Below, one piece after another: positions 1-64,000 of a stretch of 64,000 nucleotides of DNA. Location: positions 16,359-80,358 of the forward strand of contig JAJFUE010000059.1 in NCBI GenBank assembly GCA_021372575.1, given 5' to 3'. The notes under the pieces are model-generated. The model made no database searches. It was not told where the DNA came from and worked only from the letters and a program-made list of their open reading frames with translations. Every line of letters starts with the position of its first letter. Positions within the stretch are counted from its first letter, which is position 1. The position numbers were made by a program, and so were the translations under genes. This DNA comes from a bacterium. GTDB taxonomy: Bacteria > Sumerlaeota > Sumerlaeia > MVZB01.

Positions 1-3000
1 TTCAGGTCTCCCCGTGTTGTGGCCGAAAGCGCCCCAACCATCATTGAAGTAAATCACATCGCACTGGCCCTCATTGCCCATAACAATGTCGTTGTGGCCG
101 TTACCATCCAGATCACCAATGGCAATTGCCGTCGTCCGATCATGTCCCGAGCCGATTCGATAGACACCTTCAAAACGATAATAAGGAACGGTCAGTGTAA
201 TGGATGTGCGATAAACGTAGCTGTATTCGCCATAGTTGCCGACGACCACATCCAATGCATCAGATGATGCTGTTGCCGAATCCGTACTGTTGAGATCTGC
301 GACTGCTATCGCTCTTGTGTGGGTATGCGGTATCGGATCATCAATATAATCAAGCGAGTCGAATGTATATGATTTATCGACCGGATACGTGATGGAGGCA
401 ACTCCACCCGGGAGTGTAGTGAGTTTGGGATAGAACAGTTTATTCGCCGCACCATTGAAGCCAACAAGCAGGGCCAGTCGTTCGGTGGTTTGCTGGTCCA
501 GCCGGCGGACATTGGCGATGGCGATTGCACTGACCGAACTCGCCGTATCGCCGATGTACGTTCCCTGATCAAATGTCGCGGACGATCTTTTGTCGGCATT
601 TTTTGCCGTGAAGTGCCAAGTATAAGGCGTTTCAAGCCTGGTAGATTCCCCAGCCACCTTGACTGCTGCAGGAACGGTGGCTTGAATCGTTTCGTGACGC
701 TCATAATCTCTTTCAGGATTGAGTGAAATCTGTCCGTTGGTTACGGTGGGATCCACCCGGAACCGCCCAGTCATTGAACCATAAGCAATAAGCGGAATGG
801 CTGGATCTGCGGGATCCACATTTTTGTTTAGATCAGCCGTAACATTGGCATCACGGACTACTTGTGTTGATTCCTCAGCAGGGTTCACTGAGGTCACCCA
901 AAAACCTTTGTAACTCAATTCGACACTATGATAATCGTCCATTGTGATTCTTAACGTATTTGTGGTTGGCCCCTCCTTGCCATCCACATACCAGCGCTTG
1001 AAGACTCCGCCGGTGACTGAGAAGTCAGCCGTCAGCCTCAACTCGGAATTCATCGGATACGTAACACTCGTCGCGACGTTCGCGCTTAAGGTGACACTCA
1101 CAGGCGCCGCGGTTCCACTCGTAATCTGAACGGAAGTCGCCACATTTGATTTTAACGTTAGAACCATATCCGGCAGTGGATGTTCGATCGGCGTTAGGTT
1201 CTGAACAATCGATGCATCTGCGGTCCCATAGAAGATTTCCGAGTCAGGTCCCACGGTAACGGTTTTTGTCTCGAGATGATCGCCCACCACTGTGTACATC
1301 AAAGCACTTGTCGTGTGTGCTGCCCAAGCAACTGCCCAGTGTCCTGATTGGTCCAGTGCAATCGGAGCCAGATCAAGCGATTGGGTAGTATCAACTGTTG
1401 CATCATACAATTTTTGTGCGGGGGTCCAGGTGAGCCCGTTATCAATGGATTGGCTACACTTGAGCGTCTCGGTTGTCGCAGAGGTGCAATTTGTCCAAAT
1501 CACAAACCAATTGCCGTTGCCATCGGTTTCGACCGTGGGTTTGGAATCGAGCGAATTGATATCATCAGTAGCAGCGTCGGAATTAACCAACACTGGATTG
1601 GACCAAGTCTGACCATCATCCAGTGAGGTAGCAGCCACGATGTCCGAGTCGTGACCCTTGTTTAAGATTCCAAAAGTGGACTGACATGTGGACCATGTGG
1701 CGACCCATACCCCATTTTGATTAGTCGCAATGGAAGGTCTGGTATCTGCACCTACAGTCAAATCCGCATCGATTACATTCTCCGGATTTTCGATGGGTGG
1801 CTGTTCATCATAGGCGGCGTTTGTATTGAGCGGAGCTGCCGGTGACCATGTTGCCCCGCCGTCTGTTGAGCGACTGAATAAAATATCAAAGTCCAGTCCA
1901 AGATTATTCGTTTCGGTTCTCGTCGTGTTTGAGTCCCAAGCGCATAACCATGTCCCGGTCCGAGAATACTTTAGTGTTGGATTTTCATCCCTGCTGCGCA
2001 TGACCTCGCCATTGCTCAGCCAAAGAGATGCCGTTGTATGACGGTCGATCAGGTCCGTTTGTGCCGTGGAGCTGAGCGCAGTCGTTGTTGTCCATGATGT
2101 CCCATTATTTATCGAAATCGAATAGAACAGGTCCATATCCGGACCATATTCATCCTGAACAGGTCCGGTTGGATCCATTGATGCAGATCGCCAAACAACA
2201 ATCCATCTTCCGGCACCATCTGTTGCAATCGATTCGGGGGAATCGGTACGGTTGTCGGTATGCGCATTGGTATTGACGGTCCTGGCCGTTGACCAAGTAG
2301 TCCCATTATCGGAAGAATACGAAGCAAGCAGATCTGCATCGGTTCCCGGCGTGGGAGTGCCGTTATAAATATGATAGTACGACTTCCAAGTCACAAGCCA
2401 GCCGCCGTGGCCATCAGCAGCAAGATGAGGTTCGGTGTCCGAATTTGGACTCGCACTGTTGTCAACCTCAGCCGTGCTGTTAATCACACGAGGCGCATTC
2501 CAGCGCAGCGGGGCGCCTTCCTGAGAGCCGGCCATTAAAATTTCGTAGTCATTTTCATCGCTTGAGGAAGCAAGATGATTCGAATTCCATGCCGCCATCC
2601 AATGACCGGCATTATCCGTTGCAATCGCCGGATGCTCATCTTCGCCTGTATCGGTCTCGGCATTCGTATTAAGAACAAATGCCTTCCCGAATCCCAGGTT
2701 CAACGCCAGATTGTAATAAATCGCATTGTAACCGCCGAAATTCACCTCGACGACATCCAAGTCCCTGTTCTGGTCCTCGCCCATATCAGCCAGAGCAATG
2801 TCAGGGGTGGAATCATCAGCGCTCCCGAATTCACGCACACCCTCATTAAACTCGCCGAATCCACCGTTGAGGTACACTACGCCACGATTACCATACGGCA
2901 AGGCTGCGGCGTCAAGGTCGCCATCGCCATCAACATCTCCCAGGATAATCTTCGTTAAAATCGAACTATTCGTCCCCAAAGTATGGGTCGTTGAGCCTTC

Positions 3001-6000
3001 ACCACCGAATCCGGCCGCATGGTCATTCAAATATACGATGTTACCTGCACCCGAACTGCAAACAATATCCAGATACTCATCGTGGTTGAGATCGCCAAGC
3101 GCGAGAGCGGCCGTTGCGGTCTCTGGTCCGAATTTAATCACGCCTGCCGATATTTCATCCTGTGGGAAAACACCACTTCCGTTGTTCAGGTAAATGATAG
3201 TTCCGTTCTGATTGCCTGTAAGAACGTCGAGGCTGCCGTCACCGTTCAGATCGCCCAGCTTAAGTGTTGAGGTTTGCGCATCTGTTCCTCCAACATAACG
3301 TATTTGGCTGAATGCAATTAAGCCAGAGGCGTCATTGATCAAAATCATATTGCGTCCGCCTGCACAGCCCACAGCCAGATCAATCCAGCCGTCTCCGTTG
3401 ATATCGCCGCAATCAAGCGAACTCACGTATCCTGCTGATAATCCCAAATCAACTCGGTAAGCAGTTGAGAACGATACAGGCGTCCCTCCTAGATTCCTCA
3501 TTACCCAGACAATTCCCGCCGAATCGAGAACGACGATATCAAGCCGGTTATCGCGATCGATATCGGCAAGCTGAAGGCCTGACGGCATAATCTCTTTCAA
3601 TTCGAGCTTGATCACATTGCTTGAGGTGTCATCGTCCAATTTACCTGCGCCATCGTTCAAATATACCCGTAATGGATCATACGCACAGGCGACCACCACA
3701 TCGATCTTCCCATCACCGTTTAGATCGCCAACCGCTGTTTGCCGGGCCATATTATAACCGGAACCAAAAGTATCCATATCCCTGTCATAATAAGCAGAGG
3801 CGCTGCCCGTCTGATTAGTGAATCGCCAAACGAACGGTTTTTGTAAAGCCAATCCTCCAGTACTCAAAACGCTTGAAGTGATTGTAACCTCGGCCATTTC
3901 TCCGGGCTTTAAGCCTGTAACTGAACTCGAGATCTCTGCCAGATTAACATTCGGATTGAGAATCAGAGCACCTTGATATGATCTTTGGATACTCAAAGTC
4001 CCTGTTGAGACATTTTCGGCCCGAACTTCTCTGTTGAACCGTGCCATAATGTCCAATCTGGATGTTGCACTGGTATCCGGATCATTTTGCGGAGGCACCA
4101 CCAGACTGACATGCATGCCCGAAGCCGCCCCGGTTGAGGCGCTGGCTTCATTTGAGAAAATGCCAACACCAGTTGACAACCTGGGCCGAACCACGAACCG
4201 ATATTCTGTTCCAGGCTGCAATCCATTGAATTCATACTTCCGGTCCAAACGATTCTGAAGCGTCTCGTAAAACTGATACGATTCGGAAGTTGCCAGTCGA
4301 TACCATATCTCCCAAGCTGTAGCCAGATTCTCGGAGTATGTCCAGGTCAGGTCGATGCGGGTGTCGGATACAGCCTGGGCCGACAATTGGACTGGATTTG
4401 AGCGGGACTGAACATCTCCTTTTAAGAACAAATTGCCATTCAGGTCGATACTGGATACGACCTGCCCCAGGTTATCGATCGTAAAAAGATCGCTATCGAG
4501 AGGTTGAGTCAATCTGGCGACTTCGCCTTTCAGATATATGTTACCTATCGTGTCGGGAATATTTTTACCACCCAGATCGATCAGTGAAATGATCCGATCC
4601 CCATTATAGAGAATCCACCATTCCTGGTTCTGGTCCGCGGCGAGCGTATTCAGAATCGATTCCGGCACATGCTCGCTGAGATAACCATGCGTTCGCAAAT
4701 TGCCGGCGGTATCAAACTCTACAAATGGATATCCCGAATAAATGTCATTGAACGATGCCAACGTGGATGATGGATCGTATAGCGGCTCGTTGTTGTCCCA
4801 GATTGAAACGACGGACGTTGTGTTTGACCCAAGCTGTGCATGATCAGGTGTTCCAATCGTAATCTGAATCGACTCCTCATTTTCACGCACACCGTCCGTT
4901 GTGCCTTGAATAACAATGGCTCCTTGTGTTTGCCCCGCCGGTATTACCAGGGGACTTGCGGCGATATTATAGTCACCCGCGCTTGTTCCCGGCCCCAGAG
5001 TTACCGTAAATGGAATCGAAATATCATAACCACTGGCCGCGGATAACCTCACAATAACTGTCCTGCCATGCCCCTCGGCCACCCACGATTGCGATTCGAT
5101 CGTCACTGTCGGCGGATCGTCATTATCCTGGATCGTGTAAGTGGAAGATGAAGGCGTCCCGAGCGACACGTTGACGGGGTCCGTCAGGTTGACCACAACA
5201 GTCTCGTCCGGCTCATCCATCGTGTCGTCATTGATCGTGAGCGTGATCTGTTTACTTGTCTCACCCATGCCAAACGATAGCGGACTGCTGGGACTTGATG
5301 AATAATCGATCCCGCCACCGGTTGCTGTTGATCCGTTGAAATTAAATGGCACAGTGATGGGCATCCCGGAGGGTGCCGATAATGTCACCGTCAGAACTTT
5401 GGTCGTAACGTCTTCATTGCCGGAGCTGTTTGATGTAATCGTCACGCTGGGCGGATCATCGTCATCGATGACTGTGTAAGTGGCGATATACGGGCTGCCC
5501 AAGTTGGCGTTGGTCGGAGCGCCCAAAGTAATTATGAGCGTTTCGTCCGGCTCATCCACGCCATCGGGCGTGAAAGTCACGTTAATGTTCTGGGACGTCT
5601 GTCCCGAGCTAAATGTCAATGGAGTTGCAGTGTTGATCGTATATTCACCGGTACCGAGCGTTCCACCCGCGCTAAATGGCACCGTGATCGTCTTGCCCGA
5701 TGCCGCCGACAGCGAAACAGTGAACATCTTGCTTGTCGAACTCTCGCTGCCGGAACTGGTTGCGGGTGATATCGATACCGTCGGCGGGTCGTCATCATCC
5801 TGGATTGTATACGTGGCGCTGCTTGGCGAGCCCATCGTGGCATTCGTTGGCGTCCCCAGGCTTATGACGACAGTTTCGTCGTCCTCGTCCACGCTGTCAT
5901 TTGTAATTGTTAATGTGATTTGCTTGCTTGTCTCGTTGGCCGCAAATGAAAGCGGGCTGGCAGGACTGATTGAAGAATAATCGCTCCCTGATGTTGCCGT

Positions 6001-6909
6001 GCCACTCACGCTGTAAGGCACACTGATCGCTTTCCCCGAAGCTGCCGAGAGTGAAACTGTAAAGACTTTGGTTAACGTGCTCTCGCTGCCCGAACTGGTC
6101 GCTGGGGTTATGCTGACTGTTGGCGGATTGTCGTTGTCCTGGATCGTATAAGTAAAAGACGAAGGCGATCCAAGTGTCGCATTCGTTGGGGTTCCCAGAC
6201 CAACAATGATCGTTTCATCATCCTCGTCCAGTGCATCATCGATGATCCATAGTTGCATGCTACCACTCAGCTGGCCGGCTGGTATCGTGATCGGATTGTC
6301 CCCCGGATAGCTAGGCGCGTAATCAGTTCCATTTGTGGCCGTCCCGCCTGTGATGGTGAATGGCACCGTAACTGATTTGCCCGAAACGGCCGACAACGTA
6401 GCGGTCACCGTTTTAAGCGCGGTGCTTTCGTTGCCCGAACTGCTTGATGAAATCGAAATTGTGGGTGGATTGTCGTTATCCTGAATCGTGTACGTCGAAC
6501 TCGAGGGTGAGCCGAGAGTCGCATTTGTCGGTGTCCCGAGATCGATCACGATGGTTTCGTCATTTTCATCGAGAGCATCATCATAGATCGTCAACGTGAT
6601 ATCATGAGTCGTCTGGCCAGGATTGAAAATCAGTGGGCTTGAGCTGATCGAATAATCAGTACCACCTCCAGTTGCCGTGCTGGAAGCATTTACACTAAAC
6701 GGCACGGTGATTGTTTGAGCCGATGACATGGAAAGCGAGACCGTGATATACTTTGTCGTTACACTCTCGCTGCCCGAACTCGATGCGATTGAAACATAGA
6801 CAGTCGGAGGCGGGCATGCCTGTACTGTTAAATCTTTGGCCACGCACCCAAACAGACTTACCAGCAGCACAAGCCGCCAAATATTCGCCGAACAGGAAGA
6901 AATCTTCAT
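1..6909 (-). CDS. Giant cell-surface protein, 3' end truncated by window edge: signal peptide with possible lipobox (MKISSCSANIWRLVLLVSLFGC), about 5 tandem Calx-beta domains, FG-GAP/VCBS-like repeats, BNR/Asp-box (SxDxGxTW) repeats
   Basis: ATG at 6909-6907 (minus). The frame stays open to position 1 and the ORF track lists no stop-terminated minus ORF covering 1-6900, consistent with an ORF that runs off the window edge. Calx-beta signature (DDxxxExDEtivixL...ysIqDnDnpPT) repeated about every 345 bp between about 5100 and 6800. Asp-box motifs such as SSDNGTTWS, SINNGTSWT, STDGGATWS, SLDDGQTWS, SIDNGLTWT in 1300-2700. Confidence 0.55.
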   Translation of the reverse strand, partial: MKISSCSANIWRLVLLVSLFGCVAKDLTVQACPPPTVYVSIASSSGSESVTTKYITVSLSMSSAQTITVPFSVNASSTATGGGTDYSISSSPLIFNPGQTTHDITLTIYDDALDENDETIVIDLGTPTNATLGSPSSSTYTIQDNDNPPTISISSSSSGNESTALKTVTATLSAVSGKSVTVPFTITGGTATNGTDYAPSYPGDNPITIPAGQLSGSMQLWIIDDALDEDDETIIVGLGTPTNATLGSPSSFTYTIQDNDNPPTVSITPATSSGSESTLTKVFTVSLSAASGKAISVPYSVSGTATSGSDYSSISPASPLSFAANETSKQITLTITNDSVDEDDETVVISLGTPTNATMGSPSSATYTIQDDDDPPTVSISPATSSGSESSTSKMFTVSLSAASGKTITVPFSAGGTLGTGEYTINTATPLTFSSGQTSQNINVTFTPDGVDEPDETLIITLGAPTNANLGSPYIATYTVIDDDDPPSVTITSNSSGNEDVTTKVLTVTLSAPSGMPITVPFNFNGSTATGGGIDYSSSPSSPLSFGMGETSKQITLTINDDTMDEPDETVVVNLTDPVNVSLGTPSSSTYTIQDNDDPPTVTIESQSWVAEGHGRTVIVRLSAASGYDISIPFTVTLGPGTSAGDYNIAASPLVIPAGQTQGAIVIQGTTDGVRENEESIQITIGTPDHAQLGSNTTSVVSIWDNNEPLYDPSSTLASFNDIYSGYPFVEFDTAGNLRTHGYLSEHVPESILNTLAADQNQEWWILYNGDRIISLIDLGGKNIPDTIGNIYLKGEVARLTQPLDSDLFTIDNLGQVVSSIDLNGNLFLKGDVQSRSNPVQLSAQAVSDTRIDLTWTYSENLATAWEIWYRLATSESYQFYETLQNRLDRKYEFNGLQPGTEYRFVVRPRLSTGVGIFSNEASASTGAASGMHVSLVVPPQNDPDTSATSRLDIMARFNREVRAENVSTGTLSIQRSYQGALILNPNVNLAEISSSVTGLKPGEMAEVTITSSVLSTGGLALQKPFVWRFTNQTGSASAYYDRDMDTFGSGYNMARQTAVGDLNGDGKIDVVVACAYDPLRVYLNDGAGKLDDDTSSNVIKLELKEIMPSGLQLADIDRDNRLDIVVLDSAGIVWVMRNLGGTPVSFSTAYRVDLGLSAGYVSSLDCGDINGDGWIDLAVGCAGGRNMILINDASGLIAFSQIRYVGGTDAQTSTLKLGDLNGDGSLDVLTGNQNGTIIYLNNGSGVFPQDEISAGVIKFGPETATAALALGDLNHDEYLDIVCSSGAGNIVYLNDHAAGFGGEGSTTHTLGTNSSILTKIILGDVDGDGDLDAAALPYGNRGVVYLNGGFGEFNEGVREFGSADDSTPDIALADMGEDQNRDLDVVEVNFGGYNAIYYNLALNLGFGKAFVLNTNAETDTGEDEHPAIATDNAGHWMAAWNSNHLASSSDENDYEILMAGSQEGAPLRWNAPRVINSTAEVDNSASPNSDTEPHLAADGHGGWLVTWKSYYHIYNGTPTPGTDADLLASYSSDNGTTWSTARTVNTNAHTDNRTDSPESIATDGAGRWIVVWRSASMDPTGPVQDEYGPDMDLFYSISINNGTSWTTTTALSSTAQTDLIDRHTTASLWLSNGEVMRSRDENPTLKYSRTGTWLCAWDSNTTRTETNNLGLDFDILFSRSTDGGATWSPAAPLNTNAAYDEQPPIENPENVIDADLTVGADTRPSIATNQNGVWVATWSTCQSTFGILNKGHDSDIVAATSLDDGQTWSNPVLVNSDAATDDINSLDSKPTVETDGNGNWFVIWTNCTSATTETLKCSQSIDNGLTWTPAQKLYDATVDTTQSLDLAPIALDQSGHWAVAWAAHTTSALMYTVVGDHLETKTVTVGPDSEIFYGTADASIVQNLTPIEHPLPDMVLTLKSNVATSVQITSGTAAPVSVTLSANVATSVTYPMNSELRLTADFSVTGGVFKRWYVDGKEGPTTNTLRITMDDYHSVELSYKGFWVTSVNPAEESTQVVRDANVTADLNKNVDPADPAIPLIAYGSMTGRFRVDPTVTNGQISLNPERDYERHETIQATVPAAVKVAGESTRLETPYTWHFTAKNADKRSSATFDQGTYIGDTASSVSAIAIANVRRLDQQTTERLALLVGFNGAANKLFYPKLTTLPGGVASITYPVDKSYTFDSLDYIDDPIPHTHTRAIAVADLNSTDSATASSDALDVVVGNYGEYSYVYRTSITLTVPYYRFEGVYRIGSGHDRTTAIAIGDLDGNGHNDIVMGNEGQCDVIYFNDGWGAFGHNTGRPE
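5100..6800 (-). repeat. Intragenic tandem repeats (period about 345 bp, about 5 copies) encoding Calx-beta domains
   Basis: Recurrent DNA and protein blocks ending ...LGSPSS.TYTIQD(N/D)D(N/D)PPT. Confidence 0.5.
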
Positions 6910-7041
6910 GGTTTTCGCCTCAATCGAGTGTTTCGGGCGCAAGACTCTGTCCACACTTAATAAAATCAATCTTACGGTCTGCCTGAAACCCTCGGCATAC
7001 CTGTTGACGGGAATGCCGAGGGACTCATGGAATATCCGCGA

Positions 7042-8793
7042 TTACAATTTGACGGCGTTTCCCTGATCGGGTGCTTTGGCTTCGCGATGAGCCTTGATCT
7101 CACTGATCAGTTGAGGCAGTTTCATGCTGGTTTTCTGCCCATGTTTCATTCTGGATTTGACCCAATTGGGGAGATCGGGATACTTCTGTTCAATCTTGCC
7201 GAAGTCCACATCGGCGACCGTGGGTTCACGGTATAGATCGCCATCCTTGAAGATCCATCCGTCTTTCAGCTTCTTCACTTTTTTCCCGGTCTTGACCTTC
7301 GTTTGCGTAACGACTTCATTTTCAATGGGAATCACCTTGCCGGACGCAAGATCCAATTCCCTCGTTTTGATCTTCTTGGTCTCGCGAATCACTTTAAAAT
7401 CATCTACCATTTCGACAGCTTCGGCCGGCAGATGCCCATTATCCGGAATCGGAACCTTGATCATCGGCATCGAGCCGAGCTCGCTGAGCACTAAATCGAC
7501 GCGGCGGTCATCTAGTGTCTTCGTTTTTTCCGGCTTCAGATCGTAATCATAAATGAGCCTTCCCTCTTTTTCGCCAAGCTCAGCTTTCATTTTCCGTTCC
7601 AAATACCGCATGGCTTTTGCCATGTCTATGACCTCGCCTTTGCCAATATATTCATTTTCATGGTGGAACGAGAACGGAAGGGCGACGTCGCCGTCGGCGA
7701 ACGAGGTTACGGCTTGCGGATCAATATCGGACGGATTGAAGTGCGACGATAATTGGGTATGATTCCCATTCGCGTCTTGCCCATGCACACCGTTGGCATC
7801 GGCATATAATCCGCCCCGCATTGTGTAGGAAGTGGCTGGATCGCGGAACATGATTCGTCCACACACATCAAGCGCATTGAACGGTCTGTATCCGGGAGGA
7901 AGCTTAATCCCCACGTTGCCGATAGATGTGAATGAGTTTGTTTCCGTGCTGACATTCAGCGCGGCTTGGAATGGAACGGCATCACCAGCCGCGCCGGCTG
8001 GAGCGACTTCCAGCATCACCGCTTTTGCATTTCCATCAATGTAAAAAGATGCAGCAGGCGCATCTCTTGGATCGTTTAGAACTTCGGGATTCTCCCAATT
8101 AACAGGATAATCGTGATAATTGCTGATGTATTGAGGCGTGCAGATGCTCGTGCTGGGATCATAGGTATAAGTAGCATTAAACAGCATGCGCTTCCCGTTG
8201 CCGGCATTGAAAAAAGTGATCGGTTCCACATTATAGATTTGAAAAGATGAGTACAATAAACTGTGATCCTGAACACCAGGATCTTGATTCCCGAAAATTG
8301 CCATATCGCCAATGCCGACGGATCCATTCTTGTCGATCTTGATTCCTTTGAAACCACTGTGTCCGTCGTTAACAAATTTCAATTCATTATCATGGAGAGC
8401 TTGGAATGTGAGCCCCAGAGTGTTTGGATAAAAAGAGCCATCGGTTGCCATCAGGCCATATGTTATTTGGCCTACCTCCGTGGTACCGAAAGGCATTTCC
8501 GCTCCCAAACCACCATTGGGAATTCTCACGGCTGCCGCATTTGCGCTGCCTGCATTTAAACTGCCGGCGCTAACATTGCCATCGGTGGTAATGCTACCGC
8601 CGCTCACGCTACCGGAAGCAGTCACATTTCCAGCACTTACAGTGCCCGTGGTTGACACGCTGGATGCCTGCACCTCGCCAACGGACACAATGTTGCCCTT
8701 CATTTTCATCGCGCTTGACTGGGCAAAAGCAAAACCGCAGCCAATTCCCAAAATCACTCCCGCCACCTGCATCATCCGGCATAGCGAGTTCAT
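7042..8793 (-). CDS. Secreted hypothetical protein (583 aa) with N-terminal signal peptide and Gly/Ser/Thr-rich repeats
   Basis: ORF track; hydrophobic N-terminus MNSLCRMMQVAGVILGIGCGFAFAQS; no recognised catalytic motif. Confidence 0.5.
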   Translation of the reverse strand: MNSLCRMMQVAGVILGIGCGFAFAQSSAMKMKGNIVSVGEVQASSVSTTGTVSAGNVTASGSVSGGSITTDGNVSAGSLNAGSANAAAVRIPNGGLGAEMPFGTTEVGQITYGLMATDGSFYPNTLGLTFQALHDNELKFVNDGHSGFKGIKIDKNGSVGIGDMAIFGNQDPGVQDHSLLYSSFQIYNVEPITFFNAGNGKRMLFNATYTYDPSTSICTPQYISNYHDYPVNWENPEVLNDPRDAPAASFYIDGNAKAVMLEVAPAGAAGDAVPFQAALNVSTETNSFTSIGNVGIKLPPGYRPFNALDVCGRIMFRDPATSYTMRGGLYADANGVHGQDANGNHTQLSSHFNPSDIDPQAVTSFADGDVALPFSFHHENEYIGKGEVIDMAKAMRYLERKMKAELGEKEGRLIYDYDLKPEKTKTLDDRRVDLVLSELGSMPMIKVPIPDNGHLPAEAVEMVDDFKVIRETKKIKTRELDLASGKVIPIENEVVTQTKVKTGKKVKKLKDGWIFKDGDLYREPTVADVDFGKIEQKYPDLPNWVKSRMKHGQKTSMKLPQLISEIKAHREAKAPDQGNAVKL

Positions 8794-8839
8794 ATCACTT
8801 TCTCCTTGTTCTATGAATCTGCTTGAAGTGTTCCCTTAT

Positions 8840-11560
8840 CTACTTGGTCAACAGATCCTTAAAATCTGTCATCGCCTTGGTCTTCATATCGCAATCGGGC
8901 ATGGACGTAATTTTATTCAGGTACACCCGCGCCTTGGTCTCGTCCTTCTGCGACATTCTGAGCCATAAAGCCCAGTAGGCGGCTAGTGCCGCGCGTTCCT
9001 TAACTAGTTGCGGATTCTTGTCATACTCTAAAAGAACCTTGTCGAAGGATGCCACTGCGCCCTCCAGATCCTGTGGTTGTTGCTGCCCCAGAGCAACTCC
9101 GATCCAATTGAGCATTTCAGCCCGCGTCGAGCTGTCATCGGTGTTGGTTTTCTCAAGAGTCGCTGTCGCCAGGTTTTTTACTGCCGCCCAGTCTTGCAGG
9201 AAATAATAGGCATCCATGCGTCTGGAGACCTTGAGACTTTCGTCCTTGGCCGCTTCCTGGAGATACTTGCGGCCAGTCTCGCGTAGCTTTACAATCTCGT
9301 CTTTCGCCACACCACTTCCGCTAAACTTGGTGGCCGACTTCAGCATTGAAATACCCACGGAAACCTTTGTGGCTGAATTTCCAAGTTCATTCTCATGAAG
9401 TCGTAATTGCTCAAAGGCGGCCAATGCACCTGCTTGATCTCCATTTTGGCGCATCGATCGGTTATAACTGAGCATGCGCATGATATGCACATAGGTAGCG
9501 CTGTTGAAATCCGACCGTTCCGCCAAGTATCTATTCGCCTCGAGTTCCATTTGATCATTTTGCTTGAGCCAGTTATACGCCATCATCCGGCGCACGACGT
9601 TCGATGGATAAATTCGATCCTTGCTCGGCAGATCGACATACATCTGCAAATATTTGCGACCGCTCAACCGCAAGTCGGCTCTCGTATTTACATCAATACC
9701 GGGCCTGTCCGATTCCGCCATTGCAGCCGCACCCGCGCGGTAACAGCACCATTCATAGACATCGCTGTCGTTGCTCGCGTGGGCCATGGCATCGATGAAC
9801 ATCGTTCGCGAATTCGATGTCTGCTTCATATCCCAAAGAGCGTCGGCCTGAGCCCGGCGGAAATCGGCATACATCGGATGGTTTGGATTATCAGAGAGTG
9901 CCTGGTCAACGAAGGAAACCAGTTCTTTTGTTGCCCGTCTTTTTGCATGCGTGCCGATCAAAAGCCGCTGAACAAGCCGGCGCGAATCACTGTCATTGGC
10001 GTGAACGGCCAAGTATTCCTTCGCCAGACGCGTCGCATCCGCATAATTGTCGGCATAGTAGGCATTTTTGATCTCGCGCACGGCCAAAAGATCTTCGGAT
10101 TTAATAGCTGCGCCAAAGACGTTCTGAAAGTCAGAATACTCGCCCAATATTGATTTCAGCGCGACGATCGTGTTGTAATTAACCACATTATCATCACTTA
10201 AATACTGGGCAGCCTCGCGCTCCATGTCCTCAAATCGCTTAAGTCGTTTGAGCGCCGTAATACGCCTGAGCACGTTGTCGGGATGGTTCTTGTCTGCCCC
10301 CGGATGCTCTACGAACTTACTTAAGTATTGCAGGCTTTGCGAGGTCAGTTCGTTGGACTTTTGCGCGTCAGTTTTTGCAGTGCTTTTGGCCTGGGCCAGC
10401 AGGATTTCGCTGATGCGGTAAGCGCTCGTCTCATAGATTTCGCTGTCGGACGGGCTGTGCTCCATCGCATCGGCATACTTTAGACGGGCCGCTTCGTCCT
10501 GTTTGAAAATTCGCGCAAGCGTATCGGCTTGCGCCCGGCGCAGCTCGGCGTATAAGGGGTGCTTCGGGTTGGCAACGAGTGTTTGTTCAATAAAATCAAC
10601 TTTTTCTTGATTTTGACCGTTTCTACCCAAGGAATCGACAAGCAGTCTTTGTGCCTGTAATCCACATGATGTGAATTTGTCATACTTAGCGAGATAATCC
10701 TTTGCGATGAGCGTGGCCGACGTGAAGTTGCTTGCGTGATGCGCCATGAGAGCTTTGCGTATGACCAGCTTTTCTGATATGGAAGCCGAGGTAGGATTGT
10801 CGAAATACGCAGCGATTTTCTCATTCGCCAATTCGTATTGACCAACGATCATCGTGCACTCGGTCACCGCGTCATAGAGCGCCGCCAAATCCATTGGTGA
10901 ACTCTTTTGTTCCAGTAAGGCGCCATATTGAGTCGCCGCATTCTTGTAATCCTTCAATTGATAACTTTGGCGAGCTGCTTCGAGTACTGCTGTTGGTGAC
11001 CCCAAGCTGACTGTTGTGTCACCGGCATATCTTTGCACTTCGGGATAATATGGATTCTGAACGGTGTATTTAGTGATGAAATCTGCCGAGAGTTTCTCGG
11101 CCAAGGCTGAATCACCCCGGTCATGGGCGATGCGAACTTTGCGCGCGGCAAATTTCGCCTCTAATGAGTCCCCGGGCAGAATTTTGACGAAGTCATCGAT
11201 TTTCCGCTCGGCCAACTCATAATTGCCCGTGATCACGAGACACTCGGTATATGCATCATAGAGCAAACCCAATTTGGTCTTGGGCCAGTTGAACGTCAGA
11301 AGCGCTCCATACTCCGATGCCGCTGATTTGTAATCCTTGTCGTCGTAATATTGCCGCGCTGTATCCAAAGTCGCCGCCTTCGATGGTGCGGAAAAAATTA
11401 CAGACACGACCGCTACCACAATTGCAGCCGACCATTTCAAAAACCAATTCATAGCTGCACTCCCTTTCGAGCTATTTCGTAAGCAAAGCTTCTTTTTTTC
11501 GGCTTGCTGCTTGGGAGGGTACACTTCTACACTTAGCGTTGTGAGGCATCCAGACAACAC
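8840..11560 (-). CDS. Secreted TPR-like repeat protein (906 aa) with large internal duplication
   Basis: Signal peptide MNWFLKWSAAIVVAVVSVIFSAPSKA. Repeated ~34-aa helical hairpin pattern. Two long related blocks (..YKSAASEYGALL..YDAYTECLVITGNYELAERKI.. versus ..YKNAATQYGALL..YDAVTECTMIVGQYELANEKI..). Ends with TAG at 8840-8842. Confidence 0.55.
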   Translation of the reverse strand: MLSGCLTTLSVEVYPPKQQAEKKKLCLRNSSKGSAAMNWFLKWSAAIVVAVVSVIFSAPSKAATLDTARQYYDDKDYKSAASEYGALLTFNWPKTKLGLLYDAYTECLVITGNYELAERKIDDFVKILPGDSLEAKFAARKVRIAHDRGDSALAEKLSADFITKYTVQNPYYPEVQRYAGDTTVSLGSPTAVLEAARQSYQLKDYKNAATQYGALLEQKSSPMDLAALYDAVTECTMIVGQYELANEKIAAYFDNPTSASISEKLVIRKALMAHHASNFTSATLIAKDYLAKYDKFTSCGLQAQRLLVDSLGRNGQNQEKVDFIEQTLVANPKHPLYAELRRAQADTLARIFKQDEAARLKYADAMEHSPSDSEIYETSAYRISEILLAQAKSTAKTDAQKSNELTSQSLQYLSKFVEHPGADKNHPDNVLRRITALKRLKRFEDMEREAAQYLSDDNVVNYNTIVALKSILGEYSDFQNVFGAAIKSEDLLAVREIKNAYYADNYADATRLAKEYLAVHANDSDSRRLVQRLLIGTHAKRRATKELVSFVDQALSDNPNHPMYADFRRAQADALWDMKQTSNSRTMFIDAMAHASNDSDVYEWCCYRAGAAAMAESDRPGIDVNTRADLRLSGRKYLQMYVDLPSKDRIYPSNVVRRMMAYNWLKQNDQMELEANRYLAERSDFNSATYVHIMRMLSYNRSMRQNGDQAGALAAFEQLRLHENELGNSATKVSVGISMLKSATKFSGSGVAKDEIVKLRETGRKYLQEAAKDESLKVSRRMDAYYFLQDWAAVKNLATATLEKTNTDDSSTRAEMLNWIGVALGQQQPQDLEGAVASFDKVLLEYDKNPQLVKERAALAAYWALWLRMSQKDETKARVYLNKITSMPDCDMKTKAMTDFKDLLTK

Positions 11561-12250
11561 TTATACTGCTTTGCATTTCTCCCGGTATTGACAGTAAGAC
11601 CTGAAAAAAACCTCCGCTTATTTTTCGCTACTTCCTATATGCTCATGAAGCGTCTTACATGCTTCATATTTATTAGTCAAGATGAATTAATCGGGTTGTA
11701 AATAATACAGGATTCGGTGATGTCCACACAATGTGCGTTGAACGTACACATCCAGAACTGATGGCCATAGCAAAACGAAAAGCAAAGAGATGTTTATGCT
11801 TTAATGTGAACAGGTCAAGTTGGCAAAAAAAGAGGGACGCCGCCGGACCGCTCCCGCGGAGCTGCCGCCCCGACAGCACGGCACTGACGGCGCCCCCACT
11901 CGAGGGCGCTCTATGCTTGAGCGTTGTCAGCAATGATCTTTTTATTGGTCAGTGGCAGTTTGAGGAGAAAACGTCAATTTCATGAGCGCCGAACGGGATA
12001 TCGACTATGTTTGCAGCAACCCGAATTAAAAAAATCGAAACACATTTTCAGGCTGCTACCAGCCCAAATTGGACCTCGCACCTATGTGGTTTCAACTATT
12101 TGCTTTCGTTGCAATCCGATAGGATTAATCGTACTGACAAAGTATGATTTGCTCTTATTTCAATATGCGTGTTGATAGATGCTACCAGAAAATCGCTGTG
12201 CAAAAAGCAGTCATACTGCGATCATTAGTAATGACATCATCGAACCCATA

Positions 12251-12838
12251 TCATATCCGTTCAACAACACAATCCAGCCGTGAGTATGCGCGGCGGAACC
12301 AACCGGCGAGATATTTTTGACTTTGGGGCCGGCCCGTTACGATTGCTCGGTAAATGCGGGCTTGTTCGGCGGAGAGGAGGCAGAGGATGGCTGGCTGACC
12401 GAGTTGGTTGAGTCGTTCGCGAGTTTTGGGGCCGAATGAACCATCGACTTTGAGAAGCGGAGCATTTTTGAGACCGACGATGAACATGAAATCATTCAGC
12501 ATGCGCTGGACGATGTTGGCGGCGCCGGCTCGGCCGAGGTTTACGGCAGTGTCGAAGATCTTGATCGCGATCGCTTGGTTTTCGATTTCGTCGAGACCCA
12601 GTCGTTCCCAGTAGAGTTCTTTGTAAGCCCGCTTCTTGTCTTCCGTGCTCATTTTGCGGATATCGTCGGCGTCGATGTCGTAATCGCCGTCGATGTCGCC
12701 GCCGCCGGCGAGTCCAAGCTCAGTGAGATCGTCAACTGTGATGCCGTCGTTGGTAATGCCGCCCGGATCGTCGGGATCGTCATCGAGGCCGACCTCGAAC
12801 TGGTATGTGTAGTCGAATGCTTCGTCGAAACGCGTCAT
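12251..12838 (-). CDS. Endolysin: GH108-type N-terminal domain plus PG_binding_3 peptidoglycan-binding domain
   Basis: N-terminal QFEVGLDDDPDDPGGITNDGIT matches GH108 (E..DDPxDxGGxTxxGIT). C-terminal ..AVNLGRAGAANIVQRML..VDGSFGPKTRERLNQL..YRAIV..YLAGWFRRA typical PG_binding_3. Good RBS. Confidence 0.65.
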   Translation of the reverse strand: MTRFDEAFDYTYQFEVGLDDDPDDPGGITNDGITVDDLTELGLAGGGDIDGDYDIDADDIRKMSTEDKKRAYKELYWERLGLDEIENQAIAIKIFDTAVNLGRAGAANIVQRMLNDFMFIVGLKNAPLLKVDGSFGPKTRERLNQLGQPAILCLLSAEQARIYRAIVTGRPQSQKYLAGWFRRAYSRLDCVVERI

Positions 12839-12923
12839 CTCATCAAATCCTTTTTAGAAAATAGGTCACCATGCACGACCAGGGATGGCCGCGTCGGAAT
12901 GTGGTTCGACAGGATGCTTCGGG

Positions 12924-14096
12924 TTAATCGACGATGATCGAGTTGAGAGCCATGAGCGTGGCGGTGTCGGTATCGTCGTTTGCGAATGAGACGAGCTTGA
13001 TCCGTGCGATTTTGCCGTACGAGGCGGGGTCGCGCGGCTGGAAATTACCTTTGGTGCGCGCGGATGGATAATTCAGCCAGTCCGCGCCGGCAAGGTAGAC
13101 GTAAATTGCCTTTGCCTTACCGCGCTCGTCGGTGGCCTCGTAAGAGGTTGCCGTGTTCAGAAGCAGGTTCACGTAGCCTTGGCCGAGCCATTTCTTCATC
13201 GTGCTGTTCGGATTGGCTGCCTGGGTGTCGCACACCCACTGCACATAAGCCGTCGCGAGCTTGATGACGGTCGCATAATCGCCCTGACGAATGAGCAGGT
13301 TGCTTTTCAGGGAACTATCCCAAAGCTGCCGTTTCGTGAGGTTCATGTAGGCGGTAACAGCGGCGTCATACTGATTTGCGAGTTGATCGTGATAATCTGA
13401 CCATTTCGTGCTGTCGAGCAAAGTCCCGATCATGTTGGCTTTGAAATATTGCCAGCGCGACCGTGTCGTTGTATTGGCAATATCGTTGTAGTAAGGCCAA
13501 TAGGTCTGTAGCGCGTCGAGTGCGAGGGCTGGCGAGGTCGATGAATCGACGCACTTCTGCCTGAACGCCTCGGTGTTCGTGACGTCAACTGCCGGGATAC
13601 CGAGTCCCTGGACCACCACTGACCGCTGCGCCGCGCTCAGGGCTCGCATTTTGATTGCAATCGCTTCCTTCTGAGAGCCTCTGGCCGTGAGGATTTGATT
13701 TGCGAGCCGCTCGGCCGGTCGGAATGCCGGTGCAAGTTGCTCGAGCGCTGCAGCTGCGGATGTGGCCACGTCACGACGGCCGGTTTGCCTGGCTTTAATG
13801 AGTCTGATCAACAGGGCCGCGCGGGCGTAACCTGCTTTGTCGGGATGCTCCACCAGGAAGTTCTCAATTTTCTGAGCCGTTGCGTAATCGAACCGCTTGA
13901 AGATCACGTAACGTGTCGCGGTTTCCAGATCGTCGGCCGATGTTGTCGCAAGTAGCTGAATGACTCTTTGATTTTGGCCGTCAGGGACGGTGATCGAAGT
14001 GGTAACTCCGTCACTATCGAGTGTGCCGACTTCCGCCGCCAAAGCGGCGTGATGCAAAACGAGCAATGCAAAAACGAGAGAAACGAGCCGTTTCAT
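12924..14096 (-). CDS. Secreted hypothetical protein (390 aa) between tail fibres and endolysin
   Basis: Signal peptide MKRLVSLVFALLVLHHAALAAEV; GGAGG RBS; no recognised domain. Confidence 0.45.
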   Translation of the reverse strand: MKRLVSLVFALLVLHHAALAAEVGTLDSDGVTTSITVPDGQNQRVIQLLATTSADDLETATRYVIFKRFDYATAQKIENFLVEHPDKAGYARAALLIRLIKARQTGRRDVATSAAAALEQLAPAFRPAERLANQILTARGSQKEAIAIKMRALSAAQRSVVVQGLGIPAVDVTNTEAFRQKCVDSSTSPALALDALQTYWPYYNDIANTTTRSRWQYFKANMIGTLLDSTKWSDYHDQLANQYDAAVTAYMNLTKRQLWDSSLKSNLLIRQGDYATVIKLATAYVQWVCDTQAANPNSTMKKWLGQGYVNLLLNTATSYEATDERGKAKAIYVYLAGADWLNYPSARTKGNFQPRDPASYGKIARIKLVSFANDDTDTATLMALNSIIVD

Positions 14097-14123
14097 CGAG
14101 TGCCTCCGATGTATTTTAAATTG

Positions 14124-15218
14124 TTAGTTGTCGGATCGGCCGAGCTCGACCCAGCGCGAGCCAGTCCAAATGATTTCAAGCGTGTCGTTGGGCCCCATGA
14201 CCATTCCGCCACTAATGAGGCAAATGTGAGTCCCATCACTATAGACAGATGCGCTCATGGCAGAGCTGATATTGATGAGCGTGAGGCGCTGGCCTGTCTT
14301 TGTGCCGCTGGGCGAGGTGTCGATCGTGAAAGTGCAGGCAGGGTTGATGAGGTTCACATCGACGCTCGTGTCTAGGGCGGTTTGTGAATCGTTGATTTCG
14401 GCATACGTGATCGTGCTTCGCCACGCGGGATTGCCGCTCGCGTCGGTCATCCAGACTTTGCTCACTTGCCCGGCAGCTGAGGCTACAACGCCTGCAGATG
14501 AGGAAGAGTTCGCTTGGACGCTGCCGCCCGGCAATGTCCCCGTCACGCCACTGGCAAGGTCAACCTGATCCCATGCGGGGTTGTTGCTCGTCCCGGTGTT
14601 GGCCAAATAACGCTTTGCAGTAGTGTTCTTGGCAAGCTTGGCCCAATCCCCGACCCCGTTGCCGAAAACGAGATCGCCTTGTGCGGCCGTGAGCCCCCCA
14701 AGATCAGTTAGGTTCGTGCTCTTCGGCTGATATGTGGCGCTCAGGTCGGGAATATCCGAGGCCGCGATCGTCCCCCATGCCGGCGCGGACGAGGCGGTGC
14801 CCGTCCCGGTCTGAGTGAGAAATTGTTTTGTCGAAGTCGTATTCCCCGACAATTTCAACCAAGCGCTCGATCCGCCGTAGATGAGAACGCCGAGCCCACG
14901 GGAGATTCCCGCAATATCGGTCAGGTCCTGATCGCCCGGCTGGGCCGCGTTCCACTGCGCTGAATAGTCGGGAATCTCGGTGTAATGCCCTTGGCCATCG
15001 ACACTCACGAGACCATTGATCTGGTCCTCGTTGTTCACATGGATCTTCCACGCGCAGAAATCGTCCCACACAAATTCGTCCCGCAGCGAGCCGCCCTTGT
15101 TCGCCATGACGATCTTGCTGGCATGGATTTCAGGCCAATCGTAAACCGCCTGTGCCATGATCAAGATTGCACTGGTCAACATGGCGGCAAGCCAAAGCAG
15201 CCGTTTTTTCCCGTCCAT
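14124..15218 (-). CDS. Tail fibre protein with W-containing ~30 aa repeats (start at MDGKK, internal to track ORF 14124-15335)
   Basis: AAAGGAAA RBS before ATG at 15218. N-terminal TM/anchor LLWLAAMLTSAILIMA. Repeats such as WLKLSGNTTSTKQFLTQTGTG..PAW and WAKLAKNTTAKRYLANTGTSNNPAW. Confidence 0.5.
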   Translation of the reverse strand: MDGKKRLLWLAAMLTSAILIMAQAVYDWPEIHASKIVMANKGGSLRDEFVWDDFCAWKIHVNNEDQINGLVSVDGQGHYTEIPDYSAQWNAAQPGDQDLTDIAGISRGLGVLIYGGSSAWLKLSGNTTSTKQFLTQTGTGTASSAPAWGTIAASDIPDLSATYQPKSTNLTDLGGLTAAQGDLVFGNGVGDWAKLAKNTTAKRYLANTGTSNNPAWDQVDLASGVTGTLPGGSVQANSSSSAGVVASAAGQVSKVWMTDASGNPAWRSTITYAEINDSQTALDTSVDVNLINPACTFTIDTSPSGTKTGQRLTLINISSAMSASVYSDGTHICLISGGMVMGPNDTLEIIWTGSRWVELGRSDN

Positions 15219-15228
15219 GGGCTTTCCT

Positions 15229-15879
15229 TTAAAGGCTCTGGAACCAGAGCCGAAGTTTGATGCCGGTGTGATTTCCGGAAGCGTCGAGGATCCAGGCGAA
15301 CACGTATCCGCCTGAGCAATCGAGGGTTTGGCCAAGAATCGCGTTTTGGCCTTGCCCGGGCGCCAGGCTGAGCGTCACGTAAGCCCCCGCGACAGGGGAG
15401 CCGTCTGCGTTTGGTTGGGCCGAACTGATGCAAATGATGGTGGGCGAGGGGGCATAGAGATCGACCGAATCGACGCCTTCCACCTCGGCGGCGAACATGC
15501 GCGTCGCGATAAACACATGTGACACACGGATCGCACGGGCCTTGTTCGAGGCAGTGATCGTCTCGGCCGCGCCGGGGAACAGCATGTCGATCGCGACGGT
15601 GGTCTGGCCAAAATATGAAGGGATTCCGAGCGCCGTTCGGGCGGCTGCGGCCGTTGTTGCGCCCGTTCCGCCTTTGCTGATGGGAATGACCGGAAGCTGC
15701 GCTTGGGGAACTTTCCCATCGACGCCCAGACTCGCGGGACCGCCCGGTTGGGCCAGCATCTGGATCACGGCCAGAAGCTCGACAAGGGCTTCCTGAAGGT
15801 CGGCGCGGGCCTGAGCCGGGTGGTCGGTCCCCTGGTCGAGATTCGTGGTTACAAAGTTGCCGGTGGGCCATGTAGTCAA
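15229..15879 (-). CDS. Tail fibre / collar protein with conserved fibre N-terminal motif
   Basis: Motif LPVIPISKGGTGATTAAAARTALGI (the GGTGATTAxxAR.NLG signature common in phage tail fibre N-termini). Confidence 0.55.
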   Translation of the reverse strand: MTTWPTGNFVTTNLDQGTDHPAQARADLQEALVELLAVIQMLAQPGGPASLGVDGKVPQAQLPVIPISKGGTGATTAAAARTALGIPSYFGQTTVAIDMLFPGAAETITASNKARAIRVSHVFIATRMFAAEVEGVDSVDLYAPSPTIICISSAQPNADGSPVAGAYVTLSLAPGQGQNAILGQTLDCSGGYVFAWILDASGNHTGIKLRLWFQSL

Positions 15880-15894
15880 ATGAATTTCTCCAAA

Positions 15895-18800
15895 TCAGAC
15901 CGTCTCGAAATAGATGAGCATTTCGCGCAAGATGCAGATTTGTTCACCGCTCGCCGGGGAGGCCGTAATCTTTGCCTGCCACAGGCAAGCACTGTTTTCT
16001 CCAATGTTGTCCTCGCCGCTGGGCGGCAGGGTGTACCACTCACCCCATGTGGCTCCGTTGTCAAACGAGCGGCGCGCCTGGATTGTGAGCAGCCCATCGC
16101 CGGCCGCTTGGATGGTGGCTTTGAGCGGAGTGATGAAATTTGCTTCGGCGAGAGTGATTGGAATCGTCGTGTAGGTCAGCGGCAGATGTGTCGTGTGCCA
16201 AGCGAGCCACGTATCCCATGTGGTATCACCCAGATTATCCCAAGTTGAAGTATCGATTGACTCGAGTTCGCCGACCTTGTCCACGCCGAGTGTGGCATTC
16301 ACGAAACAGTTGTCCCGAGTGCCGTTCCAGCCATTTGCCCGTTCGTCCTGGATGTAACAGCAATTGCCGGCATTGCTCGTAAACTGGGCCGTGATGATCT
16401 TGGCATTGACACTTTCGTTTCCGGCGCGGTCCATAGCCTTGATCCCGAAGGTATAAAGGCCGGCCTCGAACGGCCGTTCGGTCTCATACTGTGTTCCGGA
16501 AAGCAAACCGCTGTGGAGCGGATCGAGGTCGCTCCAGCCCCATGCCGCGTCTGATCCGGCACGATAACGGATCGAAACACCGGCGTAATCAGGCGGTAGG
16601 GTGTCGGCAAACACCCATGAATACCTGCGCCGGCCGCCCCATTGCTGGATTGCCCAGAACTGTTCCACATCGGGTGGAGGCGTCTGATCCCCCACGACAA
16701 CAACCGTTCTTTGGACCCAATCCGAGGCACGGCCCAAGCGCGTGACGCCGCGGACGCGAACGTCGTAGCTTCGCGTCTGCACGCCTCCGATCACGGCGCA
16801 CGGCCCGACGTTTGCCCACAGAACCTGTTGATACGGCGACTGCGACCCGGACGGCCGGATCGCGACCTGCATATAGTCGGCGCGCTCGAAATAAAGGCCG
16901 GACTCCCAGGAGAGGGCCAGAATGATTTGCGGGGTGTATGAACCATCGGCACCGATGAGCATCGCACGTTGATCGGTAATTACGTCTTGAATGATCGGCT
17001 TCTGGACGGGTTTTGTAACCTCCGGGTCCCACGTGATAAACGGATCGTAGGTTGGGATGTCGCCGTTTTCGGCATCGTAGATATCGGGCGCCGCAGGAAC
17101 GAGAAGCAATCGCGCCGTGAAATTGTCACCGGGAACGATCTCGCTCACGATGCACTCGATCGTCTCGCGCGTGGACTCGCCAAACATCCACAGGTCTCCT
17201 TCAGCGATCTCGCTAAAAAGCCCGGAAAGCACCAATTCGTGCGTTTCGCCCTGCTCGATATGCGTATTGGTTGCCGGCTGGAGAATAGACACCCCAGACG
17301 CCGTGCGGATGCGAATCGAGTAGTCCTTGCCCGTTTCGGTAATGACCGGCTCGTCGAGCGTGAGATACGTGCCCCCCAGATTAGTGTCGAGGCGGACCTG
17401 CTTGATCCTTCCTGTTCCGCCGCCGATTGAGGCAACATCATGGCTCAGGCGGACGAGGTCGCCGCGCTGGCAGACCAAGGATTCGACATCGACCATGATT
17501 GAAAACGCCTCGGGCCGAAGCCGCATCGCCGCAAGCGTGTAGCGCCCCCACTTCCAAGCCTCGGTCTTGTTCGTGATCCCCTTGGTCTCTAGGACCTGGT
17601 AGATCTGCGCGTTGGCTTCGCTGTAGCCGTCATCAAAAGCCGAGATTTCGCCTTGTTGGTTGTCATCGTCTTCATCGGCGTATCGCACGCGCATGGCGTG
17701 GGGGACTTCCTTAAAATCCTTCGTCCCTTGGAAATCCCAGGAATTTCGGGGTGTAAAATGCTGCACGGGAACGTCCTGGGCAATATCCTCCACGACCGAA
17801 TAAAGGCCGTCGCGCATGGTCGTTGATGCGCGGCCTACGGCGGCCACCGTGTTAAGGCTGTCCAGAACATTGCTCGCGAAATCGAAAACGAAATTGAACG
17901 ACCGGCCGGCAGTATTGCAGCGCTCATGCCAGGCTTCAAGGCGCGCAAGGTCGAGGCGGGTCGTGGCGATCGCGCGTTTGTTGTTGGCTCCCTGAATGAC
18001 GCCGCGCCAGCATGATGCAGGATTCGACGTGGGCCGCGGCTCCCAGTGGCCGGGAACAGGGTCGAGCGTCACGTATGAAGGGCCGTCGATAAGGCCGTCC
18101 GAGTTTTGGGCCATGATGTCATAGCCGTTGTCATCGTCGCTCGAACGGTCGCCACCCAAGTGGGGTTTTTCATCCCCGGAATTCCAAACCGAGCGCCTGA
18201 CCGTTCCACCGGACGAGACCACGTTGATGTTCTTGATCCACGCTTCGGTCTCGCCGCCACCGTTCAGTTCGCAGGCGATGAACCATTTCTCAATATCTTT
18301 GCCAACCAGCAACGATAGAGAAATCCGGCGCCGATACCATTTGTTGTCGGTGTATTGACTCAGATCGGTCCCTGGGTCAGCGTCTATGCCGTTCTGGTCA
18401 ACAGCGCCCATACCGCGCAATGTCTTGTCATCGTCCGTCTCGAGCTCGACGGCGATCTTGTTGTTCGTCGGCCCGGTCGTCGGCCAGTAAATGTCGTATT
18501 CGAGCACGTCGCCCGACTGGACCGTGTAATTGTCGATGTCCTTGATCCGGACGTAGTAGTAGCCGTCTTCGGCGGCGGGCTCCATCTGGAACGTGCAGTG
18601 CAGGGCGGCCGGATTGGGGCTTAGCGCCAGATGATTGCTGCCGGCGTAATCATAAGCAGTCGCACCGCTGACTTCATTCATGCGCCAGTAATTGATGAGG
18701 TTATCCTGGCGCGTGTCGATCGACGTGTCCTTGAGCGGCGTGAGGTCCGCCCCGTGCATGCCCTTGTCCCAAACCCTGAACTCGCGGAGCTGGCCTTTAA

Positions 18801-28149: not shown

Positions 28150-28595
28150 CAGGGCATGTCTTTCAGTCGATTGATGAGATTTTCGGCGCGCTGGCGGGCA
28201 ATGGCGTAGATGCCATTTGGCGCTTGTTTGCTGTGTCCCATCTCAAGGGAGTAGGCGTAGGGGAGGTTGTTACAAATCCAAATCGTGAGTTTGCGTTTGA
28301 GGTCGGGAATCGCTCCAATTTCGCTCTGGGCGTTTACTAATTGCTCCTTGGCTCGTGCGTTATTTTCGGAGCTGGTTTGCTTGTCCGGCTGGATTGAATC
28401 ATCCATCTCGTCCATCGAAAGATTGTGCGAGGCGCGGAACCGGCCAGTATCGACCGGCGACATCCGTTGAATATCGGCCATCGCCTGGATCGGGACGGTT
28501 TTGACGAGACGCAAGTTCTGGGCATCACGCGCCTTAAACTGTGCCGTGAGATCGCGCATCGCCTCGCCAAAGTTGTGGGTGATCTTGGCAAGCAT
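28149..28595 (-). CDS. HK97 gp10-family neck protein
   Basis: Motif SPVDTGRFRASHNLS matches the PVDTGRLR signature of the HK97 gp10 family. Confidence 0.55.
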   Translation of the reverse strand: MLAKITHNFGEAMRDLTAQFKARDAQNLRLVKTVPIQAMADIQRMSPVDTGRFRASHNLSMDEMDDSIQPDKQTSSENNARAKEQLVNAQSEIGAIPDLKRKLTIWICNNLPYAYSLEMGHSKQAPNGIYAIARQRAENLINRLKDMP

Positions 28596-28598
28596 TTG

Positions 28599-28985
28599 TT
28601 ACCCCCGAGACCGGCAGACATACATCACGACTTCACCATCGATCCGCATTTCATCCGTGGCGAACACAGTCAGCGACCGCCCGTTCGCAACGATCAAATC
28701 GCCGAATGCCGGGACGCACTTGTCCTTCTCGTTTTTGATCCGGATCTCGACGTCGAGCGATCGAAGGTATCCGCCCGACTGGGCAATCTCGCGCGCGGAA
28801 TAGGGACGCACGATCGCATCGCGTGTCTCCTCTGTTGTGACCGTATCGACCTTGCCGGTCTCGGTGTTGTATTGGGCATCGGATTTGTGCGTTAGCGTGA
28901 TTTGCTCGGCAATCTGAAGGCCGGGAATGAGCTTGTTTTCAAACACTCGGTCAACGATGGCTCTGATTTCAGCGCCCAGCGTCAT
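28599..28985 (-). CDS. Head-tail joining / head closure protein, probable
   Basis: Synteny and size (128 aa). Confidence 0.4.
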   Translation of the reverse strand: MTLGAEIRAIVDRVFENKLIPGLQIAEQITLTHKSDAQYNTETGKVDTVTTEETRDAIVRPYSAREIAQSGGYLRSLDVEIRIKNEKDKCVPAFGDLIVANGRSLTVFATDEMRIDGEVVMYVCRSRG

Positions 28986-30070
28986 GAGAGCCCTGCTTTG
29001 AGCTGCGCGAGCGTAAGCACCTGGTTATTGCTCGCAAGGTCTTGAAATGTGATCTTCCCGGCCTTGTAAAGGTCATATCGGGCGGCCCCGAGGTAGCGCC
29101 TTTTCCACCCCTCGGGCTGGCGATCAAAGAAGTTCCTAAACGTTTTCTGGGCGCTTATTTGGCCTGCTTTCTTAATCTCCCATTTGGTCGATGTGGTCCC
29201 ATCCGGGACGCGTTTTCCGTTTTCCACTTTCGTGTGATGGACGGTCCGACCTTCCTGTTCGAAAACAGCCGCGCGCGTGGCATCGCTATCATCTTCAAAT
29301 TCTGTAACCGGAACGACTTGGCACCGGCAGCGCGGATGAATCGGGAAGCTGGGCAGATCAACGCGATTTTTTGATGTGAGGCCATCGTAATTGGCGCAGG
29401 CCGAACAAGTCCGCGCGTCCAGGGTGGCCACAACCCTATAACCGCTGATCAGATCCTTGTGCTTATCCAGCACGGCGTCATGTGCGAGCGCGGAGGCTTG
29501 GGCCACAGCCGTCCGAGCAAGTAGGTCAGCCCCGTTTCGGGACAGACCCAGTGTGTCGCGCAAGCGGCGTGCGGCTTCGGCATTCGTCTCGCCAAGAATG
29601 AGCGACTGCGTAAGTTCCCGCCGCAGCCGGCCCTTGATCCCGGAGAGGTGGGAGTCGATCCAGTCATTGAGGAACGCCCCGCCCATCGGCTCCGTGAGCA
29701 TGGCCTTGGTCTGGGCGACGGGGAGTTTATACGCCGCCTCGCTCACATCCTTGCCTGCTTCGCCCCGAATAAGCCGCGTGAATTGGTCGTATTCCGTCCT
29801 GATGATTTCGAGCCGAGCTTCATCGATCACGCCGGCGTATTTCTCGCCCAAAGCCTTGAGAACGCCCGCAATCTCGCCCTGCATTCGCTGGTAGCGCGTG
29901 AGGGCGAATGTGGTCCCCCGCTGGGCAACAAGTCGTTTCGAAAGCTCGTTCATTGCCCTCGTGAGCGCAGGGATCAGATCCTCGCGCGCCACTGCCGCGC
30001 CGTAAGATTCAACATCCAGAGCACGGCGCAGGATTTGATCGTGAATGGTCTCTGAATTCGCGATGCTCAC
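28982..30070 (-). CDS. Phage head morphogenesis protein, Mu F / SPP1 gp7 family
   Basis: Motif DARTCSACANYDG...PIHPRCRCQVVPV (Mu-F-like D.RTC..C...G....HPNCRC signature). Confidence 0.6.
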   Translation of the reverse strand: MSIANSETIHDQILRRALDVESYGAAVAREDLIPALTRAMNELSKRLVAQRGTTFALTRYQRMQGEIAGVLKALGEKYAGVIDEARLEIIRTEYDQFTRLIRGEAGKDVSEAAYKLPVAQTKAMLTEPMGGAFLNDWIDSHLSGIKGRLRRELTQSLILGETNAEAARRLRDTLGLSRNGADLLARTAVAQASALAHDAVLDKHKDLISGYRVVATLDARTCSACANYDGLTSKNRVDLPSFPIHPRCRCQVVPVTEFEDDSDATRAAVFEQEGRTVHHTKVENGKRVPDGTTSTKWEIKKAGQISAQKTFRNFFDRQPEGWKRRYLGAARYDLYKAGKITFQDLASNNQVLTLAQLKAGLS

Positions 30071-30585
30071 CGGACCACCTCGAACGTGCTGTCAATTTGA
30101 ACACCGGCATCGAATAACCAAGGACGAAGCAGGGCGATGACGGTCTCGATGCTTCCACCGGCACATGCTTCCCGGACAGCGCGATCGGGAGCGTTGCTGT
30201 ATTCAACGCTTGCCGTCTGGTTTACGTCCACAGATGCGATTTCGCGGCTGCCGCTTGTCCGGCCGGTGCTGGCATCCTGGTCAGCGAAGTGATGAAGAAG
30301 CATTTCAAGCTGGGCGTTTCTGACCCTTGGAGAGATCAGCGAAATGTCATCTTGGTTTCGCGGGAACTCCATCGACTGCCCGTCAATTGCTTTGTCGCCG
30401 GTGAAAGTCATGCGGTCGATCGCCTGAGCAGCGCGCACCAGCCGGGCTGATTTCTCGGCCTCTGTCATCGCTGACCAAATCGGGAAGAACGGCACATTGG
30501 CTTCGAAATAGGCGTCTGCCTCGGCTATGCTCGCGTAGCTGTTGGCGTTTGCTCCGCTTACGGTGGTGTCAATCGTGATGGCCAT
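30067..30585 (-). CDS. Head-tail connector protein (gp6-like / DnaT-like fold), probable
   Basis: N-terminal ..SYASIAEADAYFEAN..W..MTEAEKSARLVRAAQAID typical of gp6-like connectors; synteny. Confidence 0.4.
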   Translation of the reverse strand: MAITIDTTVSGANANSYASIAEADAYFEANVPFFPIWSAMTEAEKSARLVRAAQAIDRMTFTGDKAIDGQSMEFPRNQDDISLISPRVRNAQLEMLLHHFADQDASTGRTSGSREIASVDVNQTASVEYSNAPDRAVREACAGGSIETVIALLRPWLFDAGVQIDSTFEVVR

Positions 30586-30595
30586 TGCTTCGTGC

Positions 30596-30844
30596 CTACT
30601 TGAGGATCGTTTGCATTAACGCTGAGACGATTGAGGCGAGAACGAGCCAGAGAAGCCGGGACAGATTCGTCTCGATCTTTGTAAGGCGTATGTCGACCTG
30701 TTCACGGTGGTCCTTTTGCTGCTGGGCCATAATGGCGAGGTTCGTGCGGATACCCGGATCGCCATTGCCATAAACCGCATGCCCCACGCGGGTAACGTCA
30801 TCCTCGATCCGCTCCAGTCGGTCTTGCTGATCGCACGGCATCAT
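30596..30844 (-). CDS. Small protein (82 aa) with C-terminal transmembrane helix, inside the head module
   Basis: C-terminal LLWLVLASIVSALMQTIL; ATGA overlap with upstream gene. Confidence 0.35.
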   Translation of the reverse strand: MMPCDQQDRLERIEDDVTRVGHAVYGNGDPGIRTNLAIMAQQQKDHREQVDIRLTKIETNLSRLLWLVLASIVSALMQTILK

Positions 30845-31950
30845 CGAGCCCGGCCTTTCTGACGAACGGTCCCGTCCTGGTTTTGTGACTTGAGCGCCGC
30901 GTTCTCGGCTTCAAGCTGGCCGGCTCGTGCATTGACATTCTCCAGCCGGGTTTTAAGTTCAGTTTTCTCGGTTTCCAACCGCTGAATGGTTGCAAGAAGC
31001 TGCTCGTTTTGACTGCCCAGCTTCGCCGCTTCCTGCTCAAGCAGGCCAAGCCGCCCGCGCATGGTTTGCATTTCACGCGGCGTTGGCATAACCGGCGCTG
31101 CCTTCTTTTCCGAAAGGAACCGGTTGTAAAACGAAAACGCAGTCCCGTCCGATAGTTCCGAAAGATTCCACTGCGCGTAGGCGACACGATTGAGGAATGC
31201 CTGAATATTTTCCGCGCCGGGCCTTTCGAAAATGACGGGGCCAAGATCCACGTTTGCAACTTCGGCATAGGCTGCCGATCGGTCACAGACAACAGGGATA
31301 CCGGTCACAAATGCTGCGTAAGCCGCGGTGGAATTGTGCGTGACGAGCACCTTGGCCCCGGCCAGACTCTTTTCAAGAGGGAATTCGGATGGAAGATGAG
31401 TCGTGGTGCCCGAGGGCGCGGGAGTTTCCTCTTGCCGAGGATGAGGCCGCCAGACGATCGGCACATCCGTGTGCTCGTGAATCCTGGCCGCTGTCTCCCG
31501 CGCCCACAGGGCGATGTCTTGGATGTCATGCTGCGCATCACCCGATTTCTGGCCGCACAGCAGGATGTATTCTCCTTCGCTTTTGCATGTGGGCGGCGCG
31601 ATGAGGCCCAGGGCCTTGGCTCTGCCGTCAGGGCAATTCGTCTGCGGAATCCAGTTTAGATTTCCGATCCCAAGAGACCAGTAGCCCTCATCGCGCCGCC
31701 AGTATCCGTACTCCAAAATCAAAATAGGGATTGAATGTGCAGCGTAGGAATCGCGGATCATTCGCGCGTGCCCGTGCAGGCCGTGAATGACAACCGCGTC
31801 GCACTGCTCCGTCTGATCCGGCGTAAACACATTTGGATTACGCCAGACGGTTTGCCAGCCAGCCTTTTGCATGCCTTCAGCCAAAGCCGAAAGCGGCCCA
31901 GAGCCGCGCATCTTGTCATGCAACGGTCGCCCGTAAACGATCGCTCTCAT
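30841..31950 (-). CDS. Rossmann/GT-B-like putative glycosyltransferase-like protein with about 80 aa C-terminal coiled coil, inserted between capsid and connector genes
   Basis: ..AKVLVTHNSTAAYAAFVTGIPVVC.. resembles the C-terminal nucleotide-sugar binding motif of GT-B/GT9/capsule-synthesis enzymes. C-terminal heptad-rich segment. Assignment tentative. Confidence 0.35.
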   Translation of the reverse strand: MRAIVYGRPLHDKMRGSGPLSALAEGMQKAGWQTVWRNPNVFTPDQTEQCDAVVIHGLHGHARMIRDSYAAHSIPILILEYGYWRRDEGYWSLGIGNLNWIPQTNCPDGRAKALGLIAPPTCKSEGEYILLCGQKSGDAQHDIQDIALWARETAARIHEHTDVPIVWRPHPRQEETPAPSGTTTHLPSEFPLEKSLAGAKVLVTHNSTAAYAAFVTGIPVVCDRSAAYAEVANVDLGPVIFERPGAENIQAFLNRVAYAQWNLSELSDGTAFSFYNRFLSEKKAAPVMPTPREMQTMRGRLGLLEQEAAKLGSQNEQLLATIQRLETEKTELKTRLENVNARAGQLEAENAALKSQNQDGTVRQKGRAR

Positions 31951-32024
31951 CCTGATTCCTTGCTGTGTACTTTTATTTCATCTGAGTGCCGGGAGGGAGG
32001 GAGAGTGGCACTCACGCCAGACGG

Positions 32025-33008
32025 TTACTGGCTCACGATCCGAACGCCCGAGAGGTCCTTGTCATCAGTCACGGCCTTGTCCCAGTTGGTCGTGGTCCCC
32101 AAGGCGGTATCGAGCGGGTTGGGGCCGCCGCTCGACACATCCCATTTGAACCCCTTGACGCGCACGTTGAACGCGTATTCACCCTGGATACGGAAGACGA
32201 GGTTTTCGAGGCCGGTGACGATCTCCGAGATGATGTCGCTTTGTTCGGATTCGGTAACGACGACGGCGCCCTCGACCAGACCCATGATGTTATACGTGTC
32301 GGCCACCGAACCGTTGGCATCCGTGAGCCCCGGCGCGTCGGTCACGATCACCGGCCGCCCCAGCGTCGCCGGCACGCCGCCATAGACGACCTTGTCGGCC
32401 ACGTTCACGATCTTGTCGGCGATCTGCGAGCCGATCAGATTGAAGAACGGCTTGCTGTGCATGACCCACGCGACGATCCGGCTTGCGGCGTCGCCGAACT
32501 GAGCAAGACCGCGAACGAGGGCATCGGTCGTGAGCGTCTTGGTGGTCTCGCCGGTGATATCGAGATTGAGCGCCGTCTGACCCTGGATCGCCGCCGCGAC
32601 GGCGAGGATACCGGTGTTCAAAAGGTCCTGGGCCTTTTTGACGCCGATCATTTTGCCGAGGATGAAGCTCATCTCGCGCTGGTCCTTGGCGATCTTGCGG
32701 AACGCGTCGAGCGTCTGGGCTGCCGGGCCGATCTTGCGATTGACCTTCACCGAGATGAACTCGTCCTGCGTGAGCGCGAGGTCGGTTGCCGTAGTCACCG
32801 CCGTCGTGTCGCGCCGGGTGATCAGGCCGCTGATCGACTTGTAGAACGCCTCCTTCTCGTAGTCGCCCCGTTTGTCGGCCGTCACGAGGCGGATTGCGTT
32901 GAGGCTGGCGCCGTTAAAGGCGTTCGTGTTCTGCGTGATGCCTTCCCACAGCCCGCCCTGGAATTCCTCGTTATAGACCTTGAGGTCGCTTGCCTTGCCA
33001 ATTGCCAT
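32025..33008 (-). CDS. Major capsid protein (HK97-fold), probable
   Basis: Size 327 aa; follows the scaffold gene; synteny portal-scaffold-capsid. Confidence 0.55.
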   Translation of the reverse strand: MAIGKASDLKVYNEEFQGGLWEGITQNTNAFNGASLNAIRLVTADKRGDYEKEAFYKSISGLITRRDTTAVTTATDLALTQDEFISVKVNRKIGPAAQTLDAFRKIAKDQREMSFILGKMIGVKKAQDLLNTGILAVAAAIQGQTALNLDITGETTKTLTTDALVRGLAQFGDAASRIVAWVMHSKPFFNLIGSQIADKIVNVADKVVYGGVPATLGRPVIVTDAPGLTDANGSVADTYNIMGLVEGAVVVTESEQSDIISEIVTGLENLVFRIQGEYAFNVRVKGFKWDVSSGGPNPLDTALGTTTNWDKAVTDDKDLSGVRIVSQ

Positions 33009-33019
33009 CTAATTGCCTT

Positions 33020-33793
33020 TCAGTCCTTGAGTTGTTGGAAAGCTTCGAGCCCATGTCTGCTCACGAACTCGGCCTTCTCGGCGGCGCTCATTTGCGAGCG
33101 GCGCAGGTTACCTGTAAATGCAGTGTAGTTGCCCCCGCCCGAGCCGCCCGTAGCCGCGGCCCGAACGTAGTGTTGGTAGTCCTCGCGAGCGGCCAGAGCG
33201 TCCAGCGCCTTGTCGACCGGCATGAGTTCATGCGTCTCCTCGCCCTTCTCGTTTTTGTAGGCAATGTCGAAGAGGTCGATGAACCTGCCGGGGATCGGCC
33301 TGCCTGCCGAGTCCGCAACCGGCTCACGTTTGTGGACCGTGAGCAAATCGGGAACCACATCCTTGGCCGGATTGATGAAACGGTCGCCCGATTTTTGCAG
33401 GATTTGATTCGTCACCTGATCACGAATGCGAGCAACCCGCTCGTCCGCGAGGGCCCTCTCCGCGATTTCGGCGCGCTTGGCCGTGTTGGAAAGCTGGCTG
33501 GCAACCTCGGCCTCGGCGGCCTGTTGGGCTGCCGCGAGATCAGCCTCCATCTTGTCGCGTTCTTTTTTGAGGTCCTCGATCATCTTCTCGAGGTCGGGCG
33601 TCTTGTTGGCCTGGGCCTCTAAGGTCTTGATCTTTTCCTTTTGGCGAGCAAGGCGCTCCTCGATCACGCGATCGATCTGGTCTTGGGTCTGCACGCCCGA
33701 GACCTTGATCGGCTCGTCCTGAATGAGCACCTGGTTGCCTTCGGCATCGATCAGGAAGCCGCTTTTGTCCATCATCAGTTCCGGCATGGGCAT
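33020..33793 (-). CDS. Scaffolding protein (coiled-coil)
   Basis: Charged helical sequence (..ERLARQKEKIKTLEAQANKTPDLEKMIEDLKKERDKMEADLAAAQQAAEAE..) between portal and capsid genes. Confidence 0.5.
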   Translation of the reverse strand: MPMPELMMDKSGFLIDAEGNQVLIQDEPIKVSGVQTQDQIDRVIEERLARQKEKIKTLEAQANKTPDLEKMIEDLKKERDKMEADLAAAQQAAEAEVASQLSNTAKRAEIAERALADERVARIRDQVTNQILQKSGDRFINPAKDVVPDLLTVHKREPVADSAGRPIPGRFIDLFDIAYKNEKGEETHELMPVDKALDALAAREDYQHYVRAAATGGSGGGNYTAFTGNLRRSQMSAAEKAEFVSRHGLEAFQQLKD

Positions 33794-33888
33794 CGTTCCT
33801 TCCCGCGAAATGAAGCCTCGCGTGGGCTTGTTCCGGGTTTATGAGGCTTTGTTCCCGTTGCCTTCCGCGCTATCAAGCCGCGCGTGGG

Positions 33889-35355
33889 CTAAGTCATTTG
33901 GTCCTGTGGTATCGGTTCAGGTTGGGCGTGGCCCGTGTCCATTGCACCGAGACTGCGCCGATCCACGTCCTGCGCGATCTTCACCTTGGCTTCTTCGATG
34001 TCGTAATCCGCCGGCAGGATGTCGCCGTCAATCAGGAGTTGGAGCACGTCATCGACCGGCAGCATTTCGGCAACGGCCAGGTCCTTGAACGCATTGATCA
34101 TCGCGGCCTCGATGATCCGGTCGTCGAAATCGCGGCTGTAGGCAATCTTAATCGCGCCGGCATCGGCGCCGCGTCCCCAGCGCGCCATGATCTCCCAGCA
34201 CCGCCGCTCCGACGCTTCCAGCGAAATCGAGGCTGATTTGAGCGAGGACGTGAAAATCCGGCGGTCCTCACGTTGTGAGTCGGCTGACTGGACCTGGGCC
34301 GAATCCTTCTGCGCTTGAGCAAGGGCAATGGAGTAAATCCGGAAACGCAAGTCTTTGATCGACTCGCGCAAGGACGCAAAGCCTTGGCCAGTGGTCTCCA
34401 AGTAACCGACAGCCGTTGAATAACCGGGCTCGGATTTGAGGTGAAACCCCTTGGCGGCGTCGAGGCGGGTCGGCTTGTCTTTGCCAATCGTGTAAGGAAT
34501 CGGGTGGGCCGATAGCCGTTCGAACCAGTCGAGATCGGATTCTTTGTTGTAAATCTGGAGGATGTGCCCCAGAACGCTTTGAGCAACTGGCCAGCCCGAA
34601 TGGTCGGTTCGCTTGACGCCAAAGAACGGCACAAGCGGCACTTCGCCGAACGGGTTTACGCCTTGCTCAACGAGCTCATAAGATTCGCGTTCGCTATTGC
34701 TGTCCTCGGCTTCCGTCGCCTCGTAAACAAGCCACTGCGACCGGGTCCACACTTTCCATTGTTCGCGAATTCCGGGCTCACTGCCCCAGCCCTGATCACC
34801 CCGGCCGGTGGCATTTGATTCGGTGATAACGGCCCACAGCAGTTTTCGATCCGCGCCCACTTCCCAGTCGATGACAGCGTCAGCCGGTATGCGCTGAAAG
34901 AACGGCCGAAGTCCTGCGTTTTTCTCGTCGAGCGCGCTTTTGAGAAGCGACTTGCCCTGTTCATCCGTGGGCACACGCGGTGCATCGACCAGAACCCAGT
35001 GGATCCCGTCCACCTGGGCCTCACGGGCTGCATCGTGAAAGAACACATCGGCCGGCGTGCCGAGCATGTCGACGTCGGCCTGCCACGAGTCAAGTTGCGC
35101 CGGAAGCTCGCGTAAATGCGGTTTTGCAAAAAGCATCGCCTGTCGGGCCGTGACGATCTTCTCAACCCAGGGATCCAGGACGGCGCGTTTTAAGCGAAGT
35201 TCGTAATCGTCGTCCGACTCGTTCTTCTCGCGGTAGAGATAAACGTCGCGCTTGGCCTTGACCGCCCCTTGGCCATCAAACAGATCACGGGATTTTTGCC
35301 GAACGTGAGCGGTATCGACAAAATCGGGGTGTTGGATTGTAAGATTAATCGACAT
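33889..35355 (-). CDS. Portal protein, probable (488 aa)
   Basis: Size and position immediately downstream of the large terminase; 1-nt overlap with terL stop. Confidence 0.55.
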   Translation of the reverse strand: MSINLTIQHPDFVDTAHVRQKSRDLFDGQGAVKAKRDVYLYREKNESDDDYELRLKRAVLDPWVEKIVTARQAMLFAKPHLRELPAQLDSWQADVDMLGTPADVFFHDAAREAQVDGIHWVLVDAPRVPTDEQGKSLLKSALDEKNAGLRPFFQRIPADAVIDWEVGADRKLLWAVITESNATGRGDQGWGSEPGIREQWKVWTRSQWLVYEATEAEDSNSERESYELVEQGVNPFGEVPLVPFFGVKRTDHSGWPVAQSVLGHILQIYNKESDLDWFERLSAHPIPYTIGKDKPTRLDAAKGFHLKSEPGYSTAVGYLETTGQGFASLRESIKDLRFRIYSIALAQAQKDSAQVQSADSQREDRRIFTSSLKSASISLEASERRCWEIMARWGRGADAGAIKIAYSRDFDDRIIEAAMINAFKDLAVAEMLPVDDVLQLLIDGDILPADYDIEEAKVKIAQDVDRRSLGAMDTGHAQPEPIPQDQMT

Positions 35356-36944
35356 CAGAAAATCCCGACCCCCGCGAACGTGTCTTCCTCAATGGCAACG
35401 CCGCCCGTCTGATCCACAGTCATTGCGCCGGCGAGGGCATCAGGCGCGTCGTCGTGATCGTTGAACGGCCACTCTTCAAGTTGTTCGGTGAGCCGCCGCC
35501 AGTGCTCGCCCTGGTAGTCATCGCGAATGCGGTCCTCCAGATCGGCGGGAAAACGCAGCCATCCCTGAATGAGCGGTGGTCCGATCCGCTCGATGCGAGC
35601 ATCCTTGGGCTCAGACGGATGACGCACATCCCAGGGAAGCTGCCAATATGGGCTGCCCTCTTTACGAAGCTGCTCCTGCCGCGCCTCGAACACCTTCCGA
35701 ATCCACAGTTCCTCTTTCGGGAGCATCTCGACTTCAAGCCGATGGATTCCGTGGAACCCGAGGCGAACCCATTTTTCGTGCAAGGTGAAGCAAGCGGCGA
35801 TCTGGTCCTCCGGCGGACGCCGATCCACCCAGCAATCGATGAGATCGTGCGTTCCATCCGGCCTGCGCAGAACCAGAATCAAAGCGCCGTAATCGCCCTT
35901 AGCCGCGTTCCGGCCACCTGTGGGATCGAGAAATGCCAGAATCTTGCCCGAAGGCGTGAGGTCGTTCCAGTTCCAGCGCGCCCACTTGTCGCGCCCAGGG
36001 AATCGAACATCCTCGGGACTGATGGCCTTGCCTTCAAACAGTCGTTTCCATGCCGATCCCGGTTCGTCCCGTTTCTTGATCAGTCGTTCTTTCGGCCACT
36101 GATCCCACAGCGGAAGGAAACCTTCGGTCGGCTCGTTCCAACCCTCGGGCGGATGCGAGATGCGGAAATACATCCGGTCCACGTTCTCGTAACCGAGCCA
36201 TAGCGTAGCGAACGAGGGCGATTCGGCCATCTTGTGAACAGCGTCTTCGCGGTGCCAGCAGTTGTTCGTCACGAGCAGAATGCCATTATCAGTAAGGCGG
36301 TTCGCGAACGTATCGAAAATGGCGCTGGCGACATGCCGACGCTCGGCTTCGCTGTAGAGGCAGTTGCGCGTGACACAGTCATCCAGCCAGATCGTGTCGA
36401 GGCGGTGACCTTCGGCTTGGCCGAATAGGGAATAGCACTCGAATGCCGGCGCGGACTGGCCGACGAGGTAGAGTTTTTGTTTACTCCACTCGCCCTGGTC
36501 GGCAGCGCTGCGGTTATAATCCGGAACGATTTGAGGAAACACGCTCGCGCACGTGGCGGACGTAAGCGCCTTCCGCACTCGCATGAGGTGTTCCTCGGCA
36601 AGGTCCTTGTCCCGCGACACGATGCCGATCTTGCGCGTGAGGTCATGCGCCAGAATCCAGATGAGGGACGGAATGATCTGGCTCGTTTTCGCGTGCTCGG
36701 GCGGGGCCTGAATGAGGACGTTTTTGTGTGCGCGAAAACAAGTAAACAGGAAATGCTGCATGAGCTTATGAAACGCATGCGGACGCACCTTGCGAAACGA
36801 GGCCGCTGTGATCAGATCAGCAAAAAGGCGGGGGTTCGCCCTTGCGGCAACCATCAACGCGTCGAGCTTGATTTGATCTTGAGTGAGATTACTCGCCGTG
36901 ATCGTCGGCATCGGCGCCCCCTCCTTTCTGCTGAAGTTCTTCAT
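35355..36944 (-). CDS. Terminase large subunit
   Basis: N-terminal ATPase (..VLIQAPPEHAKTS.. Walker A-like, ..TIWLDDCV.. Walker B-like) and C-terminal nuclease acidic residues; size 529 aa. Confidence 0.65.
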   Translation of the reverse strand: MKNFSRKEGAPMPTITASNLTQDQIKLDALMVAARANPRLFADLITAASFRKVRPHAFHKLMQHFLFTCFRAHKNVLIQAPPEHAKTSQIIPSLIWILAHDLTRKIGIVSRDKDLAEEHLMRVRKALTSATCASVFPQIVPDYNRSAADQGEWSKQKLYLVGQSAPAFECYSLFGQAEGHRLDTIWLDDCVTRNCLYSEAERRHVASAIFDTFANRLTDNGILLVTNNCWHREDAVHKMAESPSFATLWLGYENVDRMYFRISHPPEGWNEPTEGFLPLWDQWPKERLIKKRDEPGSAWKRLFEGKAISPEDVRFPGRDKWARWNWNDLTPSGKILAFLDPTGGRNAAKGDYGALILVLRRPDGTHDLIDCWVDRRPPEDQIAACFTLHEKWVRLGFHGIHRLEVEMLPKEELWIRKVFEARQEQLRKEGSPYWQLPWDVRHPSEPKDARIERIGPPLIQGWLRFPADLEDRIRDDYQGEHWRRLTEQLEEWPFNDHDDAPDALAGAMTVDQTGGVAIEEDTFAGVGIF

Positions 36945-37374
36945 GCTCGCCCTCGTATTCGGGCAGCATGTTTTTCATGATGTCCGCCGCCTGCTCGGGC
37001 GTATGGAGCACGCGGACCGGGCCGCCCCCGGCACCTGTCAGTTCAAGTTGCCGCCGCTCGCTCCAGTTTTCAGGATCACGCCGGGAGAGGAACGCGACCT
37101 GCGCCTTGGTATCGGGCGGGAAGTATTGGCCGCTGTCCGGATGGGTGAAGCCTGTAGCGTTTTGGAACAGAGCATTGGCGACCTGAGCGATGCCCGTCGC
37201 GCGCCCGCGCTCAATTGCCTCCGTAAACTCCCTATGCAGTTTCTTTTTCTTGTAAAGCGTGGACGGCACGATCCCGAGCGACAGCGCAATCTGGTCCATC
37301 GACAGACCGCGCGCGGCAAGCCGTTCGGCATTTTTCAAATCCTGGGCTGTGGGTTCCCATTTGGGCCGTGCCAT
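36889..37374 (-). CDS. Terminase small subunit, probable (start MARPKW at 37374)
   Basis: HTH-like ..LSMDQIALSLGIVPSTLYKK..; stop/start overlap TGACATGG with upstream gene; overlaps terL start. Confidence 0.5.
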   Translation of the reverse strand: MARPKWEPTAQDLKNAERLAARGLSMDQIALSLGIVPSTLYKKKKLHREFTEAIERGRATGIAQVANALFQNATGFTHPDSGQYFPPDTKAQVAFLSRRDPENWSERRQLELTGAGGGPVRVLHTPEQAADIMKNMLPEYEGEHEELQQKGGGADADDHGE

Positions 37375-37375
37375 G

Positions 37376-38116
37376 TCAGTGCTTCCAGGGAATATGCAGG
37401 GAGCGCTGGTTCTTGTGGATCGCTCCCTCGCGGGCAGAAATTGCATCGCCGAAGTACTCGCGCAGGACCCGGTTTGTGCGGGATTCGCTGTCGGCGTCGC
37501 GGTAAAGCCCCTGCCCGCCGGGATTGTTCATCGTTTCGTGTTGGACGAAGGCATAACGGGTGTCGATGAATGCCTTCCGGTGGAAATGGGCATTCAAGCC
37601 GGAGATGAAGAAGTCTCCACACGCCATGAGGCGTGTGGGGTAGTAGAGCTTTGAGCCGGCCAGAAGGCCGTAGCTCATGCCGTTGATGTAACCGCCCAGC
37701 GAGAACGGTTTCATCGGGTTGTAATACATGCAGACGGCGATATTGGAGAATCCGAAGAAATAAGCGCCGATGTCCTCGCACAGTTGCGCGGCCGTCTCGA
37801 TCGCGTCCTGGGTTTCATCTGGTGAGAGCCGCGGATACGTCGGCTCGCCGGGCTCGAACGAAATCTTTACAAACGCGTCCACGTCATCATCACAGTGGAA
37901 CAGATTGCCGAAATGTTCATACATCCACTGGAGCTTGGGCGGAAGACCTTTGACGCTGTCAGGGTGAACAACGATTTCCACGTTGGGGTAGTAGTCTTTA
38001 TAAACCGCTTCCTGGGACTCGGCCACACACAGGACCGGATGGACGAACAACCGGTGGGAAGAAACCCGGCCGGCGCGCCCATGCGTGGGAATGACGGTGT
38101 GGATCCGATCAGTCAT
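37376..38116 (-). CDS. Hypothetical protein with DxD motif (putative GT-A-like nucleotide-sugar transferase), start MTDRIHTVIPTHGRAG
   Basis: ..NLFHCDDDVDAFV.. DxD-like motif; ATGA overlap with ParB-like nuclease gene; fold assignment tentative. Confidence 0.35.
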   Translation of the reverse strand: MTDRIHTVIPTHGRAGRVSSHRLFVHPVLCVAESQEAVYKDYYPNVEIVVHPDSVKGLPPKLQWMYEHFGNLFHCDDDVDAFVKISFEPGEPTYPRLSPDETQDAIETAAQLCEDIGAYFFGFSNIAVCMYYNPMKPFSLGGYINGMSYGLLAGSKLYYPTRLMACGDFFISGLNAHFHRKAFIDTRYAFVQHETMNNPGGQGLYRDADSESRTNRVLREYFGDAISAREGAIHKNQRSLHIPWKH

Positions 38117-38796
38117 TCGAGCCCCAGTGCGGATTTGAATACTTGAAATGAAATCGCCCGTCCCTCGCCAACGGTCTTGGATTTGTTCGTGCGGCATTTC
38201 GTGATAGCGAGGATGGATTTGAGCCGCGTCCAGTCGAGGTCGTTTTCCGTGAAGATCACGACGTAGTTGTAGGACTCGTTGAGGCGCGCCACGAGCGGGT
38301 AGATAGGATTCTCTTTTTCGGATTCATCCTGCGGCTTATCAGAAGGGGTCTCGTCGGCTTCGCGTTCAAGATCACAAAACAGGCGGTTCAGGCCCACGTC
38401 ATCGACCATGAGTGGATCTTCGTCTTCGAGGCGGCTCAAAATTCCTGCGAGCCCATCGGTAAACTCCCCCGCGATGTGCGGGTTGTTGGCTTCGACCATC
38501 GCAGCATCGGCAACTGTTTCATCCCAGTCCACCACGCGAACCGGCCACGATTCGCCGGTTTCGGGATCGGTGATATGCGGCTCGGGTTCAAGTTCGAGCG
38601 TGGCGCCCTTCTCCATCAGCACATTCACCCGTTGGTGTCCGGCTACAAGAAAGCCGGTCCGCCGGTTCCACACGATCCCGGCGATGTTGCCGAAACGCCG
38701 CATGGACGCCGAAAGCCCACGGCGGCTTTCGCCGTCAATCGAGCGCGGGTTTTCGGGATGGGCCGCAAGGTCCTGGATGCTTGAGAGTTCGTGCAT
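38113..38796 (-). CDS. ParB-like nuclease domain (ParB/Srx N-terminal fold) protein
   Basis: ..LAAHPENPRSID.. and ..LVAGHQRVNVL.. motifs of the ParBc family; typical position upstream of small terminase. Confidence 0.6.
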   Translation of the reverse strand: MHELSSIQDLAAHPENPRSIDGESRRGLSASMRRFGNIAGIVWNRRTGFLVAGHQRVNVLMEKGATLELEPEPHITDPETGESWPVRVVDWDETVADAAMVEANNPHIAGEFTDGLAGILSRLEDEDPLMVDDVGLNRLFCDLEREADETPSDKPQDESEKENPIYPLVARLNESYNYVVIFTENDLDWTRLKSILAITKCRTNKSKTVGEGRAISFQVFKSALGLE

Positions 38797-39034
38797 GGTG
38801 CGGTTCAGGGGATTGGACGGGTCCGGCTGCCTGTTTGGACCGGCGGCTCCGGCGCCGGTTAAGGAGAGGAGGAATGATTCGAGCGAGGAAAGTGCAGGGC
38901 TCGGAACGAGGCTTAACCCTGCGGGCGTGACAACGAGGAGAAGCCGGACCCGTCCAATCGATTATGGTGAGGAGAGGTGAATCCGGAGCGGCGCTCCAAA
39001 TTCGTGACGGATGAAGAAGATAGGCGATATGGAG

Positions 39035-39061
39035 TTGACAGTCAACGAAAAAGTATAATAT
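39035..39061 (+). promoter_or_regulatory. Candidate sigma70-like promoter with palindrome over the -35 (TTGACAGTCAA), upstream of plus-strand lysis-like cassette
   Basis: TTGACA at 39035-39040; TATAAT/TAATAT at 39054-39061 (spacer 13-15 nt, shorter than optimal); divergent intergenic region. Confidence 0.35.
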
Positions 39062-39123
39062 ACCTCTGCGCGACTAAGGCGGTATTTGATACGCGCCACA
39101 TACCACGGAAGGGAAGCTGATTC

Positions 39124-39432
39124 ATGGACGAAAGCACCAGCAGCGCCAGCGCCGGCCAGGTCAAGCCTGGCAGCGAAACCACCGAGTACCGGCAGGCTCG
39201 GCAGGCAAACACCTGGGGGATTGTGGGCCTCATCCTGGGCGGCATCATCGCCGTCGGGCCGGGCCTCGTCGATAAATTCTGGGGTGCAAACCAGAATTCG
39301 GTCGCATACATCGCGGCCGGCGGCGCGCTCAGCGTCGTGAGCGTCATCTACAAAATGCTCGTCGATCTCGGCTACATCAAATCGCGCACCGACGTCAAGG
39401 TGGCCCAGCAATTGGGCAGTGAGCAAAAATGA
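39124..39432 (+). CDS. Holin-like protein, class II topology (2 TM)
   Basis: Two hydrophobic helices (TWGIVGLILGGIIAVGPGLV; SVAYIAAGGALSVVSVIYKML) and charged C-terminus; GGAAGG RBS. Confidence 0.45.
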   Translation: MDESTSSASAGQVKPGSETTEYRQARQANTWGIVGLILGGIIAVGPGLVDKFWGANQNSVAYIAAGGALSVVSVIYKMLVDLGYIKSRTDVKVAQQLGSEQK

Positions 39433-39620
39433 CACTTAAAAGCGGCTTGATCCAATTCGCCGTCGCTCTGATCATTGAATTGTTAGATTGGGTGGTTGTG
39501 AATGATGTGTTTGAGGATAGGTCGGAGGATTCGAAAGGACATGCTGCGCTTCGTGCTCGCCTTGTTGCTCGTGTCCGTGGCCTCAGCTTGCAAAACGACC
39601 CGGACAATTTACGTTCCTGA
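39429..39620 (+). CDS. i-spanin (Rz)-like small protein with N-terminal TM
   Basis: ATGA overlap with holin-like gene; N-terminal TM LIQFAVALIIELLDWVVV; short (63 aa). Confidence 0.35.
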   Translation: MTLKSGLIQFAVALIIELLDWVVVNDVFEDRSEDSKGHAALRARLVARVRGLSLQNDPDNLRS

Positions 39621-39765
39621 TGGCGAGCCCGTGAGGCTCCGGGAATCGGTGCATGGCGCCAAGGTCTGGGTTCCTGATCAAGCAGGCGCATGGACGGCTG
39701 GCGTCATGGACTTGCCCGAGGGCTGGTATGCACTGCCAGACCCGCAGCCCGAACAAGCCAACTGA
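39541..39765 (+). CDS. o-spanin (Rz1)-like lipoprotein encoded in +1 frame overlapping the Rz-like gene
   Basis: MLRFVLALLLVSVASAC: signal peptide with lipobox A-S-A-C; Pro-rich C-terminus (..LPDPQPEQAN); starts inside 39429-39620 and extends beyond it. Confidence 0.45.
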   Translation: MLRFVLALLLVSVASACKTTRTIYVPDGEPVRLRESVHGAKVWVPDQAGAWTAGVMDLPEGWYALPDPQPEQAN

Positions 39766-40104
39766 CGCCATTCACGCGCTCAATTATTTCCCCCGTCGCC
39801 AGACCGATCTCGCGGCCGGGCGGGGGAATATTTATGTCAAAGAAGGGGGTTGTTTTTCATGTCCGGCTCGAGCTGTCAACGACATGAACCAGAGTTGTTC
39901 TTTACGATCACGCTGGATGAGAAGATAAGGCCTCGCTTGGCGACCTACGGCTTTATGGTCGAAGGCAGGCCTCAGCAAATGTGCCCGTTCAAAGATGTCC
40001 AAGGTCTCTCGCCCGCTCAGATATGCGCTCTTTCTCCGCCGCAGTTCCGCAAGTTGCCTGAACATCTTAATTAAACTGACTACAGTTCATAGCTGATCCC
40101 GACT

Positions 40105-40135
40105 GGGCGGTCCTTTGGGCCGCCCTTTACTTTTG
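40105..40135 (+). terminator. Rho-independent terminator after lysis-like cassette
   Basis: GGGCGGTCC-TTT-GGGCCGCCC stem-loop (9 bp stem, one G.U) followed by TTTACTTTT. Confidence 0.5.
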
Positions 40136-40527
40136 CCCTACCACGACCTTAGCCAAGGGCTCGTCGATCTGAACATTATCCCTTCCGACGTTGACAGTAA
40201 CCGTTGTCGGGATCAGAATTTAAGCGTCGGAGGCGGAGAAGCAGCGCTTCTGGAAGCAATGATCGAAGGACGGATTTTGACTGGCGGTTTGCACCCCAGA
40301 AATGCTGCCCAAAACCCCGGCCCGCTTCGCCTGATGTTCCGCGGTTATTCTAATGGGAAGCCGGCCTATTGGGTAGTCTGTCCTGAAATTTGCGAAACTG
40401 CCAAAACTGACTGTTCCCAAAACTAGATGGGTTCGCACCGGTCAAGGGAAATCTTTCGCAACGCGTGACGTTTGTGGGATAGTACGAGGAGCGGCTTGGC
40501 AAGTCACTTCCTGCGGAGGAGTAAATT

Positions 40528-41853
40528 TTGCGCGACGAAACCGACGAGACCAAGGCGGTTTACTCCAAAATCGTCGAGAACCTAAAAAAGCTCGCGCGCC
40601 TCGAGCCGGTTATGCATGGCTCGAGCGACTTTAAGCTGCGCCCGATCGCCTCCGAAGACGAAGTGCGTGCATTCGAGACGAAATACACGGTCAAGCTGCC
40701 CACCGAATACCGCAACTTCATTACACGTTGCGGGCGAGGCGGGGCCGGACCCGGTTATGGTTTGCTTGATTTCAAAGATCTCGAAATCGGATCGCTCGAA
40801 AAGCCGCCTAATTCCGAATGGTATCTTAAAGAAGCCTGGATTGGGGATCTCTCGAAACCTTTCCCATATGTGGAACCATGGAACATGGATGTGCCATATG
40901 AGGTGCTTGCGCAGAAAGACTCAGAGGAAAGCGACCGTGTGGTGGATCAATTTGGGGAGAAGTACTGGGCTCCGCTCGATGGCGCTTTTCCGGTCGCCCT
41001 CATCGGCTGCGGCTATTACTATTGGCTCGTAACGACCGGCCCCGAAGCCGGCCATATTTGGGTCGATAACCGCGCGGCAGATGGCGGGTTGCGTCCGCTC
41101 ATGCTACCCGGTCTGGAGCGCGTGACGTTCCTGTCGTGGTATCAAAACTGGATAGACAAGGCGTTTGCGGCGGCGGAGGAACAGGGCTTGCACGAGGAAA
41201 CCGAAGAGGCCAGGGCGATGTATGCACAGATCATAGCCGATGTGGAAACGCTCAAGCGCGCGAAGCCCAAAGTGTTCGGCGCGGATTCGCACGAATTCAA
41301 GCTCCATCCGCCCGTGCCCGAGTATGAAATCGCCGGTTTCGTACAGGATCATCACATCGAACTGCCCCAGGAATACCGCAATTTTCTGATGCGCTGCGGT
41401 CGCGGCGGCGCCGGGCCTTACTATGGACTTTTCGACTTTCACATGATGGACAACGGCTTCGGCCATGTGAAATGGAATGAAGGCGGCGACTTCGTCGGCA
41501 CACTTTCAAGACCCTTCCCGTTCACCGAGCCATGGAACGATCTCAGTAAGCATCCGGCCGACGAACTTTTGGAGCGTGATTGCGACGAGTATGACCGCCA
41601 GATGCAGGTGTTCGATCAATGTTATTGGGCGCCGATCGACGGGGCCATCCCGATCTGCCATCTAGGTTGCGCCCTGCGGCATTGGCTCGTGGTTACAGGG
41701 CCCGAAGCCGGCCACGTCTGGGCTGATCATCGCGCCGAAGAAGGCGGTCTGTTTCCCGTCACTAATAGCGGTGAGCGCGTGACGTTTCTCGGTTGGTACC
41801 GCGCCTGGCTCGACAAAGCCCTTGAGATCATGAAAAAAGAACAGGCTGAATAG
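40528..41853 (+). CDS. Tandem SMI1/KNR4 (SUKH superfamily) domain protein, 441 aa, internal duplication
   Basis: Two copies of the ..LP(T/Q)EYRNF(I/L)(T/M)RCGRGGAGP(G/Y)YGL(L/F)DF...YWAP(L/I)DGA(F/I)P.. block (residues about 50-200 and 270-430). Confidence 0.55.
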   Translation: MRDETDETKAVYSKIVENLKKLARLEPVMHGSSDFKLRPIASEDEVRAFETKYTVKLPTEYRNFITRCGRGGAGPGYGLLDFKDLEIGSLEKPPNSEWYLKEAWIGDLSKPFPYVEPWNMDVPYEVLAQKDSEESDRVVDQFGEKYWAPLDGAFPVALIGCGYYYWLVTTGPEAGHIWVDNRAADGGLRPLMLPGLERVTFLSWYQNWIDKAFAAAEEQGLHEETEEARAMYAQIIADVETLKRAKPKVFGADSHEFKLHPPVPEYEIAGFVQDHHIELPQEYRNFLMRCGRGGAGPYYGLFDFHMMDNGFGHVKWNEGGDFVGTLSRPFPFTEPWNDLSKHPADELLERDCDEYDRQMQVFDQCYWAPIDGAIPICHLGCALRHWLVVTGPEAGHVWADHRAEEGGLFPVTNSGERVTFLGWYRAWLDKALEIMKKEQAE

Positions 41854-42302
41854 GCCACCGCCCCGCCGCGCCGCGCGCGCCGGCCGATCTCGCTCGGGCG
41901 CAAGGTTGTTTGCCATCATCGTGATGGCATTCGCGCTGATTATTCTAGAATTTATCGAGTTCGCCCTGCGTGCGGCACTGGCTTACAAAACGCGGGCAAT
42001 CTGCATAACATCACAACAGCCGTGAACACTGGATTTCGGATTTCGGGAACAGTCAACAAAATAGGCATGTGCGGCGTCTATCAAAACCTGCATGATAATT
42101 GAGCTAATACCGTATCTCTATCCCTGATTAAACGGGGTCAACAGGCTGGGTGGCCGCCCCTTAAATATTTTCCTTCCGATCGCGTTCCTCAACACCAGTC
42201 TGGAGCCGGTTTTTATACAACGCGCTGCCGTGTCAAGCAACCGCACCCCGTATAATTCCGGTATCCGCGCGAGGTTGTTTCCCGTTCCCAAAAAGTAAAA
42301 AT

Positions 42303-42613
42303 CGTCAGTGATCCGTCACTGATCAATCACTGACGCGTCACTGACGAATCACTGATCGATCACGGATTGATCACTGACGCGTCAGTGACGCATCACTGAT
42401 TCGTCACTGATTGATCACTGATTTCTATAAACATTCTTATACGATCCAATTACCATTCAGGATACGAGCGGAGGCTTAACTCTTATAAACACAATGACCC
42501 GCATCGAATCACTGATGAATCACTGATTGATCACTGACGCGTCACTGATTCGTCACTGATCGATCACTGACGCGTCACTGACGAATCACTGATCGATCAC
42601 TGATCAATCACTG
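42303..42613. repeat. Iteron-like array: about 22 copies of an 11-bp unit (TCACTGA + 4-nt spacer) in two blocks flanking an AT-rich core (42422-42506); includes perfect 18-bp palindrome TCACTGACGCGTCAGTGA
   Basis: Direct reading: spacers drawn from cgcg, cgaa, tcga, ttga, tcaa, ttcg. Block 1 42303-42421 (11 units), block 2 42507-42613 (10-11 units). About 37-bp segment duplicated between blocks. Stops in all frames. Confidence 0.85.
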
Positions 42614-42645
42614 CAGGAACAGGGAACAGGGAAGGGAACAGGGAA
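42613..42645. repeat. Heptamer microsatellite (CAGGGAA/CAGGAA)n abutting iteron array
   Basis: caggaacagggaacagggaagggaacagggaa. Confidence 0.7.
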
Positions 42646-43026
42646 TATATTGTACATCCTAAAGGATGTTAGTCGTCACCGCCGCTTTCGCGGCTCCGGC
42701 GGCTGCGCCGCCCCCCTTCCTTTCATCCATTTCACCCGAGAAAATATTTTCTACGAATCCAAGAATATACAGACGCGGTAGAGTAGTACACCCTCCCCAG
42801 GGAAACCGATCGAAGCTCACGCAGAGTTTTTCGCGATTATTTCGCGTGAGCTAAAAATCTAAAATTATTCCTGCTTGTGAGCGGGCGGTTAAAAACCCAA
42901 CCAAACTCAAAGTTTTCCGCCGTAAAAAAAATTTCAAAATAGGGATTTACAAAAGCCCCCTGTCTGAAAGAAGCTACTCGCCATCATACGGTGGGCGTAT
43001 AGTCCACCACCCAAGGAGAGGACACG

Positions 43027-43785
43027 ATGAGCAACGAAACAATCACGATCGCAGACTGGATGCGCCGAGCCCCGAAACCGGTGGCCGAGCGATTCGACGC
43101 CGAGCGGCACGTCACGCTCGCCGATCTCTACGACCTGGCTCAGGACGAGATCAACCGCGCCGAGGACGGGCTGGTGAAACACCACCCGAGCACGATGAAG
43201 TCGCTGCGCCGGTTCGCCGACGACCTGCACGCGGCCGGAGCTCTGGAGCAGGGCAACGGAGCGGATAGCGGCGAGTATCCCGACGACTGGGCGATGAACG
43301 AGAACGAACCCGCCGCGCCTGTGATGGTCGCTACGGCTGATCCGGAGATCGCCACTGAGTCGACCGAAACCGAGCCGATCGCGGCCATGGCCGAAATTCC
43401 GGCTTTGGAAACCAGCAACGAACAAGCCCCGCAGATCGAGACCGAATCGCTAGTCGAACCCGCCGCGCCTGTTATTCCCACCGTCGCTGCCGCGACCGAG
43501 CTTGAGCCTGATTCAAGCGACGAAGGCCGCCGGAGCTCCCGCGCCGCCGCCTATCGCAATCAGGTCCGTGCCCGGCTTAAGGTCGATTTCCCGAACCTGG
43601 CGCTTCGCCGGGCCGAGTTCTCCGAGTCGCTGCTTCGGCCGCTCAATCGCAAATTCACGAAATGGGCCGATGAATCCGGCTCGGAGATGGCACTCAGCCT
43701 CGAAGGGGTGCTCGACCAGATCGGTGCGGCCAGCGAGCGCACGATCGACGAATTCACCGCCGCGTTCCTGGTCCAGACGGCCTGA
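43027..43785 (+). CDS. Acidic low-complexity hypothetical protein (first gene of early operon)
   Basis: AAGGAGAGG RBS; central E/D/P/A/T-rich segment. Confidence 0.45.
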   Translation: MSNETITIADWMRRAPKPVAERFDAERHVTLADLYDLAQDEINRAEDGLVKHHPSTMKSLRRFADDLHAAGALEQGNGADSGEYPDDWAMNENEPAAPVMVATADPEIATESTETEPIAAMAEIPALETSNEQAPQIETESLVEPAAPVIPTVAAATELEPDSSDEGRRSSRAAAYRNQVRARLKVDFPNLALRRAEFSESLLRPLNRKFTKWADESGSEMALSLEGVLDQIGAASERTIDEFTAAFLVQTA

Positions 43786-43797
43786 ACAGCGAAGCCG

Positions 43798-44436
43798 GTG
43801 AACCCACCGGAGAAGAACCCGAGAAAGAGGCGAAAATTCACGATGGAAGAACGCAGAACAAGACGCGGTTACGATTTCGGCGAAGTGGCGAGCGCTTTTC
43901 AAAAATCCGTGCGTCGGGGACTGCTCGACGACGCCCTCTACTGGGGCGTGGAGCTTTACCTGTCCGGCTTTCACGAATACGCCTGGAAACGAATGCGCGT
44001 GATGTGCTCGGAGGATATCGGACCGGCCGAGCCGAGCCTCCCCGCCCAGATCGCCGGGCTCTACGCGATGTTTCGGCAGTTCCTGGAATCCAAGCCGAAA
44101 CGGACCGGCGCGATGGGCTCGGAGAAACTCTTTTTCGTCCACGCGATCATGCTTCTCGTCCGCGCCCGCAAATGCCGGATCGTCGATCACGCGAATATTT
44201 ATCATTTCCGCGCTCATGACCAGATTCAGCGCCGCGAGATTCCCGATTGGGCTTTGGACAAGCACACCTATCGCGGCAAGCGCATGGGCCGCGGCATCGA
44301 TCACTTTTTCGAGACCGGAACGCTGCTCGAGAATCGTAGCGCCGAAATCGAGGACGTGTATCGCGACCGCGCAATGGAGTGGGCCGATATCGAAATGCCC
44401 ACGCAAGATGCCACAGGGCAGCTTGAGATGTTTTAA
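43798..44436 (+). CDS. Hypothetical protein (212 aa)
   Basis: ORF track, operon context; no motif recognised. Confidence 0.45.
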   Translation: MNPPEKNPRKRRKFTMEERRTRRGYDFGEVASAFQKSVRRGLLDDALYWGVELYLSGFHEYAWKRMRVMCSEDIGPAEPSLPAQIAGLYAMFRQFLESKPKRTGAMGSEKLFFVHAIMLLVRARKCRIVDHANIYHFRAHDQIQRREIPDWALDKHTYRGKRMGRGIDHFFETGTLLENRSAEIEDVYRDRAMEWADIEMPTQDATGQLEMF

Positions 44437-44495
44437 ACGCAAAATCCTCCGCAACTGCGGATGGAAAACTAGCCAACGGAGAGGAGAACCGTGAC

Positions 44496-46277
44496 ATGGC
44501 AATTGCAGCAAGAAATCGGGCGGACGATCTGCCCGAAGAACCGGCGCCGCCGGAGACCGAATCGATCCTCATGATCGATCTGGACAGGATCGAGCCTTCG
44601 CCCAAAAACCCGCGCCGCTTCCGCGACGGCGTGCGCGATCCGAAAATCCGAGAGATCGCCGAGTCGATCAATGCGGTAGGGGTCCTGCACCCGATTCTTG
44701 TCCGGCCGGTGAACAGCCATTACGAGATCATGGCCGGGGAGCGCCGCTGGCATGCCTCGCGCCTTGCCGGCCGGCCGACGATCCCCGCGATCGTGCGCGA
44801 GCTCGACGATAAGGCCGCCCTGGAAATCACCGTGATCGAGAACATGCAGCGCGAGGACCTGCACCCGATCGAGGAAGCGCGCGGTCTCAAGGAACTGCTC
44901 GACGCCGGTTACACCGCCGAGGATGCGGCCGCCCGGCTCGGCAAATCGACCGCCTGGATTTCGTGCCGGGCTCAGCTGGCCAAGCTCATTCCCGAGTTCG
45001 CTTCGGCGATGTCGGGCGAGGATGAAAACATCAACCTCACGGGCTGGAGCGTGAGGGCGATGGAGTTGGTTGCCCGCCTGCCCGAATCCACGCAAAAACT
45101 CCTTTGGGGCAAATTCTTGGAACACGCTGAATCGAATCAGAACGTCGAGCGAATCGAGCAAGCCACGACGAAAACGGTCGAGATGATCGTCGCCCGTTTC
45201 ATGCTCGATCTCAAAACCGCGCCGTGGGAGATGGACGCATGCTTTGGCGATTGTCCCGTGTGCGCCCAGTGTTCAAAGCGCAGTCAAGCCCAGCCCGATC
45301 TTTTCGGGGGCGATGAGGACGAGGACCGCTGCCTCGACCCGCAGTGCTGGGAGAAGAAATCCGACCTCTACACCGAGCAACTCGTAGTTCAAGCCGAGCG
45401 CGATTATCCGGGCATCTTGAAGGTCAGCTCCGATTATCAGACCGACTTGCCCGGCGTGCTCGGATACCAGCACTACACGATCAGCCGCGAGGGAGCCGAA
45501 GGCGCCGTCCCGGCCGTGGTTGTCGAGGGCCGGTCACCGGAAATGATTTGGGTGAAGGTCGATTCGGGCGAACGTTCGCGCAAGGCCGTTGCAAACGTAA
45601 CCGGCGAGAAGCAAGACGAGTCCACCCGGATCGCCGCCCGAAAGGCGCAGTACGACAAGCTCCGCCGCCGGATCGTGATGGACCTCATGGCGACAAAGCT
45701 CAAGGACCTTGTCGAAGATGGCGTGGGTCCCACTTGCGCCGTGACACCGCAGAAAATGCTCGCCTGCATCCTCGCAACCGGCCTGCCATATTCCCATCTC
45801 TCGACGATGGATTATGCGAGTCCCTGGCCAATCGTTCAGCGCAATCTGGACAAGTCCGAGGGCGAGCTCATGATGGACCTCGCCTTGCAGATGGCCGAGT
45901 CGTTCAACAAACGCCTGCACTCGTTCTATGACGAACCGAAGTGGGGTGAAGCGCTTGCGCTCTCGGAGCTGTTCGGGATCAAGCTGGACGCGCTGCTTCG
46001 GGAAGCGGCCGTTCAGAAACCATATCCCAAGTCCTGGCGTGCCCAGGCCGAGTCGTTGCCCCCAAGCCCGATCCCCGAGCGGGCTTTGTATTCGAACCCT
46101 GAGTCCCGTCATCCCTTCGAACCCACGAGTGAGAGCGACGAACCCACCGAAACCGAATCAGCCGATCCCGATGAAATGGCGGAGGACGGCCAACCCGACG
46201 AGGAGTGGGAGGACGAGGAACAGGACGATTACGAGGAAGAAGATTACGAGGAGGAGGGCGACGATGATGAAGACTGA
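44496..46277 (+). CDS. ParB/Spo0J-family N-terminal domain protein (593 aa) with Cys-rich (Zn-finger-like) middle region and poly-acidic C-terminal tail
   Basis: ..IEPSPKNPRRF..GVLHPILVRP..YEIMAGERRWHASRLAG..IPAIVREL.. ParB box motifs; CFGDCPVCAQC...CLDPQCW; C-terminus EEWEDEEQDDYEEEDYEEEGDDDED; GGAGAGGAGAA RBS. Confidence 0.6.
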   Translation: MAIAARNRADDLPEEPAPPETESILMIDLDRIEPSPKNPRRFRDGVRDPKIREIAESINAVGVLHPILVRPVNSHYEIMAGERRWHASRLAGRPTIPAIVRELDDKAALEITVIENMQREDLHPIEEARGLKELLDAGYTAEDAAARLGKSTAWISCRAQLAKLIPEFASAMSGEDENINLTGWSVRAMELVARLPESTQKLLWGKFLEHAESNQNVERIEQATTKTVEMIVARFMLDLKTAPWEMDACFGDCPVCAQCSKRSQAQPDLFGGDEDEDRCLDPQCWEKKSDLYTEQLVVQAERDYPGILKVSSDYQTDLPGVLGYQHYTISREGAEGAVPAVVVEGRSPEMIWVKVDSGERSRKAVANVTGEKQDESTRIAARKAQYDKLRRRIVMDLMATKLKDLVEDGVGPTCAVTPQKMLACILATGLPYSHLSTMDYASPWPIVQRNLDKSEGELMMDLALQMAESFNKRLHSFYDEPKWGEALALSELFGIKLDALLREAAVQKPYPKSWRAQAESLPPSPIPERALYSNPESRHPFEPTSESDEPTETESADPDEMAEDGQPDEEWEDEEQDDYEEEDYEEEGDDDED

Positions 46278-46653
46278 TAAACTCACAGCGCCCGAAATTG
46301 CATCGCGGCTCTCCCAGTTCATCGGCACTGAGAACTACTGGCGCCACTGGACCGGTGCGCTGGTCTATACCGACGGCGTGAAGGCGATGGCGGAAATGTG
46401 CGGGGCGTTCTGGCTTATCGACGCGATCGCCTCATGGCAACCGACGTGCCGCCGCGACGAGATGCTGCGTGAAATGCAGTTCTGGATCCTGAGACGCTTC
46501 GACGATCAGAAATGGGTTCTCGAAGTCGAACGCGACGAAGGCGATGTCGCTTTTCATCAGGAGATCGAGTTCAGCGATTTCCCGCTCCGTGAAATCAAGC
46601 TGTGGGTTCAGGCTGGGAGCCCGATGGTCCTGATGTTGCCCAGCGAGTATTGA
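46264..46653 (+). CDS. Hypothetical protein (130 aa; start MMKTDKL overlapping ParB stop)
   Basis: The N-terminal part of track ORF 45928-46653 is an alternate-frame overlap of the ParB gene with junk composition; the protein-like sequence begins at 46264. Confidence 0.4.
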   Translation: MMKTDKLTAPEIASRLSQFIGTENYWRHWTGALVYTDGVKAMAEMCGAFWLIDAIASWQPTCRRDEMLREMQFWILRRFDDQKWVLEVERDEGDVAFHQEIEFSDFPLREIKLWVQAGSPMVLMLPSEY

Positions 46654-46780
46654 TCGAAGACACGATTCAGCACACTCAAATTAACCCGATCCATTTTTGA
46701 ACCCGAGTCACTGCCTGATTCCAAACACACGGAAACGGGGTTGTAGAACCCTGCACAAAATTCAGAAAGGAACCCGAACG

Positions 46781-47098
46781 ATGAACGAATACATAAGCAT
46801 CGGTCCCGCGCCGCCCGGAGAGCCCTGTGCGCAAGTCGGCCAACCGGGCTACGAAGAACAGGCTCTGGCGGAATGCCGCCGCTATGTTGCCTTGCTTCGG
46901 CAGTATTTCGGCGAGGAGCCGCCCGGCGCGCGCCTGGCCGTCAAAAGCTTCCCCCACGATTTCGGCTCCTATTACGAAGTCGTCTGCTGGTACGACCGGA
47001 AGAAAAAGAAATCGATGGATTATGCCTTCCGCTGCGAAATCAACGGCCCCGCGACATGGGACGCGGGCGTGGAAATTCAGAAACCGGAGGTGGCCTGA
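46781..47098 (+). CDS. Hypothetical protein (105 aa; start MNEYISIGP)
   Basis: AAAGGAA RBS 8 nt upstream of ATG at 46781. Confidence 0.4.
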   Translation: MNEYISIGPAPPGEPCAQVGQPGYEEQALAECRRYVALLRQYFGEEPPGARLAVKSFPHDFGSYYEVVCWYDRKKKKSMDYAFRCEINGPATWDAGVEIQKPEVA

Positions 47099-47099
47099 C

Positions 47100-47897
47100 A
47101 TGTTGATCACGAAGGAACTGATCAAGGCCATGATCCCGTTTGCTCCCAAGAAAGACCTGCGCCGCGCGATCAAAACTGTCCGCTTGGAACGCAGTGCCGG
47201 CCAGGCTCGCGCTGTCGCCACGGACGGCAAGATCATGATGATCACCGAGTGGAAGGAGCCGTCGCCTGACGATGTGCCGCAGGTCGTGAGCGAGATCGAA
47301 GGCGAACGTCACGACATGGAAATGAGCATCGACGCTCAGGACTGGTCGGCACTGGCGACGATGGTTCCCAAGATGCGAACGTTGCCGGCCCTCGAGGTAG
47401 TGGCCATTGCCGAACGGATCAATGATCACCGCCTGGAAGTCGGCTCGACCGATTTCGACAACGAACAGCGCCGGCAGGTCCGCCCCGTGGAGATGAGTTA
47501 TCCCGATTACCGCTCCGTCCTGCCGCAGTACCAGATCGAGGGTGAGGACGCCAACGCGGTCGCATTGCTTGTGAACGCCGAGAAGCTCGCGGTCTTGCTC
47601 AAAGGTTTTCAGGATTCCGGATGCGTCGGGCGCACGCATGGTGAAGTGCTCATGGTCGTGCCCATTCACGCGCAGAAACCGATCCTCTTTCGAGGGTGGA
47701 ATCTTGAGAAGAGCATCGACGCGACCGCGATCATCACGCCCGTTCTTGACTGCGCCACGAAGCGCTCGTGGATGTTCTCCAACCGGGCATTCGATCCCGA
47801 GCCGAGCGATGACACCCCCGAGCAGGAAGATGTTCCCGCGCCTGACGAACAGGCGGGCGAAGAAACGAGCGAACCCCCACTTGCCGCCACTGCATGA
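47100..47897 (+). CDS. Sliding-clamp (DnaN beta-clamp)-like protein with only two clamp-type domains and acidic tail (265 aa)
   Basis: ..AVATDGKIMMI.. (compare DnaN ..VATDGHRLAV..), ..YPDYRSVLP.. (compare DnaN ..FPDYRRVLP..), C-terminal ..ITPVL.. (compare ..VMPMRL). Starts at TGACATG overlap. Real start internal to track ORF 46827-47897. Confidence 0.45.
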   Translation: MLITKELIKAMIPFAPKKDLRRAIKTVRLERSAGQARAVATDGKIMMITEWKEPSPDDVPQVVSEIEGERHDMEMSIDAQDWSALATMVPKMRTLPALEVVAIAERINDHRLEVGSTDFDNEQRRQVRPVEMSYPDYRSVLPQYQIEGEDANAVALLVNAEKLAVLLKGFQDSGCVGRTHGEVLMVVPIHAQKPILFRGWNLEKSIDATAIITPVLDCATKRSWMFSNRAFDPEPSDDTPEQEDVPAPDEQAGEETSEPPLAATA

Positions 47898-47929
47898 TGG
47901 CGGCCACTACTCCCAAAAGGAAAATAGTC

Positions 47930-49000
47930 ATGAAAACAGGACGAAGCCTCAGTGAAATCGCCGCTGAACTTGAGCGGCAGCAAAATGCCAAACGCGACTT
48001 CATCGCGGACACGCGCAAGATCGCGATGGAAATTCACGAAGCCGAACCGGTCGCCGGCGCGATGCTGCGCTTCGGCACGAACGGCCACACCGAGCGGTTC
48101 CCGATCACGGAGATTTGCCACAGGCAGATTGGCGATCGAGTCGGCATCCCCGACCGCTACTACAACAGGATGCTCGCCGAAGCGCCCGGCCTGCTCACCA
48201 CGAACGTGAATCACTGGTTTGAGGAGTGCCCCGAAATGCGTATGGTCCGCACGCTCGACGGCCGGGCGAGAGCGTTCCTCTCGAACCGCTACCGCCCCCT
48301 CGATAATTTCGACCTCGCCGAAGTTGTCCTGCCGATTTTGATGCAATCGGGATGCGAGATCGTCTCGACCGAGATCACCGAACGCCGTTTTTACCTCAAA
48401 GCCACGACGGACCGGATCCAGGGCGAAGTGGCCAAGGGGGACGTGGTTCAGGCCGGGATCGTTGTGAGCAACAGCGAGGTCGGCCTCAGCAGCCTTCGCG
48501 TTCAGGGCCTCATTTACCGCCTTGTCTGCACGAACGGCATGATCGCACCCGATTCTTCGCTGCGCCAGAAACACATCGGCCGATCCGGCTCAAGTAACGA
48601 GGAAGCATTCGAGCTTTTCAGCGATGAAGCGCGAATTGCTGATGACCGGGCGTTCTGGCTCAAGGTTCGCGACGTAGTCCGTGGCGTGATGACGGAAGAA
48701 ATCTTCAACGTCCTCATCGGCAAGCTCCGCGATGCCCGCGGCCAGAAAATCGAGCGCGATCCGCTGGAAGTGGTCGAACTGACCGCCCGGCGTTACTCGC
48801 TCTCCGATGGCGAGCGCGGCGGCGTCCTGCGTCACCTCATCGCGGACGGCGATTTGAGCCGCTACGGTCTCGTGAACGCCATCACTCGCACGTCTCAGGA
48901 TTCCGAATCCTATGACCGGGCGACCGAACTGGAATCGCTCGGCGGCCAGATCCTTGAACTGGAGCCTAACCAGTGGCACACGCTCGCATGCGCGGCCTGA
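47930..49000 (+). CDS. DUF932/DUF945-family phage/plasmid-associated protein
   Basis: ..AFLSNRYRPLDNFDLAEVVLPIL.. and overall layout typical of the DUF932 family common in ICEs and prophages; AAAGGAAAA RBS before ATG 47930. Confidence 0.5.
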   Translation: MKTGRSLSEIAAELERQQNAKRDFIADTRKIAMEIHEAEPVAGAMLRFGTNGHTERFPITEICHRQIGDRVGIPDRYYNRMLAEAPGLLTTNVNHWFEECPEMRMVRTLDGRARAFLSNRYRPLDNFDLAEVVLPILMQSGCEIVSTEITERRFYLKATTDRIQGEVAKGDVVQAGIVVSNSEVGLSSLRVQGLIYRLVCTNGMIAPDSSLRQKHIGRSGSSNEEAFELFSDEARIADDRAFWLKVRDVVRGVMTEEIFNVLIGKLRDARGQKIERDPLEVVELTARRYSLSDGERGGVLRHLIADGDLSRYGLVNAITRTSQDSESYDRATELESLGGQILELEPNQWHTLACAA

Positions 49001-49061
49001 ACGCCGCCCCAGGGGGCGCGGCCTGGCATGAAACGCGCACTCTTTTTTCGAGAGGTTTTCC

Positions 49062-49361
49062 ATGCGAGTTCTCAATCAAAACTCAGTCGCTGAAATGGCC
49101 GCGCCGTACTTTGCAAACGTCGAAAGCATTCGCGCGCACCAAGTGGCCGTTTACGTGATGTGTGGCGGGGGATTCCTGGGCCAGTTCGCCGCCCAGCGCC
49201 CTGCGGATTTTTACATCGACGGCCGTGTGAGCGGATTGCCATATTCACGCCGCAAGATCAGTCAGGCCGTCAATACACTCGCGACGCTGGCCCGGTGTGC
49301 GGGCATGGATCCCCGCCATCTGCCGCCTTCGCCGGCGTTTCACAACTGCGGGATTTTCTAA
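49062..49361 (+). CDS. Hypothetical protein (99 aa)
   Basis: ORF track; weak RBS. Confidence 0.3.
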   Translation: MRVLNQNSVAEMAAPYFANVESIRAHQVAVYVMCGGGFLGQFAAQRPADFYIDGRVSGLPYSRRKISQAVNTLATLARCAGMDPRHLPPSPAFHNCGIF

Positions 49362-49375
49362 CCGGAGGTCGCTCA

Positions 49376-49593
49376 TGATCACCGCGCATTACGACGCGTA
49401 CGGCTACTGGATCGAATCGGACGGCCTAGAAATCTACCGCGCCGGCAATCACCCACTGGATTCGGCGGCCTATACCGCCGAAGGCGCCCTGAGCCTTCCC
49501 ACTATTCGGGCCTATGCACAGCAAACAGCAAAAGAGCTCGCCGCCGAACGCAGCGAGCCCTATGTCGGGATCGAACACATGCGGGAGTGGTAA
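49376..49593 (+). CDS. Hypothetical protein (72 aa; start MITAHYD)
   Basis: GGAGG RBS before ATG 49376. Confidence 0.35.
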
Positions 49594-49595
49594 GC

Positions 49596-50252
49596 TCAGT
49601 GGAACTTCAATCCGCCACGCACAAGCCCGTAGAGCTTTGCCTTTTTAGGCATCGGCATCGGGTAGATGGACGGCGTGAGGCCGATCAAGAACGCCATCTC
49701 GGCGGTCGACCCGACAATCTTGATCGCATATCCCTCGCCGGGGATTTCGATGATGATCTGCTTGCCCGACGCCGGCATCGCCGTGGTCGGTTCGACGAAC
49801 ACGATGTCCCCGGCCTAGTAGTGAGGCGCGAGGGCTTTGCCACCGACCTGCAAAGCGACCATTTCTCGGTCGACGCCGGAGAGGAACAGATTATACATCG
49901 ACCAAGTGATCGATACCGAATCCTTGGATTCTTCATTGATCGAAACGAAGTCGGCAGCACGGCTGCGCGTTTTGCCGGCCGCGATCTCGCCGATGATGGG
50001 AATTTCAGTCGTCTCGCCCTTGATCTCTTCGCCGATGAGGTCCTTGACGCTCATTCCGAGCGAGCTGGCGATCTGCTCGATTTTATCGTCGGTCGGGAAG
50101 CGCACACCGTTTTCCCAATGAGAATACAGCGAAACGGTCACGGCGAACCGGCGCGCCATGTCTTTTTGCATGAGCTTGCGGTCCTTCCGGTAATGCTTGA
50201 TCACGTACCGGAAATGATCCTTGACCGCTGTGGAGACACCGCGCTCGAGCAT
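49596..50252 (-). pseudogene. cI/LexA-like repressor (XRE HTH + S24-like domain) interrupted by in-frame TAG (49815-49817) and lacking the catalytic Ser (GGKAL instead of GDSM)
   Basis: ORFs 49815-50252 and 49596-49802 are in the same frame, separated only by TAG. Translation ..LQVGGKALAPHY*AGDIVFVEP..IKIVG..KLYGLVRGG follows the LexA C-domain layout. GGAGG RBS before ATG 50252. The N-terminal 145 aa product may still act as repressor. Confidence 0.5.
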
Positions 50253-50498
50253 ATGAACCTCCGCTGTGCCGGGCTGGCCGAAATTCCTCTAGGCGGGGAG
50301 ATTGTACAGCCCACGTCTAATGAGCGCAGAATATACAGGCGCTCGGAGAAATGCAAGGGCAACGTTGTATAGCCGTGTAAAGCCATGGGTGAGGTGGGAC
50401 CAAAAATAATACCGACAAAGTATAAAAACGTGCTTTTCACGCTTTACTATACCGTTCAACTGTAATATACATGCGCATCTTATGGAGGGGACGCCCCA
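50253..50498. promoter_or_regulatory. Divergent repressor/cro switch region with candidate operators (TGTACA / TGTATA / TGTAATATACA half-site palindromes)
   Basis: Intergenic between divergent HTH genes; contains gattGTACAgcc, cgttGTATAgcc, cTGTAATATACAtg. Confidence 0.4.
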
Positions 50499-50753
50499 AT
50501 GAACCAGCCACCACGAACCCGCCGAGTGTTCGATCCATCGCTCCTCAAATCGGCCCGTGAACGCGCCGGCATGACTCAGCACGAGCTTTCGACCCGTTTG
50601 GTCGAGCGCGAGGTCTCCACCGGAGTTCAGCGCGAAATGATTTGGCAGTGGGAGAACGGAGCGCGCATTCCGCGCGCCGTGGCTTTGGCCAATATGGCCG
50701 ACATTCTGGGCGTCTCGCTCGATTCGTTTTTCAGGCAAGAGGAAGTGGCCTAA
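50499..50753 (+). CDS. Cro-like XRE-family HTH regulator
   Basis: ..RAGMTQHELSTRLVEREVSTGVQREMIWQWENGARIP..LANMADILGVSLDSFF HTH_XRE pattern; divergent from repressor. Confidence 0.6.
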   Translation: MNQPPRTRRVFDPSLLKSARERAGMTQHELSTRLVEREVSTGVQREMIWQWENGARIPRAVALANMADILGVSLDSFFRQEEVA

Positions 50754-50757
50754 CACG

Positions 50758-51672
50758 ATGCGTATCCGCACGATCAAGCCCGAGTTCTGGACGTCGCTGG
50801 ACATGGCCAAGGTCAGCGAGCCGGCTCTTATCCTCGCGGTCGGCCTCCTGAACTACGCCGATGACAAGGGCTACTTCGTCGCCGATGCACGCCTGATCCA
50901 TGGGGCGCTTACACCGCTGCGTGAGCTTTCGCGGCCGATCATGGAATGCTTGGGGGAACTTCGGGAGGCGGGCTTCATAAACCTCTGCACGGGCACGAAT
51001 GGCCGCCCGTATGGGCATGTCGTAAATTTCCTCAAGCATCAAACCATCAATCGGCCCAAGGCGAGCAGGATTGCGCCGTTTTGGTCCGACACGCCCCTGG
51101 ACTGTGGAGATAGTCGGCAGGTCACGGATATACCGATTCCCGTGTGTTCCTCGGCTGTTCAAGTAAATGAAACGGTTCCGGCCGATACCGAAATCGCTTC
51201 TGTCACTGAACCGACACCGGATGAACCCGCTATACCCAGTGAACCGGAGCTTGCCAGTTCATTGGCGTCTGCCGCTGAAGTCACACTGTTCAGCGATGAG
51301 CCTGAACCCGAACCGGAAGCACCGAGAGAGCCTGAGCAACCGAAAAGCCACTGGATCATGGAGCTTTGGAACGCTCACGCGCCGACCGCCTTGCCGCGTT
51401 GCACAACCTGGTCCAAAAAACGCCAGACGGCAGCGAGGGCTCGGCTCAAGGAGTATCCAGATCGCGGCCATTGGCAACAGGCCATCGAGTCCATCGCGGA
51501 TTGCCCGTTCCTGATGGGTCAGAACGACCGGGGCTGGAGCGCCAGTATTGACTGGCTCCTGCTTCGGCCCGACTCGATCACGAAAATTATGGAAGGACAC
51601 TATCGATGCCGCGGGCGGCCGCCCGCGCTCGTCGGATCATCCATCGCCGGCGAGGGAGATCTGAGTTTCTAA
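50758..51672 (+). CDS. Replication initiator / replisome organiser-like protein, probable
   Basis: Position immediately upstream of DnaC-like loader; N-terminal ..IKPEFWTSLDMAKVSEPALILAVGLLNYADDKGYF.. winged-helix-like; acidic Pro-rich linker. Confidence 0.35.
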   Translation: MRIRTIKPEFWTSLDMAKVSEPALILAVGLLNYADDKGYFVADARLIHGALTPLRELSRPIMECLGELREAGFINLCTGTNGRPYGHVVNFLKHQTINRPKASRIAPFWSDTPLDCGDSRQVTDIPIPVCSSAVQVNETVPADTEIASVTEPTPDEPAIPSEPELASSLASAAEVTLFSDEPEPEPEAPREPEQPKSHWIMELWNAHAPTALPRCTTWSKKRQTAARARLKEYPDRGHWQQAIESIADCPFLMGQNDRGWSASIDWLLLRPDSITKIMEGHYRCRGRPPALVGSSIAGEGDLSF

Positions 51673-51693
51673 ACTTGAAGGGAGGTGAAAGCA

Positions 51694-52398
51694 ATGCAGG
51701 AGAACACGGCACGAGTGATTGAACTGGAAGAAGAACCCGAACCCCGCGATCCGTTCAGCGATCCGGCATATCTGCGGAACTGGCTGATCGAGAACGACAT
51801 GATCGCGGCCGGCATCCCGAAACGGTTTCGTCCTGGGTTTGCAGCCTACGAAGAGAGAACTCCCGAATGCGCGTTCCTGCGTCGGAAAGCGCTGGCCTGG
51901 GCAAACGAATTCGATCCGCGTGACCCAACGAAAGGTTTTGCCCTGACCGGCGTGACAGGCGCGGGCAAGACGCACCTGGCCGCGGCGATCGCGCGGCGAT
52001 TGATCGAGCGTCGATGCTCGGTGATGTGGGTCAACACGGCCGCGCTGTTCATGCGCATCCGGTCCACCTACGGACACGACAGCGATGAGAGCGAAGAGGA
52101 CTTGATTGATGAGCTGGTCGCACCTGATCTGCTCGTCCTCGACGACCTCGGGGTCGAGCGTCCTACGGCCTGGGTCCTGGAGCGGCTTTACGTGATCCTC
52201 AATCGCCGCCACGAGGAGTGCAAGGTGATCATGTTCACTTCCAATTACGATGGCAGGGAACTGACCGAGCGCCTTCGCACGCCCGAAGCCGGGGACCTGG
52301 CCGACCGCTTGATCTCGCGATTGGTCGGCATGGTCGAGTCGATCGGCGATTTTCCAAAGAAGGATTGGCGCAAGGAAGCCTGGAGGCAACGCCAATAA
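51694..52398 (+). CDS. DnaC/IstB-like AAA+ helicase loader
   Basis: Walker A GVTGAGKTHLAAAIA, Walker B LLVLDDLG; GGGAGG RBS before ATG 51694. Confidence 0.7.
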   Translation: MQENTARVIELEEEPEPRDPFSDPAYLRNWLIENDMIAAGIPKRFRPGFAAYEERTPECAFLRRKALAWANEFDPRDPTKGFALTGVTGAGKTHLAAAIARRLIERRCSVMWVNTAALFMRIRSTYGHDSDESEEDLIDELVAPDLLVLDDLGVERPTAWVLERLYVILNRRHEECKVIMFTSNYDGRELTERLRTPEAGDLADRLISRLVGMVESIGDFPKKDWRKEAWRQRQ

Positions 52399-52512
52399 AG
52401 AAAAGACCCCGTCCGCTGGTTCAGAGCGGGCGAGGCCAACATCTCACTGCGATGGTGCATTTTTTACGGCACCATCCCGTCCAAGTCAACACGAAAGAAC
52501 GGGAAGAACGAA

Positions 52513-53646
52513 ATGAATGAGCAACCGCAGACAACAGCTTTACAGAAGGTTCAGCCCGAAGCCGAACTGCTGCCGCTTACTCCGGCAGTCGCATCGAGCT
52601 TCTGGCTCAACCGCGACAAGTTCGAGCACATCCAGCGCATCGCGAAGGTGTTCGCCGAATCGAACCTCGTGCCGGCGCAGTATCGCGGCAAGATCGCCGA
52701 CTGCATCATCGCCGCGCAGATGGCCTTCCGCCTGAGCGTTGATCCCTTCATGTTCATGCAGAACACATACGTGGTTTACGGCCGCCCCGGCATGGAAGCC
52801 AAGCTCGCGATCGCGCTGGTCAACGAGCGCGGTCCTTTCGATGGTCCAATACAGTGGCGATTCAGTCGCACATGCAACCAGTGTGGCGGCCTTGGCGAAA
52901 AGGACAACGCCCCCTGCACGAGATGCAACGGAACCGGCAGCGTCCCCGCGAAGATCGTCCCGCCGGCCGCGATGATCCCCGACGATTTCACCTGCACGGC
53001 ATTTGCCACGCACCGCAAGACGAACGACATCTGCGAAGCGAGAATATCTTGGAAGATGGTGAAGGATGAGGGCTGGTTCAAAAAAGACGGGTCGAAATGG
53101 CAGACGATGCCGGAGCTCATGTTCCGTTACCGCTCGGCCACGTTCCTCGCGCGCCTCTACGCTCCCGAGTGCCTCATGGGCATGCAGATGATCGACGAAC
53201 TGCAGGACGTGGGCGTCCGCACGATCACGATCGAAAAGGGCGCAGTCACTCACGACACCAGCAAAAGCGATCCGCCCGAGGCCGATCCCGACGCTTTCAA
53301 AAAGCCGGAAAACAACGGCGGGAACGGCAGCACTCAGGATGTCCAAAACGAGGCCGCAAACGCTCCCCAGGGCGAAAACACCGACGCACCCAACTCAACA
53401 CCCACGCCCGAAGCCCAGAAACCCCAGGATGCAGCCAAGCCTGAAACCGTGAAGCGCGGCCGTCCGGCCGGGAAGAAGCAGCATGACATCGAGCGCGTCG
53501 TGAACGTCCTCAAGGATCACGCGCTGTTCCATGACATGAACGAAAACGCCCTTCGCGAGCTCATTCGCACTCAGGGCGCCGAAGCCGCGGCCGAACGCCT
53601 TGGCATCGGGGCCGAGGAATTCGCCGCAATGATCAATGAAGCCTGA
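52513..53646 (+). CDS. RecT-family single-strand annealing protein with inserted CxxC-X10-CxxC zinc ribbon
   Basis: ..SSFWLNRDKFEHIQRIAKVFAESNLVP..DCIIAAQMAFRLSVDP.. RecT pattern; CNQCGGLGEKDNAPCTRCNGTGS insert. Confidence 0.6.
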   Translation: MNEQPQTTALQKVQPEAELLPLTPAVASSFWLNRDKFEHIQRIAKVFAESNLVPAQYRGKIADCIIAAQMAFRLSVDPFMFMQNTYVVYGRPGMEAKLAIALVNERGPFDGPIQWRFSRTCNQCGGLGEKDNAPCTRCNGTGSVPAKIVPPAAMIPDDFTCTAFATHRKTNDICEARISWKMVKDEGWFKKDGSKWQTMPELMFRYRSATFLARLYAPECLMGMQMIDELQDVGVRTITIEKGAVTHDTSKSDPPEADPDAFKKPENNGGNGSTQDVQNEAANAPQGENTDAPNSTPTPEAQKPQDAAKPETVKRGRPAGKKQHDIERVVNVLKDHALFHDMNENALRELIRTQGAEAAAERLGIGAEEFAAMINEA

Positions 53647-54859
53647 ACGAATGGGGCGAGTTGTTCATCGCCCCACATATCTTCTCAATGGAGTTCTTAC
53701 GATGGCAGCAGTTGCGACAGTAGTTGAAATAAAACAGAATCCGCTCCGCGCAAGCAATTTGCAGCGGGCATGGCTTTGCCCGCCTTCGGTGTGGCGTGAA
53801 TCGGAGATGCCCGAGATGGAAGCTGGCGCGGCGGCCGAGGAAGGCCGAATGCTCCACGCCGCCGTGGTTCGCGCGTGGAAACGAGGTGACTTCACCGGTC
53901 TCGATGATGAACAGCGCGGCGCGGTTGCCGGTTGCGTTCGGTTCCTGAACGAGAAAGCCGAAGGCGCACTGCAGGACCTAATCATCCTAGAGCAGACGAT
54001 TCCGGTTCTCGATTCGGACAGCCAGCCGCTCGTCGAGCGCGAGGTCACCCCTGACGTAGTGATCCTTCGCGGCGGAGGCCTCGCCCTGGTCATCGACTGG
54101 AAAACAGGCCGAGGCGCGCCGCAGTTCGACGCCGGCCATGACCTGCAGCTTCTCACGTATGCGATCGCGGTGCGCAATCATTACACTTCGGCCAAGATCA
54201 CCCGCGTCCACGTGTTCCGGTTTCATCCACGCCTGTGGGATGAGAACCGTGAGACATCGGTTTCCTACGGTGGCTCGGATGACGATTGGCATCAGCGTGA
54301 AGGCATCCTGAGCGAAATCATCCTTCAATCCCAGCCCGATGCGAACGCGGTCCCGGGTGCCGCGCAGTGCCAGTACTGCAAAGCCAAGATGATCTGCGAA
54401 GAGTTCCGCGCGTGGAGCGAGCCCGATCCATCCACGCTTCCGGCGCCGGTGAACACCGCGCTCACCCCGGCCAAGCTGGGCCAGATCCTCCAATACCGCG
54501 ACCGGCTCAAGCTGCTCGACAAAATGATGTCCGACGCCGAGGACATGGCCAAACAAGCCATAGGCCAGGGTATCGAGATCGTTTCGCCCGATGGCACTCG
54601 CTGGGGTCTTAAGGAAGGCTCGCCGACCCGCACGATTTCCGATCTGTCTCGTGCTCGCGCGGCGATGCTCCCGCATATTCCGTCCGATGCGTTCGATTCG
54701 GCCTGCAAGGTGAGCATCACGTCCTTAGAGAAGGTTTTCAAGACGGCCACGCGGCTCAAGGGCAAAGCCGCTGCTGAGGCGTTCGCCTCGACGATGGACG
54801 GCGCGATCGAATTTCGCAAAAGCGCCCCGAGCCTCGTTGCGATGAAAGCAGGTGCATGA
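53636..54859 (+). CDS. PD-(D/E)xK (Cas4/RecB-like) exonuclease with 4-Cys cluster, partner of RecT (likely true start near 53702)
   Basis: ..ALVIDWKTGRG.. (D-x-K motif), N-terminal Cys (AWLCPP) plus C-terminal CQYCKAKMIC. Confidence 0.55.
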   Translation: MKPERMGRVVHRPTYLLNGVLTMAAVATVVEIKQNPLRASNLQRAWLCPPSVWRESEMPEMEAGAAAEEGRMLHAAVVRAWKRGDFTGLDDEQRGAVAGCVRFLNEKAEGALQDLIILEQTIPVLDSDSQPLVEREVTPDVVILRGGGLALVIDWKTGRGAPQFDAGHDLQLLTYAIAVRNHYTSAKITRVHVFRFHPRLWDENRETSVSYGGSDDDWHQREGILSEIILQSQPDANAVPGAAQCQYCKAKMICEEFRAWSEPDPSTLPAPVNTALTPAKLGQILQYRDRLKLLDKMMSDAEDMAKQAIGQGIEIVSPDGTRWGLKEGSPTRTISDLSRARAAMLPHIPSDAFDSACKVSITSLEKVFKTATRLKGKAAAEAFASTMDGAIEFRKSAPSLVAMKAGA

Positions 54860-55098
54860 TGGCCAATTCAGTGCAAGCATCGTCGCTCTATCAGAAGCTC
54901 AAGCCTTATCTGGCCATCGCCGAACACAGCGAGCCGTCCCGTCCGGCGACGAAGTGGATTTACACCCACTACCTCGCGGGCAGCGGTTTCGTGCCGGTTT
55001 ACTGGGCATCGCAACTACGGCCCGGCTGGCGACGGCTTTCGTTCGAAGAATTCTGCCGAGTTTACGAGATTCCGGTGGTTGCCAGAAAGGCAGCCTGA
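54856..55098 (+). CDS. Hypothetical protein (80 aa)
   Basis: ORF track, ATGA overlap with upstream gene. Confidence 0.3.
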   Translation: MMANSVQASSLYQKLKPYLAIAEHSEPSRPATKWIYTHYLAGSGFVPVYWASQLRPGWRRLSFEEFCRVYEIPVVARKAA

Positions 55099-55127
55099 AA
55101 CCCGCCGTGTGCTGACGGCCGAACTCA

Positions 55128-55466
55128 TTGATTCGATCATGCCAGGGAAGGCGATTCATGACTGGGAAGACGTTCGACACGATTGCGAAGGCCGCCGCTG
55201 AACAAATCGGCGGCCTGATCCTCGAAGCACAGAAGGAGATCCTCGCGGCTTACGACAAAGCCCATGAAAATCACGAGGGCGAAAAGTTCAAGTTCCCCAT
55301 CGGGGTCAAGATCATGCTCGAGCCGCTGGGTGCCGCCGGCATCCAAGTCACGACGAGCATCGCATGGACCACGAAGGGCCGTCTCGATGGCGTTGGCATC
55401 CTGATCCAGGAAGGGCCGGACCTCTTCTCCGGCTCCGGAAACGGCAGCAAAACCAGCCGGGGCTGA
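55128..55466 (+). CDS. Hypothetical protein (about 100-112 aa)
   Basis: ORF track. Confidence 0.3.
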   Translation: MIRSCQGRRFMTGKTFDTIAKAAAEQIGGLILEAQKEILAAYDKAHENHEGEKFKFPIGVKIMLEPLGAAGIQVTTSIAWTTKGRLDGVGILIQEGPDLFSGSGNGSKTSRG

Positions 55467-55470
55467 CCAG

Positions 55471-55689
55471 ATGGCTCGAGCCGAGAAATGGCCGGAAAAT
55501 CGGGCGATCAAATTTGGCGACGATAACTGGGTCACCTATCACGGCCGCCCGATCGGTCAAATCATACCTACCGGACGCTTCTACAGTGGCGGCAAGGAAC
55601 AGTTCTGGACCAATACCGCCGGCGATTTTTGTTACTCGAGAGACGGAGCGGCATACGAACTGACGGTCAGACACGTAAGGCGGAAGTGA
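55471..55689 (+). CDS. Hypothetical protein (72 aa)
   Basis: ORF track. Confidence 0.3.
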   Translation: MARAEKWPENRAIKFGDDNWVTYHGRPIGQIIPTGRFYSGGKEQFWTNTAGDFCYSRDGAAYELTVRHVRRK

Positions 55690-56135
55690 TGGTGATCGAG
55701 TTTTTCGCTCCGGGAGTCCCGCAGCCGGGCGGCAGCAAGAAGGGTTTCGTGAACCCCCGGACCGGCCGCGTTGTGGTCCTCGAAGACGCCAAACACAACA
55801 AGGACTGGCGGGCGGTGGTTTCAATTATGGCTCACTACGCGCACTCCGGTGAGCCACTAAGCGGCCCGGTAAGGCTCGATATCACATTCATCATGCCCCG
55901 GCCGAAGGCTCACTTCCGAAGCGGCCGTCACGCCGAGACTTTGAAAGAGAACGCACCCATGTTCCACACGGTGAAACCCGATCGCACAAAACTGCTCCGC
56001 TCGACCGAGGATGCCCTGACCGACGCCGGCATCTGGCGAGACGACACCCAAGTAGTCGCCGGCGAGATCAAGAAAATCTACGGCCCCCGGCCAGGAGCTC
56101 ATATTCGAATCACGCAGATCGAGGAAGTCAGATGA
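55689..56135 (+). CDS. rusA: RusA-family Holliday junction resolvase (start MVIEFFAPGVP)
   Basis: ..KPDRTKLLRSTEDALTDAGIWRDDTQVVAGEIKK.. matches the RusA catalytic region (..PD.DNL.K...DAL......DD.Q....). Confidence 0.65.
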   Translation: MVIEFFAPGVPQPGGSKKGFVNPRTGRVVVLEDAKHNKDWRAVVSIMAHYAHSGEPLSGPVRLDITFIMPRPKAHFRSGRHAETLKENAPMFHTVKPDRTKLLRSTEDALTDAGIWRDDTQVVAGEIKKIYGPRPGAHIRITQIEEVR

Positions 56136-56428
56136 TCGAGATACAGCCAAACGCCCTTTACTCCAAGGAAGATTTGGAAGGTTTGCTTGAGCCAGTTGGA
56201 TTGAGCGCCGAAGCGTTCATTGAGCGCTTGAAACCACGCAAGGTGTTCCGCGCCCTTTATTACGGCAAGGACCTCATCGAAGCCCTGAGCACCGCGTCTC
56301 CGATAAAGGAACGCTCCCCTGCCCCGAATGCACACTCATTTAAACGGGTCCGATCGATTAAGCCTATCACGGCCAGTCCCGGTGTTCCGGGACAGAAAAT
56401 CATCGAGGAATTTGGATTGAGAGGATAG
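56132..56428 (+). CDS. Hypothetical protein, possible excisionase/RDF by position
   Basis: Small gene immediately upstream of integrase; no motif. Confidence 0.3.
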   Translation: MIEIQPNALYSKEDLEGLLEPVGLSAEAFIERLKPRKVFRALYYGKDLIEALSTASPIKERSPAPNAHSFKRVRSIKPITASPGVPGQKIIEEFGLRG

Positions 56429-56437
56429 CCCGCCAAG

Positions 56438-57712
56438 ATGTCGGCTGAAAAAGAAACGACCACGCTCGTAGAAAAAATTGGAATTGTAACAATTCGTTCC
56501 GGTGTAAGCCCCCAGAAATCGAAGGGTTTCTGGGTCCTTGAATATCGTTGCCCAGCGGCTTACCCCGGTGATCCCAATCGAGGCCGTCGGATTCGGCGGC
56601 GGATCGATCATGAGGCGATGTCTCTGGCCGATGTACGAAAGACGGCTGATCATCTCACAGCACAAGCATACCAGGGTAAAGGGTATCTACCTGAGCGAGA
56701 TGAAAAAGGGAAAGGGACTACTATCCAGGATGGAATTATTGAAGCACTCAGGCTGACGAACACTTTACCCGAAGTCCGCAAAGAACGTGCGCGCCTCGCG
56801 CTTCGGTTTGTTGAATGGCTTGCCGTGAATTACCCGCAAGTTCAGACTTGGGATCAAATGAGGCCGGCGGTGCTTCAAGACTACGTGCTGCATTTGGAAT
56901 CAAATAAACTCGCGTTCGACACAGTGAGATTGGCGATCGCCCCTATAAAATTGGCGTGGAGGCACATGGCGGACAATTTTCCGGATACTGTTCGGCCCCT
57001 ACCGCGCATTCGTCAGAAACCGGCCCCGAAGAGAGAGATCGACTGTCTCGATGCCGATGACGTTGCCGCGTTGCTGGAATGGCTTAAAAAACATGCGCCC
57101 GATATCTGGCCTCTCGCGATGCTGCAAACTCTGGCCGGTTTACGAATGCTGGAGACGGCTGCTTTGCGCCGCCAGGACGTAAACCTGAAGCAAGGGACAA
57201 TCAGGATCACGAATACGCCGAATCACTCTGTCAAAACAGCCACGAGTGATCGGCTGATACCTATCTGTAAAGAGGTTCGCAGTTGTTTGAAATCGGAGCT
57301 TGCGAATCAGAAGGTGTTTCCGAAGACCGGTGAGATATTCACAAATACAAAGGGCAATCCATGGACAAAGAATGCCTTGGGTTGGAAGTGGAATCGCCTT
57401 CGGAGTAAGCTGGATAAAAAATCGGGAAAGCCGATGATTGTGCTTCAAACGGGGCGCGCCGCATTGGCCGATTTCCAACCGCATCGTCTCCGCGCTTCGT
57501 TCGCGACGATGGCCGGCCGATTGGGAGTTGCAGATAGACTGCTTCAGGCGTATATGGGACATGCGCCGGTCGATGTTCTTGGAGCGCACTATCGCAAGAT
57601 CGGACTCGAGGATTTGAAAGCGGTGTCACAGAAGATGGATAAATGGGGCAACTTAAAGGCTGTTGGTCAAAAACGGGCAAAAAAAGCTCGGCCGGCTTCA
57701 CGAAAACACTGA
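56438..57712 (+). CDS. int: Tyrosine integrase (phage integrase family)
   Basis: C-terminal catalytic region ..HRLRASFATMAGRLGV..LLQAYMGHAPVDVLGAHY (R..H..R..Y); adjacent to tRNA fragment. Confidence 0.8.
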   Translation: MSAEKETTTLVEKIGIVTIRSGVSPQKSKGFWVLEYRCPAAYPGDPNRGRRIRRRIDHEAMSLADVRKTADHLTAQAYQGKGYLPERDEKGKGTTIQDGIIEALRLTNTLPEVRKERARLALRFVEWLAVNYPQVQTWDQMRPAVLQDYVLHLESNKLAFDTVRLAIAPIKLAWRHMADNFPDTVRPLPRIRQKPAPKREIDCLDADDVAALLEWLKKHAPDIWPLAMLQTLAGLRMLETAALRRQDVNLKQGTIRITNTPNHSVKTATSDRLIPICKEVRSCLKSELANQKVFPKTGEIFTNTKGNPWTKNALGWKWNRLRSKLDKKSGKPMIVLQTGRAALADFQPHRLRASFATMAGRLGVADRLLQAYMGHAPVDVLGAHYRKIGLEDLKAVSQKMDKWGNLKAVGQKRAKKARPASRKH

Positions 57713-57740
57713 TTTTATTGGCCCTTTTTTGATGTCCATG

Positions 57741-57790
57741 ACCGCTTCCCAAGCTGGATGTCGCGAGTTCGAATCTCGTTTCCCGCTCCA
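57741..57790 (+). other. tRNA 3' fragment (anticodon-loop-like TTCCCAA, T-arm GCGAG-TTCGAAT-CTCGT, acceptor TTCCCGC, discriminator T, CCA); probable prophage att site
   Basis: Canonical T-loop and encoded CCA at 57788-57790. No complementary 5' acceptor strand (GCGGGAA) or D-arm in the preceding 40 nt, so not a complete tRNA. Followed by T8 run. Confidence 0.55.
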
Positions 57791-58165
57791 TTTTTTTTGT
57801 ACTTCGCGCGGCCGCCGTTTCGATTTCTTATACACTCCTTGATCTCCCTCCCCAGACTGTCGAAACGTTCAGAGAAACCGAAGGAAGGACTTTTCGACGC
57901 CGACCCAAAGCAATCTACCCTGGACCCTCATGGCGGCAAGACGCCGCACCCCGATCGAGCTTCGCCGCGGACGCGGCGGGATCCCGCCTCTCTCACCGAA
58001 TCCCCAGGGGCAGTTGCCGCGATTTCGTTGATTCCCCCTTGTTGTCAACCGCTCCAGGATGCGAGCGCGCACGGTAACGAACAGGAACGTTCGAGGCTGT
58101 TGTTTCGGCCGCCCGGAAGATCGATGTCCGGGCTTCAGTGGCTTCACATCAGAAAGGAACACACC

Positions 58166-59729
58166 GATGCGACCGAACAGAACCGCGCGATGCACGAGCC
58201 TCGTGATGGCCATCGCGCTCGCGCTGGCCTTCGCACAGCCCAGCCCGGCGGAATACGTGGTCACCGACCTGCTTCCGCTGGACGCCATCCTCAGCGACGC
58301 CAAGGCCGTCAACGCATCCGGCCAGGTCGTTGGCTATGCGTGGGGACAGTATTCCGACGGGTCGATTTACTCGTGCGGATTCCTTTGGGAAAACGGCCAA
58401 TCCACCAACCTGTTCGCACAGTATCCTGAAATTCAGGGCGGGAGCGCGCTCGACATCAACGACCAGGGACAGGTCCTTGGATACTGCTACACCGCCGCGG
58501 GGGTCAGCGCGTACATCTGGCAGGGCGGCCAGCTCAGCCTGCTCGACCCGCTGCAAGGCGACAACGAAACCGATCCCGTCTCGATCAACAACGCCGGCCA
58601 GGCCATCGGCTATAGCGTGAAACCGCAGGAAGGGGACCCGTATGCGTATGATTACCGGCCGTGCCTGTGGCAGAACGGGGCCGCCACGGATCTTTCAGCC
58701 GGCGGCATGGAATACGTTCAGGCGATCAACGAGGCGGGCCAGGTCATCGGCGTGACCAACGCCTACGCCGCGTGCCTGTGGCAGAACGGTGCGTTGACGC
58801 AACTGGACCCCGGCGGCGCCCTGAGCGCATCCCAACCCACGGCCATCAACGCTTCCGGGCAGGTTGCCGGGTACGGCTGCGTTCCCGGCTCGTCAAGCAT
58901 GCATGCGTTCGTCTGGCTGCCGCAGGCGGCCTGCGGCCTGCCGGCCGGGCTGAACGACATCGGCGCCCAGTTCGACGCGCTGCTGAATCCGGCGAACGAT
59001 CCCGGCCTGGCCGTCTCCAGCAGGGCGTGGTGCATCAGCGACGCGGGGCAGGTGTTCGGCGAAGTCGCCGTCAGTTCCTATGACGCGGCGTCGGGCGTGG
59101 AGACCCGCTCGGTGCAGCTGTGGGTCTGGGAAAACGGCTCGATCACTGACATGATTCCGATCCCCGCCTACAGCATGAACAAGATCGCCGGCACCGGCTC
59201 GGGTCTCGTGGCCGGCAGCTACATGACGGCCGAGTGGGAATCGTGCGGTTTCAGCTGGAGCCGCCAAAGCGGGCTCGAGACCGTGCCGTGCCTGGAAGAC
59301 GGCGAGTATGCCTGCCTGAACGACATCAACGAAGCGGGCCAGGTTGTGGGCACCTGCGAGGCCCCGGTTTCGGTATCGGGTTACACATACACAATGAGCC
59401 ACGCGTACATGGCCTCGAAAGTCGCCACGTCGGTGCTGCCCGTCTCGGAGGCAACGCTCGTCCGGCACGGACGCACCTGCCAGGTCCGGGTGAGGATCAC
59501 GAACCCCGGCACGACCGCGGTGAATAACGTCACGATCAGCGCCATCAGCCTTGGCGGCGGGGTGCCGCTGACGTCGCTGCCGCTGCTGTTCGGCACAATC
59601 AATCCCGGCGCAAGCAAGCAGTGCACAATCCAGTTCAAGAACATCCCCGCCGGAGAGGCGACACTTGAAATCGAGGGTTCCTGCTCGCTGGGCAACATCT
59701 CGAGCACGCAGCAGGTGACCGCGCCTTAA
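58166..59729 (+). CDS. Secreted HAF-repeat family protein
   Basis: Signal peptide MRPNRTARCTSLVMAIALALAFAQPSPA. Repeated ..IN(A/D/E)(S/A)GQVVGY....(A/H)(F/Y)(L/V/I)W..G..T.L units (more than 7 copies). Confidence 0.55.
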
Positions 59730-59807
59730 GAGCCCAATGACAAAACGAAACGAACAGGCAGACGATCGCTCGTCTGCCTGTTTTTTTATCACTCTAATGA
59801 CCGGCGA

Positions 59808-60281
59808 TTACTTCTCGGACGCCAGTCGCGAGTCCGGTTCAAAATTCATGGGGGCTTCGATGGATATTTTGGGGAAATCCGGATGTGCCGGATTGATCAG
59901 GTAGTTGACCTCACCAGGCGTCACGGCACTCGGAACTTCAAGAACCGCCGATGAACAATCGGCGATCCATTTCCCGCCAATTTCCTGTGTTTCCGCCATC
60001 GTTTCCGGAGCATTCCATCCCTTGGGCAGGGATGCCGGGGAAACCGATTTCACAAGGCTTTCGTCAAAGTTCACCGCGATCACGGAAAAGTTATCATGAA
60101 TGGTAGAGATGTCCTCCACGTGAACAAGCAATTCCAGTGTAGCCAGGGATAGCGAGCTCGAGGCATAGACCATGCCCGTGCCGACGAAATTCCAGCGCCC
60201 CCCGTTTATCCTTGCGCCTTCGCCATCGAACGCCGTTGCAAGATGTTTCTTGTGAGTGATGCGGTATGCACGGATCGTCAA
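59808..60281 (-). CDS. RES-domain toxin
   Basis: ..GGRWNFVGTGMVYASSSLSLATLELLVH.. (R..E..S arrangement of the RES family). Confidence 0.6.
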   Translation of the reverse strand: MTIRAYRITHKKHLATAFDGEGARINGGRWNFVGTGMVYASSSLSLATLELLVHVEDISTIHDNFSVIAVNFDESLVKSVSPASLPKGWNAPETMAETQEIGGKWIADCSSAVLEVPSAVTPGEVNYLINPAHPDFPKISIEAPMNFEPDSRLASEK

Positions 60282-60835
60282 CTGAACACCCCGTGTTCAA
60301 TCCTTCCCAAAAGGTGTTCCACCGCTTCCGCGCCCGGATTCGTGTCGCAAAACTCAAGCGGCGTTTTCCCTCCCAGGGCCCGCTTGGGAGATGAGAACCA
60401 TTTCCTTGCTTTCTCGCGCCCTCCAAGCACATCCAATGCCTTTTGGAAACACGAAGCCACCCGCAAGATGCGCTCGGACTCGTCCGGCTTGAACGTCTTT
60501 TTACGGGCAAGAGTCCGAACAGGAATGTTGATCGCGCGCCCGAGATCTTCCGTGGTCACGCCTATCATCGACTTAAGCCGGTCAAACGCATCCCTGGGAA
60601 ATCCTTGATGCAACGTGGATCGCACCCGATCAATGCTGGCGGGGTCAGAATAGATATAATAACCGGTCAAATTGCCGAGAATGGCCGAATACCAGAGAGG
60701 GCGACTGGAGGGTATGTCCACCATCCAATACTGTTTATTGCGGAAAGCAGACGAGCTTTTGCCGACTTGTTTGATGTCTTTCCAGTCAATCAGGATCGTG
60801 GGTTCTGTTTTCATGGTTGTCATAAGGCATATCAT
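60278..60835 (-). CDS. Xre/MbcA/ParS-type antitoxin (HTH + DUF2384-like C-terminal toxin-binding domain); N-terminal extent uncertain
   Basis: ..FDRLKSMIGVTTEDLGRAINIPVRTLAR.. HTH; C-terminal ..GGKTPLEFCDTNPGAEAVEHLLGRIEHGVFS; ATGA overlap with RES gene. Confidence 0.5.
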   Translation of the reverse strand: MICLMTTMKTEPTILIDWKDIKQVGKSSSAFRNKQYWMVDIPSSRPLWYSAILGNLTGYYIYSDPASIDRVRSTLHQGFPRDAFDRLKSMIGVTTEDLGRAINIPVRTLARKKTFKPDESERILRVASCFQKALDVLGGREKARKWFSSPKRALGGKTPLEFCDTNPGAEAVEHLLGRIEHGVFS

Positions 60836-61230
60836 ACTACGCCATCTGGCATCTCGTCAACCGCAGTTATAAATCCTTTTAAATTCCCGATTCCGCCCCA
60901 CCAGAAAAGATCCTTGCGCGCGAGATGAATCATGTGTTAAGAACACTGTGAACATTGAGCTTATCCTTGGGGCATACCCTTACTGACGCCTGGGGGTTTC
61001 CCTGAGTTCATCTTGATGGAGGTTCGGGATCATGACCAAGCCCATTGAGCTCTACATCAAATCGCTGACCGCTCCCAAGCCGCAAACGGCGCGCATCCTG
61101 CCCGTGCCTCGCAACGACCGCTTCAGCCGAGTCGGCGTCCGCCTCGTGACGCTCACCCGGCGACCGACGGCGCCGGCCGCCGGATTCTCGATCCGGCTCT
61201 ACCGCGCCTGACCAACAGAGACCATCCTTG

Positions 61231-61277
61231 TTTTATTAACCAAACACCAACGCCCCGGCTGAATGCCGGGGCGTTGG
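61231..61277 (-). terminator. Hairpin terminator downstream of rpsI
   Basis: CCAACGCCCCGGC-TGAAT-GCCGGGGCGTTGG perfect 13-bp stem; U-rich (UGUUUGGUU) tail on minus strand. Confidence 0.45.
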
Positions 61278-61376
61278 CATTATGGGAGCAATGGGAATAA
61301 TGGGATGAAGCTCGAGGGAAATACAAAACGGCCCCGGTCGAAACCGGAGCCGTCGTAAGTGGGATATGGATTCGGC

Positions 61377-61778
61377 CTAGCGCTTGGAGAACTGGAACGC
61401 CTTGCGGGCCTTGACCAGGCCGTATTTGCGACGTTCTTTCTCGCGCGGGTCGCGGGTGAGGAACCCGAGGCTCTTGAGCACGGGGCGGTGCGCCGGGTTG
61501 GCGACCTGGAGGGCGCGGCTGATGCCGTGGCGGATGGCGTCGGCCTGGCCGCGCACGCCGCCGCCCATGACGTTGACGATGACGTCATACTTGCTGATGG
61601 TGTGGGTCTCGCGCAGCGGGGCGCGGAAGGTGTCCTCGATGGTCGGATGCTTGGCGAAATAGACTTCGGGGGCCTTGCCGTTGATGACGATGCGACCGCG
61701 GCCGGGCCGAAGATAGACGCGCGCGACCGAGCATTTGCGCCGTCCGGTTCCCAGGTATTGCTCCATTGCTGCTGCCAT
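61377..61778 (-). CDS. rpsI: 30S ribosomal protein S9
   Basis: ..[27 protein letters not shown].. and C-terminal ..[10 protein letters not shown]. Confidence 0.85.
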
Positions 61779-61812
61779 TGTTTATCCCCTGCTTGGATTC
61801 AGTTCAAAAAAA

Positions 61813-62262
61813 TTACTTGGCCGCCGCGGTGCGGACGGGCAGCTGTTCGGGCTTTTGGGCCTGATGGGTATGATCGGGGCCGGGGAAGATGCGCAGGCGC
61901 GTCATCGTCGCGCGGCCGAGCCGGTTTTTGGGGATCATTCCCTGGACGGCCATGCGGACGAGCTCGCCGGGCTTGCGCGCGTTGAGCTGTTCGGCCGTCA
62001 TCGAGCGATGGCCCCCGGGCCAGCCGGTGTGACGGTGGTAGGTCTTGGTCTTCATCTTGTCCGAGGTGAGGCGGACCTTTTCGGCGTTGACCACGACCAC
62101 GTGCGTCTTCATGTTGACATGCGGCGTGTACTGTGGGGTGTGCTTGCCGCGCAGGACGTAAGCGATGTCGCTGGCGAGGCGGCCGAGAATCTGATTCTCG
62201 GCGTCAACCACGAACCACTTCTCTTGAAGGGTCTGGCTGTTGGCGGATGCGGTGTAACCCAT
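61813..62262 (-). CDS. rplM: 50S ribosomal protein L13
   Basis: ..KWFVVDAENQILGRLASDIAYVLRGKHTPQYTPHV..VVVVNAEKV.. typical L13. Confidence 0.85.
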   Translation of the reverse strand: MGYTASANSQTLQEKWFVVDAENQILGRLASDIAYVLRGKHTPQYTPHVNMKTHVVVVNAEKVRLTSDKMKTKTYHRHTGWPGGHRSMTAEQLNARKPGELVRMAVQGMIPKNRLGRATMTRLRIFPGPDHTHQAQKPEQLPVRTAAAK

Positions 62263-62567
62263 GACTGCGGCTTCCTGTTTATTAGCTCTGATTCAGCTTG
62301 GTTTGCACGCGCTTGGAACTGACTGCCGCCGTGAGACGCGGCCCAACCCGCAATTCCGCGCAAACCGCACGAACGCAACTTTATAGAAAATCCCGGCCGG
62401 GACTGTCAACAAAAAGAATTGGGGCGGGCGGAATCAATCAGTCCGGCGTGCCGAGTCACAGCAACCAATGCCGACATTCGTTTGGATTTGACTCCGGCCG
62501 TGAATCAAGTAAAATGTGATGGCTAAGTGTGGCTTAGGCCATGATTCCATGAGGGTGACTATCAACC

Positions 62568-63137
62568 ATGCCGACCATTGATCCCGGAAAAATGCGTGTG
62601 GGCAACAAAATCGTGCTCGACGACCAGTTGTGGGTCGTTACCGACTGGCAACTGCGCACCCCCGGCAACCTGCGCAGCTTCGTTGTCATCAAGATCAAGA
62701 ACCTCATCGACGGTCGCGCCATCGAGCGCACGTTCCGCGGCTCGGCCGAGCGCATCGAACTCGCCGAAGTCGAAAACCGCATGTGCGAATACCAGTATCA
62801 CGACGATATGGGCCATCATTTCATGGACCTGACGAGCTACGACCAGTTCGCCTTGCAGGACGACTTCCTGGGCCAGCAGGCCAACTTCCTGATCGCCGGG
62901 GCCGAGGTTCAGGTCGGCTACTGGAACGGCCGGCCGATCGGCCTCGAACTGCCGCTCAAGATGGTCTTCAAGATTATCGACACGGTCGATGACGTTGCGC
63001 GCGGCAACAGCTCGGGCAATATCACCAAGGACGCCCAGCTCGAGACCGGCATCACGATCCAGGTCCCGGCGTTCATCAAGAACGGCGACAGCGTGCTGGT
63101 CAACACCGAGACTGGGTTATACGTCGAGCGCGCGTAA
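62568..63137 (+). CDS. efp: Elongation factor P family protein
   Basis: Three-domain EF-P layout; ..LDDQLWVVTDWQ..PGNLRSFVVIKIKNL..; conserved C-terminal ..VPAFIKNGDSVLVNTETGLYVERA. Confidence 0.8.
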   Translation: MPTIDPGKMRVGNKIVLDDQLWVVTDWQLRTPGNLRSFVVIKIKNLIDGRAIERTFRGSAERIELAEVENRMCEYQYHDDMGHHFMDLTSYDQFALQDDFLGQQANFLIAGAEVQVGYWNGRPIGLELPLKMVFKIIDTVDDVARGNSSGNITKDAQLETGITIQVPAFIKNGDSVLVNTETGLYVERA

Positions 63138-63261
63138 GAGAGTCCTTAGTGCTTGGTGCTGAGTCCTGAGTGCTGAGTAAAATTCAAATCGCCTGTCGCA
63201 AGCGCGGCAGGCGATTTTCGTTTGTGAGGGAGAATGGGAAGAATGGGACCTGAAACCGATT

Positions 63262-64000
63262 TTACTCATAGATCACCCAACCGCGCGCGGCGTTCCTTGG
63301 CGTGATGAACTCGTAGGCTCCGATGTCGGCCGCGCCTTCGCGCGGGATGCCGAGGATGTCTTTCGGCGGCGCGACTACGGTATAACCGGCGTCAATGCAC
63401 GGCGATCCCGTTTGCAAACGTAACCCGTCGTCCCACGTCATGTATAACCCGTCCGGCCCGGCCGGATTGGCCGCGCTCACCCACAGCGGATTGGCCTTGA
63501 TGTTCCCGCCGCCATCCGTCCCGAAATTTGGATTCCAATTCACTCCATCCCAATCCGCCAAATCGCAAAAGCTCGTTTTGACAAGGCCCTTGGAGCTGTA
63601 AATATCCGCTCCGCCTTGAGGCGCCGAGTTCTCCCAGAACAGGCAATTGGTAGCGGCGCCCGATGCATGCAACGCACCGCCATTTTGTCCGGCCGAGTTG
63701 CCGGTGAACGAGCAATTGACAAGTTGCGCAGCACCACCCCAGATCGTATTGCCGATTGCCCCGCCGCTGTTTTGGGCCGAATTTCCCGTAAAAACACAAT
63801 TGCTCACCGCAATTTCGGATTGATATGACACGATCGCGCCGCCTCGATCACTGGTGGCGCGATTTTGAACAAAAACACAATTTTCAATCGACTCCATTCC
63901 CTTGTAGCCATTGGTGACCGCACCCGCCATCTGCGCCATATTTCCTCTGAACACGCAGTTAGCGATCTTTTTGGCGCCGCAGATCGCGCCGCCCATGCTC
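63262..64000 (-). CDS. Parallel beta-helix (PbH1) repeat protein, N-terminus probably beyond window end
   Basis: Repeated ..NCVF.GN.A...GGAI.. units (more than 6 copies); track ORF reaches 63996 and the frame likely continues. Confidence 0.45.
   Translation of the reverse strand, partial: SMGGAICGAKKIANCVFRGNMAQMAGAVTNGYKGMESIENCVFVQNRATSDRGGAIVSYQSEIAVSNCVFTGNSAQNSGGAIGNTIWGGAAQLVNCSFTGNSAGQNGGALHASGAATNCLFWENSAPQGGADIYSSKGLVKTSFCDLADWDGVNWNPNFGTDGGGNIKANPLWVSAANPAGPDGLYMTWDDGLRLQTGSPCIDAGYTVVAPPKDILGIPREGAADIGAYEFITPRNAARGWVIYE

Follow-up and report, generated by a model that had tools for sequence, protein, structure and literature searches.

An array of 21 short repeats, lying between genes of an integrated temperate phage, is probably that phage's replication origin. 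Judged from its sequence, the array would be the module that phages with this type of initiator mostly carry inside the initiator gene, here relocated to an intergenic site and expanded. Its predicted partner is most likely a lambda-O-like initiator encoded at 50758-51672, not ParB or the Cro/cI proteins. This reading replaces a ParB-centromere lead with a specific protein-DNA pair. In-gene origins of the O type are known; what appears to be new here is an iteron origin whose unit and spacing are unusual and which lies out of its gene in an expanded form. A literature search of incomplete coverage did not find the family's pattern, its apparent recognition code or an out-of-gene version described.

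The prophage and its gene-free gap

The window, by which we mean the whole 64-kb stretch of DNA analysed, contains an integrated temperate phage that spans ~12.2 kb to ~57.7 kb. Up to ~38.8 kb, the minus strand carries the genes for lysis, tail, head and terminase, among them those for the large (35355-36944) and small (36889-37446) terminase subunits. The early genes are on the plus strand and start at ~39.6 kb. The integrase gene is located at 56438-57712, and the host gene for elongation factor P is found at 62568. An immunity switch (49596-50753) comprises a cI-like repressor gene encoding a helix-turn-helix domain plus an S24 peptidase (about 49596-50252, minus strand) and a cro-like gene (50499-50753, plus strand), with coordinates transferred from the gene calls of a matching public contig, L134. 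The switch puts the initiator gene that follows it in the position of lambda O. A DnaC/IstB-like AAA+ helicase loader (51685-52398, plus strand) comes directly after the initiator gene, in the position of lambda P.

The array sits in a gene-free gap of 1.17 kb (41854-43026), bounded by a two-domain SUKH gene on one side and a p252-p212-ParB-DUF6876-DUF932 operon on the other. The operon starts 381 bp downstream of the array. The original prediction had placed the array in such a gap upstream of an operon encoding a ParB-family protein, a beta-clamp-like protein and DUF932. The gap is as described, and both the ParB homologue (44496-46277; Pfam ParB_N, 1.3e-25) and DUF932 are present, together with DUF6876. 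The beta-clamp assignment comes down to one weak NCBIfam DnaN match (E 7e-4), which is below the cut-off. The p212 product is an MgsA_C-like protein, and p252 has no family match and is unrelated to the initiator (probability 1%).

Architecture of the array

Reading by eye, Tandem Repeats Finder and unit enumeration agree on 21 seven-base units, each starting exactly 11 bp after its predecessor. The exact 11-bp period had been predicted correctly, and the predicted total of about 22 units is corrected to 21 by enumeration. Seventeen units are TCACTGA, two are TCAGTGA (42305 and 42382, also as predicted), one is TCACGGA (42360) and one is TCACTGC (42608), so that 19 of the 21 units in this non-coding array read TCA[C/G]TGA. 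Iteron block 1 (42305-42421, plus strand) has 11 units at the exact 11-bp period, comprising eight TCACTGA, both TCAGTGA and the single TCACGGA. Iteron block 2 (42509-42614, plus strand) has 10 units, nine TCACTGA and a degenerate TCACTGC in last place, and aligns unit by unit with the in-gene modules of the initiator family described below. The TCACTGA unit is palindromic apart from its middle base, and spacer bases lengthen units into 9-bp palindromes of the form RTCACTGAY. The set of spacers is small: CGCG, CGAA/TTCG, TCGA and TTGA/TCAA, all seen previously, plus a few more. An 18-bp palindrome noted earlier in block 1, TCACTGACGCGTCAGTGA, is located at 42371. All sites had been said to lie on one DNA face; this is roughly the case, since the 11-bp unit exceeds the 10.5-bp helical turn and the offset adds up to ~half a turn over a block.

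The two blocks flank an A+T-rich core (42422-42508) that is a candidate unwinding region. It measures 87 bp, rather than the 85 bp first reported, and its A+T content of 62% compares with about 40% across the prophage. The least stable 40-mers of the entire 1.17-kb gap lie at 42404-42463, which covers the end of block 1 and the left part of the core. Direct repeats of CTTATAAACA had been described in the core. In fact TATAAACA occurs twice (42426 and 42484), as does CTTATA, and the full 10-mer occurs once. Block 2 is followed by a purine-rich tract, GGAACAGGGAACAGGGAAGGGAACAGGGAA (42616-42645, plus strand), of 30 bp, 90% purine and the GGAACAG/CAGGGAA type. The tract had been recorded as a (CAGGGAA)n microsatellite; it is present, and it is no incidental repeat, being the conserved 3' element of the family module. 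The 3' end of the array thus reads TCACTGC, A, then the purine tract (42608-42645), in register with the family modules. Further downstream are two adjoining G+C-rich palindromes that could form hairpins (42681-42712, plus strand), GCCGC-n4-GCGGC and GGCGGC-n3-GCCGCC.

No open reading frame of at least 40 amino acids overlaps 42292-42649. Every one of the six frames is closed by the TGA that recurs every 11 bp in the unit and in its complement. Neither DnaA boxes nor IHF consensus sites were found in the gap (41854-43026). A promoter scan of the gap returned weak consensus matches only. Rfam gave only spurious matches of the array to microRNA families, caused by the palindromic repeats.

With 27 copies in the 64-kb window, TCACTGA is well above the ~5.9 expected; none of 100 shuffles reached 27, and 20 of the 27 sites fall within the array. 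The remaining seven are near chance level, and the dispersed REP-like repeat that the original prediction had named as a refuting outcome is not seen within the window. The array has higher-order periods of 33 and 44 bp (Tandem Repeats Finder), which show recent block duplication, and the longest exact stretch common to both blocks is 38 bp (42326 and 42563), confirming a duplication previously put at 37 bp. Such periods would be expected of an inert minisatellite or dispersed host repeat, and perfect 11-mer tandem arrays containing TCACTGA do occur in unrelated genomes. An inert repeat can nonetheless hardly account for an array in which variable spacers separate conserved seven-base cores, whose motif is not enriched elsewhere in the window and whose architecture is kept, despite different spacers, in the diverged related prophage L300 (see below). 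A comparison of the array with a plasmid collection also gave no match. Scans of viral and genome collections for three phased TCACTGA units returned mostly unrelated arrays, namely perfect minisatellites, coding repeats and terminase-adjacent arrays, and did not help to identify relatives. In the sequence examined, no initiator N-terminal domain was found near these arrays.

The phage initiator and its family

The predicted partner of the array, which we call RepO, is a 304-residue protein encoded on the plus strand (50758-51672), 8.1 kb downstream of the array and on the same strand as it. Its N-terminal domain (residues 1-110) is a winged helix that bears the motif KHQTINR, and a disordered linker joins this to a DnaD-like C-terminal domain. 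In PHROGs, RepO falls among the replication initiation proteins (6.7e-31), and its C-terminal part is of the DnaD-like helicase-loader type. The Pfam lambda O family gave no match at the threshold used; the PHROGs 'O-like' family did match. An AlphaFold model presents residues 1-110 as a confident winged helix, with residues 61-70 forming the third helix and residues 94-99 directly past the wing. The best solved-structure matches of the model are the N-terminal domains of staphylococcal plasmid RepA initiators (4pt7, 4pql and 5kbj), with weak E-values of 4e-3 to 5e-2, and a sequence search against solved structures gave no meaningful match. No close RepO relatives were found in viral contigs, and a metagenome scan gave nothing above 37% identity among the matches listed.

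The link between array and initiator came from a sensitive DNA search of phage genomes, in which window positions 42586-42645 matched the 'replication initiation protein' gene of Marinomonas phage P12026. The matching sequence within that gene, TCACTGAatgaTCACGGAtataTCACTGCaGGAAaGGAACAGGGAACAGGG, has the unit, the 11-bp spacing, the degenerate last unit and the purine tract seen at the 3' end of the window array. The P12026 initiator is 31% identical to the window reading frame at 50758-51672 (E 1e-38). From the RepO-homologue alignment we assembled a sample of 160 loci among the matches listed (80 from viral contigs and 80 from metagenomes), the family itself being much larger; feature counts use 138 distinct linker sequences, with segments from the same loci as controls. 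The family module consists of three to four near-palindromic seven-base units at an 11-bp period, placed in the linker DNA after the winged-helix domain. Its 3' end is a degenerate last unit followed by a GGAA-type purine-rich tract. Among the matches listed, at least three similar units in 11-bp phase are present in 111 of 138 linkers (80%) but in only 21 of 2070 control segments (1%), and a purine tract (at least 21 purines per 24 bases) is present in 104 of 138 linkers (75%) versus 88 of 1380 controls (6%). In the 80 viral-contig loci listed, strict unit clusters within at most 10 kb on each side occur only inside the initiator gene.

With the modules anchored where the purine tract begins, the window array matches them unit by unit at its 3' end, and family linker peptides match the translated window array (E 1e-4). 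A decayed initiator pseudogene around the array was considered and ruled out: the array is matched by linker-like peptides only, and the nearby p252 shows no relationship to the initiator. Family members include Enterobacter phage Tyrion, a Klebsiella prophage and Gordonia phage Gsput1. In Tyrion and the Klebsiella prophage the initiator gene occupies the lambda O slot, and in Gsput1 a DNA helicase gene directly follows the initiator gene. Seven-base units every 11 bp with a purine tract make a simple pattern for finding origins in many temperate phages of Proteobacteria and Actinobacteria whose initiators have no annotation beyond 'replication initiation protein', 'primosomal protein' or 'DnaT-like'.

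The window array shares with the family module the 11-bp units, the degenerate end with its purine tract and the unit type predicted from the initiator motif (see next section). It departs from the family pattern in its position, since it is intergenic rather than inside the initiator gene, as is the L300 array. The window RepO gene itself has no origin module, and its linker is proline- and glutamate-rich. Two stray units are left in the gene, TCACGGA at 51122 and TCACTGA at 51203. The full origin pattern of units, degenerate last unit and purine tract occurs in the 64-kb window at the array only. General features of iteron origins are also present, with repeats beside an easily melted region and with an initiator and a helicase loader on the same element. 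The iteron-origin option offered by the original prediction is therefore supported by the in-gene module of the initiator family and by a predicted partner.

Unit sequence and initiator motif

The class of unit varies across the family. It co-varies with a motif, HQxx[N/D/S][K/R/H], where the N-terminal domain ends, and with residues at the start of the predicted recognition helix. Initiators with HQxxNK pair with the unit TAC(C/G)GTA, those with HQxxNR with TCAC(T/G)GA, those with HQxxDR with TCGACGA, those with HQxxDK with a TCCAAGA-like unit and those with HQxxSH with TCCGGA. We found no real exceptions to this pairing among the loci listed, the apparent ones being pattern-matching artefacts. 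In the alignment, unit class is predicted best by the columns corresponding to residues 59-66 and 96-99 of window RepO. The motif of window RepO, KHQTINR, places it in the NR class and predicts TCACTGA, the unit of the window array. Residue 62 of window RepO is Met, compared with the His, Pro or Gln typical of the TCACTGA class. The pairing points to a possible natural recognition code that links a small number of initiator residues to the sequence of the unit. The motif-unit classes may represent a few clades, and the covariation statistics ignore shared ancestry.

The pairing also bears on the immunity regulators, which had been put forward as binding partners. RepO, rather than these proteins, is the predicted binder of the array. 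The array was separately considered as a cI/Cro operator, and this was rejected since the cI-cro intergenic region contains no TCACTGA.

Probable relocation of the module out of the initiator gene

The closest relatives of window RepO with usable DNA (58% and 48% identical) are also without an in-gene module. One of them, the initiator of L300 (48% identical), belongs to a related prophage that carries an external array. This array has ~25 TCAC-type units at 11-bp spacing in three clusters of about 9, 9 and 7, and it sits in a matching gene-free gap of 1.9 kb. The last cluster is followed by (GGAACAG)6.4. L300 thus keeps the architecture of the window array with spacers unlike those of the window. 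Downstream of the purine tract, L300 has the same G+C-rich hairpin stems as the window, and the loops differ.

These comparisons also separate the array from ParB. The original prediction had offered a centromere-like ParB-binding array as an alternative to an origin, and a ParB site of this kind, or an operator, would serve partition or regulation of the downstream operon. The array does lie 381 bp upstream of the ParB operon, and its layout, with 11-bp repeats in two blocks on either side of a core, is reminiscent of parC in plasmid R1. Such a site would however be very unlikely here, since L300 has the array and no ParB gene within 20.6 kb, while two loci with a p212-ParB-DUF6876 operon (L301 and L303; p252 is present in one) have no array in the sequence examined. 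Insertion sequences disrupt the region in L301 and L303, occupying the spot just upstream where an array would be expected. L300 has the array without ParB, and L301 and L303 have ParB without the array; therefore, the array travels with a RepO that has no in-gene module and not with ParB, as judged from the window and L300, the two relocated cases for which sufficient flanking DNA was available. More distant p212 homologues (L305-L307) belong to other phages, which are without this array or this initiator. Among the genes scanned (all with Pfam, some with PHROGs and NCBIfam), no ParA-type ATPase was found near ParB, and the sole AAA+ protein was the DnaC/IstB-like helicase loader. The genes downstream of the array gave no ParM- or ParR-like match. 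The type of unit, moreover, is predicted by the initiator family rather than by ParB. Helix-turn-helix ParB proteins usually bind palindromes of ~16 bp, and the array units are 7-9 bp.

Under the origin reading, relocation would have consequences for the units themselves. The 11-bp period rotates the reading frame of successive in-gene units. Among in-gene units that start at codon position 3, none of 16 is TCA[C/G]TGA and 11 of 16 are TCACGGA, whereas 57 of 77 units in the other two frames are TCA[C/G]TGA. TCACGGA recurs in gene-borne modules because a TCA[C/G]TGA unit at codon position 3 would put TGA in frame. In these genes the demands of coding and of the cis-acting site are in conflict: no unit keeps a TGA that would fall in frame, and most such units read TCACGGA. 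The relocated copy, by contrast, is near-perfect and has expanded. Both non-coding relocated copies retain the purine tract although it has no linker peptide to encode there, which argues that it acts as DNA.

Control and packaging as alternative roles

The array has 21 units, compared with the 3-4 that suffice elsewhere, and it could therefore act in control or titration instead of, or besides, initiation. The most serious rival to the origin reading is a control array that binds the initiator mainly for titration or for block 'handcuffing', as the incA iterons of P1 do, rather than for initiation. Such an array could prevent the prophage from firing, time its replication or exclude phages that share the initiator class. 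A control role would account for 21 near-perfect sites where relatives usually have 3-4, and the two blocks could pair over the core. There is also a precedent in plasmid-borne lambda origin iterons, which together with oop transcription prevent the replication of phages that have lambda-type replication genes (PMC3349717). We consider a mainly regulatory array rather unlikely, since the array is the sole full origin pattern in the window and the initiator gene is without one, L300 retains the complete pattern and the A+T-rich core is the least stable DNA of the gap. A control role is in any case compatible with an origin role. A more particular version, to which we give a low probability, is that the 21 sites form a high-capacity initiator sink or pairing device that excludes phages reading TCACTGA. 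If this were true, blocks looping across the A+T-rich core would shut or time the prophage origin, and replication-level immunity would be encoded in DNA alone, enabled by escape from the coding constraint.

A packaging role was considered as well. The pac site of phage P1 has clusters of short TGATCA/G repeats flanking a cleavage core, and the window array contains 13 GATC sites, some inside TGATCA or TGATCG. In addition, TCAGTGA arrays with 11-bp spacing adjoin terminase and portal genes in several viral contigs (L007, L009/L002 and L010). A pac-like site for the small terminase subunit is nevertheless considered very unlikely. The terminase genes of the window are about 5 kb off and on the opposite strand, and packaging would not explain units inside initiator genes in most of the 138 family sequences listed. 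The terminase-adjacent arrays also end in purine tracts and could themselves be stand-alone origins of the same kind; no initiator of the RepO family was found in these contigs in the sequence examined.

Proposed mechanism of origin opening

If the array is the phage origin, RepO dimers would bind pairs of adjacent units. The units are near-palindromic, and direct and inverted repeats would be equivalent to a symmetric RepO dimer. Both blocks would fill cooperatively. The resulting in-register filament, with 11 bp per unit compared with about 10.5 bp per turn of DNA, would untwist each block by ~half a turn, and the strain would open either the purine tract or the A+T-rich core. Recruitment of the host helicase would follow, through the DnaD-like C-terminal domain of RepO together with the DnaC-like loader, much as with lambda O and P. 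Departure from the gene would have lifted the coding constraint, allowing near-perfect units and expansion to 21 copies.

Comparison with known systems

The closest general parallel is phage lambda. For lambda and P22 it is textbook knowledge that the origin consists of initiator-binding repeats within the O-like gene. The window prophage resembles lambda in the order of its cI-like, cro-like, initiator and helicase loader genes, in a two-domain initiator with a linker and in repeated initiator sites beside an easily opened region with strong purine/pyrimidine asymmetry between the strands. Most RepO-family origins also lie within the initiator gene, as in lambda. The repeats differ, being 7-9-bp near-palindromes every 11 bp in the RepO family and four ~19-bp inverted repeats in lambda. 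The putative origin of this prophage differs further in lying 8 kb outside the gene, with 21 sites in two blocks.

The structural similarity of the RepO winged-helix domain to staphylococcal RepA (RepA_N), its best structural match albeit with weak E-values, relates to another group of in-gene origins. RepA_N plasmids have an iteron origin within the rep gene, and the C-terminal domain of the initiator recruits host replication proteins. The two groups have no sequence similarity and differ in iteron length and spacing, and RepA_N initiators belong to plasmids rather than phages.

Initiator-binding repeats at or near the initiator gene together with a distant second site are found in Bacillus phage SPP1 (oriL/oriR) and in P1 (oriR/incA), where such repeats serve initiation or copy control. 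The proteins and repeats of these phages are unrelated to those described here, and in the window the in-gene copy is missing rather than duplicated. The parC site of plasmid R1 has two blocks of 11-bp direct repeats around a short core and supports a cooperative filament with one-turn spacing; its core is the promoter for the genes of a small DNA-binding protein and an actin-like ATPase. No ParR/ParM-type genes were detected in the window, and the window repeats belong to a replication initiator family.

A further parallel is gene 18 of the P22-like Salmonella phage L. Six imprecise 11-bp repeats in this gene (TGTCCAACGGA), with A+T-rich DNA after them, have been annotated as a putative origin (PMC8022706). 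Phage L thus also combines 11-bp repeats in an O-like gene with adjoining A+T-rich DNA. The gene 18 protein is at best a distant relative of RepO (profile comparison probability 44%). Its repeats are without a GGAA-type purine tract, and the predicted phage L origin stays in the gene.

Unit sequence and initiator motif across the RepO family

The array units and the initiator vary together across the RepO family of lambda-O-position phage initiators. Among at least 160 loci encoding relatives (L140–L299), the seven-base unit tracks two features of the initiator taken jointly, its HQxx[N/D/S][K/R/H] motif and the residues that start the third helix. Units include TACCGTA, TCACTGA, TCGACGA, TCCAAGA and TCCGGA, among others; they lie directly 3' of the DNA for the initiator N-terminal domain, are spaced at 11 bp throughout, and are regularly followed on their 3' side by a purine tract. 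This covariation, seen at the level of sequence, points to an apparent family-wide recognition code in which the motif and helix residues would specify the unit. In one family member with the unit TCCAAGA (L262), the in-gene module at 5400–5500 recurs exactly at the contig end (9800–9928), 4.4 kb downstream. This distal repeat is either a second origin copy or an assembly artefact.

Similar arrays in other phage contigs

Arrays of 7–16 TCAGTGA units with 11-bp spacing are also present in unrelated viral contigs: L007 (2426–2600), L009 (12917–13040; the same element as L002) and L010 (695–960). These arrays adjoin genes for the small and large terminase and portal proteins and are likewise followed by purine-rich tracts, and a RepO-family initiator was not found in the sequence examined for L007, L009/L002 or L010. 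The terminase-adjacent arrays may be origins in their own right, or else sites for packaging. An 11-bp array of a different motif, AAACCCTTAGC in 9.7 copies, occupies positions 1–114 at the end of another phage contig (L306), with no RepO-family initiator alongside it. That contig encodes a homologue of p212, the MgsA_C-like (RarA C-terminal-like) protein of the window (43798–44436), as do L305 and L307. Homologues of p212 are widespread among phages, where frequent neighbours are RadC, a TAGT-family gene and the large terminase gene.

Features within and around the array

Because the array contains 13 GATC and 6 GANTC sites, a host that has the matching methylase could modulate it by methylation. 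GATC is very frequent across the whole window, at 8.8 per kb; motif length alone predicts about 3.9. Past the 3' end of the purine tract lie two adjacent G+C-rich hairpin palindromes (42681–42712). A matching pair occupies the same position in the related prophage L300 (about 4672–4706); the stems are the same in both, whereas the loops differ (z about -2.4 vs shuffles). The gap that holds the putative origin is immediately preceded by a two-domain SMI1/KNR4 (SUKH) immunity-type ORF (40528–41853, + strand), which is not the usual content of a phage early region.

Other genes in and near the prophage

A second, short ParB-like ORF (38113–38796, - strand) matches a PHROGs ParB-like partition protein/methyltransferase N-terminal part (E = 1e-16). 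The small terminase gene follows about 0.7 kb downstream on the same strand, after the intervening ORF 37376–38197. Just outside the prophage, an Xre/MbcA-ParS-type antitoxin gene (60278–60835) and the adjacent ORF (pair 59808–60835, - strand) probably form a host toxin–antitoxin pair.

Follow-up and report, generated by a model that had tools for sequence, protein, structure and literature searches.

Orphan ParB-CTPases are common on mobile genetic elements (PMC12704722), where a role in regulation rather than in segregation has only recently been recognized. ParA-independent regulatory ParB clamps include KorB (PMC11790492) and BisD (PMC12409273). Use of the host sliding clamp by a phage for purposes beyond replication has just been demonstrated for Mu; its protein MuC has a validated C-terminal motif for clamp binding, QPDLF, which is also the consensus of the MuC family (PMC12867686). 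The locus described here, a prophage cassette, would unite a zinc-ribbon subfamily of ParB proteins that carries a clamp-binding-like loop with a widespread, undescribed family of truncated DnaN homologues.

The cassette was found in a 64,000-nt stretch of DNA, the window, from the MVZB01 lineage of Sumerlaeota (assembly GCA_021372575.1, contig JAJFUE010000059.1, positions 16,359-80,358 of the forward strand). The surrounding element is a lambda-like prophage encoding terminase, portal, major head, tape measure and tail fibre J proteins, together with an O-like initiator, a RecT-like protein, a DnaC-like loader, a PD-(D/E)XK nuclease and an integrase of the tyrosine type. It is embedded in a contig of 115 kb, and the G+C content steps near 12 and 58 kb. 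Nine co-oriented plus-strand open reading frames (g1 to g9; Table 1) extend over 43027-49593, from a repeat array to a convergent CI-like repressor gene, and the list of open reading frames agrees on this with the initial annotation. Its 'plasmid/ICE-like' label for the operon is weak, given that the cassette resides in phages and that the DUF932 and g2 families have phage relatives. The last operon gene ends 2 nt from the stop of the repressor gene, which in the window is broken by an in-frame TAG (49815-49817).

Table 1. Coordinates of the repeat array, leader, operon and adjoining repressor gene in the window.
Feature	Position	Strand	Description
Repeat array, block 1	42305..42421	+	10 exact TCACTGA heptamers, 11-bp register
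Spacer between blocks	42422..42508	.	87 bp, A+T-rich; kept in L001
Repeat array, block 2	42509..42613	+	9 exact TCACTGA and partial TCACTG, all direct, 11-bp register
Conserved leader	42614..43026	+	GGGAAC(A) five times, then ~380 nt
g1	43027..43785	+	252 aa, acidic, without family match
g2	43798 or, likelier, 43843..44436	+	RarA/MgsA C-terminal helical domain homologue; 197 aa from 43843
g3	44496..46277	+	593-aa orphan ParB
g4	46264..46653	+	DUF6876 protein, 129 aa; 14-nt overlap with end of g3
g5	46781..47098	+	105 aa, without family match
g6	47100..47897	+	Truncated DnaN homologue
g7	47894 or 47930..49000	+	DUF932 protein, 368 or 356 aa
g8	49062 or 49095..49361	+	Small basic protein, 99 or 88 aa; no family match
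g9	49375..49593	+	72 aa, without family match; last operon gene
CI-like repressor, convergent	49596..50252	-	HTH and S24-like C-terminal part; context, outside operon

Array and operon are also carried together by a related metagenomic phage (L001), which supports the proposal that this is an accessory module tied to the repeat array. All 8 comparable open reading frames, g8 included, are conserved there. Synonymous codon changes outnumber non-synonymous ones in seven open reading frames and approximately equal them in g1 (45/42) and g5 (17/16); at 78-97% identity between orthologues, such conservation tests have weak power. The stop of g5 lies 1 nt before g6, making translational coupling possible.

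Roughly 20 TCACTGA heptamers make up the array; they keep an 11-bp register and fall into two blocks separated by an A+T-rich spacer. Exact copies of the heptamer number 27 in the window (5.9 expected), and 19 of the 27 fall within 42305-42603. Two inverted heptamers in block 1 give rise to 18-bp palindromes such as TCACTGACGCGTCAGTGA, and the variant TCACGGA occupies one more register position of this block; the spacer holds two copies of TATAAACA. In the related phage, the heptamer array stands at the same distance from g1; its left flank differs, and indels between the two arrays come in units of exactly 11 bp. The final ~85 nt of the leader upstream of the g1 ATG are identical between the two, and the RNA fold of the leader has a z-score of -4.8.

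The g3 product is a ParB homologue with the full set of box motifs, as had been proposed. It matches ParB_N (Pfam PF02195, 1.3e-25; TIGR00180, 129 bits, cut-off 58.45) and HTH_ParB (PF17762, 1.4e-07, 32 bits against 22.6), possesses CTP boxes I to III (PKNPR, GERRWHA and ENMQREDL), and among PDB structures matches Spo0J (9.5e-35, aligned to residues 21-182 of 1vz0) as well as KorB; the C-terminal dimerization domain of Pfam gave no match. The Cys cluster reported in the initial annotation is real, forming a C4 zinc ribbon whose C256, C259, C279 and C284 never vary among the 33 aligned sequences of the family, and which is common to a large family of long orphan ParB proteins. Beyond the ribbon lies a family-specific C-terminal domain (YPKSW), followed by the acidic tail that had also been noted (29 D/E among the last 45 residues), which is lineage-specific. 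The reported absence of a ParA partner holds as well, with zero matches to the Walker A pattern KGGxGK[ST] in the whole 64 kb window and none to the ParA-binding motif [LFI]G[KR]G[LFI] in g3. Assignment to the PRTRC-system ParB proteins was rejected on a score of 138.6 bits against the TIGR03734 cut-off of 278.6 (profile positions 6-254 of 555 matched), and no other operon protein matches an NCBIfam PRTRC model. Assignment to the nuclease-type ParB proteins was likewise rejected, g3 being Spo0J/KorB-like with HTH and CTP boxes.

The operon encodes two clamp-binding-like peptides. In g3, residues 266-270 of the zinc-ribbon loop read QPDLF, identical to the Mu MuC motif. Across the long-ParB family the L and F of the motif are invariant, and the loop after them is variable in length; Pro occupies position 2 in 69 of 80 sequences and Gln position 1 in 38 of 80. 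The Pro is thus better kept than the Gln, a pattern that fits a structural contribution to the zinc ribbon at least as well as clamp binding. The other peptide is the C-terminus of g2, QLEMF-COOH, which is the same in all three orthologues (3/3); one other open reading frame of 1599 ends in this way, and it is spurious. The g2 protein matches the C-terminal helical domain of RarA/MgsA (PDB 3bge, 3.7e-5; 3pvs, residues 248-313), with a score against Pfam MgsA_C of 24.6 bits, under the threshold of 27. It contains no Walker A motif indicative of an AAA+ core.

On its sequence, g6 is a genuine homologue of DnaN, as the initial annotation had recognized: the DnaN motifs ATDG, PDYRSVLP and TPV(L) are kept, and profile-profile alignment (hhalign) places the protein on DnaN domain II and the last half of domain III; neither the N-terminal third of DnaN nor the segment preceding its last motif has a counterpart in g6. 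Conservation in the family reaches 81-97% at R21, T41, D42, G43, P135, M213 (T in g6) and P214, and 77% at A40. From the E. coli beta structure, we take the ATDG, PDYRxVxP and C-terminal MP/TP motifs to line the peptide-binding cleft, and apply this to the g6 residues; the parts missing from g6, domain I together with the N-terminal half of domain III, presumably carry the canonical ring interface. The earlier estimate of about two clamp domains was too high, as structure prediction of g6 (pLDDT 87.4) yields three beta-alpha-beta-beta-beta motifs, or 1.5 domains, with three helices (residues 1-215), and a predicted disordered acidic tail (216-265) ending LAATA. Because of these 1.5 domains, the trimeric, PCNA-like ring that had been suggested would contain nine motifs and cannot provide the 12 of a clamp ring. 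A PCNA/gp45-type clamp, which requires two complete domains, and a full DnaN clamp, a head-to-tail dimer of subunits with three, were both rejected for g6. In the predicted model a canonical DnaN ring would thus be beyond the reach of the protein, which could be wrongly annotated as a 'processivity factor'; the open edge of its half-domain may nevertheless drive ring oligomerization. The short DnaN family to which it belongs forms 334 or more clusters when grouped at 50% identity, most of them of 200-240 aa. Zero members were found at the other 30 genomic loci that encode long ParB proteins with a zinc ribbon, which indicates either that the association of ParB with g6 is lineage-specific or that the QPDLF motif targets the host clamp.

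Less can be assigned to the remaining genes. The g1 protein is acidic and of low complexity, as had been described (pI 4.47, net charge -23). An acidic low-complexity centre (~residues 76-165) sits between short terminal regions, and the protein is fast evolving. Its proposed function as a DNA mimic or anti-restriction factor finds no support in Pfam, PHROGs, NCBIfam or PADLOC, none of which yields a match. An Ocr/ArdA-type mimic was rejected given these zero matches and acidity that lies in a low-complexity stretch, not a fold. The g4 protein belongs to DUF6876 (PF21781, 136.4 bits against a gathering threshold of 27), and g5 has no family match in Pfam or PHROGs. The assignment of g7 to DUF932 stands (PF06067, 4.8e-10, 40 bits against 23 in Pfam; phrog_1362, 1.1e-50), but reading the family as a marker exclusive to conjugative elements is not borne out, given the strong phage-family match. 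The g7 ATG at 47894 overlaps the g6 stop; gene callers prefer 47930.

These features are tentatively read, with less than even confidence, as a complex of ParB with the array that works independently of ParA and is linked to a clamp-interaction module, making up a self-contained accessory cassette of a temperate prophage. The cassette would consist of the cis-acting array and the nine-gene operon. Loading on the array as a ParA-independent CTP-switch DNA clamp, in the manner of KorB, BisD, VirB or Noc, g3 would organize the phage DNA near the operon, or regulate it, instead of segregating it. The g6 protein may serve as a decoy or docking module that engages proteins bearing clamp-binding motifs rather than as a processivity ring, its candidate ligands within the operon being QLEMF at the end of g2 and QPDLF in the zinc-ribbon loop of g3; both peptides could bind the host beta clamp as well. 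The operon would thereby couple the ParB-array complex to the host replisome/clamp network, or buffer the complex from it. Direct heptamers on an 11-bp register differ from a classical palindromic parS, and another operon protein could bind the array. A bolder version, which we hold to be unlikely, treats the short DnaN family as an undescribed phage 'clamp-pocket' class, either of non-canonical, face-symmetric (D2) tetrameric rings or of soluble decoys/adaptors capturing clamp-binding motifs, acting here with a ParB whose QPDLF is functional and a RarA-tail protein ending in QLEMF, and with the array as a ParB-loaded platform on the clamp network.

Several other explanations account for part of these observations. 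The partition module envisaged by the initial annotation would be a true partition system for an episomal phage state, in which the array is a centromere and either host ParA or none segregates the DNA. This is in keeping with a g3 that has complete CTPase and HTH domains beside a centromere-like array, and with a two-block layout resembling R1 parC (PMC2241845). It is nonetheless unlikely, because the element is an integrase-bearing lambda-like prophage whose ParB has neither a ParA gene in 64 kb nor a ParA-binding motif; its position inside a longer contig with G+C steps and its lambda-like O/P-type replication genes, encoding the O-like initiator and DnaC-like loader, point the same way. 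The array could otherwise be a replication origin, with iterons around an A+T-rich unwinding element and an operon of replication accessory factors. Two iteron-like blocks do stand on either side of the 87-bp A+T-rich spacer, and DnaN-like and RarA-like proteins are encoded in the operon; however, the O-like initiator and DnaC-like loader lie ~8 kb from the array, across the immunity region, and in the related phage the array accompanies the operon rather than the replication genes. The lambda origin, moreover, is located inside the initiator gene, and an origin function for the array appears very improbable.

Whether g6 could be a working clamp depends on a novel ring, either a D2 tetramer of three-motif arcs or a hybrid, that would serve replication or transcription as T4 gp45 does. 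Four arcs of three motifs would supply the 12 of a clamp ring, the g6 arc superposes rigidly on DnaN, the family consensus is Lys-rich at the positions of the three helices, the unpaired half-domain requires a partner, and related short phage proteins carry a sliding-clamp annotation. Set against this are the absence of the presumed canonical interface, the acidity of g6 itself, whose second helix is without basic residues, and a phage gene set with no clamp loader or polymerase, so that we regard such a ring as improbable. A last alternative, which we find highly doubtful, likens the operon to the anti-defence or early takeover operons of plasmid leading regions, with g1 as a DNA mimic, a ParB of the nuclease type, and DUF932 and the rest as anti-restriction factors. 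Such an operon would fit the acidic, fast-evolving g1, the co-occurrence of DUF932 and ParB-like genes on integrative elements (for example, L003) and the selection of a DUF932 gene following phage challenge (10.1101/2025.06.20.660599). Yet g1 to g9 have zero matches to PADLOC defence models and none to an anti-restriction family in Pfam, PHROGs or NCBIfam, the acidity of g1 belongs to a low-complexity linker and not to a folded mimic, and the Spo0J/KorB-like g3 is distinct from a separate nuclease-type ParB gene at 38113-38796.

Under the preferred reading of a ParB/array complex joined to a clamp-interaction module, true contacts would make the cassette a tractable system for studying the ways in which mobile elements connect to or poison the beta-clamp interaction hub, and also the role of a ParA-less ParB in a phage. 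If the contacts prove false, g6 would still provide a clean example of a protein open to misannotation as a 'processivity factor', for which a canonical DnaN ring would be impossible.

In comparison with known systems, g3 resembles KorB (RK2), BisD (ICEclc), VirB and Noc in combining ParB_N boxes I to III with an HTH, in being encoded on a mobile element that lacks a cognate ParA, and, if the array is its site, in having specific sites next to genes. It differs from them in having a C4 zinc ribbon, whose loop carries QPxLF, and a family-specific C-terminal region of ~250 aa, and its putative site consists of phased direct heptamers, unlike their palindromic operators; no KorA- or BisC-like partner was recognized in the operon. 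The repeat unit of R1 parC, which we take to be 11 bp, matches the array register. Like the array, R1 parC consists of two blocks of short phased direct repeats flanking a spacer upstream of an operon (PMC2241845). Unlike the R1 system, the cassette has no detected ParR (ribbon-helix-helix) or ParM, and ParB is its sole recognizable DNA binder. The g2 protein shares the C-terminal helical domain of RarA/MgsA without the AAA+ ATPase module. With DnaN, g6 shares sequence and fold homology, including ATDG, PDYRxV(L/I)P and the C-terminal MP, but it has 1.5 of the three domains and an added disordered acidic tail; compared with PCNA and T4 gp45, it is missing half of its second domain, and by sequence it belongs with DnaN rather than with them. 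Similar to it in length and fold are short phage proteins (172-266 aa) annotated as beta sliding clamp or DNA polymerase III beta, such as those of Rhodococcus phage REQ2 (G9FGZ4), Gordonia phage Horus and phrog_3007, to which the g6 family is related via fold or weak profile matches only. Literature searches found no paper describing these REQ2/Horus-type proteins, and their annotation presupposes a processivity factor. Mu MuC and Mor, transcription activators whose clamp-binding motifs recruit the host clamp, likewise provide a phage DNA-binding protein with QPDLF, though the MuC motif lies at the terminus of a small activator and that of g3 in the zinc-ribbon loop of a ParB, a putative clamp binder.

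Nine plus-strand ORFs, designated g1 to g9 in order, fill an operon within a lambda-like siphovirus prophage of an uncultured bacterium (see table), largely as the initial annotation had described. All nine genes were also called, with their order unchanged, on L039, L001 and L002, metagenomic contigs that are near-identical or related to the window. Nucleotide identity between L001 and the window is 84.7% over 7.25 kb. In this comparison, g2 and g7 are under strong purifying selection (33 synonymous vs 5 non-synonymous and 102 synonymous vs 17 non-synonymous codon changes, respectively), with faster evolution in g1, g5 and g6. The start of g2 is likely at 43843 (197 aa), as in its relatives, and that of g7 may be at 47930.

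Features of the prophage, repeat array and operon
Feature	Position	Strand	Remark
Central tail fibre J, tape measure, major head, portal, large terminase	~12.2 to 39.4 kb	-	
Short ParB-N-domain protein	38113-38796	-	upstream of terminase region
Two-domain SMI1/KNR4 (SUKH) protein	40528-41853	+	between late operon and array
Array block 1	42305-42421		TCACTGA heptamers
Array block 2	42509-42603		TCACTGA heptamers
GGGAAC(A) x5	42614-42645		directly after block 2
Leader	42640-43030		
Nine-gene operon	43027-49593	+	g1 to g9
CI-like repressor (HTH + S24-like C-terminal part)	49596-50252	-	right of operon
Divergent Cro-like HTH	50499-50753		next to CI-like repressor
O-like replication initiator	50758-51672		
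DnaC/IstB-like loader	51685-52398		
RecT-like annealing protein, DUF2800/PD-(D/E)XK nuclease			between loader and integrase
Tyrosine integrase	56438-57712		

The G+C content is ~0.50 left of 12 kb vs ~0.58 in the phage, with a dip at 56-58 kb; no att-like direct repeats of at least 13 bp were found between the presumed prophage ends, and the borders are undefined. DNA-level searches detected no related phage or plasmid except over short ParB and DUF932 stretches. The CI-like repressor gene of the window is interrupted by an in-frame TAG at 49815-49817 (..APHY*AGDIV..), where L039 has TCG and a 218-aa gene; possible explanations are a variant with a defective repressor, polymorphism in the population and a choice made during assembly. 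The SMI1/KNR4 protein is missing from L001 and therefore looks like an insertion of the moron or immunity type. The short ParB-N-domain protein is of a nuclease or methyltransferase-associated type (phrog_620/498) and unrelated to g3, giving the phage ParB-fold proteins of two kinds.

Upstream of g1 lies an array of the heptamer TCACTGA, which occurs in 27 copies in the window vs 5.9 expected. Nineteen of these fall into two blocks in a strict 11-bp register, placing successive heptamers on nearly the same helix face; where two block 1 copies are inverted, 18-bp palindromes result (e.g. TCACTGACGCGTCAGTGA). L001 retains the heptamer, both blocks and the distance of ~425 bp to g1, with indels of exactly 11 bp between the two arrays. 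Given that homology to L001 begins only ~50 bp left of this conserved array and that the genes further left differ, array and operon constitute one unit. The GGGAAC(A) repeats are likewise kept in L001, and the leader folds more stably than shuffled sequences (z-score -4.8). Rfam matches on array and leader were spurious, being sub-threshold, miRNA-like and caused by the repeats, and a promoter/terminator scan of the region was uninformative. TCACTGA has TCAC/GTGA in common with the chromosomal parS core, a resemblance that serves as a lead only.

The clamp-like protein g6 (NCBI protein LLG95_05475, record label '[bacterium]', on a 115.5-kb contig) is a truncated homologue of DnaN. Alone, it matches dnaN models weakly (TIGR00663 at 3.4e-4; phrog_947 at 2e-3); a RusA-like label of phrog_3007 was rejected. 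A word-indexed search gave only five homologues, and a profile through the same index added nothing useful; the family was found by an exhaustive HMMER profile search, which returned 334 representative clusters at E <= 1e-3. Most of the best 150 of these 334 are 200-240 aa long and aligned from residue 1 to ~215. A 60-sequence family profile matches solved beta clamps at 9.5e-14, and 14 of the 60 members individually match Pfam DNA_pol3_beta_2. An AF2 model built with five close homologues reached a pLDDT of 33, and a usable model needed the 60-sequence alignment. The initial clamp-like assignment withstood profile-profile comparison, in which hhalign against a DnaN alignment gave a probability of 99.1% (E 2e-18).

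The extent of this homology differs from that first proposed. The first two motifs of g6, through PDYRSVLP, align to central DnaN up to its own PDY motif, a part that we take, from the E. coli boundaries, to be domain II and the II-III linker. One large gap follows PDYRSVLP, where g6 skips the stretch matching the first half of domain III, and the final beta-alpha-beta-beta-beta motif of DnaN, which ends at the C-terminal MP, is the aligned counterpart of the third g6 motif (~residue 151 to 215). Since its three motifs match domain II and the last half of domain III, g6 has 1.5 clamp domains by hhalign rather than about two, and the trimeric PCNA-like ring of the initial annotation was rejected because three subunits supply only 9 motifs vs the 12 of a ring. 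Among the best-conserved positions of the family are R21, ATDG (40-43), P135 (of PDY) and M213-P214, presumably equivalent to the residues R152, T172-G174, P242 and M362-P363 lining the protein-binding cleft of E. coli beta. In most of the family, as in the aligned DnaN sequences, the C-terminus follows directly on MP.

Longer members of the g6 family (P0015, P0022, P0028, P0029, P0035, P0053, P0061, P0113, P0033 and P0016 were examined) in many cases carry acidic linkers, and several share a recurrent C-terminal CxxC...CPxC zinc ribbon; these tails look like interaction modules, and no Pfam domain was matched by the extensions. The P0033 tail ends in DEEIPF, which we take to resemble the SSB C-terminal tip, and the LAATA ending of g6 recurs in one distant member, P0016. 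An IMG/VR scan detected no close relatives of g6, and tblastn with g6 gave no match in phages and plasmids; with the family consensus, only the full-length DnaN of phage 16-3 and two unannotated contigs were recovered. BFVD includes short phage proteins, of 172-266 aa, with a beta-clamp annotation, and no paper on such proteins was found in the literature searched. The closest out-group relative, P0006, is encoded within a long operon of co-directional genes (L005 399-10335), downstream of AAA_5 ATPase, DUF3150 and DUF2201 proteins and directly upstream of a helicase with Helicase_C_2 and faint DEAD/ResIII matches; the 135-aa and 212-aa proteins that neighbour g6 relatives in L005 are unrelated to g5 or g2. 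Other short-DnaN genes are surrounded only by small unknown ORFs.

The ParB homologue g3 matches both ParB_N (1.3e-25) and HTH_ParB (1.4e-07) over threshold, and boxes I-III are intact. Among solved structures, T. thermophilus Spo0J gives the best match (9.5e-35), and KorB was matched as well. PRTRC ParB is the best NCBIfam model; membership was rejected because the score is half of the cut-off and the match is confined to the N-terminal half. At E <= 1e-10, g3 has approximately 1,080 matches among database proteins, and many of the best matches are 540-600 aa long and aligned over 80-90% of g3, originating from Phycisphaerales, Verrucomicrobiales, Acidobacteriota, Burkholderiales, Bacteroidota and other groups. 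In a 33-sequence family alignment, C256, C259, R262, L269, F270, C279, C284 and K288 are invariant, within the motif CxxC-[PS]KRS-xx-xPxLF-(variable acidic loop, 7-19 residues)-DxCLDxxCW. The Cys cluster noted initially is therefore a conserved C4 zinc ribbon, for which no counterpart was found in Pfam or PDB; the D/E tail noted with it is limited to close relatives of the window, and most other family members end basic.

Some long ParBs (P0157, P0159, P0179, P0223, P0228) have extra Cys-rich insertions or C-terminal zinc-finger-like segments; the loop tolerates large insertions, as P0157 has one of ~50 aa right after the loop LF. Neighbourhoods of the long zinc-ribbon family are variable, with none conserved across 30 genomes, among which a short DnaN gene was absent outside the lineage of the window. 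Searches of these loci with jackhmmer yielded no further homologues of g1, g2, g7, g8 or g9, and a new g5 match (L024) was not confirmed by BLASTP. In a Phycisphaerales MAG (L003 5561-15651), a long zinc-ribbon ParB and a faint DUF932 gene adjoin each other, 3.6 kb from a gene for a ParA-like CbiA and near HigB, an ImmA/IrrE-like protein and a ThiF/Multi_ubiq/BubE cluster; this region looks like an integrative element.

Peptides resembling clamp-binding motifs are present in g2 and g3. In the former, similarity is limited to the helical domain at the C-terminus of RarA/MgsA (PDB 3bge at 3.7e-5; E. coli MgsA residues 248-313; just under threshold for Pfam MgsA_C), and there is no ATPase core and no Walker A. 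All three orthologues end in QLEMF-COOH; a survey of 1,599 six-frame ORFs, drawn from the window and six related loci, gave a Qxx[LMI]F C-terminus in only one further case, a spurious ORF. Actinophage homologues of g2 end in related G-x-(L)-x-F peptides. Two of these homologues, Arthrobacter phage Kitkat gp80 (L043 3935-4654) and Microbacterium phage ClearAsMud gp89 (L044 2992-3612), are named 'AAA-ATPase', which may be a mis-annotation given that 239 and 206 aa look too short for an AAA+ core. In g3, the zinc-ribbon loop contains QPDLF, which in Mu MuC is a C-terminal clamp-binding motif validated by experiment and which is also the Mor/C family consensus (PMC12867686). Across the ParB family, conservation is lower for Gln at position 1 than for Pro at position 2 or the LF pair, and a structural role for the loop is therefore equally possible.

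Among the remaining genes, g4 encodes DUF6876 (5.9e-40) and g7 encodes DUF932 (Pfam 4.8e-10; phrog_1362 1.1e-50); in the literature that could be searched, DUF932 is uncharacterised and DUF6876 not mentioned. No match to g1, g5, g8 or g9 was found in Pfam, PHROGs or NCBIfam.

Tentatively, and with somewhat less than even confidence, we propose that g3 would be loaded onto the array, forming a CTP-dependent clamp that works independently of ParA, that g6 would not form a ring but would act on clamp-binding motifs as a docking module or decoy, and that g2 and g3 could be ligands of g6 or of the host clamp, thereby linking the ParB-array complex to the replisome. The earlier reading of the operon as an accessory module is borne out insofar as a ParB and a DnaN relative are present, and its partition element is probably wrong. 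True partition of an episomal form is an unlikely explanation of the ParB-array pairing: as first noted, no ParA is encoded within the 64-kb window, and the ParA-binding motif was looked for in g3 and is absent.

A non-canonical ring of g6, such as a D2 tetramer, would retain a ring-forming role for this DnaN homologue, and is similarly doubtful. In E. coli beta, the canonical ring interface pairs the last strand of domain I with the first half of domain III, and we take both elements to be missing from g6; neither a DNA polymerase nor a clamp loader is encoded by the phage. An anti-defence operon appears improbable: PADLOC returned no defence match for g1 to g9, and the acidic g1, initially considered a DNA-mimic candidate, has its acidity confined to a low-complexity stretch between short terminal regions and, judged from sequence, does not resemble a folded DNA mimic. 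There is equally little to expect of the array as a replication origin, a role for which its repeat blocks around an A+T-rich spacer might be considered; the O-like initiator is encoded beyond the repressor.

With respect to known systems, the cassette is an orphan ParB-CTPase module combined with a truncated DnaN family not found described in the literature searched. Orphan ParB-CTPases are common and often present on mobile elements, and prophages encode ~1% of parB homologues (PMC12704722). The array is similar to parC of plasmid R1 in having two repeat blocks around a spacer (PMC2241845), whereas the cassette is without the ParR and ParM of that system. KorB, BisD, VirB and Noc all act without ParA, as is proposed here for g3.

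Follow-up and report, generated by a model that had tools for sequence, protein, structure and literature searches.

A cI-type prophage repressor of a clade without the S24 nucleophile serine, and an in-frame TAG private to one metagenome-assembled genome

The repressor gene of the prophage described here raises the question of what two changes in one gene mean, namely an in-frame TAG codon and the replacement of the catalytic serine of its C-terminal domain. The initial annotation offered two readings, a decaying and non-inducible cryptic prophage, or a repressor that works as a truncated helix-turn-helix (HTH) protein under a control other than RecA-mediated cleavage. We found that the two changes need separate answers. 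The TAG arose either very recently by mutation or as an error of the assembly and does not point to decay or special regulation, and the locus is a member of a small and rare clade of immunity repressors.

The window (the whole stretch of DNA that was analysed, 64,000 nucleotides) contains a siphovirus-like prophage of about 45 kb, and the gene under discussion is its cI-type immunity repressor gene (Table 1). The recognisable head, tail, terminase, lysis, replication and integrase ORFs are all open. Genes for RecT, an exonuclease and RusA lie on the plus strand between the replication genes and the integrase, and the host genes to the right of the prophage comprise a RES/Xre toxin-antitoxin pair, rpsI, rplM and efp. 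The ribosomal proteins encoded in the metagenome-assembled genome behind the window group with those of metagenome-assembled genomes of Candidatus Sumerlaeia. The host contig L026 ends exactly at the fragment resembling a tRNA 3' end. No direct repeat of at least 12 nt was found between 57746-57790 and the left part of the window, and neither ARAGORN nor Rfam recognised a complete or partial tRNA in the window. The repressor, cro-like and replication genes have the same layout in the relatives L001, L002, L023, L024 and L027. In all relatives with known context, the repressor is divergent from the replication genes, with a cro-like gene except in the P0011 contigs, and two of these contigs also carry an integrase.

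Table 1. Coordinates of the repressor gene, its parts and its surroundings in the window
Feature	Position	Strand	Remark
cI-type repressor frame	49596-50252	-	218-219 codons, one internal TAG
In-frame TAG, codon 146	49815-49817	-	sole break in the repressor frame
HTH_3/HTH_19 (XRE/cI-type) N-terminal DNA-binding domain	50037-50201	-	residues 18-72
S24-fold (LexA/cI C-terminal domain-like) beta-barrel	49644-50000	-	residues 85-203, across the stop
Ala92-Gly93, LexA/cI scissile-bond position	49974-49979	-	by alignment
Ala140 codon (GCC), S24 nucleophile Ser position	49833-49835	-	by alignment
Lys178 codon, S24 general-base Lys position (in AIK)	49719-49721	-	by alignment
Patch with all three differences from L024	49816-49842	-	27 nt
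Terminator-like hairpin	49533-49561	-	12 pairs then T-run, about 35 nt past the full-length stop
Divergent intergenic control region	50253-50498		246 bp, candidate operators
Cro-like 84-aa HTH protein	50499-50753	+	divergent from the repressor
O-like replication gene	50758-51672	+	
DnaC-like replication gene	51685-52398	+	
Integrase	56438-57712	+	
Fragment resembling a tRNA 3' end	57746-57790		right edge of the prophage extent
ParB-like/DUF6876/DUF932 operon	44496-49000	+	
Large terminase	35355-36944	-	
Portal	33889-35355	-	
Major head	32025-33008	-	
Tape measure	21869-25420	-	
J-like tail protein	15895-20862	-	
Endolysin	12251-12838	-	
Siphovirus-like prophage, minimum extent	12251-57790		endolysin to the fragment resembling a tRNA 3' end

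On the minus strand, the ORF 49815-50252 opens with ATG and encodes 145 aa, and the ORF 49596-49802 encodes 68 aa from an internal GTG. Both lie in a common frame that is split only by the TAG, which bears out the initial annotation. The joined translation contains LQVGGKALAPHY directly before the TAG and AGDIVFVEP directly after it, continues through AIKIVG and ends in KLYGLVRGGLKFH at the final stop. The NCBI annotation splits the repressor into two genes, MCE5229035.1 (145 aa) and MCE5229034.1 (68 aa). In the homologues, codon 146 is TCG (Ser) in L024 and L001, and encodes Met, Leu, Arg, Asn or Gln in the others; as the residue varies in this way, the position is non-critical. The TAG was also said to be a genuine stop elsewhere, and we agree. 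Within the prophage, six ORFs of 100 aa or more end in TAG, among them those of the tape measure and the portal. So does the ORF 8840-11560 (906 aa), in which Pfam recognised neither TPR nor any other family at E<=0.001. A recoded genome or a suppressor was rejected in view of these genuine stops and because ARAGORN found no tRNA gene within the window.

The identity of the gene as a cI/LexA-type prophage repressor was upheld by Pfam, by profiles and by the structure match, with HTH and S24 parts that continue across the stop. Pfam matched the joined protein to HTH_19 (2e-08) and HTH_3 (4.6e-08), and to Peptidase_S24 (PF00717) at 27.3 bits (gathering cut-off 23.3); the S24 match was lost when either fragment was taken by itself. 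Profile matches to solved structures were found for LexA (3k2z, 1.6e-27) and lambda cI (1.1e-23). The AlphaFold model of P0001 (pLDDT 86.5) consists of an HTH bundle (helices 8-73) and a beta-barrel, and its best Foldseek matches were the lambda cI C-terminal domain and LexA with a probability of 1.00 (2ho0, TM 0.74). On this model the TAG falls between strands 132-136 and 150-155, and five barrel strands are lost after it.

The replacement of Ser by Ala at the dyad, with the Lys strand retained, had been read in the correct register, as our alignment of 22 sequences indicated. The Ala of the motif GG[K/N/S/T]AL shares its column with the Ser of G-x-S-M in 14 of 14 canonical relatives. The same column aligns with the G-x-S-M of the LexA (GMSM, GESM) and lambda cI (GNSM) structures, whose serines are S119 and S149, respectively, in the textbook numbering. 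The column of Lys178 is the Lys column of LexA and lambda cI, and this residue is encoded 3' of the TAG and is absent from the 145-aa product. At the sequence level, Ala92-Gly93, in the stretch IPIIGEIAAGK, does not vary within the close clade. A shifted nucleophile, Ser139 of GGSAL, was considered and rejected, since position 139 is S/S/S/T/N/K/E/D among the sequences, which is the usual spectrum of the residue at -1 in G-x-S-M. In the lineage of the window it is Asn or Lys. That this position keeps the normal spectrum also indicates that the register of the alignment is sound.

The Ser-Lys dyad and the Ala-Gly site of S24 repressors are used here as defined in PMC13148647. Set beside the self-cleaving S24 repressors, the protein has the fold, the Lys and the Ala-Gly, and lacks the nucleophile Ser. 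As a cI-type immunity repressor it has the HTH domain and the divergent cro-like layout, and its frame is interrupted in the window. Given the role of the Ser-Lys dyad and the replacement of the nucleophile, self-cleavage of the 218-aa protein, whether stimulated by RecA or at alkaline pH, is not expected.

The initial annotation had taken the Ser-to-Ala change as part of the same lesion as the stop; we found it to be a fixed and selected trait of a clade instead. A search of 5.8 billion proteins found only five relatives, with 69-92% identity and an unbroken frame of 218 aa each. The more distant clade members P0006, P0010 and P0011 came from a profile search of 1.84 billion representatives, which also returned many ordinary HTH-S24 repressors, and a further intact copy, P0157, was found by cluster look-up. 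A further indexed search for repressor relatives gave nothing new. About nine clade sequences are known, all metagenomic, and the copies of the family in public data other than that of the window are all of full length (8/8). Close relatives were found neither in phage GenBank DNA nor in IMG/VR, and the closest deposited phage repressors are at most 24% identical. The JGI metagenome contigs gave only HTH matches to the repressor, and the GTDB genomes gave only the P0003 contig, which was already in the set. Our literature search found no paper on phage repressors with an S24 fold that lack the Ser.

Among eight clade members, the Ser column holds Ala in six, Lys in P0010 and Pro in P0011, and each of the 14 outgroup relatives keeps G-x-S-M. 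The five close intact homologues and P0157 all have Ala140. The exceptions within the clade are P0010, with Arg at the position of Lys178, and P0011, without the Ala-Gly. The C-terminal part of the clade proteins shows a dN/dS of 0.09-0.19, which means purifying selection, and the values for the window against L001 are 0.094 upstream of the stop and 0.093 downstream. These comparisons indicate that the loss of Ser is old, fixed and selected throughout the clade, and separate in origin from the TAG. The C-terminal domain appears to be an old non-catalytic S24 fold and not a product of decay. It is most likely kept for oligomerisation or for the binding of a partner.

The region between the repressor and the divergent cro-like gene carries strict TGTAYA/TRTACA boxes at 50303, 50332, 50366 and 50466, and a weaker one at 50447. 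Four strict boxes in 246 bp stand against 0.05 expected from the window-wide frequency, and the box blocks are conserved in four loci with repressors that are merely 73-92% identical. We regard these boxes as candidate operators. A sigma-70 promoter scan of the switch region gave no hit. We suggest that the normal product is the 218-aa protein, whose HTH domain would bind the boxes in the control region that its gene shares with the cro-like gene, and whose S24-fold barrel would serve only oligomerisation or partner binding. Induction would then follow a route other than RecA, such as an antirepressor or proteolysis. No Pfam or PHROG family of antirepressors was recognised in the small ORFs near the switch or elsewhere in the prophage. 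One of the small prophage ORFs, at 49375-49593 (72 aa), is conserved. In this scheme the TAG, which together with two other substitutions falls in a stretch of 27 nt, would lie outside the design of the repressor.

The origin of the TAG was clarified by near-identical DNA from another sample. P0157 is identical to the joined protein of the window at 216 of 218 positions, with Asn139 for Lys and Ser146 for the stop, and the protein after the stop is 100% identical to it. Its contig, L024 (run SRR15035648), matches window positions 43839-56447 over 12,609 bp with no gaps and three mismatches. L029, from the same run, matches 32633-42355 over 9,723 bp with one mismatch. In total, 22.3 kb of phage DNA contain four differing bases, and three of them lie inside the 27-nt patch, which surrounds the former active-site loop; the probability that the three differences of the 12,609 bp cluster like this by chance is about 1.4e-5. 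From L024 to the window, the changes are TCG to TAG at 49816, AAC (Asn139) to AAA (Lys) at 49836 and GGC to GGT at 49842 (synonymous, Gly137), which on the plus strand are G>T, G>T and G>A. L001, from a phage that is 87% identical, reads as L024 at all three sites, so the alleles of the window are derived ones. The TAG is thus private to this metagenome-assembled genome (MAG) and derived. By the initial annotation, its view would be refuted if the TAG were a sequencing or assembly error and the intact protein of other isolates carried Ser at the dyad. Half of this is borne out. Intact copies do exist and have TCG (Ser146) at the position of the stop, but at the dyad position they still have Ala.

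Two other sources of the patch were rejected. A chimeric assembly with an L001-type phage is out, because L001 has GGC, AAC and TCG like L024, and the alleles of the window match no known relative. A diversity-generating retroelement or another templated mutation is also out, as the window repeats neither the patch nor the 181 nt around it, only chance 8-mers match at the three sites, and none of the annotated ORFs was recognised as a reverse transcriptase.

The explanation that we favour, with somewhat better than even confidence, is that the TAG is a consensus error or a minority haplotype of the MAG assembly. Private substitutions as dense as these, three within 27 nt, fit a poor-quality path at a dip in coverage much better than point mutation. 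Two of them change the protein, in a gene whose dN/dS is about 0.09, as would be the case for changes that selection has not filtered. In the host flank, the same two assemblies are separated by a second cluster in rplM (61910-61939), with three SNPs in 30 nt, where the odd allele (A118E, in a conserved ribosomal protein) is in the other assembly; both clusters thus span no more than 30 nt. In addition, a null repressor in a pristine integrated prophage would be unstable, if the biology of the lambda cI amber mutants is a guide. On the other side, assemblers usually take the majority path, and the 115-kb contig suggests reasonable coverage, which together argue for a real haplotype at appreciable frequency.

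Such a haplotype would be a genuine and very recent null allele, in which a multi-nucleotide mutation produced both the stop at Ser146 and N139K in a fraction of the phages. We consider this possible, though clearly less probable than an artefact. The 145-aa product would retain the HTH domain and lose five barrel strands; as it resembles the inactive N-terminal fragment of cleaved repressors, it would presumably be a loss-of-function allele. The allele could belong to a clear-plaque lytic replicator that dominates the consensus, or to a lysogen that is protected by a co-resident homoimmune prophage. The consensus of a MAG is generally the majority allele, and three derived changes on an otherwise identical background are what a new mutation would give. 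Multi-nucleotide mutation events occur, and lytic growth of a phage population commonly selects for clear-plaque variants that lack a functional repressor, whose reads could outweigh the others in the consensus of a prophage region. Immunity in trans could come from L001, which is found in the neighbouring run SRR15035646 with a 92%-identical repressor and near-identical boxes. The end of L026 at the tRNA-like fragment may reflect a mixture of integrated and free forms, although a simple assembly break is equally likely. However, three substitutions in 27 nt are rare for a real point mutation, and the similar cluster in rplM suggests a technical cause. The window has no second copy of the repressor, and the truncated product is credited in the cluster listing to NCBI sources only.

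A bolder reading starts from the S24 fold, the Ala-Gly site and the Lys, which the Ser-less clade keeps under purifying selection, and proposes that the domain has been repurposed as a docking or sensor module, or as a substrate that is cleaved in trans, and, separately, that the TAG haplotype is a repressor-null (clear-plaque type) variant in the course of a sweep through a phage population in the environment. We think this unlikely. If it were true, the repurposed domain would be a RecA-independent induction switch for phages of Sumerlaeota-like hosts, with a hypothetical antirepressor as partner.

That the prophage is cryptic and decaying, with the repressor as one of several genes being lost, is very improbable. 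An in-frame stop within a key gene would suggest it, and neither a left attachment site nor a complete tRNA was found in the window, but the left end may lie beyond it. Against decay, the 22.3 kb shared with the contigs of another sample differ by only four bases, the recognisable phage ORFs are open, and dN/dS after the stop equals that before it. The Ser-to-Ala change is found across the clade and is no part of any decay. A near-identical copy is intact and selection on the gene is not relaxed, so there was no time for decay, which all but excludes this first proposal of the initial annotation.

Its second proposal, that the 145-aa HTH protein is the working repressor under non-RecA control, fares slightly worse and we hardly credit it. 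The HTH domain and the linker are intact. The isolated N-terminal domains of the lambda and 434 repressors bind their operators weakly, and in mycobacteriophage BPs a truncated repressor is the active form, both of which count for this reading. However, all eight other members are of full length with a C-terminal part under purifying selection, and the isogenic copy is intact. On the model the stop cuts the barrel and would remove the part that is expected to make the dimer interface. The terminator-like hairpin lies 3' of the full-length stop, and the attachment region, 8 kb off, speaks against a truncation that depends on integration.

The least probable reading, that the TAG is decoded by a suppressor tRNA or readthrough or that re-initiation at GTG 49802 gives a two-piece protein, draws on the tolerance of position 146 for many residues and on the stretch GGGGA 4 nt ahead of that GTG, but other genes of this prophage, those of the tape measure and the portal included, have TAG as their stop, no tRNA was found in the window, and the ordinary TCG of the isogenic copy means that the stop is not a conserved recoding site.

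For the inducibility of the prophage, the stop codon is no evidence either way pending the reads, and the identical phage with an intact repressor is present in SRR15035648. The durable point is a rare clade of repressors that have the S24 fold minus its nucleophile, for which self-cleavage after RecA activation or DNA damage cannot be assumed. More generally, a nonsense codon that is seen in a single MAG assembly says little about pseudogenisation when private substitutions lie next to it.

Compared with lambda cI, LexA and UmuD (MEROPS S24, PF00717), the protein has the same N-terminal HTH and C-terminal S24 beta-barrel, the Ala-Gly at the scissile position and the Lys at the position of the general base. 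As in lambda, a divergent cro-like gene faces the repressor, with repeated boxes in between. The clade of the window differs in having Ala for the nucleophile Ser, and about 15 additional residues (ITWSMYNLFL) that separate the cleavage-site strand from the core of the barrel. Judged by its residues, the repressor would not be classed as an autoprotease, as it lacks the serine on which the S24 catalytic definition turns.

The mycobacteriophage BPs would be a parallel in that the shorter form of the repressor would be that of the lysogen. In BPs, the truncation arises from an attP inside the repressor gene, whereas here the homologous frame continues past the stop, at a distance of 6-8 kb from the integrase and attachment region. 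Integration-dependent immunity of the BPs type was rejected, since the sequence after the stop is homologous C-terminal coding sequence and the integrase and tRNA-like fragment lie at 56438-57790. The amber (sus) and clear-plaque mutants of lambda cI share with the window a nonsense codon in the repressor of an otherwise intact temperate phage and a predicted loss of immunity. They differ from it in that the allele here comes from one metagenome assembly, is accompanied by two adjacent substitutions and is perhaps not real.

MEROPS families include non-peptidase homologues, and non-cleaved repressors under antirepressor control are well known from the Gifsy prophages and from coliphage 186 (CI/Tum), so the category is not new. 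The Gifsy repressors, 186 CI/Tum and VP882 cI/Qtip are maintenance repressors whose inactivation is independent of a Ser-Lys dyad of their own, as would hold for the protein of the window. The repressors of Gifsy and 186 are not known to have an S24-fold C-terminal domain, and the cI of VP882 is still cleavable. Repressors that are inactivated by antirepressors are most likely the functional analogy for the intact 218-aa protein.

Comparison of the host right flank of the prophage with the SRR15035648 contig showed four differing bases, at 61910, 61927 and 61939 in rplM and at 63036 in efp. Three of the four fall inside 30 nt of rplM, where the unusual allele, A118E, is that of the SRR15035648 contig. 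The patch of substitutions separating the repressor gene from its near-identical copy on L024, a phage contig of the same run, shows the same three-in-30-nt pattern. Because this pattern is repeated in rplM and in the repressor gene, the data suggest that the clustered differences between the two assemblies have a technical or recombinational source.

At the right end of the prophage, immediately downstream of the integrase gene, positions 57746-57790 hold a fragment similar to a tRNA 3' end; this fragment reads GTCGCGAGTTCGAATCTCGTTTCCCGCTCCA and is followed by a T-run. The tRNA that it resembles is presumably tRNA-Gly. ARAGORN and Rfam found no complete tRNA in the whole window, and no repeat matching the fragment was present at the left side of the window. 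The host contig L026 of SRR15035648 stops exactly at 57764, within this fragment. Another contig of that run, L029, consisting of phage DNA, terminates at 42355, within the first of two TCACTGA repeat arrays. These arrays are separated by a spacer of ~85 bp and sit in an ORF-poor gap of 1.2 kb, upstream of a plus-strand operon of ParB_N/HTH_ParB, DUF6876 and DUF932 genes. They may form a centromere-like or iteron array. The coordinates of these and other features are collected in the table.

Features of the prophage and its flanks (window positions)
Feature	Position	Strand	Remarks
Open frame, >2,347 codons	7041 to past position 1	-	extends off the window
583-aa ORF	7042-8793	-	
906-aa ORF	8840-11560	-	
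TET-associated glycosyltransferase-like gene	37376-38197	-	PF20691, 1.5e-09; PHROG beta-glucosyl-HMC-alpha-glucosyltransferase
SUKH-1/SMI1-KNR4 protein, 441 aa	40528-41853	+	prophage gene
Repeat array 1	42305-42423		~10-11 copies, 11-bp-phased unit TCACTGA + 4 variable bases
Repeat array 2	42506-42613		~10-11 copies, same unit and phasing
Small ORF	49062-49361	+	without known family; converges on repressor gene
72-aa ORF	49375-49593	+	without known family; converges on repressor gene
RES-domain toxin and Xre/MbcA/ParS-type antitoxin pair	59808-60835	-	host DNA, between prophage end and rpsI-rplM

The 72-aa ORF ends 3 nt from the stop of the repressor gene. It is kept at the equivalent position in contigs L022 and L024, and truncated ORFs occupy this position in L001 and L023, which carry relatives of the repressor. 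This ORF is a candidate partner of the repressor switch. The homologue P0003 is carried by L002/L004 (JAMDEO010000057.1), a contig binned as Actinomycetota, in which an ISL3 transposase and an integrase flank the repressor/cro-like pair. No phage structural genes were visible on this 10-kb contig; the P0003 locus may represent either a remnant or another type of element. The contig has a coverage of 2.4, and its binning may be unreliable.

On the left, window positions 1-11560 hold a series of very large minus-strand genes, with a GC content of 50% against 58% in the prophage and the right flank. A Pfam search of the 906-aa and 583-aa ORFs found no family in either. The longest frame is absent from the ORF lists because it leaves the window.

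Among the accessory genes of the prophage, the glycosyltransferase-like gene hints at DNA base hypermodification. The prophage also encodes a member of the SUKH-1/SMI1-KNR4 family, which is frequently tied to toxin immunity.
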